The notes below the pieces were generated by a model that had not been told where the DNA came from, did not search any database, and saw nothing but the letters and a program-made list of their open reading frames with translations. DNA of 64,000 nt from Macrostomum lignano (taxonomy: Eukaryota). The position numbers and the translations under genes are program-made. The stretch spans positions 310,001-374,000 of the forward strand of contig NIVC01000894.1 of the NCBI GenBank assembly GCA_002269645.1, written 5' to 3'. Position 1 is the first letter of the stretch; the number at the start of each line of letters is the position of its first letter. This document shows, in pieces, positions 1-64,000 of this stretch.

Positions 1-453
1 TTGCCGAGGCTCCGCGAAGTCGGCGGTGGCCATGGCCATGCGCACGTCCGGCGGCAGCTGCTGGCGGAACAACTCTTCCAAGAGCAGGCACGGTGGGTGG
101 TCTCCCAGCAGGGCGAGCATCTCATCCATAAGTTCTGAGGGCCGCCGATCACCGAGGCCGGTCATGTTGAGCAGGCGACTGGCCCTCTGCTGCCTCGTCA
201 AGTCGAAGGTGCCTTTGAGACGTTGCTTCAGCGTCTCGTACTTGCCCTCTGCTGGGGGAGCCTCTAAAATGTCGAGGAGGCGTTCAGCCGTTTGCTGGTC
301 GAGCGCTGCCACCAAGTAGTTGTACTTGGTCGCATCTTGCGTGATTCCGCGCAGAGAAAACTGGGCTTCGGCTTGAATGAACCATGCGCGGGGTTGAGCT
401 GCCCAAAACGTGGGCAGTTTGAGAGGGACAGCTGCCTCTGTGTTGGAAGCCAT
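1..453 (-). CDS. Ty3/Gypsy-type retrotransposon Gag, N-terminal part (runs off the window)
   Basis: ATG at 453. Manual translation MASNTEAAVPLKLPTFWAAQPRAWFIQAEAQFSLRGITQDATKYNYLVAAL...LGDRRPSELMDEML matches the LKLPxFW..P..WF.Q.EAQF and LGDRxPSxL motifs of invertebrate Gypsy Gag; frame open to position 1. Confidence 0.85.
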   Translation of the reverse strand, partial: MASNTEAAVPLKLPTFWAAQPRAWFIQAEAQFSLRGITQDATKYNYLVAALDQQTAERLLDILEAPPAEGKYETLKQRLKGTFDLTRQQRASRLLNMTGLGDRRPSELMDEMLALLGDHPPCLLLEELFRQQLPPDVRMAMATADFAEPRQ

Positions 454-469
454 TGTACGAAATAGCTAT

Positions 470-743
470 GTCGGGCTCACCAATTTAGCGGCTTGCGAAA
501 ACGAAGTAAGTTGCAAGCGAGAAAAGTGAAAGTTTATTTGCTTTACGCGGTAAGTATAAATAAGCACGCGATCACGTGAGGAGGTGCGCCAAAAAGGTGG
601 CACGATTGAAGGCCAACCCCCCCCCCCCCCGACTTAGCATACTGACTGTCTGTCCGAGTACACCCACCCCCAGCCTGGCGGGCAGGGGGTTTCAGTGCAG
701 ATGTACTCGCAATCGCTGGCTGCGTGCTGATTGGGCCGCCACA
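470..743 (-). mobile_element. 5' LTR (484-743) and primer-binding site (470-482) of the Gypsy element
   Basis: Minus strand starts TGTGGCGGC (743) and ends GCCGCTAAA (484), a degenerate TG..CA inverted terminus. AATAAA at about 533-538. TGGTGAGCCCGAC follows immediately and resembles the complement of a tRNA-Trp 3' end (comparison from memory). Confidence 0.7.
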
Positions 744-1736
744 AATTATTAGCTAAACCACCGCATCTAATTTAATTTGCTTGACTGTTTTACTACTTCA
801 AAACGAAAATTATGGCCGTAAAACTACTTACTTCACTACCTACTGTCAATCATTCAGCCAACCTCTTTAATTCGAATTAAAGCTTTACTTCTGTGCTCAC
901 TTGACTATTTTTGACTCGAGAAGATGTTAAAAACTTTTTGAATTCAGTATATTTCAGCTAAAGCAAGTCAGCAGGCTGACAAAATGGCTGTAAAGGAGAA
1001 AAACATGTACGACTGGCCTCATGAAGATATGAAGACAATAGTAGCAGAAGTAGATAAAATTAAATTGCCGCTGTTTAAGTTCTATGTTTCAGTAAAGCAT
1101 AATACTCGTAAAAAGGCATTCAGTTTAGTCTGTGAAGCACAACGATCGCATCCGATGCGTGCCACCTGTACTGAATTACGCTATGCAAAGAAAAGTTTCA
1201 GTTTTAACAGTGTTTGTCATCCAACACTAGCAAACGCTGCAAAAGGTGGCCACGGTTTTTCTAGAAATTCTGTATTTTTTAGATGCATATTGAGTAGACA
1301 CTTTTCAAGTACGAAACTCACGACCTGACATATAGCACCGAAGTTACTGCTTTGAACTGTTGGGGCTAAGAATGGATGCCTAAAGCTTTATGCCAAACTT
1401 AGGCCAAAGCTTTGTTTGAATATTATAATATTTACCTTGCAAATTAATCCTTAAGTACATAAAATTCGTCAGATCAGCGCAGTAGCAATGTACACTGTAC
1501 ATGCACATTGTTGAATGAAACTAGCTGCATCAATAACCCTAATTTCCATTCGACTGCAAAAATAAAAATATTTATTCATGAAACATTTCTGGTTGAGCCG
1601 CGTACTTCGAATACACCCAATCCCCGTTATAATTTGGACATCCAATCAGCTCTACTCGGAGCAGGAGTAGATGAAGAAGCGAAGAAAAAAGCTTGATTCA
1701 CGCCCAAATGCAGCCTATGAGGCTGTACGCTCGTAG

Positions 1737-1744
1737 TATATAAA
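1737..1744 (+). promoter_or_regulatory. TATA box of WSC gene 1
   Basis: TATATAAA about 45 bp before the ATG. Equivalent boxes lie upstream of the other four paralogs (about 6217-6224 -, 10852-10860 -, 13600 +, 20314-20321 -). Confidence 0.6.
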
Positions 1745-1786
1745 TCAGCGACGAAAGAGTTCTTAGCTCTAGAAGAAGAGACCAGG

Positions 1787-2727
1787 ATGTCTCCTCTTGG
1801 CAATCGCCCAGCAGTCTTGGCAGCTGCCTGCTGCTCTCTCCTGCTCGTCATTGGCGTCACCGCCGGTCGAGTCATTCAAGTCTCCTACATTGGCTGCTTC
1901 GAGGATAGCAGCACTAGGGACATGAGAGGCTTATCGGGAATCAAAAGCGTCGGCGAAATCTCCGTTTCGGAACCAAGAGTGATAAGCGGCAACATGACTC
2001 AGGACTTCTGCAGCGGCTTCTGTGCACTTGGCGGCTTCCCGTACTTCGGGTTGCAGAACGCATGGGCCTGTTTCTGCAGCTGGGACTTCGGCTCGCTAGG
2101 ACCTGGCAAGGAAAGCGACTGCAACATGCCTTGCAACGGAAACTCCAGCCAAATCTGTGGAGGCTTTTGGCGAAATTCGGTGTTCGCTCTGAAATACCCG
2201 AGTGAGTTTTCTTGCACTCAGATTGCACTCACTCAGAATTGATTGTCTATTTCTGGTAGACGCTCAAACAGTGAACTGATGAATTGGAGACGCAAGTACA
2301 TGACAACAAGACTTCAATGGCGATTGCAAGAAACTTGCAGTCTATCTGAGTCTGAGTTTATGATTGATGTTGTGAAGCCTAAACTTGGATTATACTTGAG
2401 CAGCTTTAAGAAACCGAACTCAAAATTCGGGACGTTACTGTTCAAGTGAGATGCTTCCTGCACTAAAACTAGCCCTTTTTGTTTACTTCAGAGCGGAGCT
2501 GCTTCAAGCAGTCGCAGATGCCCAGCCTCAACGTCTCGTCGACTCTGCCGACCTCCTGGAGCATCGCCGCCCAAACAGCTCTGGACTGCCTGATCCCGTG
2601 CGAGGCCTCAGCTGAGTGCCAGGCTGTGATTTCCTCTGGCCAGCAGCGCCTGTGCCACCTGCTGAGGTTCGCCTACCCGCCTGCCAGTCTGAGCAGCACC
2701 GACGGAGACTTTTTCCTGCGTGGATGA
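1787..2727 (+). CDS. Secreted WSC + PAN/apple-like protein, copy 1 (type A exon 1); join(1787..2201,2492..2727), 216 aa
   Basis: Hydrophobic signal peptide; WSC motif YIGCF..D..RD..MT..C..FC..YFGLQ..CFC..C..C.G...CGG.WRNSVF with 8 Cys. Donor GTGAGT at 2202, acceptor TTCAG ending 2491. 415+236 nt is in frame. Exon 2 has the C-x3-C...C...CxL pattern of PAN modules. Confidence 0.88.
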
Positions 2728-3331
2728 TTTTCTGACTGATTGACCGATTGGCATCGTTTATTAAGACTAGATTTTTAAAGAGAATCTGAAAATATATTTT
2801 CAACTTGAAAACAACAGAGAAAAGTCATGTTTTAAAGCTCATGAAAAAGTGCGTCAATATATCATTATCAATTGTGAAAAATTTGCGAATAATAACTGTG
2901 AGCGGCCCTCAATCCAGACGTTCATCAAAGAAGCTAGAAAGAAGGCAAGACAAAAGAGATGCTTTCAATTTTGAATAGCCGTCGAAGTGCTCTTGAAGTA
3001 TAGGTGTACAGGTGTACTTGAGTATGGGTGGACGTGACGAGGCGGATGACGAAGAGTTGATGGAGTTGATCCGATTCATTGAATGCGGTAACGATGATGC
3101 TCTGCCACCACTGCCAAGCGAAGAAGAGGCTTGCCCCGAGGATCCCATGCGGAACAAACCATGCAATTCGGCCGATGTGAGTGTAGTTATTGTCGATTCT
3201 AGCTCTACTCCTCGATTATTGCGGAACAATTGGTCCACGTTTCATTATACCCACGTTACGGCCGTTTTCATGCATGTATACAATCTGTTTATTCAGCTTT
3301 GTTGTATTGAATAAAAAATATCCTCGCAAAT

Positions 3332-3472
3332 GCATTGATACAGGAATATACAGATTGCTTATCTGCAAATGGGTATATCCAAATATAACCCGTTGGGAAT
3401 ATCCAAAGATGGGGGCGGCTTGACCATAGACTATTCGCAGATAAGCAATCTGTTGTATTCCTGTTTCGATGC
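3332..3472. repeat. Imperfect palindromic MITE-like hairpin
   Basis: gcattgatacaggaatatacagattgcttatctgc (from 3332) is the reverse complement, with few mismatches, of gcagataagcaatctgttgtattcctgtttcgatgc (ending 3472). Confidence 0.7.
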
Positions 3473-3984
3473 CTGAAAGGCGCGCAAAAATTTACTTAGT
3501 TCACAATTTCCGTCGATGCAATCGTTTGTGGCCCAAACGAAACTAGACACAATAAACTTATAACACGAGCTATATGTGATTAGCGAGGGCAGAAAAGAAG
3601 TGAAGGGCCTAAGCCGCGGGTTGAAGTTGTATTTATACTACGAGCTAACAATAATGAACAGGTTAGCTGAATAATTATCTATCATGAATTAACGGTTGAG
3701 GTTGTCTGTGGGGAAGCGCATGGTAGACGAAGGGAGACGGCTGACTGAAAAGTAAGAGGCTGATTTCCAAAACAGAAAGTACAAATATTTGGAGGATGGA
3801 AATCCGACATACGGGTTTATTCTTGAAGGTCTTTCGAACTAGGAAACGCGGAAAACGGTTGACTGAGCCAAGCCATGAGAGGGGCTGCATTTATAGAGAG
3901 AATCGATTGCACCACTTAACGAAAGACCCCCCGCTGAGAGTCACCTCTGACTCTGATGCTAATTTTAGCAACAAGCGAGCGGGT

Positions 3985-4435
3985 TCTGCTTCAGAGGAGG
4001 CATGGGTCCGGGCACACGTGATCTCCCCATAAACACGAGCCCAGCGTACAATGATGAAATCATTGCACTTTGGACTAAAGAAGGAAGAAGGCCCTGTCAT
4101 GTGACTGGCTCACATGACAAGGGGGAAAAGGCCCACAAGTGAAGGCACTCGTGACCTTGGAACCGGAACAGGACAGCACTCCAAATTTGGAGATGCCAAA
4201 CAGAGAACGAAACAGAGGCAGGCCAGACCAAGCTGTCTGGGCACTGCAAAACGGGAGCACAAGACAAAAGGGGGGGGGCAAACGAGGACAAACAGACAGA
4301 CAGGCAAACGGGCAAGGGACAGGCCAGAGGACAGGCGGGGACAGGCAACTGCCCAGCGGCAGACAGAAGCCTGGGGCGAGGGCGAGGGAACCAGCTGACT
4401 AGTGCGGCGCCTAACTAAACTAGCGACTCACTACA
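3985..4435 (-). mobile_element. Solo-LTR-like element (related to 9882-10217)
   Basis: Minus strand begins TGTAGTGAG. Shares tgcactttggact and gctgactag...cctaac blocks and a purine-rich core with 9882-10217. Left boundary approximate; no TSD found. Confidence 0.35.
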
Positions 4436-5374
4436 CTTTCTATTTGAATTTTCACAGTTTTCCTAGCCCTGATAAGAGACAGAATTAGTTGTACCAGCCT
4501 GACATTTAGCATGGCAGTAGATAATCTGATAAGATTTTCATCGTCTATTTAAATCCAGGCTCCGAACTCCAACAAAATGACTGGAAAATATTGGCCAAAC
4601 CGCCGCATCTACGAAAGTTTGTTTGCTTGAGTTTTTGCTAATTTGCAAAAAGAAAATTATTGCCATAAAACTACTTCACTCCTTCCTGTCAATCATTTAG
4701 CGAAGCTTTTAAGATGCGTTAAGGATTTAATTCTGTGCTCACTTGACTATAAGATTCGAAAAATATGTTCAACTCTTCTTACAGTCAGTGTATTTCTAGT
4801 CAGAGCTGCTTCAAACCGGAGAAAATGCGCTGTTTGCATCGCATCCTTGCACTCTCATCTATCAGTTGTCAGGGCTTCACCAGACTCAGCGAACAATAAA
4901 GCTGAGCAGCTGGCATAGCTCTCATCAAAGTGCACTAAAAATTGAACTCAAAAAAAATTTTTGCTGACTGATGGTAGCAAATAAGGGCTCTACTCTAGGT
5001 TATTTTGGTGTTAGAGGATTTGATCGAGTCTATGCCTAAGGCAGTTCCCAGCACTAGCACTTGCCCTGGAACTACCAGTAACAAGCAGGTGTAATTTGTC
5101 GGGGAAAAGCAGCTTCACCACTCAAAAAGATGACATCTTGCATGCGCGCCAACGCCAGTTGCGACTTGCTCAAGTCATGACCCGCCTCTGCCGTGAATTT
5201 TTGCCTTGCCTCTGCCCTACGTGCGACCTTTTCTTGGCTGTCAATTTGGAGTATAGTGGGCATCAAATGCTCCGATACGAGTGCACTACTTGGCTTATTT
5301 TTTAAAAGTATAGGGATTTATTTTTTGGCGTCAGATGACCTGTACAATATATTTTACGAAGTATTTGCAGTTTT

Positions 5375-6172
5375 TCAAACTGTCTTGCTTCGAGCAGACT
5401 CAGCCGCGAACAAAAAGTCTCCATCGGTGCTGCTCAGACTGGCAGGCGGGTAGGCGAACCTCAGCAGGTGGCACAGGCGCTGCTGGCCAGAGAAAATCAC
5501 AGCCTGGCAGTCAGCTGAGGCCTCGCACGGGATCAGGCAGTCCAGAGCTGTTTGGGCGGCGATGCTCCAGGAGGTCGGCAGGTTTGAGGCTGGGCATCTG
5601 CGACTGCTTGAAGCAGCTCCGCTCTGGAATAAAATGAAATTTGACGGCAGGACACCTGACAACAAAACATTTATGTCGATTTGTAGCTCAATATAATGGC
5701 TCGTATTAAATTTTTTAAAGCGTTGTCAGCCCATAGCAGCCCAAATCGATATTAAACACTCACTCGGGTAGGTCAGAGCGAACACCGAGTTGCGCCAATG
5801 GCCTCCGCACTCCTGCTTTGAGTTTCCCAAGCAAGAAAATTTGCAATCGGTTTCATTGGACTTTCCGAAATGGCCGTAGGACCTGCCGCAGAAGCACTGC
5901 CTTCTGTGCTGCACTCCAAAGTAGGGAAATCCTCCCAGAGAGCAGAAGCCACCGCAGAACTCGACAGTCATGTCTGACCTGCTTGTCAGCTTTTTTCTGG
6001 CGTCTACCGGTACAGAGCCGATTGTATCGATGCCTTCCAGCCCATTCAGATCCCTGTCTGAGAAGTCAACAAAGCAGCCAATGTAGGAAACTCGGAACAC
6101 TCTGGCACGGACTGCGCAACTCAGCAGGAGAGCAGAGCAGGAGATGAGCAAGCAATAGCTCTTCTGGAGCAT
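5375..6172 (-). pseudogene. WSC + PAN copy 2 (type B exon 1) with frameshifted exon 2; exons 6172..5764 and 5623..about 5390
   Basis: Intact signal peptide and WSC exon (409 nt, GTGAGT donor). Exon 2 has a net 11-nt deletion at about 5582 (CTCAA-AC-CTGCCG versus CTCAA-CGTCTCGTCGACT-CTGCCG), giving a premature TGA at 5513-5511. A second 1-nt indel lies near the normal stop. Confidence 0.8.
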
Positions 6173-6749
6173 TGCGAGTGACGGTTATCGAGAAGGTAAT
6201 TTGCGTTCTCCCCCTCTTTTTATACGCTTAGCCTCCAAAGACCAACGTGTAAGTGATTTTAAAAGTTATAAAACAGAAGTGTGATGAAAGCGTTAATACT
6301 GTTAGTAGCAATGCTAGCATACAGGATTTGTATCTCAGTATCACATCGGTCTCTATAACTTATTCAGCTAGCTAAATGGTGTTGGTCAGCATCTGCTTGA
6401 TTTGTGGGCTGCCATCGGAGGCGGCGGTGAACTCAACGGCTCAAAAGCAACACATAAGCAGTCAAATCATAGTTCGACTAGGTCTGATCATCTAATCCCT
6501 TATCAATGTGCTTGGCGGCAATCGTGCAGTTGCCGAGTACGCGGTCGTCTGCTCTGCAGTTCGAGCCGCAGTCAGTCCGAACCAGCAATTTTGTTCAAAA
6601 CAACAGACGATCGAGGCGACGGAGCTTTTGCGAGGCCAGCAGTTCTAATCTGTTTCTCGGCGCTCGCAATCAGCCTTTATTTGTATTGGCTCTCTTTGCT
6701 TCTTCATATTGAGCAGGGTTCGGCAATGCTTTTGCTTCAAGGGACAGAT

Positions 6750-6965
6750 AAAAAATCTAACTCATACTGCCGGGTCAGTTGAGCGAGGAAAGGAGAGAAG
6801 AGATCAAAGAGGGAGAAAGAAAAGAGGAGAAAAAAGATGAGAGGAGAGAGGAAAGAAGAGAGCTGAGAAGAGACAAAAACTTTGAGCAGACCGGATTGCC
6901 ATTGTGAAGTTTCAAAGGACCCGAGTGCCGCATGCATCCCATGGGCCAGAGTTTTGTCACCCCTG
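6750..6965 (-). mobile_element. hAT-like non-autonomous element end with CT-rich interior (second copy 33826-34045, +)
   Basis: Terminus CAGGGGTGACAAAAC..CCCATGGG..CATGCGGC..CTCGGGTCCTTTGAAAC is shared with TAGGGGTCGGAAAAC.. at 33826 and resembles hAT/Charlie termini. Only one end is visible. Confidence 0.45.
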
Positions 6966-7967
6966 ATAGGAGACTAAATTAGTTGTACCAGCCTGACATC
7001 TATAGCATGGCAGCAAATAATCTGATATAGTGTTCATCGTCTATTTAAATCCAGGCTTAAAACCGAATTCCGCCAAAACGAATGGAAAATAGTGGACAAA
7101 CCACCGCATCTATGAAATTTAGTGCTTGAGTTTTTTGCTACTTTGCAAAAAGAAAATTATGGCCAGAAAACTACTTCACTCCTTCCTGTCAATCATTCAG
7201 CAAGGCTTTTAAGCCGCGTTAAAGCTTTACTTCTGTGCTCACATGACTATAAGATTCGAAAAATATGTTGAACTCTTCTTACAGTCAGTATATTTCTATT
7301 CAGAGCTGCTTCAAACCTGAAACAATGCGCCGAATTTGCATCGCATCCTTGCAGTCTCATCTATCAGTTGTCAGGGCTTCACCAGACTCAGTGATAAATA
7401 AAGCGGAACAGCTTGCATGGTTCTCATCATAGCGCACTGCGCACTCAAAAGTGAACTCAAAAAAGTTTTTTGCTGACTTGATGGTAGCAGAAACAAGGGC
7501 TTTGCTCTTGAATGGCAGCTTCTTAAACAGAATAAAATCTTTGCTGTAGTGTTTTATGCCTTTCAATTCTTTTGATGTGGGAGAATTTGATTGAGTCCAT
7601 AACTATCACAATTCACAGCACTAGAAATTGTGCTCGAACAGCCACGAGAAAGTGTAGTTTTTCGGGGCAAACCAGTTTTACTACTCAAATAGATGACTGA
7701 CATCTTGTATGCGTGCCAACGCCAGTTGCGACTTGCTCAAGCCATGACCCGCCTCTGCGCTTGAACTTTTGTCCTCGCCCTGCCCCACATGCGACCCTTT
7801 CTTGGCTGTCAGTTTGGAGTTAAGTGGGAATCAAATGCTCCAATACGAAGTCGCAAAGTCCCAAATTCCCCAAAGAGGTGTACAGGGATTCTTTTTTCTT
7901 AGTGTCAGATGAGCAGTACAATAAATGTCATTCAAAGTTTTCTTGAACATTCGTGCTTCCAGCAGAC

Positions 7968-10786
7968 TCAGCCGCGAACGAAGTAGTCTCCATCGGTGCT
8001 GCTCAGACTGGCAGGCGGGTAGGCGAACCTCAGTAGGTGGCACAGGCGCTGCTGGCCAGAGAAAATCACAGCCTGGCAGTCAGCTGAGGCCTCGCACGGG
8101 ATCAGGCAGTCCAGAGCTGTTTGGGCGGCGATGCTCCAGGAGGTCGGCAGAGTCGACAAGACGTTGAGGCTGGGCATCTGCGACTGCTTGAAGCAGCTCC
8201 GCTCTGAAGCAAACAAACGTAGTTAAATTTAGTTAAAAATCTACCTCCAACGTTGAAGTCGGTTTCTAAAGCTACTCAATTAGGTCTCAGTATTCGGTGA
8301 AGCGAGGATCCCGTTGGAACAAAATAGGCAAGGCGAGCGGACACAGCACTTCGTGCAAATTTACGACTCCAACAACTAATCAGCAGATCCTTGCCGGGCT
8401 CAGTGGGACGACTAAGGATTGCATTGTTAGTCTCAAAGCAGACTCAATGGTCTCGTGGGCAGTGTTGGGCAAGTTACTCAAAAAAAGTAACTTGCGTTAC
8501 TGTAACTTAAGTTACCACTTTTTAAAAAGTAACTTACGTTAGCCTAGTAACTTTGAACAAAAACCCGGTAACTTTTAAGTTACTTCCGTTACTTACTTCC
8601 GTTACCTATGTTATAAACAAAATTTTCTGCTTTTTTAACATTGCAAATGTGCTGGAACAGCACAAATGATCGCGAAAGCCAGAAGGAAAAATACAACAAA
8701 ATTAATTTCAGTAACTGTATTAAATTTTAATCACTTTAGGCCCTTTCCGTAAAAAGAAGAGAAGCTGAAGGTCAGAAACGTTAAAGGCAAAACGCAATTT
8801 AATTTGTAATAACATTATAAGTTATAATACACAAGGACAACTTAACGTAACTTCAGTTGTCCTTGATAATACATCGCTCGTAATAAGTACCTGGCTTTAC
8901 TCCACTCTACAGTCTGCTTTACTAGTCTTTTTATTTTCAATTATTTGAAATTTTTTTCAATTTTTTCAATTATTTTTCAATTCATTAATATTAAATTATT
9001 GTGCAGTGCAGTGCAGTGCCAGTGGACTTTAGTGGTGTAGCCAGGGAGGCCGCCTTAACAATCGTTGGGGCGGCAACTTCACCCCACCTGCAAGACACCC
9101 CACCAGGGGGGGTGGGGTTGGGCGTGGCGGGTGCATGAGGCATGGCCAGCCAGGCCAACCCGCCCCCCCCCCAATTAAAATTCCTGGCTACGTCGATCAC
9201 TGAGTGGATTTGTGGAGACTACAGATGAATTTCTTTCTTTGGTTGTTTGTTTCTAAGAACTAAACAAAATATTTTTATTAACTTAAAAACGAAAAGCAAA
9301 AATATTTTACCGAAAATAACAAAGTAAAAACATGTTTCAAGTATTTCTTTATTAATTACAGCGTAATACCGTATGATATTATTCACTTAGTTTTGAATTT
9401 AAGAATGAAAAATGCTAAAAATGTGACAACTGGCGTAATAGCTAAGCATATCAGTTTTAAATTTAAATATTGCGATTGTTGCAAAGTAACTGTAACGGAC
9501 TTCCGAAATTTGAGTAACTTACCGTTACTCCGTTACCAAAATAGGAAAGTAACTTGCGTAAGGAACGCTTTACGAAAAAGTAACTTGCGTTACCATTTAC
9601 AAGTTACTCGGTAACGGAAGTGCCCAACACTGCTCGTGGGTTTAGGATGAAAAATGATTCAGAACAATGTTATTGTCAGAAATTGAGGCACATTACGAAA
9701 CTGAGAGAGTTTGGAGACTTGGAAAATTTGAAGCTGTGACAGAAACACGGCTGAGGGGTCCATACTTAAAGCCTTACTTAAATAACCACATTGCGCCAGA
9801 GCAAACAAGATATTGCGTGATGCGGTGTCTATGCGACGTAAATTTTTAACTAAGTCTTTTCCACTGTGGTCTTTTCTGAGCTGCTAGTGAGGCAAAGGTG
9901 CCGGGCAAGTGAGTTTAGTCGTAAGCATGGACCAATCTGTGCAGTATAGTATAGGTGTTAACTGCACTTTGGACTCCAAGAAAACAGAACGGAAAAGGCG
10001 AGCCGCTGCACGCAGAACGAAGAGAACAGAAAAAGAAAGAAAGCAACAGCAAAAGAAAACGAACACAGGCCAAGCTGCTCAGTGGCTGCAAAACAGAACG
10101 AAGAGCGGATGGGGCAAGCAGGGAGGAGGCAGACAGAAAAGCGGAGCCGTGCCCAGCGTCAATGGAAGCTGCTGACTAGGGGGAGACACCTAACAGTTAA
10201 TCTAGTGTCTTACTACAAATTTAATATTCAAATAAGGCCTAAACAGTAACTGATAATTGTTGTATATTTTAATGAACTCATGTTTCCAATTCATCACTTG
10301 ACTGCTTGAGTGGTTACAAGTAATGGGACACCAATTCTGACTAAGTGCAATCTGAGTGCATGCAAACTCACTCGGGTGGGTCAGAGCGAACACCGAATTT
10401 CGCCAAGGGCCTCCACACATCTGGCTTGAGTTTCCGTTGCAAGTCATGTTGCAGTCGCTTTCTTCGGCAGGTGTTAGTGAGCCGAAGTCCCAGCTGCAGA
10501 AACAGGCCTTTGCGTTCTGCAACCCGAAGTACAGGAAGCCGCCAAGTGCGCAGAAGCTGCTGCAGAACTCCCGACTCGTGCTGCGGCTTATTACTCTTGG
10601 ATCCGAAACGGAGATTTCACCGACGCTTTTGATTCCCGATAAGCCTCTCATGTCCCTGGCGCTGTTGTCCATGAAGCAGCCAATGTAGGAGACTTGAATG
10701 ACTCGACCAGCGGTGACGCCAATGACCAGCAGGAGAGAGCAGCAGGCTGCTGCCAAGACTGCCGGGCGACTGCTAAGAGGAGACAT
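7968..10786 (-). CDS. WSC + PAN copy 3 (type A); join(10786..10372,8203..7968), 216 aa, intron expanded by insertions
   Basis: Exon 1 is 415 nt with GTGAGT donor at 10371; exon 2 is 236 nt after a TTCAG acceptor. Both exons are intact and in phase. The 2168-bp intron contains a hAT MITE and an LTR-like insert. Confidence 0.82.
8460..9632. mobile_element. Non-autonomous hAT DNA transposon, 1173 bp
   Basis: TIRs CAGTGTTGGGCA / TGCCCAACACTG; perfect 8-bp TSD CTCGTGGG at 8452-8459 and 9633-9640; subterminal GTAAC/GTTAC repeats at both ends. Confidence 0.92.
9030..9202. mobile_element. Small MITE nested in the hAT element
   Basis: tagtggtgtagccaggga ... ttcctggctacgtcgatcactg imperfect inverted ends; a similar gtgtagccagga start occurs at about 36468. 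Confidence 0.4.
9882..10217 (-). mobile_element. Solo-LTR-like insertion in the intron of copy 3
   Basis: Begins TGTAGTAAG exactly where homology to the copy 4 intron stops, and ends CTCACTAGCA. No TSD seen. Confidence 0.4.
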
Positions 10787-12606
10787 CTTGGTCTCTTCGT
10801 CTCTTAGTTTGTTCGTCTCTTAGTTTAGAGCTAGAAATCTTTCGTCACCGCTTTTATATACTACAGACGTATAGGCTTTTTGGGCGCGAATCAAACTTTT
10901 TATTGACTTCCTTCATCTACTGCTGCTTTGAGTAGTGCTGACTGCGTGTCCAACTCTAAATTGCGATCGCCGGTGTTCGAAGGCTATTCCATTTCCTAGG
11001 GTATTTTCTAAGAAGAAAGTCGTCTGATGATGGCCTATCATTGCATTTCGTTAGCGGGTGGTTCAAAATACGAAAAGGCACTTTGGTCAGGCGAGCTTAT
11101 TTTGAAATATAAATTGGGGGATTTTAATCATTAAGTGGCGTACCATAATACACTGGAGGGGCGTCATATTGAGAAAACTTAGTCCGGTGAGGATTTTGAG
11201 GACCTTTTTTAGGGCAAAGGAAGAGTCGCGCCATATTCGCCAGCCACAAGGGAGGGGCGGCTGGCCGATCTGACAGCTGCTACACCAATGAAGTACCTGT
11301 ATCCAGGATCCTTAACCTGACGCTGTCTTCCTCTATAAGTTTAATTAATAACCTTGATATATTTTTTGGATTGGAAATCGGTCTATTTCTATCGATGCGT
11401 TCCATATGCTAGAGTCCTGCGAGAATCAAGCTGACTAAACTAGATTTTTCTCTCTTAATTCAACCGACCGTTGCGTGCCAGTGGGGACGATTACATAAAC
11501 ATAGAGGACTCATTCGGCGCCTAATTCTTCACGGTGAAGTCCCAGATCAGTCTTGAGACACTTAAAGGTGACGACATATCACATCATAGATCGGCATTAA
11601 ATCTGGTTTTTGTAAGCGGATGAAGTGCTGACTAATACACGGATTGGCATTATTTTTAAAAAAAATTAGATTCTTTAGAGAATGTAAAAACATGTTTTAA
11701 GCTTGAAAACAACGTGGCTTCACTTTATGGGGCTATCTGTGTGATAATTATGGAATAATTCATGATTATTGAATCACTTGTTTTAGAGAAAAGTTTTAAT
11801 ACTTTTTTATAGTTCTAATAATTTTCATAGCTATTTTTAATACGTTAAAAAGCACCTGAAAATCAATATAGGTGAGCCGGCTATCTAAAGTCAAAATAGA
11901 CAATATTCGGCGAAGTAGATGAAATTGCATTGCCACTGTTTAAGTTTGTCCGCTCCAGTGAAGCATAACAAAATATAGACATTCATTTTAGTACGAGCTT
12001 ATGTGAAGCACAAAAATGGAACCCAATACTGAATTACGCTATGCAAAGTTTTAGTTCCAGCAGTGTTTGTCATCCACAATTAGCAAACTATGGAATGGGA
12101 GGCCACGGTTTTTCTTGAAATTCCGTATCTTAAGAGGCATATTATTGAGTAGTAACTTTACAAGTACGAAACTTACGACCCGACGTACTGTATAGCACCA
12201 AAGTTTTTTATTTGAATTGTTGGGCTACGAATGGATGCCTAAAATTTAATCCACGGCATGGCCGAGCCAAAAAAAGACAAAAATTAAATCGACTGGGCCA
12301 TTAAATTTATTTTTGAATTATCCAGGCCATAAATTTTTGGTGCAAAATTAAAAGATGACAACTTATTTCTCAAATTTTATTTTAACGCGTCTGCTGACAC
12401 TAGGGCAAAAAGACAGAGCTGTTTTATAATAACAGCAACAAAACCGCAAAGTTAAATTAATTTTAACACTTAATGGCAAATTAAAACTTTTGAGTTAAGG
12501 AAACACAACTTTGTTGCTTGCTCCATCGGCTTCAATCCTCATTTTCTTACCTCTTGGTTCACCAGCCATCTCCTGAATGACCATAGCGACCCGAACAGTC
12601 TGCTGA

Positions 12607-12855
12607 TCACCGGGAGCCTCTCGTCATTTCTTCGTAGTCCCTGAGCACCATTAAACCGGAAGCTTTACTACGAGCCCAGGCAGCTTTCTTGACTTCGTGC
12701 CACGCCGTTAAAACAGTCATGCCCCAATCGGCCTTTTTTCTCGTCGTCACAGGTGCACTCTCCAGCATTACTCGGTTTATCGCTTCATTTGACATACATG
12801 GTAATACCGGATCTGGCTTCTTTGGTCTTCTCCAGTCAGATCTGCTCGGCCACAT
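12607..12855 (-). mobile_element. Possible Crypton/DUF3504-like N-terminal fragment
   Basis: SAPVTTRKKADWGMTVLTAW fits the P..T.....W.......W pattern upstream of the Crypton recombinase core. Lies in a segment absent from the paralogous copy 1 upstream region. Confidence 0.35.
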
Positions 12856-13332
12856 GAAAAGATTGTGCTGAGACGCCGGCTTGTCGTTCTAAAAAGAAGC
12901 TGAAGAACTCATCCAGTGAAATTGTTTCCCATGTTTACTTTGGTCACAAATGCTTGGGTGTGATCAACTTCTAGCGTGAGATCTTTGTATTTATCAGTCG
13001 ACAGATATTTGTGGGCTGGGGTAATGCTTATTATATAATGCTTAATGCTTGTGCTTAGGTTTAGCTTCAAGTTAATAACAAGTGCAAAAATATTTATCAA
13101 TGAAATATTTCTGGTTAGGCGCGTACTTCGAATACACCCAATGACAATTTCAATTTGGACACGCGATCAGCACTACTCAGAGCAGTAGTAGATGAAGGAA
13201 TTTAAGAAAAGGGTTTGATTCACGCCCAAAAGCAGCGTATCAGGTTGTAGTATATAAATCAGTGACGAAAGAGTTCTCTGCTCTAGAAGAAGAGACCAAG
13301 ATGTCTTCTCTTGGCTATCGCCGAGCAATCTT

Positions 13333-13462
13333 TGCAGGGGACCTGGCGGGGACCGGCCGCACCCCCAAGGTTAATCCTTGTGCTCTTTTACCTGGGGTTG
13401 CTGTAGGGGCCTCGCGGCCTATTCGCGGCGCCTGCGCCCCCCGTCAGTAGTAAGTAAGTAAG
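13333..13462 (+). mobile_element. 130-bp GC-rich retroposon 3' end with (AGTA)n tail, flanked by a 217-bp direct duplication
   Basis: Insert ends ...ccgtcagtagtaagtaagtaag. Flanks 13116-13332 and 13463-13679 are equal-length repeats with roughly ten substitutions. Confidence 0.65.
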
Positions 13463-13647
13463 TAGGCGCGTACTTCGAATACACCCAATGACAATTTCAA
13501 TTTGAAAACGCGATCAGCACTACTCAGAGCAGTAGTAGATGAAGGAATTCAAGAAAAATGTTTGATTCACGCCCAAAAGCAGCGTATCAAGCTGTAGTAT
13601 ATAAATCAGTGACGAAAGAGTTCTCTGCTCTAGAAGAAGAGACCAAG

Positions 13648-14702
13648 ATGTCTCTTCTTGGCTATCGCCAAGCAATCTTGGCAGCTGCCTGCTGCTCTCT
13701 CCTGCTCGTCATTGACGTCACCGCTGGTCGAGCCATTCAAGTCTCCTACATTGGCTGCTTCATGGACAACAGCGCCAGGGACATGAGAGGCTTATCGAGA
13801 ATTGAAAGCGTAGGCGAAATCTCCGTTTCAACCTCATTTGTATCGAGCGGCAGCATGAGTTGGGACTTCTGCAGCAGCTTCTGCGCACTTGGCGGCTTCC
13901 CGTACTTCGGGTTGCAGTACACATGGGCCTGTTTCTGCAGCTGGGACTTCGGCTCGCTGGGACCTGCCAAGGAAAGCGACTGCAACATGCCTTGTAACGG
14001 AAACTCCAGCCAGATCTGCGGAGGCCTTTGGCGAAATTCGGTGTTCGCTCTGACCTACCCGAGTGAGTTTTCTTGCACTTAGATTTTACTCAATCAGAAT
14101 TGGTGGCTCAATTCTTGTAGCCGCTCAAGCAGTCAAGTGATGAATTGAAACGCGAGTTCATCACAGCAAGACATCAGCGATCAGTTACTGTTTAGCCCTT
14201 GAAATATTACATGCGATTTCTCGAGTCAGGAACTGAACGGCAAATGTCCTAATCGGACCTTCGGACTTTCGCTGAAAAATGAAAATGTTCGGCTAAAATT
14301 GTTGAAACTTTCTGTTTAACTGAGTCTGAGTTTATGCTTGATGTCTTGAAGCCTATACTTGGATTATATTCTAGAAGCTTTCAAAAAACTGAACTCAAGA
14401 TGCGGGACGCTACTGTTCAAGTGAGATGCTTCCTGCACTAAAATTAGCCATGTTTGTTTGCTTCAGAGCGGAGCTGCTTCAAGCAGTCGCAGATGCCCAG
14501 CCTCACGGTCTCGTCGACCCTGCCGATCTCCTGGAGCATCGCCGCCCAAACAGCTCTGGACTGCCTGATCCCGTGCGAGGCCTCAGCTGACTGCCAGGCT
14601 GTGATTTTCTCTGGCCAGCAGCGCCTGTGCCACCTGCTGAGGTTCGCCTACCCGCCTGCCAGTCTGAGCAGCACCGATGGAGACTACTTCGTGCGTGGAT
14701 GA
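13648..14702 (+). CDS. WSC + PAN copy 4 (type A); join(13648..14062,14467..14702), 216 aa
   Basis: ATG 13648 after a TATA box; donor GTGAGT at 14063; acceptor TTCAG ending 14466; 415+236 nt in frame; all Cys retained. Confidence 0.88.
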
Positions 14703-16107
14703 ATTGCTGACTGATTGACCGATTGGCATCGTTTATCAAAACCGGATTTTTATAGAGAATCTGAAAACATATATTTAGCTTGAAAACAATGGAGCTTCAC
14801 TTTATAGAGAAATCTGTGCTAGCATCAATTTATTGAATAATTTGTTTTGAAGAGAAAAGTAATGTTTTAACTAATTAATACATGAAAAAGACTGTAGTCG
14901 TTTTATTGTTAGCTCTCAGTGATGCATTCGAATTTGAACAGCCTAAGAATTTCCCACTATTAGAGATGTCGGATCTTACAGCTGCATGTTAAGGATTAAT
15001 TTGTGTAGAATAGTACCTTAATCTGCTGGATTGAACCGACATTCACAGAGTGGGATTGTGTACGACTAGCTTAATCGATACGCAAGGAGATTCAACAATA
15101 TTTTTCTATCGTAGGTTCAGAAACCATCTCCGTCTCTAGTTCGTGCGTGTACTTTGTGCAGCCTGGCTGTCTGTATCAGGATGCCAGTATTAAAGAGAAT
15201 CAGTTGCAGCTGTGTTTGCGCGGCTCCCGCTATCATTTTGATTGCCAGTGGGAACAGGTGTGATGCAATTGTTTTTAGTCCCAACAGGGTTTGGCATCCA
15301 GTATCAGCAAACTGTGGAAAGACAGGCCTCCGATTTTATTGACAGGTATTCATTTTACTTAAGAGACCCATTGAGTAGAAACTGTAGTGGGAGGTGTGCT
15401 AGCTAATTATTTTGACTACCCACTGTATCGCATCTCCAGTTCTCAATATGCTCAGCAATCCTACATGTAGCTCCCAAACTGCATCGGGAGTAGGGAGCTA
15501 TTCAACTTAGCACAGCTGTTCCATTGCGACTTCTTGTCTGCCAATCTTCATTTAACTTTAGGAATTTTGTGCATTTGTGTTGCAAACATCAATACCTTAA
15601 CTTACCAATAGTTTAAAGCAAAAAATGTATTGGCGGTTTGTATTTTCTTGTTAAATGCGCAACTGGTGAGACACCGGATGAGCTACTTTTAGTAGTAGAA
15701 CCTACAGTAAGTATAGTTTGTCTTCTCTCATTAACACTAATGTACCTGACTCATCTGGGAAGAATTTCGCATTCTGAAAAGATTAAAGCTTTTCTATGAT
15801 GCGTGGGTTTTTTAGAAAAAGCTGGGGGCATGTGTCTTGCAGCGCTGTTTTTCCCAGCGGCCGTTTCTGCGTTTTTGCTGGTGAATTCACCCGTGACGGC
15901 TTGAGCTTCTTCTCGGTTTTTTGAATACGCCTAAAAGAGCCTTTACAATTTTTCCAGTTTTTTCTGCTCAGCAAGGAAACTTGCTCTACTGTCTACTCTG
16001 CAATGTGGATGGCGCCAAAAGAGGTGGTGTAGTGAGAATGACAATTGTAGTTGAGCCTCTCATGCTGACAAGCGCTTGCTTCCATCGATCGGCACCCAAA
16101 CCTCTGA

Positions 16108-16218
<111 letters not shown>

Positions 16219-16783
16219 GGCTTCTTACCTCTGCCCATTGATGTTCACTGGCGTTTTTTATTTCCATGTCCAGAACCAAGGTCGCATCGACATAGAACCA
16301 CTTTTCGGGTATATTCATTAGTCGGCTTCTCACCTTAATAATTATACTCCTTCGCACTTTTTGCTTTGATGAAGAATTTCATATTCGAAATATCGGCAAC
16401 TAGCACTTCTTAGCTTTTTTGTTTGTCTTGTTGCTTTGCTGTGTCAGCGCCCTCGGGATTGGAGGCTCTCCCTCTCTCTCCCTCTCTCCCTCTCTCTCTC
16501 TGGCTTCTTACCTCTGCCCATTGATGCTCACTAGTCGTTTTTTATTTCCATTTCCGGAACCAAGGTCGCATCGACATAGAACATAGACGAAACCGGAATT
16601 GGACACGCAAGGGACAAAACAAAATCTGAAAAAGCAGCATACGATGTCATACTTAAACGACACTCAAATTAAGTACAACATTACCTACACTCAATAAAAA
16701 CAGAAACGTAATGAAGGGCTATCATGGGTTCAGACCAATTTGCGTATAGTTTGTAGTGCCACAAAGCACAGATGTCATAAAAC

Positions 16784-17740
16784 TCATTCTTTCGGCTGAA
16801 TAATAAACGTGCAGCTTGTGAATTGGCATCCTGAGAACTTGGACCCATCCATGCTGGACCTGGCATGACCGACAATTGAACTGTCACTGAATGAAACCTG
16901 GCGCTGAGGATCTTCCACTAGTAGAGATGGCGACTGTGTTAACTGACTGACACTCACTGCATTCTGTACAGACTGACTGTCTGGTACCAAGCTGGTGCTC
17001 AACTGTGATGCCGGAACAATGCGAAGTGCATCCTGCACGGCCATCGAAGCGCGATACAGGCTTGGATCCCTCTGAACCCTCAGGTAGCCGCGCACACTCT
17101 TTTCACACTTGTGTCCCGTCACGGACATGATGTCACTGACACTGGTAGCCAAGCGCATGCAGGTCGCAAATTCTTGTCAACCTGTGAGAAAAATACATGT
17201 ACGCTCGTAAATGAAGCATAAATGAAATGAAATTAAATGAAACATGAACTCACTGCCTAAAATTAATCACAGCCAGGTAAATTAAACGTTAATAATTACA
17301 GGATACAGTGGTTCGTGTATTGCTTGTGCAATCCAGCCTTCGCACTCATGGTTTTCATGAAATTGTTCCAATAATTCGTCCCACGATTGACCAGCACAGA
17401 AAATCCCTTTCCCTCGAGCGGTCTCGGGAAAAACTGTTATCCTTGGTAGCAGCCGGAATGGCGTCCTTGTACCGCTTCAGAATTCCGACATCGCACATAC
17501 GGACTTGCTTGTAATCAGAGGTAGCACCGCGCTTCAGAGGAAATCGACCACGACGGCAGATGAGGCAGGTAGCATACTCACGGCCCTCACTGTCGCGACC
17601 AAAAAGAATTCCGTCTCTCTTCATCAGTTGTTTCACATGTTCCTGCCCACGTTCTCCAAATTTATACATGAGGGTAAAAAGATCTCATCTTGAAGACACC
17701 CAGTAAATAGCGTTTATTTGCATCAGCTTCTTCTGTTCCC
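16784..17740 (-). mobile_element. Degenerate Crypton-type tyrosine recombinase gene (intron-containing, frameshifted)
   Basis: Pieces in order: TGCLQDEIF/FTLMYKFGERGQEHVKQL; FMKTMSAKAGLHKQYTNHCI; GT-AG intron 17299..17182; LLTRICDLHALGY; VSDIMSVTGHKCEKSVRGY. These match the YR motifs FG.RG.E, YTNH..R and TGH.....Y. The box II Arg reads as Leu and several frameshifts are present. Confidence 0.75.
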
Positions 17741-19388
17741 CAGTTGTCTTTCTTTTTATCGTGTGCCCTTGTTTTCTCTGCTGAGCGAGTGCCCTCTGCC
17801 TGTTGCATCAGTGATGCAGAAAAAGTCTGACAAAAACTTGGCCATCGCCCTTTTTACCAGCACTCAATGTGATTCGTGCTCTTCTCGTGAATGTCGTTTT
17901 AACGTTTCACATTCTCGTTTTTGACTCATCCCACATCAGAACGAACAGCTCTGCTGTCATGAAGGTGCGCTCCATCTGACAGACTGCAGATATGACTGCG
18001 TTATTGGGTATTATCGATCAGGCTTCCTGTTCCACCTTGCCGATTCATCAGGTTTAAGAGGGGCGTCTCGTCCAAACCATCGCCTTTCAACGCCTGCTGA
18101 CACTTCTCGCACTTGTACGCGCGGATTAGGATAGCTTGCAAAGCAGCCAGCCCTAATATAGGCGCGCTTCTCGTTCTGAATGTTTATTGACTACTTAAGT
18201 CTCACGGTTAGACGGAAATAGATAAAATCGGGTGTCGTCAAGAGGGCACTTGTAAGGCATAGTTGGGGCATCCAGATGCTGCGCACTGAAGTCTTGATTT
18301 AATAGAGAAAATCTCAACTCGAATTGGCAGCCTCGATGAGCATACATTTGCTGCTCATATTGTCTATCACCAAATGGTGCAGTTGTCTTTTAGAGCCGCC
18401 AATAATTTTTACTCACAATCCATCATTTTCACAATGTACCCCGTGGTTTTGAGTCGAAATAGAAATTTAACCATTTTTGCTTTCAATGGAAATTATTGAA
18501 TGCGTGGTGGAACTCAAAGAGCTGCAGTGATATGCCAGTCGTCTTTCTTGCATACCAAAGCGCAAAATTTCTAAATTGAGAATCCGGATTGGCAGAAAAG
18601 AAGACGTGTTAAGTATACTGTGCTCAGCTGAATAGCTTCCCAAATGAGAGGTAGTTAAAATATGAACTTGCACATCTTCCACTTGAGTTTCTCCTCAACG
18701 TGTCTAAAAATGAATGCTTATCAGGAAAAACAAAGGCCTGATTCTCAATAGTTTCCTAGTGTTGGATGGCAACCACTGTTGGGACTAAAAACAATTGCAT
18801 AGACTTGGATATTCCCACTGGCAATTAGCATTCTAGCATGAGCCGCGCGAACACAGATGCTTCTGATTCTCTTCAGCACTGGCAAATTTAATGCAGACAG
18901 ACAAGCTGCACAAAGCACCTGCTCGCGCTCTATAGGGAGACGGCTTCTCAACCTACTGTACCGATTTTGCGTGTAAATAGCGCAACTTCCAACACTTAGT
19001 ATCCTGGTGTATCGGTTGAGCCAGTCACACACAATCTCACTCTGCGAATGCCCTTTCCATCCAAAGGAACTTATGACGGCTGACGAACTGTCACTCAGTA
19101 TATTTTAGGCTGAAAATCGCGAAATGAAGTATACTCTACACGCCAATTAGGCTTAACATACAGCTATGAAGTTCTTACATTTCTAATAATCACCAAATTG
19201 TTTTCTGAATTAATTTTTTATTTCTCTTTAATTTTATAATCTATTTATTCTACTTGATTGCAGAACAGTTAGCCACAACAAGCAAAGCCACTAAATTTCT
19301 ACGCTCGTATAGTTTAAAATATGTTTAAAGCTTGTCTAAGAAAATCCGGTTTTGATAAGTGATGTCAATCGGTCAATCAGTCAGCACT

Positions 19389-20265
19389 TCATCCACGCAC
19401 GAAGTAGTCTCCATCGGTGATACTCAGACTGGCAGGCGGGTAGGCGAACCTCAACAGGTGGCACAGGCGCTGCTGGCCAGAGAAAATCACAGCCTGGCAG
19501 TCAGCTGAAGCCTCGCACGGGATCAGGCAGTCCAGAGCTGTTTGAGCGGCGATGCTCCAGGAGGTCGGTAGAGTCGACGAAACGTTGAGGCTGGGCATCT
19601 GCGACTGCTTGAAGCAGCGCCGCTCTGGAATAAAATGAATGTTGACAGCAGGACACGTGACAACAAAGTATTTATGTCAATGCATAGATCTACCTTTCTA
19701 AAGAGAATAATTTTTCTGAATGCAGAGGCAGTTTTAAATTTTACACAAGAGGCAGTTTTTTGTCCAATTTAATGTTAGATCATTTAAAAAGGAACATGAA
19801 ACATTGGTTTACAGTCAACCTTTATCAACCCTAGATGACATCCATTGGACACTCACTAGGATAGGTCAGAGAGAACACCGAGTTGCGCCAACGGCCTCCG
19901 CACACCTGACTCGAGTTTCCCGAGCAAGGATAATTGCAATCGGCTTCATTAGATATTCCGAAACGACCGTAGGAACTGCCGCAAAAGCACTGCATCTTGT
20001 CCTGCACTCCAAAGTACGGGAAGCCTCCCAGAGAGCAGAAGCCACCGCAGAACTCGACAGTCATGTTCGAGTTTTCTGTGCGCTGATTGCCAACGGCAAA
20101 AACACCGACTCTGTCGATTCCCGTCAGCCCATTCAGGTCCCTGTCAGACTCGTCAACAAAGCAGCCAATGTAGGAAACTTGGAACTCTCTGCCACGGACC
20201 GCACAGGTCAGCAGGAGAGCAGAGCAGGCGATGAGCAGGGAGTAGCGAGTGCTCAGACAAGGCAT
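19389..20265 (-). CDS. WSC + PAN copy 5 (type B); join(20265..19857,19624..19389), 214 aa
   Basis: ATG 20265 downstream of TATAAAA; 409-nt exon 1 with GTGAGT donor; acceptor TTCCAG; 236-nt exon 2 intact. Confidence 0.88.
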
Positions 20266-20867
20266 TGCTATACTTTTTGGCGAAGCCCAAGAATCGCAGA
20301 GTTGCTTCACCTCTTTTTATAGGTGAAGTTTTTTTAATACTTTCGCATGTGACTCATAGCTAAATTCGTGTTTGGTACACAATATTCTACTTAAAAGTAG
20401 GAAAATGTGTTCAAAGATATAACATTTTATAGGAATTCGGTATGCTCTACAAAGTTTTATGTTTGACGTTTGTTAATTGTCGTTTTTCTAGAGATGAATA
20501 TGAGGACTTTAAAGTGGGTATATGCGAGATCAGTGCTACGGCGTTGCTTCCGTAGCCACCGTAAACGTGCTTCCGTTGCTTCCGTGCTTCCGTAAACGTA
20601 TGTTTACAAAGAGAGCGACATTTATCTGTCTCTAGAGTGCGAACTCCCATTTCCAGTCTAATGGGAGATGGTCAAGCCAGAAAAAAGGTATGCTGTCCTG
20701 CAAGCTGTACCGCTTCGATCAGAATGCATCGATCTCGTTAAAGTTGATGACGAACACGGTTGGTATTCGGCCTCTAAAATCAAAAGCCTAGAGATAGATG
20801 GAAAAGCGCAATAATTTTTTACGAAACTCGGAAATAATTTTGCTTAAAACAGTTGCACTGTGCAGCT

Positions 20868-23800
20868 CTGAGCAGTTTCCTAGAGCAGTTTCCTAGAGCA
20901 GTTGCAGTTTCCTAAAGCAGTTGCAGTTTCCGAGAGCATTTGCAGTTTCCTAGAGCATTTGCAGTTGCCTAGAGCAGTTGCAGTTGCCTAGAGCAGTTGC
21001 CTAGAGCAGTTGCAGTTGCCTAAAGCAGATGCCTAGAGCAGTTGCCTAGAGCAGTTGCCTAAAGCAGATGCCTAGAGCAGTTGCCTAGAGCAGTTGCCTA
21101 AAGCAGATGCCTAGAGCAGTTGCCTAGAGCAGTTGCCTAAAGCAGATGCCTAGAGCAGTTGCCTAGAGCAGTTGCCTAGAGCAGATGCCTAGAGCAGTTG
21201 CCTAGAGCAGTTGCCTAAAGCAGATGCCTAGAGCAGTTGCCTAGAGCAGTTGTCTAGAGCAGTTGTCTAGAGCAGTTGCCTAGAGCAGTTGCCTAAAGCA
21301 GATGCCTAGAGCAGTTGCCTAGAGCAGTTGCCTAAAGCAGATGCCTAGAGCAGTTGCCTAGAGCAGTTGCCTAAAGCAGATGCCTAGAGCAGTTGCCTAG
21401 AGCAGTTGCCTAAAGCAGATGCCTAGAGCAGTTGCCTAGAGCAGTTGTCTAGAGCAGTTGTCTAGAGCAGTTGCCTAGAGCAGTTGTCTAGAGCAGTTGT
21501 CTAGAGCAGTTGTCTAGAGCAGTTGCCTAGAGCAGTTGTCTAGAGCAGTTGTCTAGAGCAGTTGTCTAGAGCAGTTGTCTAGAGCAGTTGCCTAGAGCAG
21601 TTGTCTAGAGCAGTTGTCTAGAGCAGTTGTCTAGAGCAGATGCCTAGAGCAGTTGTCTAGAGCAGTTGCCTAGAGCAGTTGCCTAGAGCAGTTGCCTAGA
21701 GCAGTTGCCTAGAGCAGTTGCCTAGAGCAGTTGCAGTTGCCTAGAGCAGTTGCAGTTGCCTAGAGCAGATGCCTAGAGCAGATGCCTAGAGCAGTTGCAG
21801 TTGCCTAGAGCAGTTGCCTAGAGCATTTGCCTAGAGCAGTTGTCTAGAGCAGTTGCCTAGAGCAGTTGTCTAGAGCAGTTGCCTAGAGCAGTTGTCTAGA
21901 GCAGTTGTCTAGAGCAGTTGTCTAGAGCAGTTGCCTAGAGCAGTTGCCTAGAGCAGTTGCAGTTGCCTAGAGCAGTTGCAGTTGCCTAGAGCAGATGCCT
22001 AGAGCAGTTGCAGTTGCCTAGAGCAGATGCCTAGAGCAGTTGCAGTTGCCTAGAGCAGTTGCCTAGAGCATTTGCCTAGAGCAGTTGTCTAGAGCAGTTG
22101 CCTAGAGCAGTTGTCTAGAGCAGTTGCCTAGAGCAGTTGTCTAGAGCAGTTGTCTAGAGCAGTTTTCTAGAGCAGTTGCCTAGAGCAGTTGCCTAGAGCA
22201 GTTGCCTAGAGCAGTTGTCTAGAGCAGTTGCAGTTTCCTAGAGCAGTTGCAGTTGCCTAGAGCAGATGCCTAGAGCAGTTGCAGATGCCTAGAGCAGTTG
22301 CAGTTGCCTAGAGCAGATGCCTAGAGCAGTTGCAGTTGCCTAGAGCAGTTGCCTAGAGCAGTTGTCTAGAGCAGTTGCAGTTTCCTAGAGCAGTTGTCTA
22401 GAGCAGTTGTCTAGAGCAGTTGTCTAGAGCAGTTGCCTAGAGCAGTTGCCTAGAGCAGTTGCCTAGAGCAGTTGCCTAGAGCAGTTGCAGTTGCCTAGAG
22501 CAGTTGCAGTTGCCTAGAGCAGATGCCTAGAGCAGTTGCAGTTGCCTAGAGCAGTTGCCTAGAGCAGTTGCAGTTGCCTAGAGCAGATGCCTAGAGCAGT
22601 TGCAGTTGCCTAGAGCAGTTGCCTAGAGCAGATGCCTAGAGCAGTTGCAGTTGCCTAGAGCAGTTGCCTAGAGCAGTTGCCTAGAGCATTTGCCTAGAGC
22701 AGTTGCCTAGAGCATTTGCCTAGAGCAGTTGCCTAGAGCAGTTGCCTAGAGCAGTTGCCTAGAGCAGTTGCCTAGAGCAGTTGCAGTTGCCTAGAGCATT
22801 TGCAGTTTCCTAGAGCATTTGCAGTTGCCTAGAGCAGTTGCAGTTGCCTAGAGCAGTTGCCTAGAGCAGTTGCAGTTGCCTAAAGCAGATGCCTAGAGCA
22901 GTTGCCTAGAGCAGTTGCCTAAAGCAGATGCCTAGAGCAGTTGCCTAGAGCAGTTGCCTAAAGCAGATGCCTAGAGCAGTTGCCTAGAGCAGTTGCCTAG
23001 AGCAGTTGCCTAAAGCAGATGCCTAGAGCAGTTGCCTAGAGCAGTTGCCTAAAGCAGATGCCTAGAGCAGTTGCCTAGAGCAGTTGCCTAAAGCAGATGC
23101 CTAGAGCAGTTGCCTAGAGCAGTTGTCTAGAGCAGTTGCCTAGAGCAGTTGTCTAGAGCAGTTGTCTAGAGCAGTTGCCTAGAGCAGTTGTCTAGAGCAG
23201 TTGTCTAGAGCAGTTGTCTAGAGCAGTTGCCTAGAGCAGTTGTCTAGAGCAGTTGTCTAGAGCAGTTGTCTAGAGCAGTTGTCTAGAGCAGTTGTCTAGA
23301 GCAGTTGTCTAGAGCAGTTGTCTAGAGCAGTTGTCTAGAGCAGATGCCTAGAGCAGTTGTCTAGAGCAGTTGCCTAGAGCAGTTGCCTAGAGCAGTTGCC
23401 TAGAGCAGTTGCCTAGAGCAGTTGCCTAGAGCAGTTGCAGTTGCCTAGAGCAGTTGCAGTTGCCTAGAGCAGATGCCTAGAGCAGTTGCCTAGAGCAGTT
23501 GCAGTTGCCTAGAGCAGATGCCTAGAGCAGTTGCCTAGAGCAGTTGCAGTTGCCTAGAGCAGTTGCAGTTGCCTAGAGCAGTTGCAGTTGCCTAGAGCAG
23601 ATGCCTAGAGAAGTTGCCTAGAGCAGTTGCAGTTGCCTAGAGCAGTTGCAGTTGCCTAGAGCAGATGCCTAGAGCAGTTGCAGTTGCCTAGAGCAGTTGT
23701 CTAGAGCAGTTGTCTAGAGCAGTTGCCTAGAGCAGTTGCCTAGAGCAGTTGCCTAGAGCAGTTGCCTAGAGCAGTTGCAGTTGCCTAGAGCAGTTGCAGT

Positions 23801-26074
23801 TGCCTAGAGCAGATGCCTAGAGCAGTTGCAGTTGCCTAGAGCAGTTGCCTAGAGCAGTTGCAGTTGCCTAGAGCAGATGCCTAGAGCAGTTGCAGTTGCC
23901 TAGAGCAGTTGCCTAGAGCAGATGCCTAGAGCAGTTGCAGTTGCCTAGAGCAGTTGCCTAGAGCAGTTGCCTAGAGCATTTGCCTAGAGCAGTTGCCTAG
24001 AGCATTTGCCTAGAGCAGTTGCCTAGAGCAGTTGCCTAGAGCAGTTGCCTAGAGCAGTTGCCTAGAGCAGTTGCAGTTGCCTAGAGCATTTGCAGTTTCC
24101 TAGAGCATTTGCAGTTGCCTAGAGCAGTTGCAGTTGCCTAGAGCAGTTGCCTAGAGCAGTTGCAGTTGCCTAAAGCAGATGCCTAGAGCAGTTGCCTAGA
24201 GCAGTTGCCTAAAGCAGATGCCTAGAGCAGTTGCCTAGAGCAGTTGCCTAAAGCAGATGCCTAGAGCAGTTGCCTAGAGCAGTTGCCTAGAGCAGTTGCC
24301 TAAAGCAGATGCCTAGAGCAGTTGCCTAGAGCAGTTGCCTAAAGCAGATGCCTAGAGCAGTTGCCTAGAGCAGTTGCCTAAAGCAGATGCCTAGAGCAGT
24401 TGCCTAGAGCAGTTGTCTAGAGCAGTTGCCTAGAGCAGTTGTCTAGAGCAGTTGTCTAGAGCAGTTGCCTAGAGCAGTTGTCTAGAGCAGTTGTCTAGAG
24501 CAGTTGTCTAGAGCAGTTGCCTAGAGCAGTTGTCTAGAGCAGTTGTCTAGAGCAGTTGTCTAGAGCAGTTGTCTAGAGCAGTTGTCTAGAGCAGTTGTCT
24601 AGAGCAGTTGTCTAGAGCAGTTGTCTAGAGCAGATGCCTAGAGCAGTTGTCTAGAGCAGTTGCCTAGAGCAGTTGCCTAGAGCAGTTGCCTAGAGCAGTT
24701 GCCTAGAGCAGTTGCCTAGAGCAGTTGCAGTTGCCTAGAGCAGTTGCAGTTGCCTAGAGCAGATGCCTAGAGCAGTTGCCTAGAGCAGTTGCAGTTGCCT
24801 AGAGCAGATGCCTAGAGCAGTTGCCTAGAGCAGTTGCAGTTGCCTAGAGCAGTTGCAGTTGCCTAGAGCAGTTGCAGTTGCCTAGAGCAGATGCCTAGAG
24901 AAGTTGCCTAGAGCAGTTGCAGTTGCCTAGAGCAGTTGCAGTTGCCTAGAGCAGATGCCTAGAGCAGTTGCAGTTGCCTAGAGCAGTTGCCTAGAGCATT
25001 TGCCTAGAGCAGTTGTCTAGAGCAGTTGCCTAGAGCAGTTGTCTAGAGCAGTTGCCTAGAGCAGTTGTCTAGAGCAGTTGTCTAGAGCAGTTTTCTAGAG
25101 CAGTTGCCTAGAGCAGTTGCCTAGAGCAGTTGCCTAGAGCAGTTGCCTAGAGCAGTTGCAGTTGCCTAGAGCAGTTGCAGTTGCCTAGAGCAGATGCCTA
25201 GAGCAGTTGCAGTTGCCTAGAGCAGTTGCCTAGAGCAGTTGCCTAGAGCAGTTGTCTAGAGCAGTTGCAGTTTCCTAGAGCAGTTGCAGTTGCCTAGAGC
25301 AGATGCCTAGAGCAGTTGCAGTTGCCTAGAGCAGTTGCAGTTGCCTAGAGCAGATGCCTAGAGCAGTTGCAGTTGCCTAGAGCAGTTGCCTAGAGCAGTT
25401 GTCTAGAGCAGTTGCAGTTTCCTAGAGCAGTTGTCTAGAGCAGTTGTCTAGAGCAGTTGTCTAGAGCAGTTGCCTAGAGCAGTTGCCTAGAGCAGTTGCC
25501 TAGAGCAGTTGCCTAGAGCAGTTGCAGTTGCCTAGAGCAGTTGCAGTTGCCTAGAGCAGATGCCTAGAGCAGTTGCAGTTGCCTAGAGCAGTTGCCTAGA
25601 GCAGTTGCAGTTGCCTAGAGCAGATGCCTAGAGCAGTTGCAGTTGCCTAGAGCAGTTGCCTAGAGCAGATGCCTAGAGCAGTTGCAGTTGCCTAGAGCAG
25701 TTGCCTAGAGCAGTTGCCTAGAGCATTTGCCTAGAGCAGTTGCCTAGAGCATTTGCCTAGAGCAGTTGCCTAGAGCAGTTGCCTAGAGCAGTTGCCTAGA
25801 GCAGTTGCCTAGAGCAGTTGCAGTTGCCTAGAGCAGTTGCAGTTGCCTAGAGCAGTTGCAGTTGCCTAGAGCAGTTGCAGTTGCCTAGAGCAGTTGCAGT
25901 TGCCTAGAGCAGTTGCAGTTGCCTAGAGCAGTTGCAGTTGCCTAGAGCAGTTGCAGTTGCCTAGAGCAGTTGCAGTTGCCTAGAGCAGTTGCAGTTGCCT
26001 AGAGCAGATGCCTAGAGCATTTGCCTAGAGCAGTTGCCTAGAGCAGTTGCCTAGAGCAGTTGCCTAAGAGCAGT
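20868..26074 (+). repeat. 5.2-kb satellite, 13-bp unit CCTAGAGCAGTTG with TCTAG, CCTAAAGCAGATG and 19-bp variants
   Basis: Direct reading; variant blocks recur (marker tgcagtttcctagagcattt at 20941, 22801, 24091). Confidence 0.97.
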
Positions 26075-26354
26075 CTTTACCAAGCGTTTAATTGACATTT
26101 AACCGAAAAAGAACTTGCAAAATATTTTTTCTAAACTTATAAAGCACGCGTAAGCTGCTGTGTGGTTTCACCATCAGTGTCGAAGCTCAAAGGATGTGAT
26201 TGAAGTGACAACCAAAGAAAGGCATCTGTGATGAACTCCTGGGCGATGCTCTTTGAATATTTAGAGCCATTCATTGTTTACTTATCTATTTAATTTTCGC
26301 TGCACTCCAATTCAATACTGCACAAAATGTTTGACATGTGAGCCACTCAGCTGC

Positions 26355-29300
26355 TCAGTCACTGCCGGAGGCCGCCCGCTCGACCACGTCGATGAACTCG
26401 GAGTAGGTCAGCAGCTTCACGTGCTCGGCTCCAGCGACTGGCACCGAGGCAACCGGCTGCGCCTGCTTGCCGGACCAGTTGACGCAGACATCCAGACTGC
26501 GGATGTTCACCGTTCCGTCGCCGTCGCTGTAGACAATATCCGGCTGCTGGTCAGGAAACTGACGCCCGTTGGTCCAGCGGAACTGGTGCGCCGTCTTCAA
26601 GCCGTGGCCGAACACACAGTGGGTGCGCACGCCCGGTGGCAGGGTCTGATCGGTGAGGTTTCCCAGAGCCTTGAAGTGCCGGTAGCCATGGGGATAGCCG
26701 ATGTCCTGGTACAGGTCGCGGATGTCTTCCTCGGCCAGGGTGTACTTGCGCTGCTTGGTCTCAACGATGGCCAGGGATTCCTCGAACACGAGGCCGGACG
26801 GGTAGAGGTAGTAGGTGCTGGGCCAGCTGCGCTGCGCGTCACGGAACCACAGAGGCCGGATGAAGCCCAGGCCAAGGTTGTAGCCTGAATTCGAAGGGAG
26901 TTTAAAGCAGGTTTCAGACTAGTCTGCTAATCAGTGTGTCTGATCTTACTCGTACAATTAGGATCATTAGTTTGAGCTGCACGTGTCAAATCAAAAGTAA
27001 GGATGCCTTGCACTTGAGGGAGGCGCCAGGACCATCCAGGGACGCCAGCACCAGGGCGCTCTGATCTTAAACTTGGCAGTTACTTCGTTAGTTGCGTCAT
27101 CCAATTCCCAAGTGTCACAAGTGTTCCAGAGAATAAGCGATGGTCTACTAACGAGTAACGTAAATGGAATGTAAAATCGAGACTTTTATGTGTAAAATGC
27201 GATAACTAGCTCAGTGGTAAAGACCAGCTAACGAAGATTGAAGACTGAGAAGCCGGCCATGACGTTTTAAAAATTCCAATCTCACTTTTTAGACGCATGT
27301 GTAGAAGCTCCAGGCCACTAACGACTGAAGTTTTCCAAGTTTCCTGGAACTGACGGCAATTCTACCCATTCCGCTGACTACAAGCGCTTCAATACTGTAC
27401 TCCCACGCTCCCGCTCCCACGCTCCCACAGGGTGTACAGCGGCTCTGACTTTCATATCGTCAGTTGATGTACACACTCAGTGCCTTGGGGGTTGGCCTTC
27501 ATGGGTGTGATTCAGAGGACAACCCCTTAGCCAATTTTCGTGCAGTGTTCTAGTCTTGAATTTGGATGGCATTAAGCAGCAGAGCCCTAGAGAGCAGAGT
27601 CTCACCAGACACTGAGGCGAGCACAGATGAGGCCGAGCCGCCAAACGGACCAGCGGCTGCGACAAAGTCCTTGACGTACTTGTCCTTCCATGCCTGGCTG
27701 CGGCTGTGCAAAAAGTGCAGGATGACCTTGCAGCCAAGGCTGTGACCGACAATCACGACGGGCTTGTTGCCGTTGGCTGCGTAGGAGCGCTCGATTAGGG
27801 CGCCCAGCTGTACGAAGTACTCGGACATCTCGTCTGCGGGTTATCGATCGGGTCCGGGGCACGTAACTTGTGGCGTAGGTAAAAACATTGAATTATGAGT
27901 ACAGATGACCCCATTCTGTGTACAGGTCATTGGATTTTGTGTACAGATCATTGGATTATGTGTACATAGCATTGGATTTTGTGTACAGATCATTGGATTA
28001 TGTGTAAAGATCATTGGCCGGATTATGTGTACAGATCATTGGATTATGTGTAAAGATCATTGGCCGGATTATGTGTACAGATCATTGGATTCTGTGTACC
28101 GATCATTTGATTCTGTGTACCGATCATTTGATTCTGTGTACCGATCGTTGGATTCTGTGTACCGATCGTTGGATTATGTGTACCGATCGTTGGATTATGT
28201 GTACCGATCATTGGATTCTGTGGGCCGATCATTGGATTCTGTGGGCCGATCATTGGATTATGTGTACATAGCATTGGCCGGATTATGTGTACAGATCATT
28301 GGATTCTGTGTACCGATCATTTGATCCTGTGTACCGATCGTTGGATTCTGTGTACCGATCGTTGGATTATGTGTACCGATCATTGGATTCTGTGGGCCGA
28401 TCATTGGATTCTGTGGGCCGATCGTTGGATTCTGTGTACCGATCGTTGGATTCTGTGGGCCGATCATTTCCTTTATTAACCACTAAATTGTCATAAAATG
28501 CGAGCTAGCAAAAAACAATTCTAAAGCCTCACTGGGAGCCCTCCGGAAGTCGAACGGAGCACCGACAATGTCGACGCCGCGACGGTAGCCTAGCTTCTTG
28601 ACCAGGTGATCCACCAGCTTGTTGTAATAGCCGGCTAAATGATTAAGGTAAGTACATGCAGGTATGAATCAACTACAGTTCTATAGAGAATTATTTAAAT
28701 AAACCAGATCGCTAAACAAGAACAGTTTTACTCTGCTCAATCTTAACGTCCGATAGCCATTCGACCGTCTCGGTCTCGCCGAAGCCCGGGACCACGATGC
28801 TCACTCCGTCATTGTCACGTGACCGACCAGTGTTAGGGTCGAACTTCATTCTGCTCAAGATGTGTGTTGGATATTTGCATGAATTGTCATAAGGTGCGAT
28901 TGGACATGCTTCCGGTTTCCAAATAAAACACAAGTATATGTGCTTGTTTGATGGAGACGCACTCAATGTTATCAAGCTATGATTTCATGAAATGCTACTG
29001 GAGAGAGAAAAGCAAGAAAAAGTTTCATAAACTCCGAGAAATAAACTCCGAACTCCGAGAACCTGCGATTGAAATAAAAATTGACTCACTCCAGTTTGTA
29101 AGCCAGACAGTGCACCGCAGGGTAGGCCAGGTTAATTAGGTCGAGCCAAGCCATCACCGGTTTGTCCGTGTTCCTCTCGCAGTACCAGTGGTTGTTGGCA
29201 CCGTTCAGGTTCGCCCACAGCTGGTTGCCGCCATCGCCTGGCACTGTGAGGGGGATAACAAGGATATGTCTAGCAGGTTACAAGGATGTGTCTAACATGT

Positions 29301-30022
29301 AACAAGGATGTGTCTAACAGGTAACAAGGATGTGTCTACCAGGTAACAAGGATGTGTCTAACAGTTAACAAGGATGTGTCTAACAGGTAACAAGGATGTG
29401 TCTAACAGTTAACAAGGATGTGTCTAACAGGTAACAAGGATGTGTCTAACATGTAACAAGGATGTGTCTAACAGGTAACAAGGATGTGTCTAACAGTTAA
29501 CAAGGATGTGTCTAACAGGTAACAAGGATGTGTCTAACATGTAACAAGGATGTGTCTAACAGGTAACAAGGATGTGTCTAACAGGTGACAAGGATATGTC
29601 TAACAGGTTGCAAGGATGTGTCTAACAGGTAACAAGGATGTGTCTAACAGGTAACAAGAATATGTCTAACAGGTATCAACGATATGTATGTCTCACAGGT
29701 AACAAGGATAGCTACGTCTGACTGGTGACAAGGATACGTCTAACAGCTAGGTAACAACGATATGTATGTCTAAAAGGTAACAAGGATAGCTACGTCTAAC
29801 AGGTAAAAAGGACATGTCTAACAGGTAACAAGGATATGTTCAACAGGTAAACAAGGATTTGACCAATAGACGAGACGCTCTATATCTCGCCTAACAGACA
29901 TGATGTCATGTCTCAGGTGCATTTGAACCTGACTCACCCAGAATCACTGGCGTATTGAAGGCGGCAGCACCAGAGGCTGCAGCTGTGAGCCACACCAAAC
30001 CGAGCGCAAAGCAGTGGATCAT
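26355..30022 (-). CDS. PLA2G15: Lysosomal phospholipase A2 / LCAT family; join(30022..29938,29243..29090,28850..28732,28634..28533,27833..27606,26884..26355), 405 aa
   Basis: Signal peptide, then PVILVPGDGGNQL, VPGFGET, GAPFDFRRAP, nucleophile GHSLG, DGDGTVN (Asp) and AEH (His). All introns GT-AG with consistent phases; total 1218 nt. Orthology versus LCAT not tested. Confidence 0.92.
27895..28466 (+). repeat. 21-bp minisatellite in PLA2G15 intron 4
   Basis: Unit TGTGTACCGATCATTGGATTC and variants, period 21. Confidence 0.95.
29255..29850 (+). repeat. 22-bp minisatellite in PLA2G15 intron 1
   Basis: Unit GGTAACAAGGATGTGTCTAACA, period 22. Confidence 0.95.
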
Positions 30023-30468
30023 GTTCGAGTGGGTGACCTTGTGTGTCTCAATTTCTGTCAGTGCAGCAAGTTTACCAGAGTATCATGAACTCGTTTTTTG
30101 CAGCTAATTTATAGAAGCAAGAATGCTCAGGACCATGCATGCAGTGAATACAGATCTTGCAGAAGTTGAGTTCCCATTGTTGCGAGAAAATTTGTTACTA
30201 GGCCACTCAAACTTTTACAAATTGTCCCCTCTAAATCCATGGATGAGCACATGCCGTCTTCCCATGGTGCTCGAACGAAGCCTAGCAATTTCTGTACTTA
30301 TCTGAAAGGCTTCATGAAACGCATAGAGAACAGAGCCTAAATTCTAATTGGAGCCGTCTTGTTTGCATAAAAAGTTCATAGATCTAAGATCTGATTTGGG
30401 AGAAACCATAATGGATTGGGAAACTTTCTCACAGTGCAAGTTTAAACACATTCCGTACTTTAGGGAAT

Positions 30469-30960
30469 GGAGAGGCAGATCTGAGGATCTGGTAGAGCGG
30501 AGAGGCAGATCTGAGGATCTGGTAGAGCGGAGAGGCAGATCTGAGGATCTGGTAGAGCGAAGAGGCAGATCTGAGGATCTGGTAGAGCGGAGAGGCAGAT
30601 CTGAGGATCTGGTAGAGCGGAGAGGCAGATCTGAGGATCTGGTAGAGCGGAGAGGCAGATCTGAGGATCTGGTAGAGCGGAGAGGCAGATCTGAGGATCT
30701 GGTAGAGCGGAGAGGCAGATCTGAGGATCTGGTAGAGCGGAGAGGCAGATCTGAGGATCTGGTAGAGCGGAGAGGCAGATCTGAGGATCTGGTAGAGCGG
30801 AGAGGCAGATCTGAGGATCTGGTAGAGCGGAGAGGCAGATCTGAGGATCTGGTAGAGCGGAGAGGCAGATCTGAGGATCTGGTAGAGCGGAGAGGCAGAT
30901 CTGAGGATCTGGTAGAGCGGAGAGGCAGATCTGAGGATCTGGTAGAGCGGAGAGGCAGAT
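30469..30960 (+). repeat. Near-perfect 30-bp minisatellite, about 16 copies
   Basis: Unit GGAGAGGCAGATCTGAGGATCTGGTAGAGC, one visible substitution. Confidence 0.97.
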
Positions 30961-31171
30961 AAAAAACAAAAACGGAAGAAGCTGCTTCAACGATATTTCA
31001 GACTGATATTAACCATTATCTGGAAAATTTCCAAGCTTCATTCATGAATAACCGTCTGGTCTATATTTGAATTTTCTCGTCTCTCCCTCATTTTATGTTA
31101 ATGCCAGGGTCGCTGTCCCAGCCCAGTACATTGGTTTCTCATCGCGCATTATCGATTCCGCGACTTAAGTT

Positions 31172-31265
31172 CCCAGATTGTGTCTCCAGATTGTGTCTTC
31201 AGATTGTGTCTCCAGATTGTGTCTCCAGATTGTGTCTCCAGATTGTGTCTCTAGATTGTGTCTTC
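31172..31265 (+). repeat. 13-bp tandem repeat CCAGATTGTGTCT
   Basis: About 7 copies, direct reading. Confidence 0.85.
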
Positions 31266-31845
31266 AAACTGCGTCTCTGTACTGTGTCTTCAAGTAGTCT
31301 CCAAAACTTGTCTGGCAATTTTTCTTTCATTTTATTCTCTGGCAAACTAATAACAGCCTTACCATGGTCAAAATCAAATGGCAGCATTCCGCTCGATGTT
31401 CAAACACCCATCAAGCAGAATCAAGCAAACGATTCGGTCTTCAGGTCATGTCTCGCTCTGTGCTGCAGTGTAAAAATTCAGTTGAGGCATCAATCAACCT
31501 ATGCGCTACTCTTCTGTTGCTCCGACCGTGCAGCAAAGAATTTATTTAACGAATTCATTTTGAATTTTTTAGTCAGGAACCGATTTAAGCTGGATTAAGA
31601 GGGAACCTACAAAAGAGAATTCGTAAGCTTGACTGCAGTAATTCTGTACTTTCTAAGCTACACTGTCAGTCAGTCTGTGGGGCTGGGGTTTGTCTGCATG
31701 AGCCTCGTAACCTGATTGGGTGTGGCCACTCCCTGTTTACTTGCAGATTTGTCCAAGCCATAAATATAGGGAGGGGAAGAAGATAATATTGGATACATGC
31801 AGCTAGAGCATAACGAGTGAGCTTAGAGTCTAGTCTGAGAGCGGC

Positions 31846-33619
31846 ATGGGACAGAGACATCCGGCTGTGTCCCAGGAGAGCTCGGGCAGTGAGCAGCATG
31901 TCAGGCTGTCAGCCCTGCACTGGGCCATCGTTGTTGGCGAGAGCGAAGTCGCCCAGCGACTGTTGGAACGAAAATCGACAGCGCGGCCTGATATATCGAG
32001 AATCAACTCGTACGATGGGTATGTTGGCAATTAAAAGACCCTTAAGATTGAATCATATTTTTTAATATGTTTGCGGTTGAGTAATTGATTCTTCATCTGC
32101 ATGCAGTCCCGAGTTGCTAAACGAGTCAAGTCTAACTGGGCAGCAACAAACAGAGCAACTGGTCCGGCCGCAGCTGTACCTGGACTACCGAGGTCGGACC
32201 ACGTTCGGCATTCAGGTCAGCTACTCGCAGACTCCTCTAGCCTTGGCGGTCCAGTTTCACCAGTGGGACACTTTTAAACGGCTAGTCCAGAGTGCCGCGT
32301 CGCATCCCGAGGCTCAACAACGGATGCTGGTTGCTTCATCGTGCTCAGCCAGGCTCAGCGGTACTCGACGCTGCAGTACGCGAGATTTTGGCAACGCGCT
32401 GGAGCTGCTGGTCTGGTCGCTGACCCAGGCGCAGTACTGTCCGAGTCACCTGACCGAGTGCGAGCTGCTTGAGCTGTTCCGGCTCACCGTGCGACAAAGC
32501 GGAGCTAACCAGATCCGTCTGCCCCAGCAGTTGCTCCAGCGCCTGTGCCACGCCGCCATGCTCGATCTGGTCTACCGGAACGGCGCCGCAGTGCATCGAA
32601 TCGAGGCGAGCACGGCGCTGCACAGGTGCGCATTGGCCGCGCTGAAATGCCTGGCGCAGCACGGCATGTTGATGCGGTACCGAGACTGCTGGCAGGTAAG
32701 CTTCATTTCCGTTTTTGGCTGGATACAGTTTGGATATCGGTCAAAGCCAGCTTAATCCACCACCAACCTCCGCTTGAGAGACTGCAGACGTTCAACGTGA
32801 AATTCCTAGTTTTTATCCTCACTTATCCTCATTTAAGAGAGTCGCTCTCGACAGAAGATAGTTCATGGTTAGCAGGGTTGTAGACTTAAGATGGTAACTC
32901 GTACACGTAAATAAAAAGCGACGTATCCTCCTTAACCTGTACCAATTAAATCGCCCGCATCCTCAAGTTTTTATTTCATTTTTTATGCTGTCGTTCCTAC
33001 GCTAGAGGGCGCAATTAACACCAGCAAATCAAATTAACCCACCCAGGCACCAAGCGAACTGCCATCACTGCACAGAGCCTGCTGTCCCAGTCTGATTGGT
33101 AGGCAGCTGTCCCTGTACCACCTGCTGCTCTGCTTCCTCACCGACTCCGCCAGTGTACGCGAGCTCCGCTCCAGTCGTCGGCTTCGTCTGCTGCTCTGCC
33201 TACTGTTGAACGCCATCTACGGCGACGGCGTGAGCCTGCCAGACAGCGTCTTCGAGTTGGCCGACTCGGCAACAAGCTGCACGCGATTGTTCTGGCGCTA
33301 CTACGCTGTCATCAAGGGCAGGCCCGATGCTCCGGCTATTGACTGGGCCGATTTCAACGCTTTGTCGTCGGCTCATCGACGTTTCAAACGGTTCTGCAAC
33401 AAGCAGCCGATCCGTTTGGCAATTCTAGCCAGGAATGCCGTGCGCAAGCGGCTTCTGGACTGCCTAGCCGCTCTGTCGAACTCGACAGGCAACTTTGCCG
33501 GGTCGGTGGCTCGATTGCCGCTGAAACGTCGGCTGCGTCAGGCGGTGGAGTTCATGGACGAGAAATATCTGGACGATGAGATTTCCGGCATTTTGGTGCG
33601 GATCGGATGCGCGAACTAG
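31846..33619 (+). CDS. Ankyrin-repeat and SOCS-box protein (ASB-like); join(31846..32018,32107..32695,33047..33619), about 444 aa
   Basis: Ankyrin-like SALHWAIVVGESEVAQRLL and TPLALAVQFHQWDTFKRLV; C-terminal PIRLAILARNAVRKRL...LPLKRRLRQAVEF fits BC box and cullin box. GT-AG junctions keep the frame. The 5' start is uncertain. Confidence 0.72.
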
Positions 33620-35926
33620 AGGGAGTTTAAGATGATGCGATTGCCGCAAAAAAAGGGATTTGATCGAAGCTGGAAAATTAAATCGTGTCTATATGAAATT
33701 GCCTAACCTCTTCAAGGCTTAAGTCTAGGCTAAAGTTTTTAACCTCATCAAGCCGATGTCTGAAAATACATTAAAGGATCAGTTTCTGCTGGCCCCCAGT
33801 CAGCAGGGATGGCCTGCATAGACTATAGGGGTCGGAAAACTCCAACCCATGGGCCACATGCGGCCCGCGAAGCCTCTCTATCCGGGCCTCGGGTCCTTTG
33901 AAACGTCTCTTCTCTCTCCTCTTTCTCCTCTCTTCTTTCTCCTCTCCTCTCTTCTCCATTCTCTAATCTCTTCTCTCCCTTCTCTCTCTCTCCTCTCCTC
34001 TCTCCTCACTCGTCTACCTCGCAGCCACGAGCTAGATTCTAAATCTGCCTTTTAAGTTAGGAAATCGTGTCGAACTCAGCCATGGACTATCGCTGCCATT
34101 TCAACACTCTGCTAAGCGAAGCCTTTCCAACCAAAGAATGAAGCTATACAAAAGACTTGGCTGTACAGTATACTGTACATTGTGTACGGACTAGATTGGC
34201 CAGCTACGCTCGTATGTGATTGCTGTACAGTTTAACAAGTAAAATTCAGTAGATCGACCTGTCTTCAAAGACAATTCTAACTATCTGGGGGCGATTCTGT
34301 GATCAGCGTTGCTATGCACGTTCTTATGACGTACAGCATATTATCTGTTAAAAGTGCAAACATAGCTGATTCCAATTCAAGCTCTGCTTTGAATGCATGG
34401 TCAATAATCAACTTTATCCATGTCAATTCATCCATGTCATCATCCATGTCATCCATGTAAATTCATTTAGAAGCACAAATTTCTACTGAGTGTTGCCATT
34501 AGCTAATAATGATTTTTTTCCAAATTTTCTTGAACGGACAAAACATGCAATTAGATAATCCAGATGGTGAAATATTTGGAATTTATTGATTAAAAGTAGG
34601 ATCCAGCGAAATAAGCACGATTTTTACGTGTAGCATCTTTCTATACGCAATTGTTCATCGTTGGCATAGAAGTACTCGTAGTTCAAAAGATTTCTAAAAA
34701 AGCAGCAAATCAACCAAAAGCAACGCGCGTAGACTCGTGCTTCAGCCTGACTCTGGTGATGTAGATCAAAAGAGATCGCTGCTAAATGTTGAGGCGACTC
34801 GTGATACAGAAGATCAAAAATCCCTGTGAGACCCCGCGACTACTACAGATACAGCTCTCCGAGCATGGAATACACGAGTAGCTTTGAGACGAGGATGATC
34901 TCTCTTTGGATTTTTTTCCCTGCAGAAGTGCTGAGCCGCGATCGCTCCCGCCTAAATCCCGAGGAGATTTACAAGCCGGAAACTCATGCAGTCATCCGAT
35001 GCAGCAGCATTACATAGATTTATGAGGATGCAGCGATGCAGCTAATATGCTTTACAAAAATACTACTGTAGTATATGTGTAGCAAACTATAATGTATGTG
35101 ATTTAAAGTACCTTCTGTATTAATAAAAAAGTGTAGGAACAATCGTATAATCAAACACTCACAATTAAGAGAGATTCTTTAACCTAATTAGTAAAATAAC
35201 AGTCAGTTTTTTTCTGTCTTTAAAAAAGCTTTATAATCTAAAATTACATCAGCAGAGTGTGATGTAAATCCGCCGTAAAGTTACATGCAGGTCTTGTGAA
35301 AAACAAGTAAGAAAACCTTGACAGTATGCTTACAACTTGAATCGGGCCTAATATACGAATGAATATTGGAGAAAAACATACGAGACCATAAACTGTGCCT
35401 ACTATAGATGTACCAGCCATTAACTTCCCTATGTGTACTTAAAACTCAAACCTTAGATATTAAAGTGCATTTTGCTCGTTAAAAAAAGAGACCAACCGCA
35501 CAAGCTAAAGAAGTCAGCTAGGAAATTGTTTATCAAGCTCAAAGTCAATCTTCAATTCGACATACTTGACTGGCCCCCGAACAAAAATCGAAAGATACAC
35601 GCAACTCCCACGGTACTCAACGCTGCTGCAAACGGTCGAAAACTTGGCGGTACACTTCGAGTACTTCAACGATGACGTTCTGATTAACACACACTTCAGT
35701 CTGCCATCACCCTCACACAAAAGCAATTGTCTACTGCCTATGCACAGTGTAGACACCACAAAGAACTCCAGCCTGCTGTATAGCGTATGCCATTCCTTGA
35801 TTGGGGTCGAGCAGATTCTGAAAGTGCGAATGTACTTTTACAAGGAAATAAGAGCTATAGCGACAAATGCAACTGAGGCTTAAATCCATCCATTTTTAGC
35901 ACAGCACGCATGCAATCTTCGACGCA

Positions 35927-36256
35927 ATAATAATAATAACAATAATAATAATAATATTAATAATAATAACAACTCCAGCCTAATGGGCAGATGGGCTACC
36001 GACAACTCAGCCGCAGCTATTGCGCGGCGCCTCTGAAGGCTGCGTACGGCTGTTCAGTCCAAGGACTGTTGGGTCTCTACATACACCCTCAATTACCTCA
36101 GCTAATGCTAGCACCTATTTTACAGCTGAACTGCAGCGATGCAGAGTTAAGTGTCTTGCTCAAGGACACAAATTGTCCCGAGTGGGCGAGTGGGTCAAGA
36201 ATCGAACCCCCAACCTACAAGCCATTAGTCCGACGCTTTCACCACTGGGCTACAAC
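35927..36256 (-). mobile_element. tRNA-derived SINE with CORE-like central domain and (TTA)n tail
   Basis: Minus strand: A box TAGCCCAGTGGT, B box GGTTCGATTC, then TGTGTCCTTGAGCAAGACACTTAAC..CTGTAAAATAGG, ending in the (AAT)n run at 35927-35970. Confidence 0.75.
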
Positions 36257-36539
36257 ATGCCATATCGACGCAGTGCAAAACAACAAAAACGTGAATCCAA
36301 GTTCACTTCAAAGCGCTCCTGTCTAAGCCCAGACTTTAAATTTATCTGTCTAAGGGACGGATTGGCAACTGGAAGAATTATTTTACTGTAACTGTTAACA
36401 AAACTCATTCAATGAGTGATTTTTGAGCGGCTAGAGCCACTTGGACAGAAGTTCATGTACGAATAGGAGTGTAGCCAGGATTTTGTATTAGAGGGGTACT
36501 AGCGCGGGGCGATATTACATGTAATTAGGGTAACAAAAG

Positions 36540-36660
36540 AGGCGCCAGCACATAGGCTTTGTAGCACTAAGGGGCGCCAGCACCAAGGGGCACCAGCACC
36601 AAGGGGCGCCAGCACCAAGGGCGCCAGCACCAAGGGGCGCCAGCACCAAGGGGCGCCATA
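36540..36660 (+). repeat. Short GC-rich tandem repeat GGGGCGCCAGCACCAA within a MITE-like segment
   Basis: About 6 copies of a 15-16 bp unit. Confidence 0.75.
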
Positions 36661-37904
36661 ATTTTTGCCAGTCTATTGAGGGTCACGGCCCCCTAACTGC
36701 TACCTTGGCATGATGGCATCAGTTCAGAAGATATCCCTTTTATTAAAAGTTATGTAATGCTACAAAAGCATTGTATCAATATATGTAGCATTATTAGTTA
36801 TCAATCTTACTCTATGATTACGAGCGTATTTACTGATACAGGTTCCATCAAAGTAGAAAAATACCGCGGTAATTCAGCGGCTTTTATCCATTAATACTTT
36901 GGAGCAGCGGCCCAATGAGCAAAGCCTTTTGCCAATGAGCTAAAACTGCAAGTGGGGCGTGGCTCCCAGTCAATAAATCGAATATATCCTAGTTGCATAT
37001 TTTTCTGCTTAGACATGCTAAGACATGTCAGTGTTTTATCATTGTCAACATGCTATCCCTGTTACTATTACTGTTTCTCCATGCCATTGACATGTCAGAA
37101 TGGAGCGCCATTTGGCTAGCTCCTTTGATCCCATTGTCCGAAAGGCTTTTCAATCGATGCATTCCTTCGCGTTCGAGTGACTGAAAAAGCAACAGTCCTA
37201 AAGTTCAAATTGCTCTGTGCCTCCCCTACACTGCAGCATTTACACAACTTCTCGCAAGTTTCCCTATGATACATAGCTTGTATTCAATCGGACAGTTGCC
37301 TGTCCCAATGAAAACGGTACCTACATGTAGGCCAAGAAACGTCCCAGTCACTTGCATCGCCCCGGAGTCGTTTCAGAGTCGTTGCATGTAACACAGGTAA
37401 AATAGAAAGGAAGGCCGGTGATTCTAGACGACCCTAAAACGACGATCTGTCACGATAAAAGTCACCAAAAGTCTTCTGAGACGTGCTGGAGTCGCTTTAG
37501 AATCACTGAGTTGCGTCTATAAAGCGCATCTGCGTCTCACTTTATGAATTAGAGTCGCATTTTGCATTTATAACAACTCTATTTAGTCTACTTGAGTTAG
37601 TAGAAAGTTAAGCGCAAACAGATCGACACTTGGACGACTTTTTCGCGATTGTTTAAGATTTTGCAACTCACGTGATGCGATTGGGACTCAAAATTGGCCT
37701 CTCCGTCGCATTAAAAGGCACAAAATCGGCCCCAGAGTCGCCAGAGTCACTGATGAGTTTTTTGCAATGACTTATCAGCGATTCTTGTCACGGTAACGTT
37801 TTCCACCGGGTATGGCAAATGCTTCTAATTGCAACACCCATCGCATATTAAAGATATAACATTTTCAGCTACATTTTCAAGTGCTACGAGCATTTTAGAC
37901 ACAA

Positions 37905-39961
37905 CTAGCAATCTACGCCCCCCGTTGGGGAGCCAAAGAAATGCAATACACGTTTTTTTAATAAGCTACATGTATCCTTGAAATCTTAAAAAATCTCCTG
38001 TCAAACCTTGTAAGCCTTGACATGTCAGTTATCCCCCCACAAGCTTTAACATATCAACTTCCCCCCTTGACATCTCAGCAATGCCCCCAATAAGCCTTGG
38101 AAATCTAAAAATATCTGTCAACCTTCTAACCCTAACCCTAGCCTAACCCTAACCCTAACCCTAACCCTAACCCTAACCCTAACCTAACCCTAAAGCATTG
38201 AAATTTCAGTAATTCTCTCTAAGAGTCATTATAGCACTACTACAGCATTATAGCGATTCCTTGCAAGCCTCAACATCGTAGGGATTCCCAAATGAATCTC
38301 TTAACTTCGACATGAAGCTTCTTTTATTTTTTACATTACGTTTTTTTATCAGCGATCCCTCCCCTGAGGAGGCATCAAATAATGTAATAAAAAGTTTTCA
38401 ATAAACTACATGTAGCTTCTGACTTTAGCTTTGAAATCTCATTTATACCCCCGTGAGCCTTGACATCTCAGCTATTCCCCCGTAAGCCTTGACATGTCAG
38501 CAATGGCCCCCATAAACCTTGAAATCTAAAAAATCCCCTGTTAACCTTGAAACCCGATAAAATATAACCCTCAACCCACACCTGACCTAAACCTTACTTT
38601 AACCCAACCTAAAGCCTTGAAATCTCAGCAATTCTTCTCCCCTAAGCCTTGACATTTTAGTGATTCTTTCTTTAAGAATCACAGCACTATAACGATTTCC
38701 ACCAAGCTTTGACATCGTAGCAATTCCCAAATGAATCTTTTAACTTCGACATGACTTTTCTTTTATGTATACATAGTGCTACTTTTATTTTTTACATGAC
38801 TTTTCTTCTATCAGCGCCCCCCCCCGTGACGAGCCAACAAAGAATGCAATAAAAAATGGAGTAAAGTACATGAACTTTGAAGTAGCTTCTGACTTTTGCT
38901 TTGACATCTCAGAAACCCCCCCCCGTAATCTCAGTTATTTTCTGAGAGCCTTTACGTCTCAGTTTTTCTCCCCAGCACAGCACTATAATTGCATTTAATT
39001 TTTACATGACACCTTCATGTCTGACATGACGTTTCTTTTATTCTACCGTGACGCTTCTTAATTTTTTAAATGACACTTTCATTAGTTTTAAATGAGGCTT
39101 CTATGATTTTTTCTTGACGCTTCTATGATTTTTACATGACGCTTCTATGATTTTTATATGACGCTTCTACGATTTTTTACATGACGCTTCTATGATTGTT
39201 TACATGACGCTTCTATGATTGTTTACATGACGCTTCTATGATTTTTTAAATGATGCTTCTATGATTTTGTAAATGACGCTTCTATGATTTTTTAAATGAT
39301 GCTTCTATGATTTTGTAAATGACGCTTCTATGATTTTTACATGACGCTTCTTTTTAAAAAGTCTTTTAGTTTTCCTGACGTTGAAAAGCTTTAATTAAAA
39401 AAATTATACTCTATGAAAATTCAAACCATCGTCACTGCATTTAGCAGTTCAGGTTGTTCACCTTTAGGCTAGCTCTCATCGTTTTGATAACATCAACTTT
39501 TGCACTTATATAACTCAACACTTTCAAATCCAAGCATAGAGTAAATCACACGAAGCAGTTATGACATAATCAGTTTCTCAGTCAGTCAGTATCAGTTAAC
39601 AATATGGTTACGCAATTTAAATCAAGTCTGGTGCTACGCTTCCACACTGCATTTTCAATTCAAGTCGGAGTTACAATTCAGTTATGATGCAATATATTTC
39701 AGAGTCAGAATTCAACCAGTCAGTTTTTTCTCTAGCATTCTTACAATGCATTTCAAGTCAAAAAGTTTGCTTGACCTTTGCAAAAAAGCATGTTTTTCGA
39801 ATATTTAATGCCTTTAGCATCGAGCAATTTCTTAGCCACGATGCATGTACCGTCACGGGAAAATTTCTGATCGAACAGTGCAAGTTCGAACAAAATCGGT
39901 CCAGCCATTTTTTCTCTAATCTATCACATATATATAGACATCACATTTTTAGTATATAGGA
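37905..39961 (-). mobile_element. Non-autonomous Helitron-like element H1 (family 1)
   Basis: 5' TCCTATATACTAAAA; 3' GC hairpin CTCCCCAACGGGGG then GTAGATTG-CTAG followed by T. Confidence 0.78.
38126..38192 (-). repeat. Interstitial (TTAGGG)n tract (others at 40541-40573, 49466-49526, 52548-52609 on -; 55601-55623, 56776-56799, 58137-58166, 60462-60491 on +)
   Basis: Direct reading of CCCTAA / TTAGGG runs at a fixed position in each element. Confidence 0.92.
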
Positions 39962-41539
39962 CTAGCTAAAGTTTTGCCCCCCTTCGGGGAGCAGAAATAA
40001 TTAATATTCGTCTAATATAATATACCTTTTAGCAGGAGTACTTTAAGTGTTTTTCTTAAGCTTAAGCTTAAAATAGGAATTTTTGGAGATCGTTAATAAC
40101 GCATTTTAGGTAAAACAAAACTATCAACTTTTTACAGTTTTTAGTTTAGAGCCCTGTATATGTCAACGTGTTTGATAAAAATTATTTTTATCATTTTTGA
40201 TAAAAAATGGCCTTCGGGTGGCCAATAAGCAAGGGACGAATCCTTTTAAATGAAAAAAAATTCTTAGGGAGGGGGGCTAGGAATCGAATTCTCATTTTAA
40301 TTCCAGGCTTATGTACCAATAAAACATGTTTGTGCAGAATTTTATAACAGACATTGAAATTCAACCATACTTGCCTTCTTTCAGAGCTACTTCTACCAGT
40401 ATGCTTCAGTACGCTACCAGTACCCTTGTAAGCCTTGACATGTCAGCAATCCCCCCCACAAGCCTTAACATATCAACTCCCCCTTGACATCTCAGCAATG
40501 CTCCCACAAGCCTTGAAATCTTAAAAAATCTGTCTATTTTCTAACCCTAACCCTAACCCTAACCCTAACCCTAAAGCATTGAAATTTCAGTAATTCTCTC
40601 TAAGAGTCTATAGCACTACTACAGCATTATAGCGATTCCCTGCAAGCCTCGACATCGTAGGGATTCCCAAATGAATCTCTTAACTTTGACATGAAGCTTC
40701 TTTTTTTTACATTACGCTTTTTCTATCAGCGATCCCTCCCGTGAGGAGCCAACAAATAATGTAATAACTTTTTTCCAATAAACTACATGTAGCTTCTGAC
40801 ATTAGCCTTGACATCTCATTTATTCCCCCGTGAGCCTTGACATCTCAGCTATAGATAGATAGATAGATAGATTCCCCTCGTAAGCCTTGACATGTCAGCG
40901 ATGCCCCCCATAAACCTTGAAATCTAAAAAATCCCCTGTTAACCTTGAAACGCGCTAAAATCTAACCCTCAACCCAAACCTGACGTAAACCTAACTTTCA
41001 CCCAACCTAAAGCCTTGAAATCACAGCAATTCTTCTTCCCTAAGCCTTGGCATTTAAGTGATTCCTTCTTTAAGAATCACAGCACTATAACGATTCCCTC
41101 CAAGCTTTGACATCGTAGCAATTCCCAAATGAATCTTTTAACTTTGACATGACTTTTATTTTATGTATACATAGTGCTCCTTTTATTTTTACATGACTCT
41201 TCTTCTATCAGCGCCCCCCCCACCGTGGCAAGCCAACAAAGAATGCAATAAAAAACTTAAGTAAAGTACATGTACTTTGAAGTAGCTTCTGACTTTTGCT
41301 TTAACATCTCAGAAACCCCCCTGTAATCTCAGTTATTCTCTGTGAGCCTTGACGTCTCAGTAATTCTCCCCAGCACAGCACTGTACTATAGCTTCATTTA
41401 ATTTTTATATGACATTTCTTCATGTCTGACATGACGCTTCTTTTGATTTTTACGTTACGCTTCTTTTATTCTTCCATGATGCTTCTTAATTTTTTAAATG
41501 ACACACTTTCATTAGTTTTTATATGAGGCTTCTATAATT

Positions 41540-42420
41540 TTTTCATGACGCTTCTATGCTTGTTTACATGACGCTTGTATGATTTTTACATGACGCTTCT
41601 ATGATTGTTTACATGACGCTTGTATGATTGTTTACATGACGCTTCTATGATTTTTTACATGACGCTTTTATGATTTTTACATGACGCTTCTATGATTTTT
41701 TACATGACGCTTCTATGATTTTTACATGACGCTTCTATGATTTTTACATGACGCTTCTATGATTGTTTACATGACGCTTCTATGATTGTATACATGACGC
41801 TTCTATGATTGTTTACATGACGCTTCTATGATTGTATACATGACGCTTCTATGATTGTTTACATGACGCTTTTATGATTGTTTACATGACGCTTCTATGA
41901 TTTTTACATGACGCTTCTATGATTTTTACATGACGCTTCTATGATTGTTTACATGACGCTTCTATGATTGTTTACATGACGCTTCTATGATTTTAACATG
42001 ACGCTTCTATGATTTTTTTACATGACGCTTCTATGATTGTTTACATGACGCTTGTATGATTGTTTACATGACGCTTGTATGATTTTAACATGACGCTTCT
42101 ATGATTGTTTACATTACGCTTCTATGATTGCTTGCATGACGCTTCTATGATTTTTTATGACGCTTTTATGATTTTAACATGACGCTTCTATGATTTTTTT
42201 ACATGACGCTTCTATGATTGTTTACATGACGCTTGTATGATTGTTTACATGACGCTTTTATGATTTTAACATGACGCTTCTATGATTGTTTACATTACGC
42301 TTCTATGATTTTTACATGACGCTTCTATGATTTTTACATGACGCTTCTATGATTGTTTACATGACGCTTCTATGATTGTTTACATGACGCTTGTATGATT
42401 GTTTACATGACGCTTCCATA
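41540..42420 (+). repeat. 23-bp satellite TGACGCTTCTATGATTGTTTACA (also about 39100-39350, 50450-51710, 53530-54630)
   Basis: Period 23; copy number differs among the four host elements. Confidence 0.95.
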
Positions 42421-42819
42421 ATTTTTTTTGTCTTGGCGTTAAAAGGCTTTAATTAAAAAACTCTACTCTCTAAAAATTCGAACCATCGTCCCTGCATTTA
42501 GCAGTTTAGTCTGTTTACCTCTAGGCTAGCTCTCATGAATTTTAGTCATTACCCCTAAATAGAAAATATTCCCAAGACAGCAAGCATCCCCCCAGTAGCA
42601 AGCATCCCCTAATACTCCTAGCAAGCATCCACCCAGATAGCAAGCATCTGCAGATAGCAAGCATCTTGCAGATAGCAAGCATCTTGCAGATAGCAAGCAT
42701 ACCCCAAATAATGTAGAAGCATCCTTCCAGATAGCAAGCATCCTGCACATAGCAAGAATCCCTAAATAGCAAGCATCCCTGGATAGAAATAATCCTATAC
42801 ATGTAGCCAAGCTTATCAA

Positions 42820-45800
42820 GCGCAGTAATCCTTGGCTATCGAGTGCAGTAATCCTTGGTTTATTAATAGCAACAATCCATGGCTTATCGAGTGCAGTAAT
42901 CCTTGGTTTATTAATAGCAATAATCCTTGGCTTATCGAGTGCAGTAATTCATGGTTTATTAATAGCAATAATCCTTGGCTTATCGAGTGCAGTAATCCTT
43001 GGTTTATTAATAGCAATAATCCATGCCTTATCGAGTGCAGTAATCCTTGGTTTATTAATAGCAATAATCCTTGGCTTATCGAGTGCAGTAATCCTTGGTT
43101 TATTAATAGCAATAATCCATGGCTTATCGAGTGCAGTAATCCTTGGTTTGCCAAGAGCAATAGTCCTTGGCTTATCGAGTGCAGTAATCCTTGGTTTGCC
43201 AAGAGCAATAGTCCTTGGTTTATTGAGTGCAGTAATCCTTGGTTTATTAATAGCAATAGTCCTTGGTTTATTGAGTGCAGTAATCCTTGGTTTATTAATA
43301 GCAATAATCCTTGGCTTATCGAGTGCAGTAATCCTTGGTTTGCCAAGTGCATAATCCTTGGTTTATCGAGTGCAGTAATCCTTGGTTTATTAATAGCAAT
43401 AATCCTTGGCTTATCGAGTGCAGTAATCCTTGGTTTATTAATAGCAATAATCCATGGCTTATCGAGTGCAGTAATCCTTGGTTTGCCAAGAGCAATAGTC
43501 CTTGGCTTATCGAGTGCAGTAATCCTTGGTTTGCCAAGAGCAATAGTCCTTGGTTTATTGAGTGCAGTAATCCTTGGTTTGCCAAGAGCAATAGTCCTTG
43601 GTTTATTGAGTGCAGTAATCCTTGGTTTATTAATAGCAATAGTCCTTGGTTTATTGAGTGCAGTAATCCTTGGTTTATTAATAGCAATAATCCTTGGCTT
43701 ATCGAGTGCAGTAATCCTTGGTTTGCCAAGTGCATAATCCTTGGTTTATCGAGTGCAGTAATCCTTGGTTTATTAATAGCAATAATCCTTGGCTTATCGA
43801 GTGCAGTAATCCTTGGTTTATTAATAGCAATAATCCATGGCTTATCGAGTGCAGTAATCCTTGGTTTATTAATAGCAATAATCCTTGGCTTATCGAGTGC
43901 AGTAATCCTTGGTTTGCCAAGTGCATAATCCTTGGTTTATTAATAGCAATAATCCTTGGTTTATCGAGTGCAGTAATCCTTGGTTTATTAATAGCAATAA
44001 TCCTTGGCTTATCGAGTGCAGTAATCCTTGGTTTATTAATAGCAATAATCCATGGCTTATCGAGTGCAGTAATCCTTGGTTTGCCAAGAGCAATAGTCCT
44101 TGGCTTATCGAGTTCAGTAATCCTTGGTTTGCCAAGAGCAATAGTCCTTGGTTTATTGAGTGCAGTAATCCTTGGTTTGCCAAGAGCAATAGTCCTTGGT
44201 TTATTGAGTGCAGTAATCCTTGGTTTATTAATAGCAATAGTCCTTGGTTTATTGAGTGCAGTAATCCTTGGTTTATTAATAGCAATAATCCTTGGCTTAT
44301 CGAGTGCAGTAATCCTTGGTTTGCCAAGTGCATAATCCTTGGTTTATCGAGTGCAGTAATCCTTGGTTTATTAATAGCAATAATCCTTGGCTTATCGAGT
44401 GCAGTAATCCTTGGTTTATTAATAGCAATAATCCATGGCTTATCGAGTGCAGTAATCCTTGGTTTATTAATAGCAATAATCCTTGGCTTATCGAGTGCAG
44501 TAATCCTTGGTTTGCCAAGTGCATAATCCTTGGTTTATTAATAGCAATAATCCTTGGTTTATCGAGTGCAGTAATCCTTGGTTTATTAATAGCAATAATC
44601 CTTGGCTTATCGAGTGCAGTAATCCTTGGTTTATTAATAGCAATAATCCATGGCTTATCGAGTGCAGTAATCCTTGGTTTGCCAAGAGCAATAGTCCTTG
44701 GCTTATCGAGTGCAGTAATCCTTGGTTTGCCAAGAGCAATAGTCCTTGGTTTATTGAGTGCAGTAATCCTTGGTTTATTAATAGCAATAGTCCTTGGTTT
44801 ATTGAGTGCAGTAATCCTTGGTTTATTAATAGCAATAATCCTTGGCTTATCGAGTGCAGTAATCCTTGGTTTGCCAAGTGCATAATCCTTGGTTTATCGA
44901 GTGCAGTAATCCTTGGTTTATTAATAGCAATAATCCTTGGCTTATCGAGTGCAGTAATCCTTGGTTTATTAATAGCAATAATCCATGGCTTATCGAGTGC
45001 AGTAATCCTTGGTTTGCCAAGAGCAATAGTCCTTGGCTTATCGAGTGCAGTAATCCTTGGTTTGCCAAGAGCAATAGTCCTTGGTTTATTGAGTGCAGTA
45101 ATCCTTGGTTTGCCAAGAGCAATAGTCCTTGGTTTATTGAGTGCAGTAATCCTTGGTTTATTAATAGCAATAGTCCTTGGTTTATTGAGTGCAGTAATCC
45201 TTGGTTTATTAATAGCAATAATCCTTGGCTTATCGAGTGCAGTAATCCTTGGTTTGCCAAGTGCATAATCCTTGGTTTATCGAGTGCAGTAATCCTTGGT
45301 TTATTAATAGCAATAATCCTTGGCTTATCGAGTGCAGTAATCCTTGGTTTATTAATAGCAATAATCCATGGCTTATCGAGTGCAGTAATCCTTGGTTTGC
45401 CAAGAGCAATAGTCCTTGGCTTATCGAGTGCAGTAATCCTTGGTTTGCCAAGAGCAATAGTCCTTGGTTTATTGAGTGCAGTAATCCTTGGTTTATTAAT
45501 AGCAATAGTCCTTGGTTTATTGAGTGCAGTAATCCTTGGTTTATTAATAGCAATAATCCTTGGCTTATCGAGTGCAGTAATCCTTGGTTTGCCAAGTGCA
45601 TAATCCTTGGTTTATTAATAGCAATAATCCTTGGTTTATCGAGTGCAGTAATCCTTGGTTTATTAATAGCAATAATCCTTGGCTTATCGAGTGCAGTAAT
45701 CCTTGGTTTATTAATAGCAATAATCCATGGCTTATCGAGTGCAGTAATCCTTGGTTTATTAATAGCAATAATCCTTGGCTTATCGAGTGCAGTAATCCTT

Positions 45801-48570
45801 GGTTTGCCAAGTGCATAATCCTTGGTTTATTAATAGCAATAATCCTTGGTTTATCGAGTGCAGTAATCCTTGGTTTATTAATAGCAATAATCCTTGGCTT
45901 ATCGAGTGCAGTAATCCTTGGTTTATTAATAGCAATAATCCATGGCTTATCGAGTGCAGTAATCCTTGGTTTGCCAAGAGCAATAGTCCTTGGCTTATCG
46001 AGTGCAGTAATCCTTGGTTTGCCAAGAGCAATAGTCCTTGGTTTATTGAGTGCAGTAATCCTTGGTTTATTAATAGCAATAGTCCTTGGTTTATTGAGTG
46101 CAGTAATCCTTGGTTTATTAATAGCAATAATCCTTGGCTTATCGAGTGCAGTAATCCTTGGTTTGCCAAGTGCATAATCCTTGGTTTATTGAGTGCAGTA
46201 ATCCTTGGTTTATTAATAGCAATAATCCTTGGCTTATCGAGTGCAGTAATCCTTCGTTTATTAATAGCAATAATCCATGGCTTATCGAGTGCAGTAATCC
46301 TTGGTTTGCCAAGAGCAATAGTCCTTGGTTTATTGAGTGCAGTAATCCTTGGTTTGCCAAGAGCAATAGTCCTTGGTTTATTGAGTGCAGTAATCCTTGG
46401 TTTATTAATAGCAATAGTCCTTGGTTTATTGAGTGCAGTAATCCTTGGTTTATTAATAGCAATAATCCTTGGCTTATCGAGTGCAGTAATCCTTGGTTTG
46501 CCAAGTGCATAATCCTTGGTTTATTAATAGCAATAATCCTTGGCTTATCGAGTGCAGTAATCCTTGGTTTATTAATAGCAATAATCCTTGGTTTATCGAG
46601 TGCAGTAATCCTTGGTTTATTAATAGCAATAATCCTTGGCTTATCGAGTGCAGTAATCCTTGGTTTATTAATAGCAATAATCCATGCCTTATCGAGTGCA
46701 GTAATCCTTGGTTTATTAATAGCAATAATCCTTGGCTTATCGAGTGCAGTAATCCTTGGTTTATTAATAGCAATAATCCATGGCTTATGAGTGCAGTAAT
46801 CCTTGGTTTATTAATAGCAATAATCCTTGGCTTATCGAGTGCAGTAATCCTTGGTTTATTAATAGCAATAATCCATGGCTTATCGAGTGCAGTAATCCTT
46901 GGTTTGCCAAGAGCAATAATCCTTGGCTTATCGAGTGCAGTATTCCTTGGTTTGCCAAGTGCATAATCCTTGGTTTATTAATAGCAATAATCCTTGGTTT
47001 ATCGAGTGCAGTAATCCTTAGTTTATTAATAGCAATAATCCTTGGCTTATCGAGTGCAGTAATCCTTGATTTATTAATAGCAATAATCCATGGCTTATCG
47101 AGTGCAGTAATCCTTGGTTGCCAAGAGCAATAGTCCTTGGCTTATCGAGTGCAGTAATCCTTGGTTTGCCAAGAGCAATAGTCCTTGGTTTATTGAGTGC
47201 AGTAATCCTTGGTTTATTAATAGCAATAATCCTTGGTTTATCGAGTGCAGTAATCCTTGGTTTATTAATAGCAATAATCCTTGGCTTATCGAGTGCAGTA
47301 ATCCTTGGTTTATTAATAGCAATAATCCATGGCTTATGAGTGCAGTAATCCTTGGTTTATTAATAGCAATAATCCTTGGCTTATCGAGTGCAGTAATCCT
47401 TGGTTTATTAATAGCAATAATCCATGGCTTATCGAGTGCAGTAATCCTTGGTTTGCCAAGAGCAATAATCCTTGGCTTATCGAGTGCAGTAATCCTTGGT
47501 TTATTAATAGCAATAGTCTTTGGTTTATTGAGTGCAGTAATCCTTGGTTTATTAATAGCAATAATCCTTGGCTTATCGAGTGCAGTAATCCTTGGTTTGC
47601 CAAGTGCATAATCCTTGGTTTATCGAGTGCAGTAATCCTTGGTTTATTAATAGCAATAATCCTTGGCTTATCGAGTGCAGTAATCCTTGGTTTATTAATA
47701 GCAATAATCTATGGCTTATCGAGTGCAGTAATCCTTGGTTTGCCAAGAGCAATAGTCCTTGGTTTATTGAGTGCAGTAATCCTTGGTTTGCCAAGAGCAA
47801 TAGTCCTTGGTTTATTGAGTGCAGTAATCCTTGGTTTATTAATAGCAATAGTCCTTGGTTTATTGAGTGCAGTAATCCTTGGTTTATTAATAGCAATAAT
47901 CCTTGGCTTATCGAGTGCAGTAATCCTTGGTTTGCCAAGTGCATAATCCTTGGTTTATTAATAGCAATAATCCTTGGCTTATCGAGTGCAGTAATCCTTG
48001 GTTTATTAATAGCAATAATCCTTGGTTTATCGAGTGCAGTAATCCTTGGTTTATTAATAGCAATAATCCTTGGCTTATCGAGTGCAGTAATCCTTGGTTT
48101 AATCATAGCAATAATCCATGCCTTATCGAGTGCAGTAATCCTTGGTTTATTAATAGCAATAATCCTTGGCTTATCGAGTGCAGTAATCCTTGGTTTATTA
48201 ATAGCAATAATCCATGGCTTATGAGTGCAGTAATCCTTGGTTTATTAATAGCAATAATCCTTGGCTTATCGAGTGCAGTAATCCTTGGTTTATTAATAGC
48301 AATAATCCATGGCTTATCGAGTGCAGTAATCCTTGGTTTGCCAAGAGCAATAATCCTTGGCTTATCGAGTGCAGTAATCCTTGGTTTATTAATAGCAATA
48401 ATCCATGGCTTATCGAGTGCAGTAATCCTTGGTTTGCCAAGAGCAATAATCCTTGGCTTATCGAGTGCAGTAATCCTTGGTTTGCCAAGAGCAATAATCC
48501 TTGGCTTATCGAGTGCAGTATTCCTTGGTTTGCCAAGAGCAATAATCCTTAGCTTATCGAGTGCAGTAAT
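42820..48570 (+). repeat. 5.7-kb satellite of 24-bp monomers forming 48-bp dimers and higher-order repeats
   Basis: Monomers TTATCGAGTGCAGTAATCCTTGGT, TTATTAATAGCAATAATCCTTGGC, TTGCCAAGAGCAATAGTCCTTGGT and a 23-bp variant TTGCCAAGTGCATAATCCTTGGT. Confidence 0.97.
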
Positions 48571-49241
48571 CTAAGTGTTTTTATTTAGTCCTTTAAAATA
48601 AAAGCTTTTAATAAAAAATTTTACACTACTACTTTTAAACTACTTAGATTCGAACCAAGGTCGCTGCATTGGCAGTCTGGTCTGCTCAGCTCTAGGCTAG
48701 CTCTCATCGAAGTTATCAGTGAATTTGTACCACTTATATAATTCAACACTCACACCAAGTCAGGTAGAGTAAAAAGTCACGCGAAGCAGTTATGACATAA
48801 TCAATTTCTTAGGCAAGTCAGTACCAGTGTCTATGAAAGTTAACAATATGGTTACGTAATATAAATTCAGTACTGCACTATACTTTCACCCTCAAAGCTG
48901 TGACGCAATTCAATTGAGTGTCAAATTCAGCCAGTACACAGACGATAAATAAAGTGTATTGTGATGCAATCTATTTCAGAATCAGAATTCAACCAGTCAG
49001 TTTTTCTGCTAGCATTCTTACAGTGCGTTTCAAGTCGAAATAGCTGCTTGACCTTTGCAAAAAAGCATGTTTTTCGAATATTTAATCCCTTTAAAATTGA
49101 GCAATTTCTTAGCCAAGATGCATGTACCGTCCCGGGAAAATTTCTGATCGAATGGTGCAAGTTTGAAGAAAATCGGTTGAGCCGTTCGGAGAAAATCAAT
49201 TACAAGCAAGCAACCAAGCATTTCATTTTTAGTATATTAGA

Positions 49242-52200
49242 CTAGCAATCTACGCCCCCCGTTGGGGAGCCAAAGAAATGCAATACACGTTTTTTTAATA
49301 AACTACATGTATCCTTGAAATCTTAAAAAATCTCCTGTCAAACCTTGTAAGCCTTGACATGTCAGTAATTCCCCCCCCACAAGCTTTAACATATCAACTT
49401 CCCCCCTTGACATCTCAGCAATGCCCCAAATAAGCCTTGGAAATCTAAAAATATCTGTCAACCTTCTAACCCTAACCCTAGCCTAACCCTAACCCTAACC
49501 CTAACCCTAACCCTAACCTAACCCTAAAGCATTGAAATTTCAGTAATTCTCTCTAAGAGTCATTATAGCACTACTACAGCATTATAGCGATTCCCTGCAA
49601 GCCTCGACATCGTAGAGATTCCCAAATGAATCTCTTAACTTCGACATGAAGCTTATTTTATTTTTTACATTACGCTTTTTTATCAGCGATCCCTCCCCAG
49701 AGGAGGCATCAAATAATGTAATAAAAAGTTTTCAATAAACTACATGTAGCTTCTGACTTTAGCCTTGAAATCTCATTTATACCCCGTGAACCTTGACATC
49801 TCAGATATTCCCCCCGTAAGTCTTAACATGTCAGCGATGGCCCCATAAACCTTGAAATCTAAAAAATACCCTGTTATTCTGTTAACCTTGAAATCCGATA
49901 AAATATAACCCTCAACCCACACCTGACCTAAACCTAACTTTAACCCAACCTAAAGCCTTGAAATCTCAGCAATTCTTCTCCCCTAAGCCTTGACATTTTA
50001 GTGATTCCTTCTTTAAGAATCACAGCACTATAACGATTTCCACCAAGCTTTGACATCGTAGCAATTCCCAAATGAATCTTTTAACTTCGACATGACTTTT
50101 CTTTTATGTATACGTAGTGCTACTTTTATTTTTTACATGACTCTTCTTCTATCAGCGCCCCCCCGTGGCGAGCCAACAAATAATGCAATAAAAAAATTGA
50201 GTAAAGTACATGAACTTTGAAGTAGCTTCTGACTTTTGCTTTGACATCTCAGAACCCCCCCCCGTAATCTCAGTTATTCTCTGAGAGCCTTTACGTCTCA
50301 GTTTTTCCTCCCCAGCACAGCATTATAGCTGCATTTAATTTTTACATGACACCCTTCATGTCTGACATGACGCTTCTTTTATTCTACCATGATGCTTCTT
50401 AATTTTTTAAATGACACTTTCATTAGTTTTTAAATGAGGCTCCTATGATTTTTTCATGACGCTTCTAAGATTTTTACATGACACTTCTATGATTTTTTAT
50501 ATGACGCTTCTATGATTGTTTATATGACGCTTCTATGCTTTTTACATGACGCTTCTATGATTTTTTTACATAACGCTTCCATGATTGTTTACATGACGCT
50601 TCTATGATTGTTTACATGACGCTTCTATGATTGTTTACATGACGCTTCTATGATTTTTTACATGACGCTTCTATGATTATTTCATGACGCTTCTACGATT
50701 TCTGCAGGACGCTTCGATGATTTTTACATGACGCTTTTATGATTTTTACATGACGCTTCTATGATTGTTTACATGACGCTTCTATGATTGTTTATACGAC
50801 GCTTCTATGATTTTTACATGACGCTTCTATGCTTTTTACATGACGCTTCTATGATTGTTTACATGACGCTTCTATGATTGTTTCATGACGCTTCTATGAT
50901 TGTTTACATGACGCTTCTATGATTGTTTACATGACGCTTCTATGATTGTTTACATGACGCTTCTATGATTGTTTATACGACGCTTCTATGATTTTTACAT
51001 GACGCTTCTATGCTTTTTACATGACGCTTCTATGATTTTTTACATGACGCTTCTATGATTGTTTCATGACGCTTCTATGATTGTTTACATGACGCTTCTA
51101 TGATTTTTTACATGACGCTTCTATGATTGTTTACATGACGCTTCTATGATTGTTTATACGACGCTTCTATGATTTTTACATGACGCTTCTATGCTTTTTA
51201 CATGACGCTTCTATGATTTTTTACATGACGCTTCTATGATTGTTTCATGACGCTTCTATGATTTTTTACATGGCGCTTCTATGATTGTTTACATGACGCT
51301 TCTATGATTTTTTACATGACGCTTCTATGATTGTTTACATGACGCTTCTATGATTGCTTAAATGACGCTTCTATGATTGTTTACATGACGCTTCTATGAT
51401 TTTTTACATGACGCTTCTATGATTGTTTACATGACGCTTCTATGATTGTTTACATGACGCTTCTATGATTTTTATATGACGCTTCTATGATTGTTTACAT
51501 GACGCTTCTATGATTGTTTACATGACGCTTCTATGATTGTTTACATGACGCTTCTATGATTGTTTACATGACGCTTCTATGATTGTTTACATGACGCTTC
51601 TATGATTGTTTACATGACGCTTCTATGATTTTTTACATGACGCTTCTATGATTGTTTACATGACGCTTCTATGATTTTTTACATGACGCTTCTATGATTT
51701 TTACATGACGATTCTTTTTAAAAAGTCTTTTAGTTTTCCTGACGTTGAAAAGCTTTAATTAAAAAATTATACTCTATGAAAATTCGAACCATCGTCGCTG
51801 CATTTAACAGTTCAGTTTGTTCACCTCTAGGCTAGCTCTCATCGTTTTGATAACATCAAATTTTGCACTTATATAATTCAACACTTTAAAATCCAAGCAT
51901 AGAGTAAATCACACGAAGCAGTTATGACATAATCAGTTTCTCAGTCAGTCAGTATCAGTTAACAATATGGTTACGCAATCTAAATCAAGTCTGGTGCTAC
52001 GCTTCCACACTGCATTTTCAATTCAAGTCGGAGTTACAATTCAGTTATGATGCAATCTATTTCAGAATCAGAATTCAACCAGTCAGTTTTTTCTCTAGCA
52101 TTCTTACAATGCATTTCAAGTCGAAAAGTTTGCTTGACCTTTGCAAAAAAGCATGTTTTTCGAATATTTAATGCCTTTAGCATCAAGAAATTTCTTAGCC

Positions 52201-52324
52201 ACGATGCATGTACAGTCACGGGAAAATTTCTGATCGAACAGTGCAAGTTCGAACAAAATCGGTACAGCCATTTTTTCTCTAATCGATCACATAGACACAG
52301 ACAGACCATTTTTAGTATATAGGA
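49242..52324 (-). mobile_element. Helitron-like element H3 (family 1)
   Basis: 5' TCCTATATACTAAAAATGGTCTGTCTG; 3' hairpin + CTAG; near-identical to H4. Confidence 0.8.
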
Positions 52325-55245
52325 TAGCAATCTACGCCCCCCGTTGGGGAGCCAAAGAAATGCAATACACGTTTTTTTAATAAACTACATGTATCCTTGA
52401 AATCTTGAAAAATCTCCTGTCAAACCTTGTAAGCCTTGAAATGTCAGTAATTCCCCCCCCACAAGCTTTAACATATCAACTTCCCCCCTTGACATCTCAG
52501 CAATGCCCCAAATAAGCCTTGGAAATCTAAAAATATCTGTCAACCTTCTAACCCTAACCCTAGCCTAACCCTAACCCTAACCCTAACCCTAACCCTAACC
52601 TAACCCTAAAGCATTGAAATTTCAGTAATTCTCTCTAAGAGTCATTATAGCACTACTACAGCATTATAGCGATTCCCTGCAAGCCTCGACATCGTAGAGA
52701 TTCCCAAATGAATCTCTTAACTTCGACATGAAGCTTATTTTATTTTTTACATTACGCTTTTTTTATCAGCGATCCCTCCCCAGAGGAGGCATCAAATAAT
52801 GTAATAAAAAGTTTTCAATAAACTACATGTAGCTTCTGACTTTAGCCTTGAAATCTCATTTATACCCCGTGAACCTTGACATCTCAGATATTCCCCCGTA
52901 AGTCTTAACATGTCAGCGATGGCCCCCATAAACCTTGAAATCTAAAAAATACCCTGTTATTCTGTTAACCTTGAAATCCGATAAAATATAACCCTCAACC
53001 CACACCTGACCTAAACCTAACTTTAACCCAACCTAAAGCCTTGAAATCTCAGCAATTCTTCTCCCCTAAGCCTTGACATTTTAGTGATTCCTTCTTTAAG
53101 AATCACAGCACTATAACGATTTCCACCAAGCTTTGACATCGTAGCAATTCCCAAATGAATCTTTTAACTTCGACATGACTTTTCTTTTATGTATACGTAG
53201 TGCTACTTTTATTTTTTACATGACTCTTCTTCTATCAGCGCCCCCCCACGTGGCGAGCCAACAAATAATGCAATAAAAAATTGAGTAAAGTACATGAACT
53301 TTGAAGTAGCTTCTGACTTTTGCTTTGACATCTCAGAACCCCCCCCGTAATCTCAGTTATTCTCTGAGAGCCTTTACGTCTCAGTTTTTCTCCCCAGCAC
53401 AGCATTATAGCTGCATTTAATTTTTACATGACACCCTTCATGTCTGACAAGACGCTTCTTTTATTCTACCATGATGCTTCTTAATTTTTTAAATGACACT
53501 TTCATTAGTTTTTAAATGAGGCTCCTATGATTTTTTCATGACGCTTCTATGATTTTTACATGACACTTCTATGATTTTTTATATGACGCTTCTATGATTG
53601 TTTATATGACGCTTCTATGCTTTTTACATGACGCTTCTATGATTTTTTTACATAACGCTTCCATGATTGTTTACATGACGCTTCTATGATTGTTTACATG
53701 ACGCTTCTATGATTGTTTACATGACGCTTCTATGATTTTTTACATGACGCTTCTATGATTATTTCATGACGCTTCTACGATTTCTGCAGGACGCTTCGAT
53801 GATTTTTACATGACGCTTTTATGATTTTTACATGACGCTTCTATGATTGTTTACATGACGCTTCTATGATTGTTTATACGACGCTTCTATGATTTTTACA
53901 TGACGCTTCTATGCTTTTTACATGACGCTTCTATGATTGTTTACATGACGCTTCTATGATTGTTTCATGACGCTTCTATGATTGTTTACATGACGCTTCT
54001 ATGATTGTTTACATGACGCTTCTATGATTGTTTACATGACGCTTCTATGATTGTTTATACGACGCTTCTATGATTTTTACATGACGCTTCTATGCTTTTT
54101 ACATGACGCTTCTATGATTTTTACATGACGCTTCTATGATTGTTTCATGACGCTTCTATGATTGTTTACATGACGCTTCTATGATTTTTTACATGACGCT
54201 TCTATGATTGTTTACATGACGCTTCTATGATTGTTTATACGACGCTTCTATGATTTTTACATGACGCTTCTATGCTTTTTACATGACGCTTCTATGATTT
54301 TTTACATGACGCTTCTATGATTGTTTCATGACGCTTCTATGATTTTTTACATGGCGCTTCTATGATTGTTTACATGACGCTTCTATGATTTTTTACATGA
54401 CGCTTCTATGATTGTTTACATGACGCTTCTATGATTGTTTAAATGACGCTTCTATGATTGTTTACATGACGCTTCTATGATTGTTTACATGACGCTTCTA
54501 TGATTGTTTAAATGACGCTTCTATGATTGTTTACATGACGCTTCTATGATTGTTTACATGACGCTTCTATGATTGTTTACATGACGCTTCTATGATTGTT
54601 TACATGACGCTTCTATGATTTTTACATGACGATTCTTTTTAAAAAGTCTTTTAGTTTTCCTGACGTTGAAAAGCTTTAATTAAAAAATTATACTCTATGA
54701 AAATTCGAACCATCGTCGCTGCATTTAACAGTTCAGTTTGTTCACCTCTAGGCTAGCTCTCATCGTTTTGATAACATCAAATTTTGCACTTATATAATTC
54801 AACACTTTAAAATCCAAGCATAGAGTAAATCACACGAAGCAGTTATGACATAATCAGTTTCTCAGTCAGTCAGTATCAGTTAACAATATGGTTACGCAAT
54901 CTAAATCAAGTCTGGTGCTACGCTTCCACACTGCATTTTCAATTCAAGTCGGAGTTACAATTCAGTTATGATGCAATCTATTTCAGAATCAGAATTCAAC
55001 CAGTCAGTTTTTTCTCTAGCATTCTTACAATGCATTTCAAGTCGAAAAGTTTGCTTGACCTTTGCAAAAAAGCATGTTTTTCGAATATTTAATGCCTTTA
55101 GCATCAAGAAATTTCTTAGCCACGATGCATGTACAGTCACGGGAAAATTTCTGATCGAACAGTGCAAGTTCGAACAAAATCGGTACAGCCATTTTTTCTC
55201 TAATCGATCACATAGACACAGACAGACCATTTTTAGTATATAGGA
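52325..55245 (-). mobile_element. Helitron-like element H4 (family 1), tandem copy of H3
   Basis: Same termini (3' CTAG clipped to CTA); differs from H3 mainly in satellite copy number. Confidence 0.8.
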
Positions 55246-58200
55246 CGAGGCCAACTCCTCCTCTGGAGGAGAAAGGGGAAGAATTCCCATCACCGGAACT
55301 CCATTCCCTGAAATGCCATTCCCTGAATCCCATCATCCAACTCCTCTCCGCGAAACTGAACATCATCGAAATCCTCTCCGTAATAGATAACTCCATCAAA
55401 AACCTCTCCGTGAAACTGACATTCATCAAAATCCTCTCCGAGAAACAGAAATCCTCTCCGTTAAACTGGACTTTATGGAAATCCTCTGCGTGAAACTGAA
55501 ATCCATCAAAATCGTCTCCGCGAAACAGAAATTCTCTCCTTAAAACTGGACTGAATCGAAATTTTCTCCGTCAAAAAGAATCAACACTCAGGATTTAGTG
55601 GTTAGGGTTAGGGTTAGGGTTAGAGCTACAACGCAGCAGCGTGTTGAAAGGCGCCGATAAAAAATTGAACCAATTAAATTCATTGAATGCGCAACCGATT
55701 TCACAGTCAGTCAGTATCAGTCTCGGTAAAAGTTAACAAAAAGATTGCGCAAACTAAATCAACCCTTCAATACACAGCGACTGACCCCCTTCCGCAGTGG
55801 CAATTAAAAGTTGAACCGCCCCTCCCCTCCCACCAACTGTTGGGGGGTTGGTCGAACCCCCATTGAACTCCAAAATGAGTACACTGCAGAAAGTTAAAAG
55901 TATGGAAATCGTTTTTTAAATGCTGTGCTTTTTGTTTTCACATTTAAAGCAAACAACTTATATCCTCGAAGTCTGCATTGAAAGATCTTTCCAGCAATAT
56001 AAGTCTCTTCTCTCAGAGTTCAAAACTCGAGGAACAGTTGGCGTTTGAAATATCCCAATTTAAAGCATTGAACTATCGAGTGTACGCATGCGTGCACTGC
56101 CTGCTAAAAAGGCTTGCAAGTTTATTCATTAAATTCCACTGCCGCCCCAGCACCCTCAACACAGAGGGGTTTGGTTAAGTTCTCAGTGCACACAGTTGTG
56201 GCGCAATCGCTAAAAATTGATGTCAACCGGCCCAGCTTACACTCCTTCAGCTGAAAGAATACACTGCACAGATAGGCCAGCTGTTGTGGCGCAATCATTG
56301 CAAATTACGCAAGATGGGCATATTCCCCTATTGTTCTACGATTTCTGCTTTTTTAGGGATCTTAAAATTTGAAAATAAAAAATTGAAATAGCCCACTGCC
56401 ATCCTCGGAAAATTTGCAGTGTTCCCATATAAGTTTCAACGCTGACTTGCAAGTCGTCTAGGAGGAGATATGTATCACACAAACAGACAAACAACGCACC
56501 AACTTTAGTATTAACGAGGCCAACTCCTCCTTCGGAGAAGAAAGGGGAAGAACTCCAATCAGCGGAATTCCATTCCCTGAACTCCATCAGCGGAATCCCA
56601 TTTTCCAACACCTCTCCGCGCAACAGAAATCGTCTCCGTGAAACTGAACACTATCGAAATCCTCTCCGTGAAACTGAACACCATCGAAATATTCTCCGCG
56701 AAATAGAAATCCTCTCCGTGAAACTGGACTAAATCGAAATTTCTACGTCAAACAGCCCAGCTCTCAGAATTCATTGGTTAAGGTTAGGGTTAGGGTTAGA
56801 GCTACACACAGCTGCGTGTTGAAAGACGCCGTAAAAACATTGAACCAATTAAATTGCGCAACTTATTTCTCAGGCAGTCAGTATCAGCCTCAGTTAAAGT
56901 TAACAAAAAGATTGCGCAATCTAAATCAACCCTCAAATACACAGCAACCGACCCCCCTTCCAATACGCAGTGCAGCTAGAAATTGAACCCCCCCCCTCAC
57001 CAACTATTGGGGGGTCGGTCGAACCCCCATTGAACTCCAAAATGAGAACAATCTTTGCAGAAAGCTAAAAGTATGAAAATCTTTTCTTGAATGCTGTGAA
57101 TTTAATTTTCATATTTAAAGCAAAAAACTTATATCCCCGAACTCAGTGTTGCAAGATCTTTCCAGCAATATAAGTCTATTCTTTTAAAGTTTAGAACTCG
57201 AGCAACAGTTAGCGTTTGAAATGTCCCGATTTAAAGCATTGAAGTATCGAGTGTACGTTCACCTGCCTGCTAAAAAGGCTCGCATGTTGATGCATTGAAT
57301 TTCAGTGTGCAAAAAATACACCGGGCTGCCTAATTGAAAATCAGAGCACGTATCGTTGCGCAATTGTCTATACAGTCAGCCCGTGCGCCAAGGTCCAAGT
57401 GTACACACGCCGCCACTGAGAACGCGAGCACCCCCACTGGAGAGAAAATACACTGCAGAGATAGGAGAAAGTTATGGCGCAATCGCTCAAAATTCATGCA
57501 AATTTTTAGCTCCAAGCAGAAAGAGGGGACAAATAAGATGATCAAAGGTCAAGATTGCAGTTTTTTGCTTTTTTCGGGATCTTAAAATGTAAAAATAAAA
57601 AATTGAAATAGCCCACTGCCATCCTCGGAAAATTTGCAGTTTTCCCATATAAGTTTCGACGCTGACTTGCAAGTCGTCTAGGAGGAGATATGTATCACAC
57701 AGACAAACAACGCACCAGTTTTAGTATTAACGACGAGGCCAAATCCTCCGCTGGAGGAGAAAGGGGAAGAACTCCCATCACCGGAATTCCATTCCCTGAA
57801 ATCCACCAACTGAATCCCATCATCCAACTCCTCACCGCAAAACTGAACACCATCGAAATCCTCTCCGCGAAACAGAAATCCTCTCCGGGAAACTGAACTC
57901 CAAGGAAATCCTCTGCGTGAAACTAAAATCCATCAAAATTGTCTCCGTAAAACAGAAATACATCAAAATTCTCTCCACGAAACAGAAATCCTCTCCGTGA
58001 AACTGAAAACCATCGAAATCCTCTCCGCAAGACAGAAATCCTCTCCAAGAAACTGAAAACCATTGAAATTCTCTCCGTGAAACTGGACTCAATCGAAATT
58101 TTCTCCGTCAAAGGGAGTAAACTCCCAGGATTCAATGGTTAGGGTTAGGGTTAGGGTTAGGGTTAGAGCTACACACAGCAGCGTGTTGAAAGGCGCCAAT

Positions 58201-59062
58201 AAAAAAATTGAACCAATGAATCAGTTGAATGCGCAACCAATTTCATAGTCATTCAGTATCAGTCTCGGTAAAATTAGGAAAAAAAATTGCGCAATCTAAA
58301 TCAACCCTCCAATACACAGCGACCGACCCCTTCCAATACGCAGTGAAGGTTAGAAATTCAACCCCCCCCCCCCTAACTGTTGGGGTGTCGGTCGAACCCC
58401 CATTGAACCCGTAAAATGAGTACAAACTTTGCAGAGAGTTAAAAGTATTGAAATATCGTCTTTGCTTTTGCTTTGCTTTTTGCTTTCATATTTAAAGCAA
58501 ACAACTTATATCCTCGAAGTCAGCATTGAAAGATCTTTCCAGCAATATAAGTCTCTTCTCTCAGAGTTCAAAACTCGAGGAACAGTTGGCGTTTGAAATA
58601 TCCAAATTTAAAGCATTGAACTATCGAGTGCACGCATACGTGCACTGCCTGCTAAAAAGGCTTGCAAGTTTATTCATTGAATTCCACTGCCGCCCCAGCA
58701 CCCTCAACACAGGGGGGTTTGGTTAAGTTCTCAGTGCACACAGTTGTGGCGCAATCGCTAAAAATTAATGTCAACCGGCCCAGCTTACACCCCTTCAGCT
58801 GAAAGAATACACTGCACAGATAGGCCGGCTGTTGTGGCGCAATAATTGTAAATTACGCAAGATGTTCATATTCCCCTATTGTTTTACTACTTCTGCTTTT
58901 TTAGGGATCTTAAGACGTGAAAATAAAAAATTGAAATAGTCCACTGCCATCCTCAGAAAACTTGCAGTTTTCCCATATAAGTTTCAACGCTGACTTGCAA
59001 GTCGTCTAGGAGGAGATGTGTATCACACAAACAGACAAACAACGCACCAACTTTAGTATTAA
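55246..59062 (-). mobile_element. Three tandem Helitron-like elements of family 2 (55246-56514, 56515-57733, 57734-59062)
   Basis: 5' (TCG)TTAATACTAAAGTTGGTGCGTTGTTTGTCTG; 3' hairpin CTCCTCC.G.GGAGGAG then TTGGC-CTCG followed by T. Internal GAAATCCTCTCCGTGAAACTG repeats; units are diverged from each other. Confidence 0.72.
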
Positions 59063-61847
59063 CGAGGCCAACTCCTCCTTCGGAGGAGAAAGGGGAAGAA
59101 CTCCCATCACCGGAATTCCATTCCCTGAAATATCCATCAACTGAAATTCCATGTCTTGAACCCTATCTTCCAAATCGTCTCCAAATTCTTTACAAAATCT
59201 TTGAAAGACCATAGCTCAAAGACTCTCACGTCTCTCATATCTCCTCTCTCTTCTATTCGCTATTATCGTGACTCTCTTCTCTCTCCTCTCTCTCATCTCA
59301 TCTCTACCCCTACTCCCTTATTTATCTCTTCTCCCTCGTCTTTCGTTTGTACCCTCTCCTGTCTCTTGTCTCCTCTCTTCTCTCATATCTCTCCTCTTCA
59401 CTTCTGTCTCCTGTCTCCTCTCTTCTCTCTTATCTCTCCCTCTTCTCTCCTCTCTCATATGTCATCTCTTCTTACTTATCTATCGTCTCTCTTAACCCTC
59501 TCTCTCTTCTCTTTTCTCTCCTATCTGCTTCTCATTTCTCATATCTCATATACGCTCTCACACTCTACTTTCTTGTCTCCCATCTTTCTTTCCTCCTTAC
59601 CACTATCCCCTATCTCTTCTCTTCTCTCTTTTCTATCCTCTCCATTCTCTCTTCTCTCCTCTCCTTTCTCATTTCATCTTCTCCCCTCTCTTCTCTAATC
59701 TCTAATCTCTTCTCTCTTATGTTCTCACTCATCTCTTTTCTCATCGCATCTCTCATTTCTCCCCTCTTTTCTCCTCTCTTCTCTCTCCCCTCCTCTCTCA
59801 TCTCTCATCCCTCATCTCACTCCTTCTTTCTCCTCTACTCTCCCCTCTTTTCTATTACCTCTGTACGCTCTTATCCCTCATCTCTATTCTCTCTCCTATC
59901 ATCTCTCTTGTCTCCCTCTGCTATCTCATATCTCCCCTCTCGTCTCCTCTCTCCTCTTCTCTTCTCTCTCCTTCGTTCCCGCCTTACTCCCCTCTTTTCT
60001 CCCATCTGTCATGTCTAATCTCTCGTCTCATTTCTACTCTGTTTTCTATCATCTCATCTCTCTTCTCTTTTCATTCTTCTCTTTACTCTCTTCTCTGACT
60101 GACTGAAGATGCCAAATCCATCAAAATCCTCTCCGCAAAGCAGAAATCCTGTCCGTTCAAATGAAAACCATCGAAATCCTCTCCATGAAACTGGACTCCT
60201 TCGAAATCCTCTCATTGAAACTTAAATCCATCAAATCGTCTCGATAAAACAGAAATCAATCATAAATTATCTCCGCGAAACAGAAATCCTCACTGTGAAG
60301 ATGAACGTGATCGAAATCCTCTCCGTGAAACTGAACACCATCGAAATCCTCTCCACGAAACAGAAATTCTCTCCGTCAAAATTAAAACATTGAAATCGTC
60401 TCCGCTAAACTGGACTCAATCGAATTTTTTCCGTCAAACAACTCAACTCTCCGGATTCATTGGTTAGGGTTAGGGTTAGGGTTAGGGTTAGAACTATACG
60501 CACAGCTTCGTGTTAAAAGGCACTGATAAAAATATTGAACTAATTGAATCAATTCATTGCGCAACCGATTTCACAGTCAGTCAGTATCAGTCTCAGTTAA
60601 AGTTAACAAAAACATTGCGCAATCTAAATCAACCCTCCAATACACAGCAGCAGTGAGAAGTTGAACCCTCCCCCAACTTTATCTATTACGTCTCGCAAAA
60701 CTGAGTACAATTTTTGCAGAAAGTTAAAAGTATGGAAATAGTTTTTCAAATGCTGTGCATTTTCTTTTCATATTTAAAGCAAACAACTTATATTCCCGAA
60801 CTCAGCGTTGCAAGATCTTTCCAGCAATATAAGTTTCTCCTCTCAAAGTTTAAAACTCGAGGAACAGTTAGCGTTTGAAATTTACCGATTTCCCGACTGC
60901 TTGCTAGAGAAGCTCGCAAGTTTATTCATTGAAATTCACTGCCCAGCTAATACACAGGGCCGATAATAAAACCAATTGAATCTCGGCACAGTTCTATCTT
61001 TTTAAAACAGCTATGTACACTCAGCCCAAGCCCAACCCCCCCCGTTTCGGGGGAATCATTAAATTTAACTCAACCCCTCAACTAAAATCTTCCTACAATC
61101 TTTGCAGGAAGTTAAAAGTATGGAAATCGTTTTTTGAATCCCGCGCTTTTAGTTTTCATATTTAAAGCAAACAATTTATATCCCCGAACTCAGCGTTGCA
61201 AGTTCTTTCCAGCAATATAAGTCTCTCCTCTCAAAGTTAAAAAATCCAGCAACAGTCTGAGTTTGAAATTTGCCGATTTATAAGCATTGCAATATTGAGT
61301 GTACGTTCATACGTTCACTGCCTGCTAAAGAGGCCCGCAAGTTTATTCATTGAATTTCACTGTCTAACCAATGCACAGGGCAGTCAATTGAAAGGTGCTG
61401 ATAATAAAACCAATTGAATCTCAGCACAATAGCCATATAATTGCGCTTACTTACCCACCACCCCACGAAATACACACAGTTCAATTTTTCAGCCGGGGTC
61501 CGCTTGTACACACGCTGCCACTGAGAACGCGACCAACCCCCACTGGCGAGAAAATACACTACAGAGATAGGAGAAAGTTGTGGCGCAATCGCTCAAAATC
61601 ATGCAAATTTTCGGCTCCGAGCAGAAAAAGTGTCCAGAGAAGGTTAGGAAATCAGTTTTCTGCTTTTTTAGGGATCTTAAAATGTGAAAATAAAAAATTG
61701 AAATAGCCCACTGCAGTCCCCGGAAAATTTGCAGTTTCCCCATATAAGTTTCAACGCTGACTTGCAAGTATTCTAGGAGGAGTTATGCAACACACAAACA
61801 AACAGACAAACAAACAAACAATCATCGCACCAACTTTAGTATTAGGA
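59063..61847 (-). mobile_element. Family 2 Helitron-like element H8 interrupted by a CT-rich block (59225-60110)
   Basis: 3' CTCG at 59063-59066; 5' TCCTAATACTAAAG at 61847; same internal blocks as 55246-59062. Confidence 0.65.
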
Positions 61848-62108
61848 GATTTTGTGTACCTGCGCACCATCAATACGCATCGAATGCAGAAAACCCCACG
61901 AAATTCCGACCATGTAGAGTGAAGTTAAGCGAAGGTTCCTATAGGTACATAGTTTTGATTTTTAGTATATTGGATTAGCCAATATGCATGTACCGTCCCG
62001 GGAAAATTTCTGATCGAATGGTGCAAGTTTGAAGAAAATCGGTTGAGCCGTTCGGGAGAAAATCAATTACAAGCAAGCAACCAAGCATTTCATTTTTAGT
62101 ATATTAGA
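61848..62108 (-). mobile_element. Two short Helitron 5'-end fragments (5' ends at 61974 and 62108)
   Basis: TCCAATATACTAAAAATC and TCTAATATACTAAAAATG; 61985-62108 is nearly identical to the 5' end of H2 (about 49120-49241). Confidence 0.65.
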
Positions 62109-62343
62109 AGAAGATCTAGCATTTCAAATTAAATTATGATATGATTAATTTATTTAAAATTTGGCGCTAAACTAACAAAGCATGCATTGTAATAACAAAC
62201 AGAAACATGTTCGTTCTTATAAAGAAAGACAAAATTAACTCCTATGGTCAAATATCAGAAAAGAAAGCTATTGAAATAAAAATCATAGATATTATAAGTT
62301 AAGAATTACAGTCGTCAAGGTATGCCATTTACTCAATTTTGAC

Positions 62344-63875
62344 TCAATTCTCAGCCAGATGAGGCAACAAGTCGGCAACCGACTCGGCCGCACAGTTAGG
62401 CTTGAGCTCTGAGTTTGCTTCGCTTAAGTCTAGCAGATCCGCCGGTTTAGTGCAGCCGGTCATCACACATACTGTGTCCATGCCGTGCCGACGACCGAAT
62501 GCGATGTCCGTGTCGAGACGATCGCCGACCATAAGCCACTGGGACAGCGGGGGCGGCTGCTGGTCCGGCCGGGCCTCCGTCATGAGCTGCACGGCATAGT
62601 CCAGCATGGGCCGGTGTGGCTTCCCCATCACGGCTGCCGGCTGCTGCTGGGTGGCAACGCACAGAGCCGAGAGCATGGCTCCGGTGCCCGGCAGGCGCAC
62701 TGGCACAGTTGGCGACGGCTGTCCAGATGGCAGGAAGGCGTCCTCGTTACTGCGAGGAACAGTGCGCCGGCTGAGACGTAGCTGCAGGCTTTGAGCAGCT
62801 TCAGGTAGTTGAATCTGGTGTCCAGGGCCAGCAGAACGCAGGAGACGTCGTTGCGAAGCGGGGCGTCGCCGAATTGCTCAACGCCCTGGGTGACGGGCGG
62901 TTGATGAGTCAATGACGGGTGGTTGATGAGTCAATGACGGGTGGTTGATGAGTCAATGACGGGTGGTTGATGAGTCAATGACGGGCGGTTGATGAGTCAA
63001 TGACGGGTGGTTGATGAGTCAATGACGGGTGGTTGATGAGTCAATGACGGGTGGTTGATGAGTCAATGACGGGCGGTTGATGAGTCAATGACGGGTGGTT
63101 GATGAGTCAATGACGGGTGGTTGATGAGTCAATGACGGGTGGTTGATGAGTCAATGACGGTCAGTTGATGAGTCAATGACGGGTGGCTGATGAGTCAATG
63201 ACGGGCGGTTGATGAGTTTAAATAGTTTGGACCTCCATCAATCAGAGGAGACCAATATTTGAGATTGTTACAGAACTTACACTACCATATGCAGATTATT
63301 TAACTCACTCACCTGATCGTGCACCGCGGTGTCGTCATCCTCGCGAAATCCGCAGCATTTGATGCCGTGCAATTCCAATTCATCCTGAATGAAAAAAACA
63401 CGGGTTGTGGGTTGTAAAATTGTAAAGTCAACTATTTATGCTATGATAACGTTATGATTGGAAAACTATAGCATAGAAAGTAGTGAGTGAGGCCTTCTGA
63501 TACAGAAAAAGTGCGAACGAAAATTCCACCCACCTGCAATCCTTGACTTCCAATAACGTAGGTAACGCCGGGCAGCTTCAGCTTGCTGATGTACCCAGCA
63601 GCCACGGCGGCGGTGCACACGATGTCGGCCTCTTCAATCGGCAGCTCCAGCTTGCGACACTTTGCCACATATTGCGCCCTTGACTTGGAGCTGTTGTTGG
63701 TGACAAGAAACACCTGCCTGCCGAGTTGCTTCAGGCGAGTTAGCAGGTCCTTGGCACCTGGCACCAGGGTGTTCTCGTTCCAGATGACGCCATCGCAGTC
63801 GAATAAAAATACTCGCTTTGTTGACATCAGGCGGGCAACGTCTGCTGCACTGCTCAAGTAGCTTTTGGTTGTCAT
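62344..63875 (-). CDS. PGP: HAD subfamily IIA phosphatase (phosphoglycolate phosphatase / chronophin-like); join(63875..63534,63384..63313,62885..62344) with a 1-nt frameshift near 62751
   Basis: Motifs FDCDGV, TNNS, GKP, GDRLDTDI; GT-AG introns in phase 0. Exon 3 is 542 nt, one short of frame; restoring one base yields the expected FLA(S/T)NED. About 318 aa. Confidence 0.85.
62890..63215 (+). repeat. 22-bp minisatellite in PGP intron 2
   Basis: Unit GGGTGGTTGATGAGTCAATGAC, about 15 copies, abutting the exon 3 acceptor. Confidence 0.95.
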
Positions 63876-64000
63876 TTTCTGAAATTAAGTATTTGACAAT
63901 TTGATCAGAGAAATATTTTCACAGGTAATCAACAATTGAACATAGCTTAAATAACAAGTGTCATCAGATGTCAACAAAATGTGATAGGAATAAAACTAAT

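What the first reader, a model, noticed from the sequence alone, without database searches (positions are those of the whole stretch)
1787..20265. Modular WSC-PAN cluster: all four 5'-module x 3'-flank combinations, as predicted by inversions through a shared inverted exon 2
Seen: copies 1, 3 and 4 share promoter/exon 1/intron type A; copies 2 and 5 share type B. Independently, copies 1, 4 and 5 share 3' flank X (..CGTGGATGA..GCTGACTGATTGACCGATTGG) and copies 2 and 3 share flank Y (..CGCGGCTGAGTCTGCT.., about 1 kb, 4460-5390 versus 6965-7965). So 1=A-X, 2=B-Y, 3=A-Y, 4=A-X, 5=B-X, with the switch inside the 236-bp exon 2. Copies 1/2 and 4/5 are convergent, so their exon 2 sequences form inverted repeats. 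Inference: crossover between them flips the spacer and swaps A-X/B-Y for A-Y/B-X, a shufflon-like geometry that reassorts and homogenises a constant exon behind variable exons. Whether this is ancient, polymorphic or somatic cannot be seen here.
Basis: partly seen in the sequence, partly recalled or inferred. Interest (0 to 1): 0.85.

Follow-up and report, generated by a model that had tools for sequence, protein, structure and literature searches.

The report
Recombined flatworm WSC gene cluster
Five neighbouring copies of a small secreted-protein gene in the flatworm Macrostomum lignano share a nearly identical second exon, and old recombination inside that exon has re-paired their front halves and tails: a clear case of ordinary gene-family evolution, not a programmed switch.

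Summary
Window 1.8-20.3 kb carries five two-exon paralogues for about 215-aa WSC + PAN-like secreted proteins of Macrostomum lignano. Exon 1 and the intron end come in two types: A in copies 1, 3 and 4, B in copies 2 and 5. The 3' flanks come in two unrelated types: X in 1, 4 and 5, Y in 2 and 3. All four combinations occur. The A/B signal stops 3 nt before exon 2, and the X/Y signal starts 9 nt before the end of the stop codon. The 227 nt between carry almost only private substitutions.

At least one homologous exchange inside exon 2 is required. However, copies 3 and 5 lie on the same strand, so they cannot be the two products of one inversion. Only an exchange of copy 2 with copy 1 or copy 4 removes the conflict. 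Copy 2 x copy 4, flipping 5624-14466, fits best, with parents A-Y and B-X. A paralogous locus shows a B-X gene in copy 2's upstream context.

Exon 2 is homogenised by gene conversion, and its core also across unlinked loci. Such a swap changes only the 3' flank, not the protein. Module divergence of 12-33% points to old events. No recombinase was found. This is ordinary non-allelic homologous recombination (NAHR) and concerted evolution.

The parts
1787..2201 (+). Copy 1, exon 1 (type A): signal peptide and WSC domain
   Evidence: WSC PF01822 at E=1e-15.
2492..2727 (+). Copy 1, exon 2 (constant, PAN-like), 236 nt
2728..2815 (+). Flank X1. Its homology to c4 and c5 ends here.
   Evidence: 88% to X4, 78% to X5.
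1033..1384 (+). Distal upstream block shared by c1 and c4 (also at 11898-12243)
   Evidence: 73% over 369 nt.
4453..5399 (-). Flank Y2 of copy 2
   Evidence: It is mosaic: the proximal 420 nt are about 78% identical to Y3, the distal part 85-93%.
5400..5623 (-). Copy 2, exon 2, 224 nt, with an 11-nt and a 1-nt deletion
   Evidence: UniRef A0A1I8HUC0 models an acceptor 7 nt downstream.
5764..6172 (-). Copy 2, exon 1 (type B). The body belongs to an older B lineage; the first ~22-27 nt and the upstream region match the L004 B gene.
6947..7967 (-). Flank Y3 of copy 3
7968..8203 (-). Copy 3, exon 2
8460..9632 (.). Non-autonomous element in copy 3's intron. It has 13-nt terminal inverted repeats (CAGTGTTGGGCA...) and an 8-bp target-site duplication, CTCGTGGG. 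The site is empty in L004.
10372..10786 (-). Copy 3, exon 1 (type A)
11609..11794 (+). Relic of an X-type 3' end and flank upstream of copy 4
   Evidence: 71-77% to 14688-14860.
13116..13337 (+). Partial duplicate of copy 4's promoter and its first 37 coding nt
   Evidence: D10: 95%.
13648..14062 (+). Copy 4, exon 1 (type A)
   Evidence: exact match to A0A1I8IZP2.
14467..14702 (+). Copy 4, exon 2
   Evidence: a 158-nt perfect run shared with copy 2.
14703..15578 (+). Flank X4-long, mirrored by copy 5's flank
   Evidence: collinear blocks at 86, 79, 74 and 74%.
18554..19388 (-). Flank X5-long of copy 5
   Evidence: 85% to the flank of the L004 B gene.
19389..19624 (-). Copy 5, exon 2 (8 private substitutions)
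19857..20265 (-). Copy 5, exon 1 (type B)
5624..14466 (.). Segment proposed to have been inverted by a crossover between exon 2 of copy 2 and exon 2 of copy 4. This is an inference.

Best explanation
**Shown.**
- The region is a cluster of five paralogous two-exon genes of Macrostomum lignano.
- Each gene has its own TATA promoter, an exon 1 encoding a signal peptide and a WSC domain, a phase-1 intron, and an exon 2 encoding a cysteine-rich PAN/Apple-like C-terminal domain.
- Exon 1 evolves fast and falls into two old lineages, A and B.
- Exon 2 is kept nearly identical in all copies.
- The 3' flanks are of two unrelated kinds, X and Y. They are not congruent with the 5' lineages.

**Inferred.**
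- Exon 2 is homogenised by ectopic gene conversion. Its tracts are confined by the loss of homology at the acceptor site and 9 nt before the end of the stop codon.
- The same 236-nt homology has served as the substrate for non-allelic homologous recombination (NAHR).
- The most economical single event is a reciprocal crossover between exon 2 of copy 2 (- strand) and exon 2 of copy 4 (+ strand). It would have inverted 5624-14466.
- That event would turn an A-Y gene and a B-X gene into today's A-X (c4) and B-Y (c2).
- Before it, the locus would have held two whole-gene inverted duplicates: A-Y with A-Y head to head, and B-X with B-X tail to tail.
- Copy 1 would be a later copy of c4.
- Further junctions at exon-1 position ~27 and inside flank Y show the locus is a patchwork of several such events.

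**Conclusion.** The layout is a fossil of ordinary recombination among paralogues, not a programmed switch. An exchange within exon 2 re-pairs a gene with another 3' UTR and flank but leaves the protein unchanged.
For: **Organism and genes.**
- c4 matches a public M. lignano protein exactly. c2 and c5 match public entries over 147-149 aa.
- WSC scores E=1e-15 to 5e-17.

**Modules and sharp boundaries.**

**Concerted evolution of exon 2.**
- Between A and B, synonymous divergence (pS) is 0.54-0.65 in exon 1 but 0.11-0.18 in exon 2.
- Against C-type paralogues on other contigs, pS is 0.6-0.7 in exon 1 and 0.44-0.65 in the 5' half of exon 2. In the 117-nt core it is only 0.07-0.34, with pN at most 0.06.
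- Distant family members have a normally diverged core, so this is not an absolute constraint.

**Inversion logic.** Only c1xc2 or c2xc4 remove the four-combination conflict.

**Points favouring c2xc4.**
- The flanks of c4 and c5 are collinear mirror images for about 880 nt at 74-86%. This matches the B2-B5 age (pS 0.31-0.33). It is far too similar for an A-B pair (pS about 0.6).
- c2's exon-1 body and X4-long are both the outlier relative to c5 and the L004 locus. B2-L4B pS is 0.33 against B5-L4B 0.16. X4 is 76% to the L004 flank against 85% for X5.
- A3-A4 identity (82%) is close to Y2-Y3 identity (76-85%).
- c2 and c4 share the longest perfect exon-2 run, 158 nt, against 71 nt for c1/c2 and 54 nt for c4/c5.
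- In L004 the B gene that has copy 2's upstream context (Y3-like flank, then u2) carries an X-long flank, not Y.
- The c1/c2 spacer has no homology to any X-long flank, which argues against c1xc2.

**No machinery found.** The spacer ORFs have no Pfam hit and no homologues.
Against: - The A modules form an unresolved trichotomy (61/57/42 odd sites; rooted 4/4/4). So the order 'A3/A4 split, then inversion, then c4 copied to c1' cannot be verified.
- Flank Y is itself mosaic, so age-class arguments are blurred by later conversion.
- L004 shares with today's window the order and orientation B, then centre, then the A3 5' module. A window-specific inversion of c3 does not predict this. L004 must in any case have rearranged on its own.
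- Exon-2 variants give no residual linkage to either parent.
- No allelic or orthologous copy of this locus could be retrieved, so no alternative orientation has been seen.
- Non-reciprocal routes cannot be excluded.
- The PAN assignment is borderline: 20.9 and 13 bits against a 21.4 cut-off. The structure model was unusable, with pLDDT 42.
Confidence: 0.6

Rival explanations
1. The convergent pairs 1/2 and 4/5 are invertible units. Crossovers between their exon 2 copies flip the spacers and convert A-X/B-Y into A-Y/B-X. The system reassorts modules in the manner of a shufflon and may still be active.
For: - Pairs 1/2 and 4/5 are convergent inverted repeats of 94-96% identity.
- Undoing a c1xc2 inversion does reduce four combinations to three.
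Against: - c3 (A-Y) and c5 (B-X) are on the same strand and are not a convergent pair, so they cannot be the products of one inversion.
- A c4xc5 inversion changes no combination.
- A c1xc2 pre-state leaves two things unexplained: the c4-c5 mirrored flank, and a 'B-X' gene whose distal flank (2816-4452) matches no X-long flank.
- The perfect identity runs are short, 71 and 54 nt.
- Each exon 2 has private substitutions.
- The swap does not change any protein.
- No recombinase was found.
Confidence: 0.1
2. There was no inversion. The mosaics arose from non-reciprocal events whose junctions lie in exon 2. Candidates are partial segmental duplications, one-ended gene conversion or replication template switching that copied 'exon 2 + flank' onto another gene, and unequal crossing-over between direct copies (c2, c3 and c5, or c1 and c4).
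For: - Exon 2 is clearly subject to gene conversion.
- The locus has other junctions outside exon 2. These are exon-1 position ~27, about +424 in flank Y, the X relic at 11609, and a promoter duplication.
- Family clusters elsewhere are mostly direct tandem arrays.
- The L004 layout fits a tandem A-Y then B-X unit.
Against: - This route needs several independent events that each end inside the same 227 nt.
- Unequal crossing-over puts the reciprocal products on different chromatids. Here both recombinant classes sit in cis, on opposite strands, flanking one segment.
- It does not by itself explain why the divergence patterns pair c2's exon-1 body with c4's flank.
Confidence: 0.25
3. The mosaic is an assembly or haplotype/homoeologue chimera. 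M. lignano is a recent polyploid with a very repetitive genome.
For: - A paralogous locus, 84-89% identical to pieces of this one, exists.
- No reads could be checked here.
Against: - The modules within the window differ by 10-40%. The shared repeat is only 236 nt, which is trivial for long reads to span.
- The exon 1 to exon 2 linkages of c2, c4 and c5, including their private variants and copy 2's deletions, recur in public M. lignano protein models.
- The flank junctions fall at the same nucleotide in independent copies.
Confidence: 0.05

Closest known systems
Inversions by non-allelic homologous recombination between inverted paralogous repeats, such as human F8 int22h, IDS/IDSP1 and FLNA-EMD (cited from my own knowledge, not tested here)
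   Same: - Inverted repeats of high identity lie on one chromosome.
- A crossover flips the intervening DNA and swaps what lies beyond each repeat.
- Gene conversion between the arms goes along with it.
   Different: - Here the repeat is a 236-nt coding exon of a gene family, not a multi-kb duplicon.
- The event is inferred from a fossil pattern and is old.
- No polymorphism has been observed.
- The exchange is silent at the protein level.
Segment-limited concerted evolution in multigene families, such as RHD/RHCE, MHC and KIR domain exchange, and arm-to-arm conversion in Y-chromosome palindromes (cited from my own knowledge)
   Same: - One part of the gene is homogenised among paralogues, at synonymous sites too, while the rest diverges.
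- Shared variants are distributed in patches.
   Different: - The homogenised part is the C-terminal exon, with boundaries sharp to a few nucleotides.
- Its 117-nt core is shared even by paralogues on other contigs.
Bacterial shufflons (R64 Rci recombinase, sfx sites, pilV)
   Same: Inverted repeats lie within coding DNA, so an inversion re-pairs gene segments.
   Different: - A shufflon has a dedicated tyrosine recombinase and 19-bp crossover sites.
- It has one promoter and one constant 5' segment fused to alternative 3' segments.
- Its inversion changes the protein and is frequent.
- None of these features is met here.
WSC-domain secreted proteins of M. lignano that are proposed as prostate or seminal-fluid candidates (Mlig-pro46; RNA815_80.4; PMC6953679, PMC4490696)
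   Same: - The species is the same.
- They are secreted proteins with WSC domains.
- The WSC part evolves fast (pN/pS 0.5-0.66 here).
   Different: - The Mlig-pro46 and Mlig-pro63 primers are absent from the window and from the fetched loci.
- The expression site of these five genes is unknown.

Membership tests
WSC domain proteins (PF01822) | Match to the WSC profile above the gathering score | tested here: met
   58.1 and 62.4 bits against a cut-off of 27.8, residues 32-126, full profile.
PAN/Apple domain (PF00024) | Match to the PAN_1 profile above the gathering score, or a PAN fold | tested here: inconclusive
   One search gives 20.9 bits (c5) and 13 bits (c1) against a cut-off of 21.4. 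Precomputed PF00024 hits exist on four relatives, and two carry a UniProt 'Apple' name. The AlphaFold model had pLDDT 42, so no fold search was run.
Shufflon / site-specific invertible multi-segment system | A dedicated site-specific recombinase encoded at or near the locus | tested here: not met
   The spacer ORFs 16784-18141 have no Pfam hit and no homologues. A tyrosine-recombinase-like motif seen by eye was not confirmed. The ORFs are broken by stops and frameshifts.
Shufflon / site-specific invertible multi-segment system | Inversion fuses one constant expressed segment to alternative coding segments, which changes the protein | tested here: not met
   Every copy has its own promoter, ATG and full ORF. 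Downstream of any exon-2 crossover the coding sequence is the same. Only three synonymous codon differences and the 3' flank differ.
Shufflon / site-specific invertible multi-segment system | Coexisting orientations within a population or clone | not testable with these tools
   No reads or second haplotype of this locus could be obtained.
NAHR-mediated inversion | High-identity inverted repeats bounding the segment | tested here: met
   Exon 2 of c2 and c4 is 96.9% identical with a 158-nt perfect run. The two copies lie on opposite strands.
NAHR-mediated inversion | Reciprocal junction products whose two sides trace to different parents | tested here: inconclusive
   c2 is a B body joined to Y, and c4 is an A module joined to a B-lineage X-long flank. 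The divergence classes match across the proposed parents. The L004 B gene with copy 2's upstream context carries X. Against this, the A tree is unresolved, Y is mosaic, and one L004 adjacency disagrees.
NAHR-mediated inversion | The uninverted arrangement seen in another haplotype or species | not testable with these tools
   Only a rearranged paralogous locus (L004) was retrievable.
Concerted evolution by gene conversion | A paralogous segment far more similar at synonymous sites than the adjoining coding sequence | tested here: met
   between A and B, pS is 0.54-0.65 in exon 1 against 0.11-0.18 in exon 2. The core against unlinked C-type copies gives 0.07-0.34, against 0.44-0.7 elsewhere.
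Concerted evolution by gene conversion | Species-specific homogenisation: paralogues within a species are more alike than orthologues between species | not testable with these tools
   No DNA from another Macrostomum species was available. Distant family members have a normally diverged core.

The most novel reading that the evidence does not exclude
The 236-nt constant exon, and especially its sharply bounded 117-nt core that is shared even by unlinked paralogues, may be a recurrent recombination hotspot in Macrostomum. In that case the inversions it mediates (2728-5399, 14703-19388, 5624-14466) would still segregate, or recur, in M. lignano. They would repeatedly re-pair fast-evolving WSC genes with alternative 3' UTRs and regulatory flanks. 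The cluster would then be a natural system in which exon-anchored structural variation tunes the expression of secreted, possibly reproductive, proteins.
Probability: 0.1. Interest if true: 0.6.

Novelty: new member of a known kind. Interest (0 to 1): 0.3.

Why it matters
- It is a clean, nucleotide-resolved example of one short exon serving two roles. The exon is the tract of concerted evolution, and it is also the substrate for structural rearrangement in a gene cluster.
- The breakpoints are confined to a 227-nt interval.
- The reconstruction is testable: one 8.8-kb inversion, with parents A-Y and B-X.
- For M. lignano, a regeneration and sexual-selection model with a duplicated and unstable genome, it flags a family of small secreted WSC/PAN-like genes. 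Their N-terminal domain evolves fast and their C-terminal domain is held constant.
- It also warns annotators. Copy 2 needs a shifted acceptor, and one public gene model at a related locus joins exons 15 kb apart.
- It does not reveal a new mechanism.

Tried and rejected
1. **Recombinase in the 4/5 spacer.** ORFs at 16784-18141 (- strand) contain a 'SVTGHKCEKSVRGYL' motif that looked by eye like a Crypton or tyrosine recombinase. A stitched translation gave no Pfam hit and no homologues. The reading frame is broken. Dropped.
2. **Transposon ends as flank boundaries.** I asked whether a shared transposon end explains the flank boundaries (4380-4452 against 10170-10233). The similarity is only weak in a pairwise alignment and not significant in BLAST. 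Left as unproven.
3. **Flanks as dispersed repeats.** Flank Y and its 210-nt sub-block (743-955) have no copies in the other 43 kb of the window or in 77 kb of other family loci.
4. **PAN fold by structure prediction.** The model had pLDDT 42, so no fold search was run.
5. **Retrieving the same locus from other assemblies.** Spliced proteins were not accepted. UniRef-only proteins and exon-1 ORFs are not on record. Only the paralogous locus L004 was obtained, via PAA93485.1.
6. **Identity with Mlig-pro46 or Mlig-pro63.** The published primers are absent.
7. **RNA-level explanation for the invariant core.** There is no Rfam hit. Folding z-scores are -0.19 and +1.0.
8. **Searching with the exon-2 peptide alone.** No hits. 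This probably reflects a limit of the word index.
9. **Rooted tree of the three A modules**, to order the events. It is an unresolved trichotomy.
10. **All six possible exon-2 inversions** were enumerated. c1xc3, c1xc5, c3xc4 and c4xc5 were rejected because they leave four combinations.

Full report
**What is there**

The window is eukaryotic. Self-comparison of 1-21 kb and translation give five two-exon genes:

| Copy | Strand | Exon 1 | Exon 2 |
|---|---|---|---|
| c1 | + | 1787-2201 | 2492-2727 |
| c2 | - | 6172-5764 | 5623-5400 |
| c3 | - | 10786-10372 | 8203-7968 |
| c4 | + | 13648-14062 | 14467-14702 |
| c5 | - | 20265-19857 | 19624-19389 |

All five have GTGAGT donors, CAG acceptors and a phase-1 intron. 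c1, c3, c4 and c5 encode intact proteins of 214-216 aa.

Exon 1 encodes a hydrophobic N-terminus and a WSC domain (PF01822, E=1e-15 to 5e-17). Exon 2 encodes a cysteine-rich domain that scores just under the PAN_1 cut-off (20.9 and 13 bits against 21.4).

The organism is Macrostomum lignano. The c4 protein is identical to UniRef A0A1I8IZP2. The C-terminal 147 aa of c5 equal A0A1I8G3G0. c2 equals A0A1I8HUC0.

c2's exon 2 has an 11-nt and a 1-nt deletion. With the canonical acceptor it hits stop codons. The UniRef model restores the frame with an AG 7 nt downstream, so whether c2 is functional remains open.

**Check of the observation**

Pairwise identities confirm the two classifications:
- Exon 1 is 88-90% identical within A (c1, c3, c4), 81% within B (c2, c5) and 61-64% between A and B.
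- Exon 2 is 94-98% identical in every pair.
- Flank Y (4453-5399 against 6947-7967) is 76-85% identical.
- Flank X (the first 74-88 nt) is 88% for c1-c4, 86% for c4-c5 and 78% for c1-c5.

The site-by-site table is the clearest result:
- Intron positions -29 to -3 split {c1,c3,c4} from {c2,c5}.
- Exon-2 positions 1-227 carry almost only private changes. c5 has 8, c1 has 5, c4 has 3, c3 has 2, and c2 has 2 plus its indels. The two informative sites follow neither classification.
- From position 228, 9 nt before the end of the stop codon, the split becomes {c1,c4,c5} against {c2,c3}.

Caveats:
- The B promoters are alignable only at a TATA box, and the B introns only in their last 57 nt.
- c3's 2.17-kb intron is type A only at its ends. 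It contains a 1173-bp terminal-inverted-repeat element with an 8-bp target duplication.
- The X flank shared with c1 is under 90 nt.

**Exon 2 is homogenised, and not only here**

Synonymous divergence (pS) between A and B is 0.54-0.65 in exon 1 but 0.11-0.18 in exon 2. Protein-level selection cannot produce that difference, so exon 2 evolves in concert.

I fetched three other family loci from assembly GCA_002269645.1 (L001-L003). Their 'C-type' genes are about 70% identical to A and B in exon 1 and in the first 105 nt of exon 2. The last ~117-130 nt of exon 2 are nearly invariant. Core pS is 0.07-0.34, against 0.44-0.7 elsewhere, and core pN is at most 0.06.

Three results rule out other explanations for the invariant core:
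- It has no Rfam match.
- It has no unusual RNA fold.
- In more distant family members with the same architecture it is ordinarily diverged.

The conservation therefore reflects recent homogenisation within this subfamily together with protein constraint. It is not an absolute sequence requirement, and it is not produced by the local inverted pairs.

**What the four combinations imply**

Both reciprocal classes occur on one chromosome, and exon 2 is the only homology joining 5' modules to flanks. At least one homologous exchange inside exon 2 is therefore required.

I enumerated every inversion possible between oppositely oriented exon 2 copies. Only c1xc2 or c2xc4 reduce four combinations to three. 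c4xc5, c3xc4, c1xc3 and c1xc5 do not.

One inversion cannot give this, because c3 and c5 lie on the same strand and are not a convergent pair. The workable reading is the reverse: A-Y and B-X are the parents, and B-Y (c2) together with an A-X copy are the products.

**Which exchange**

Several results favour c2xc4, which would have flipped 5624-14466:

1. The flanks of c4 and c5 are collinear mirror images for about 880 nt, not just 80 nt. The blocks are 86, 79, 74 and 74% identical. That divergence matches B2-B5 (exon-1 pS 0.31-0.33). It is far too low for an A-B pair (pS about 0.6). So c4's flank looks like the flank of a B gene.
2. A paralogous locus was obtained through PAA93485.1 (L004, NIVC01000027.1:703018-723908). 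It contains, in order:
   - a Y3-like flank;
   - the sequence that lies upstream of c2;
   - a B gene;
   - exon 2;
   - an X-long flank;
   - the c4/c5 spacer sequence.

   In that locus, the B gene that has c2's upstream context carries X, not Y.
3. Relative to c5 and L004, both c2's exon-1 body and c4's X-long flank are the older outlier. B2-L4B pS is 0.33 against 0.16 for B5-L4B. X4 is 76% identical to the L004 flank against 85% for X5. This is consistent with the two having once formed one gene.
4. A3-A4 identity (82%) is close to Y2-Y3 identity (76-85%), as expected if A4-Y2 and A3-Y3 were whole-gene inverted duplicates.
5. c2 and c4 share the longest perfect exon-2 run, 158 nt. c1/c2 share 71 nt and c4/c5 share 54 nt.
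6. The alternative c1xc2 would make 2816-4452 the distal flank of a B-X gene. That spacer matches no X-long flank.

Undoing c2xc4 gives this arrangement:
- c1 as A-X (+);
- [Y2-E-A4] (-) head to head with [A3-E-Y3] (+);
- [B2-E-X4] (+) tail to tail with [X5-E-B5] (-).

That is two whole-gene inverted duplicates in place of four partial ones. c1 shares with c4 a distal upstream block, the promoter, the gene and 88 nt of X, at 86-91% identity. It would be a later copy of the post-inversion c4.

**Limits of that reconstruction**

- The three A modules form an unresolved trichotomy, so the order of events is untested.
- c2 is also chimeric at its 5' end. The upstream region and the first ~22-27 coding nt are about 88% identical to L004, while the body belongs to the older lineage. 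c5 shows the reverse pattern. This second reciprocal-looking junction pair suggests another exchange between the two B genes.
- Flank Y is mosaic. In the proximal 420 nt Y2 is the outlier, and in the distal part Y2 and Y3 are the closest pair.
- L004 shares with today's window the order and orientation 'B, then spacer, then A3 5' module'. The model does not predict this. L004 has, however, clearly rearranged on its own: its A3-like module has no exon 2 after it, and its Y-like flank has none before it.
- Later gene conversion blurs all age estimates.

I put about 0.4 on the specific c2xc4 inversion. I put about 0.6 on the overall picture: old NAHR and conversion using exon 2, with at least one inversion likely and no programmed system.

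**Why it is not shufflon-like in function**

- Each copy has its own promoter and a complete reading frame.
- A crossover in exon 2 leaves the protein unchanged. It swaps only three synonymous codon differences and the 3' flank.
- No recombinase or short crossover sites were found.
- The modules are 12-33% diverged and every exon 2 has private substitutions. Frequent ongoing conversion would have erased those. These measures do not date a crossover, so current or somatic switching is untested rather than excluded.

**Biology**

Exon 1 has pN/pS of 0.5-0.66, against very low pN in the exon-2 core. The genes thus pair a fast-evolving WSC domain with a constant C-terminal domain.

WSC-domain proteins are recurrent among M. 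lignano prostate and seminal-fluid candidates (PMC6953679, PMC4490696). These five genes are not Mlig-pro46 or Mlig-pro63, because the published primers are absent. Their expression site is unknown.

**Verdict**

This is a new example of known processes.

Noticed in passing
window 2598-2715, 14573-14690 and the equivalent part of each exon 2; L001:10570-10687, L002:10584-10701, L003:20897-21014: The last ~117-130 nt of exon 2 are nearly invariant at nucleotide level across A, B and C-type paralogues on four contigs. The boundaries are sharp on both sides, while the rest of the genes are about 70% identical. There is no Rfam hit and no unusual RNA fold.
   Followed up: partly
window 5400-5623: Copy 2's exon 2 has an 11-nt and a 1-nt deletion. 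The frame is rescued only by an acceptor 7 nt downstream and gives a changed, extended C-terminus, as modelled in UniRef A0A1I8HUC0. It may be a pseudogene or a variant.
   Followed up: partly
window 6146-6172 and 20239-20265, against L004:9878-10030: There is a second pair of reciprocal-looking junctions at about exon-1 position 27. Copy 2 has the L004-like upstream region and start but an older exon-1 body. Copy 5 has the L004-like body, intron and flank but an unrelated upstream region and first ~27 nt.
   Followed up: partly
window 8460-9632 (target-site duplications at 8452-8459 and 9633-9640); L004:15073: A 1173-bp non-autonomous element lies in copy 3's intron. It has terminal inverted repeats (CAGTGTTGGGCA), GTAAC-rich subterminal repeats and an 8-bp target-site duplication, CTCGTGGG, which is hAT-like. 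The paralogous site in L004 is empty.
   Followed up: yes
window 20980-26074: A 5.1-kb satellite of a 13-bp unit (GCAGTTGCCTAGA, about 407 copies) lies directly upstream of copy 5. Further minisatellites lie at 27913-28468 (21 bp), 29256-29858 (22 bp) and 30469-30960 (30 bp).
   Followed up: no
window 13116-13462: Copy 4's promoter and first 37 coding nt are duplicated in tandem (222 nt, 95%). A 125-nt GC-rich insert separates the two copies, which leaves a decoy start upstream of the real gene.
   Followed up: no
window 11609-11794: A relic of an X-type gene end and flank (71-77%) sits upstream of copy 4 with no exon 2 before it. Its breakpoint lies at the same place near the stop codon where the X and Y types diverge.
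   Followed up: partly
window 743-955: A 210-nt block upstream of copy 1 is 75-78% identical to an internal part of flank Y (4585-4796 and 7098-7296), in the same orientation. It is not found elsewhere in the window or in the other loci.
   Followed up: partly
window 16108-16218 and 16784-18141: The c4/c5 spacer holds a (TC)55 microsatellite. It also holds degenerate ORFs on the - strand that are broken by stops and frameshifts. They have no Pfam hit and no homologues, and are possibly a decayed mobile element.
   Followed up: yes
L003:10001-25784: The public gene model for PAA protein P0014 joins an exon 1 at 10001 to an exon 2 15 kb away. It skips a perfectly good exon 2 at 10475-10710 and two further gene copies. 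This is probably a mis-annotation caused by the repeated exon.
   Followed up: no
L004:4651-5885: The paralogous locus also has a diverged family member on the opposite strand. Its exon-2 core relic is at 4651-4757 and its exon-1 relic, 69% identical, at 5680-5885. The locus is bounded by two tetraspanin genes.
   Followed up: no
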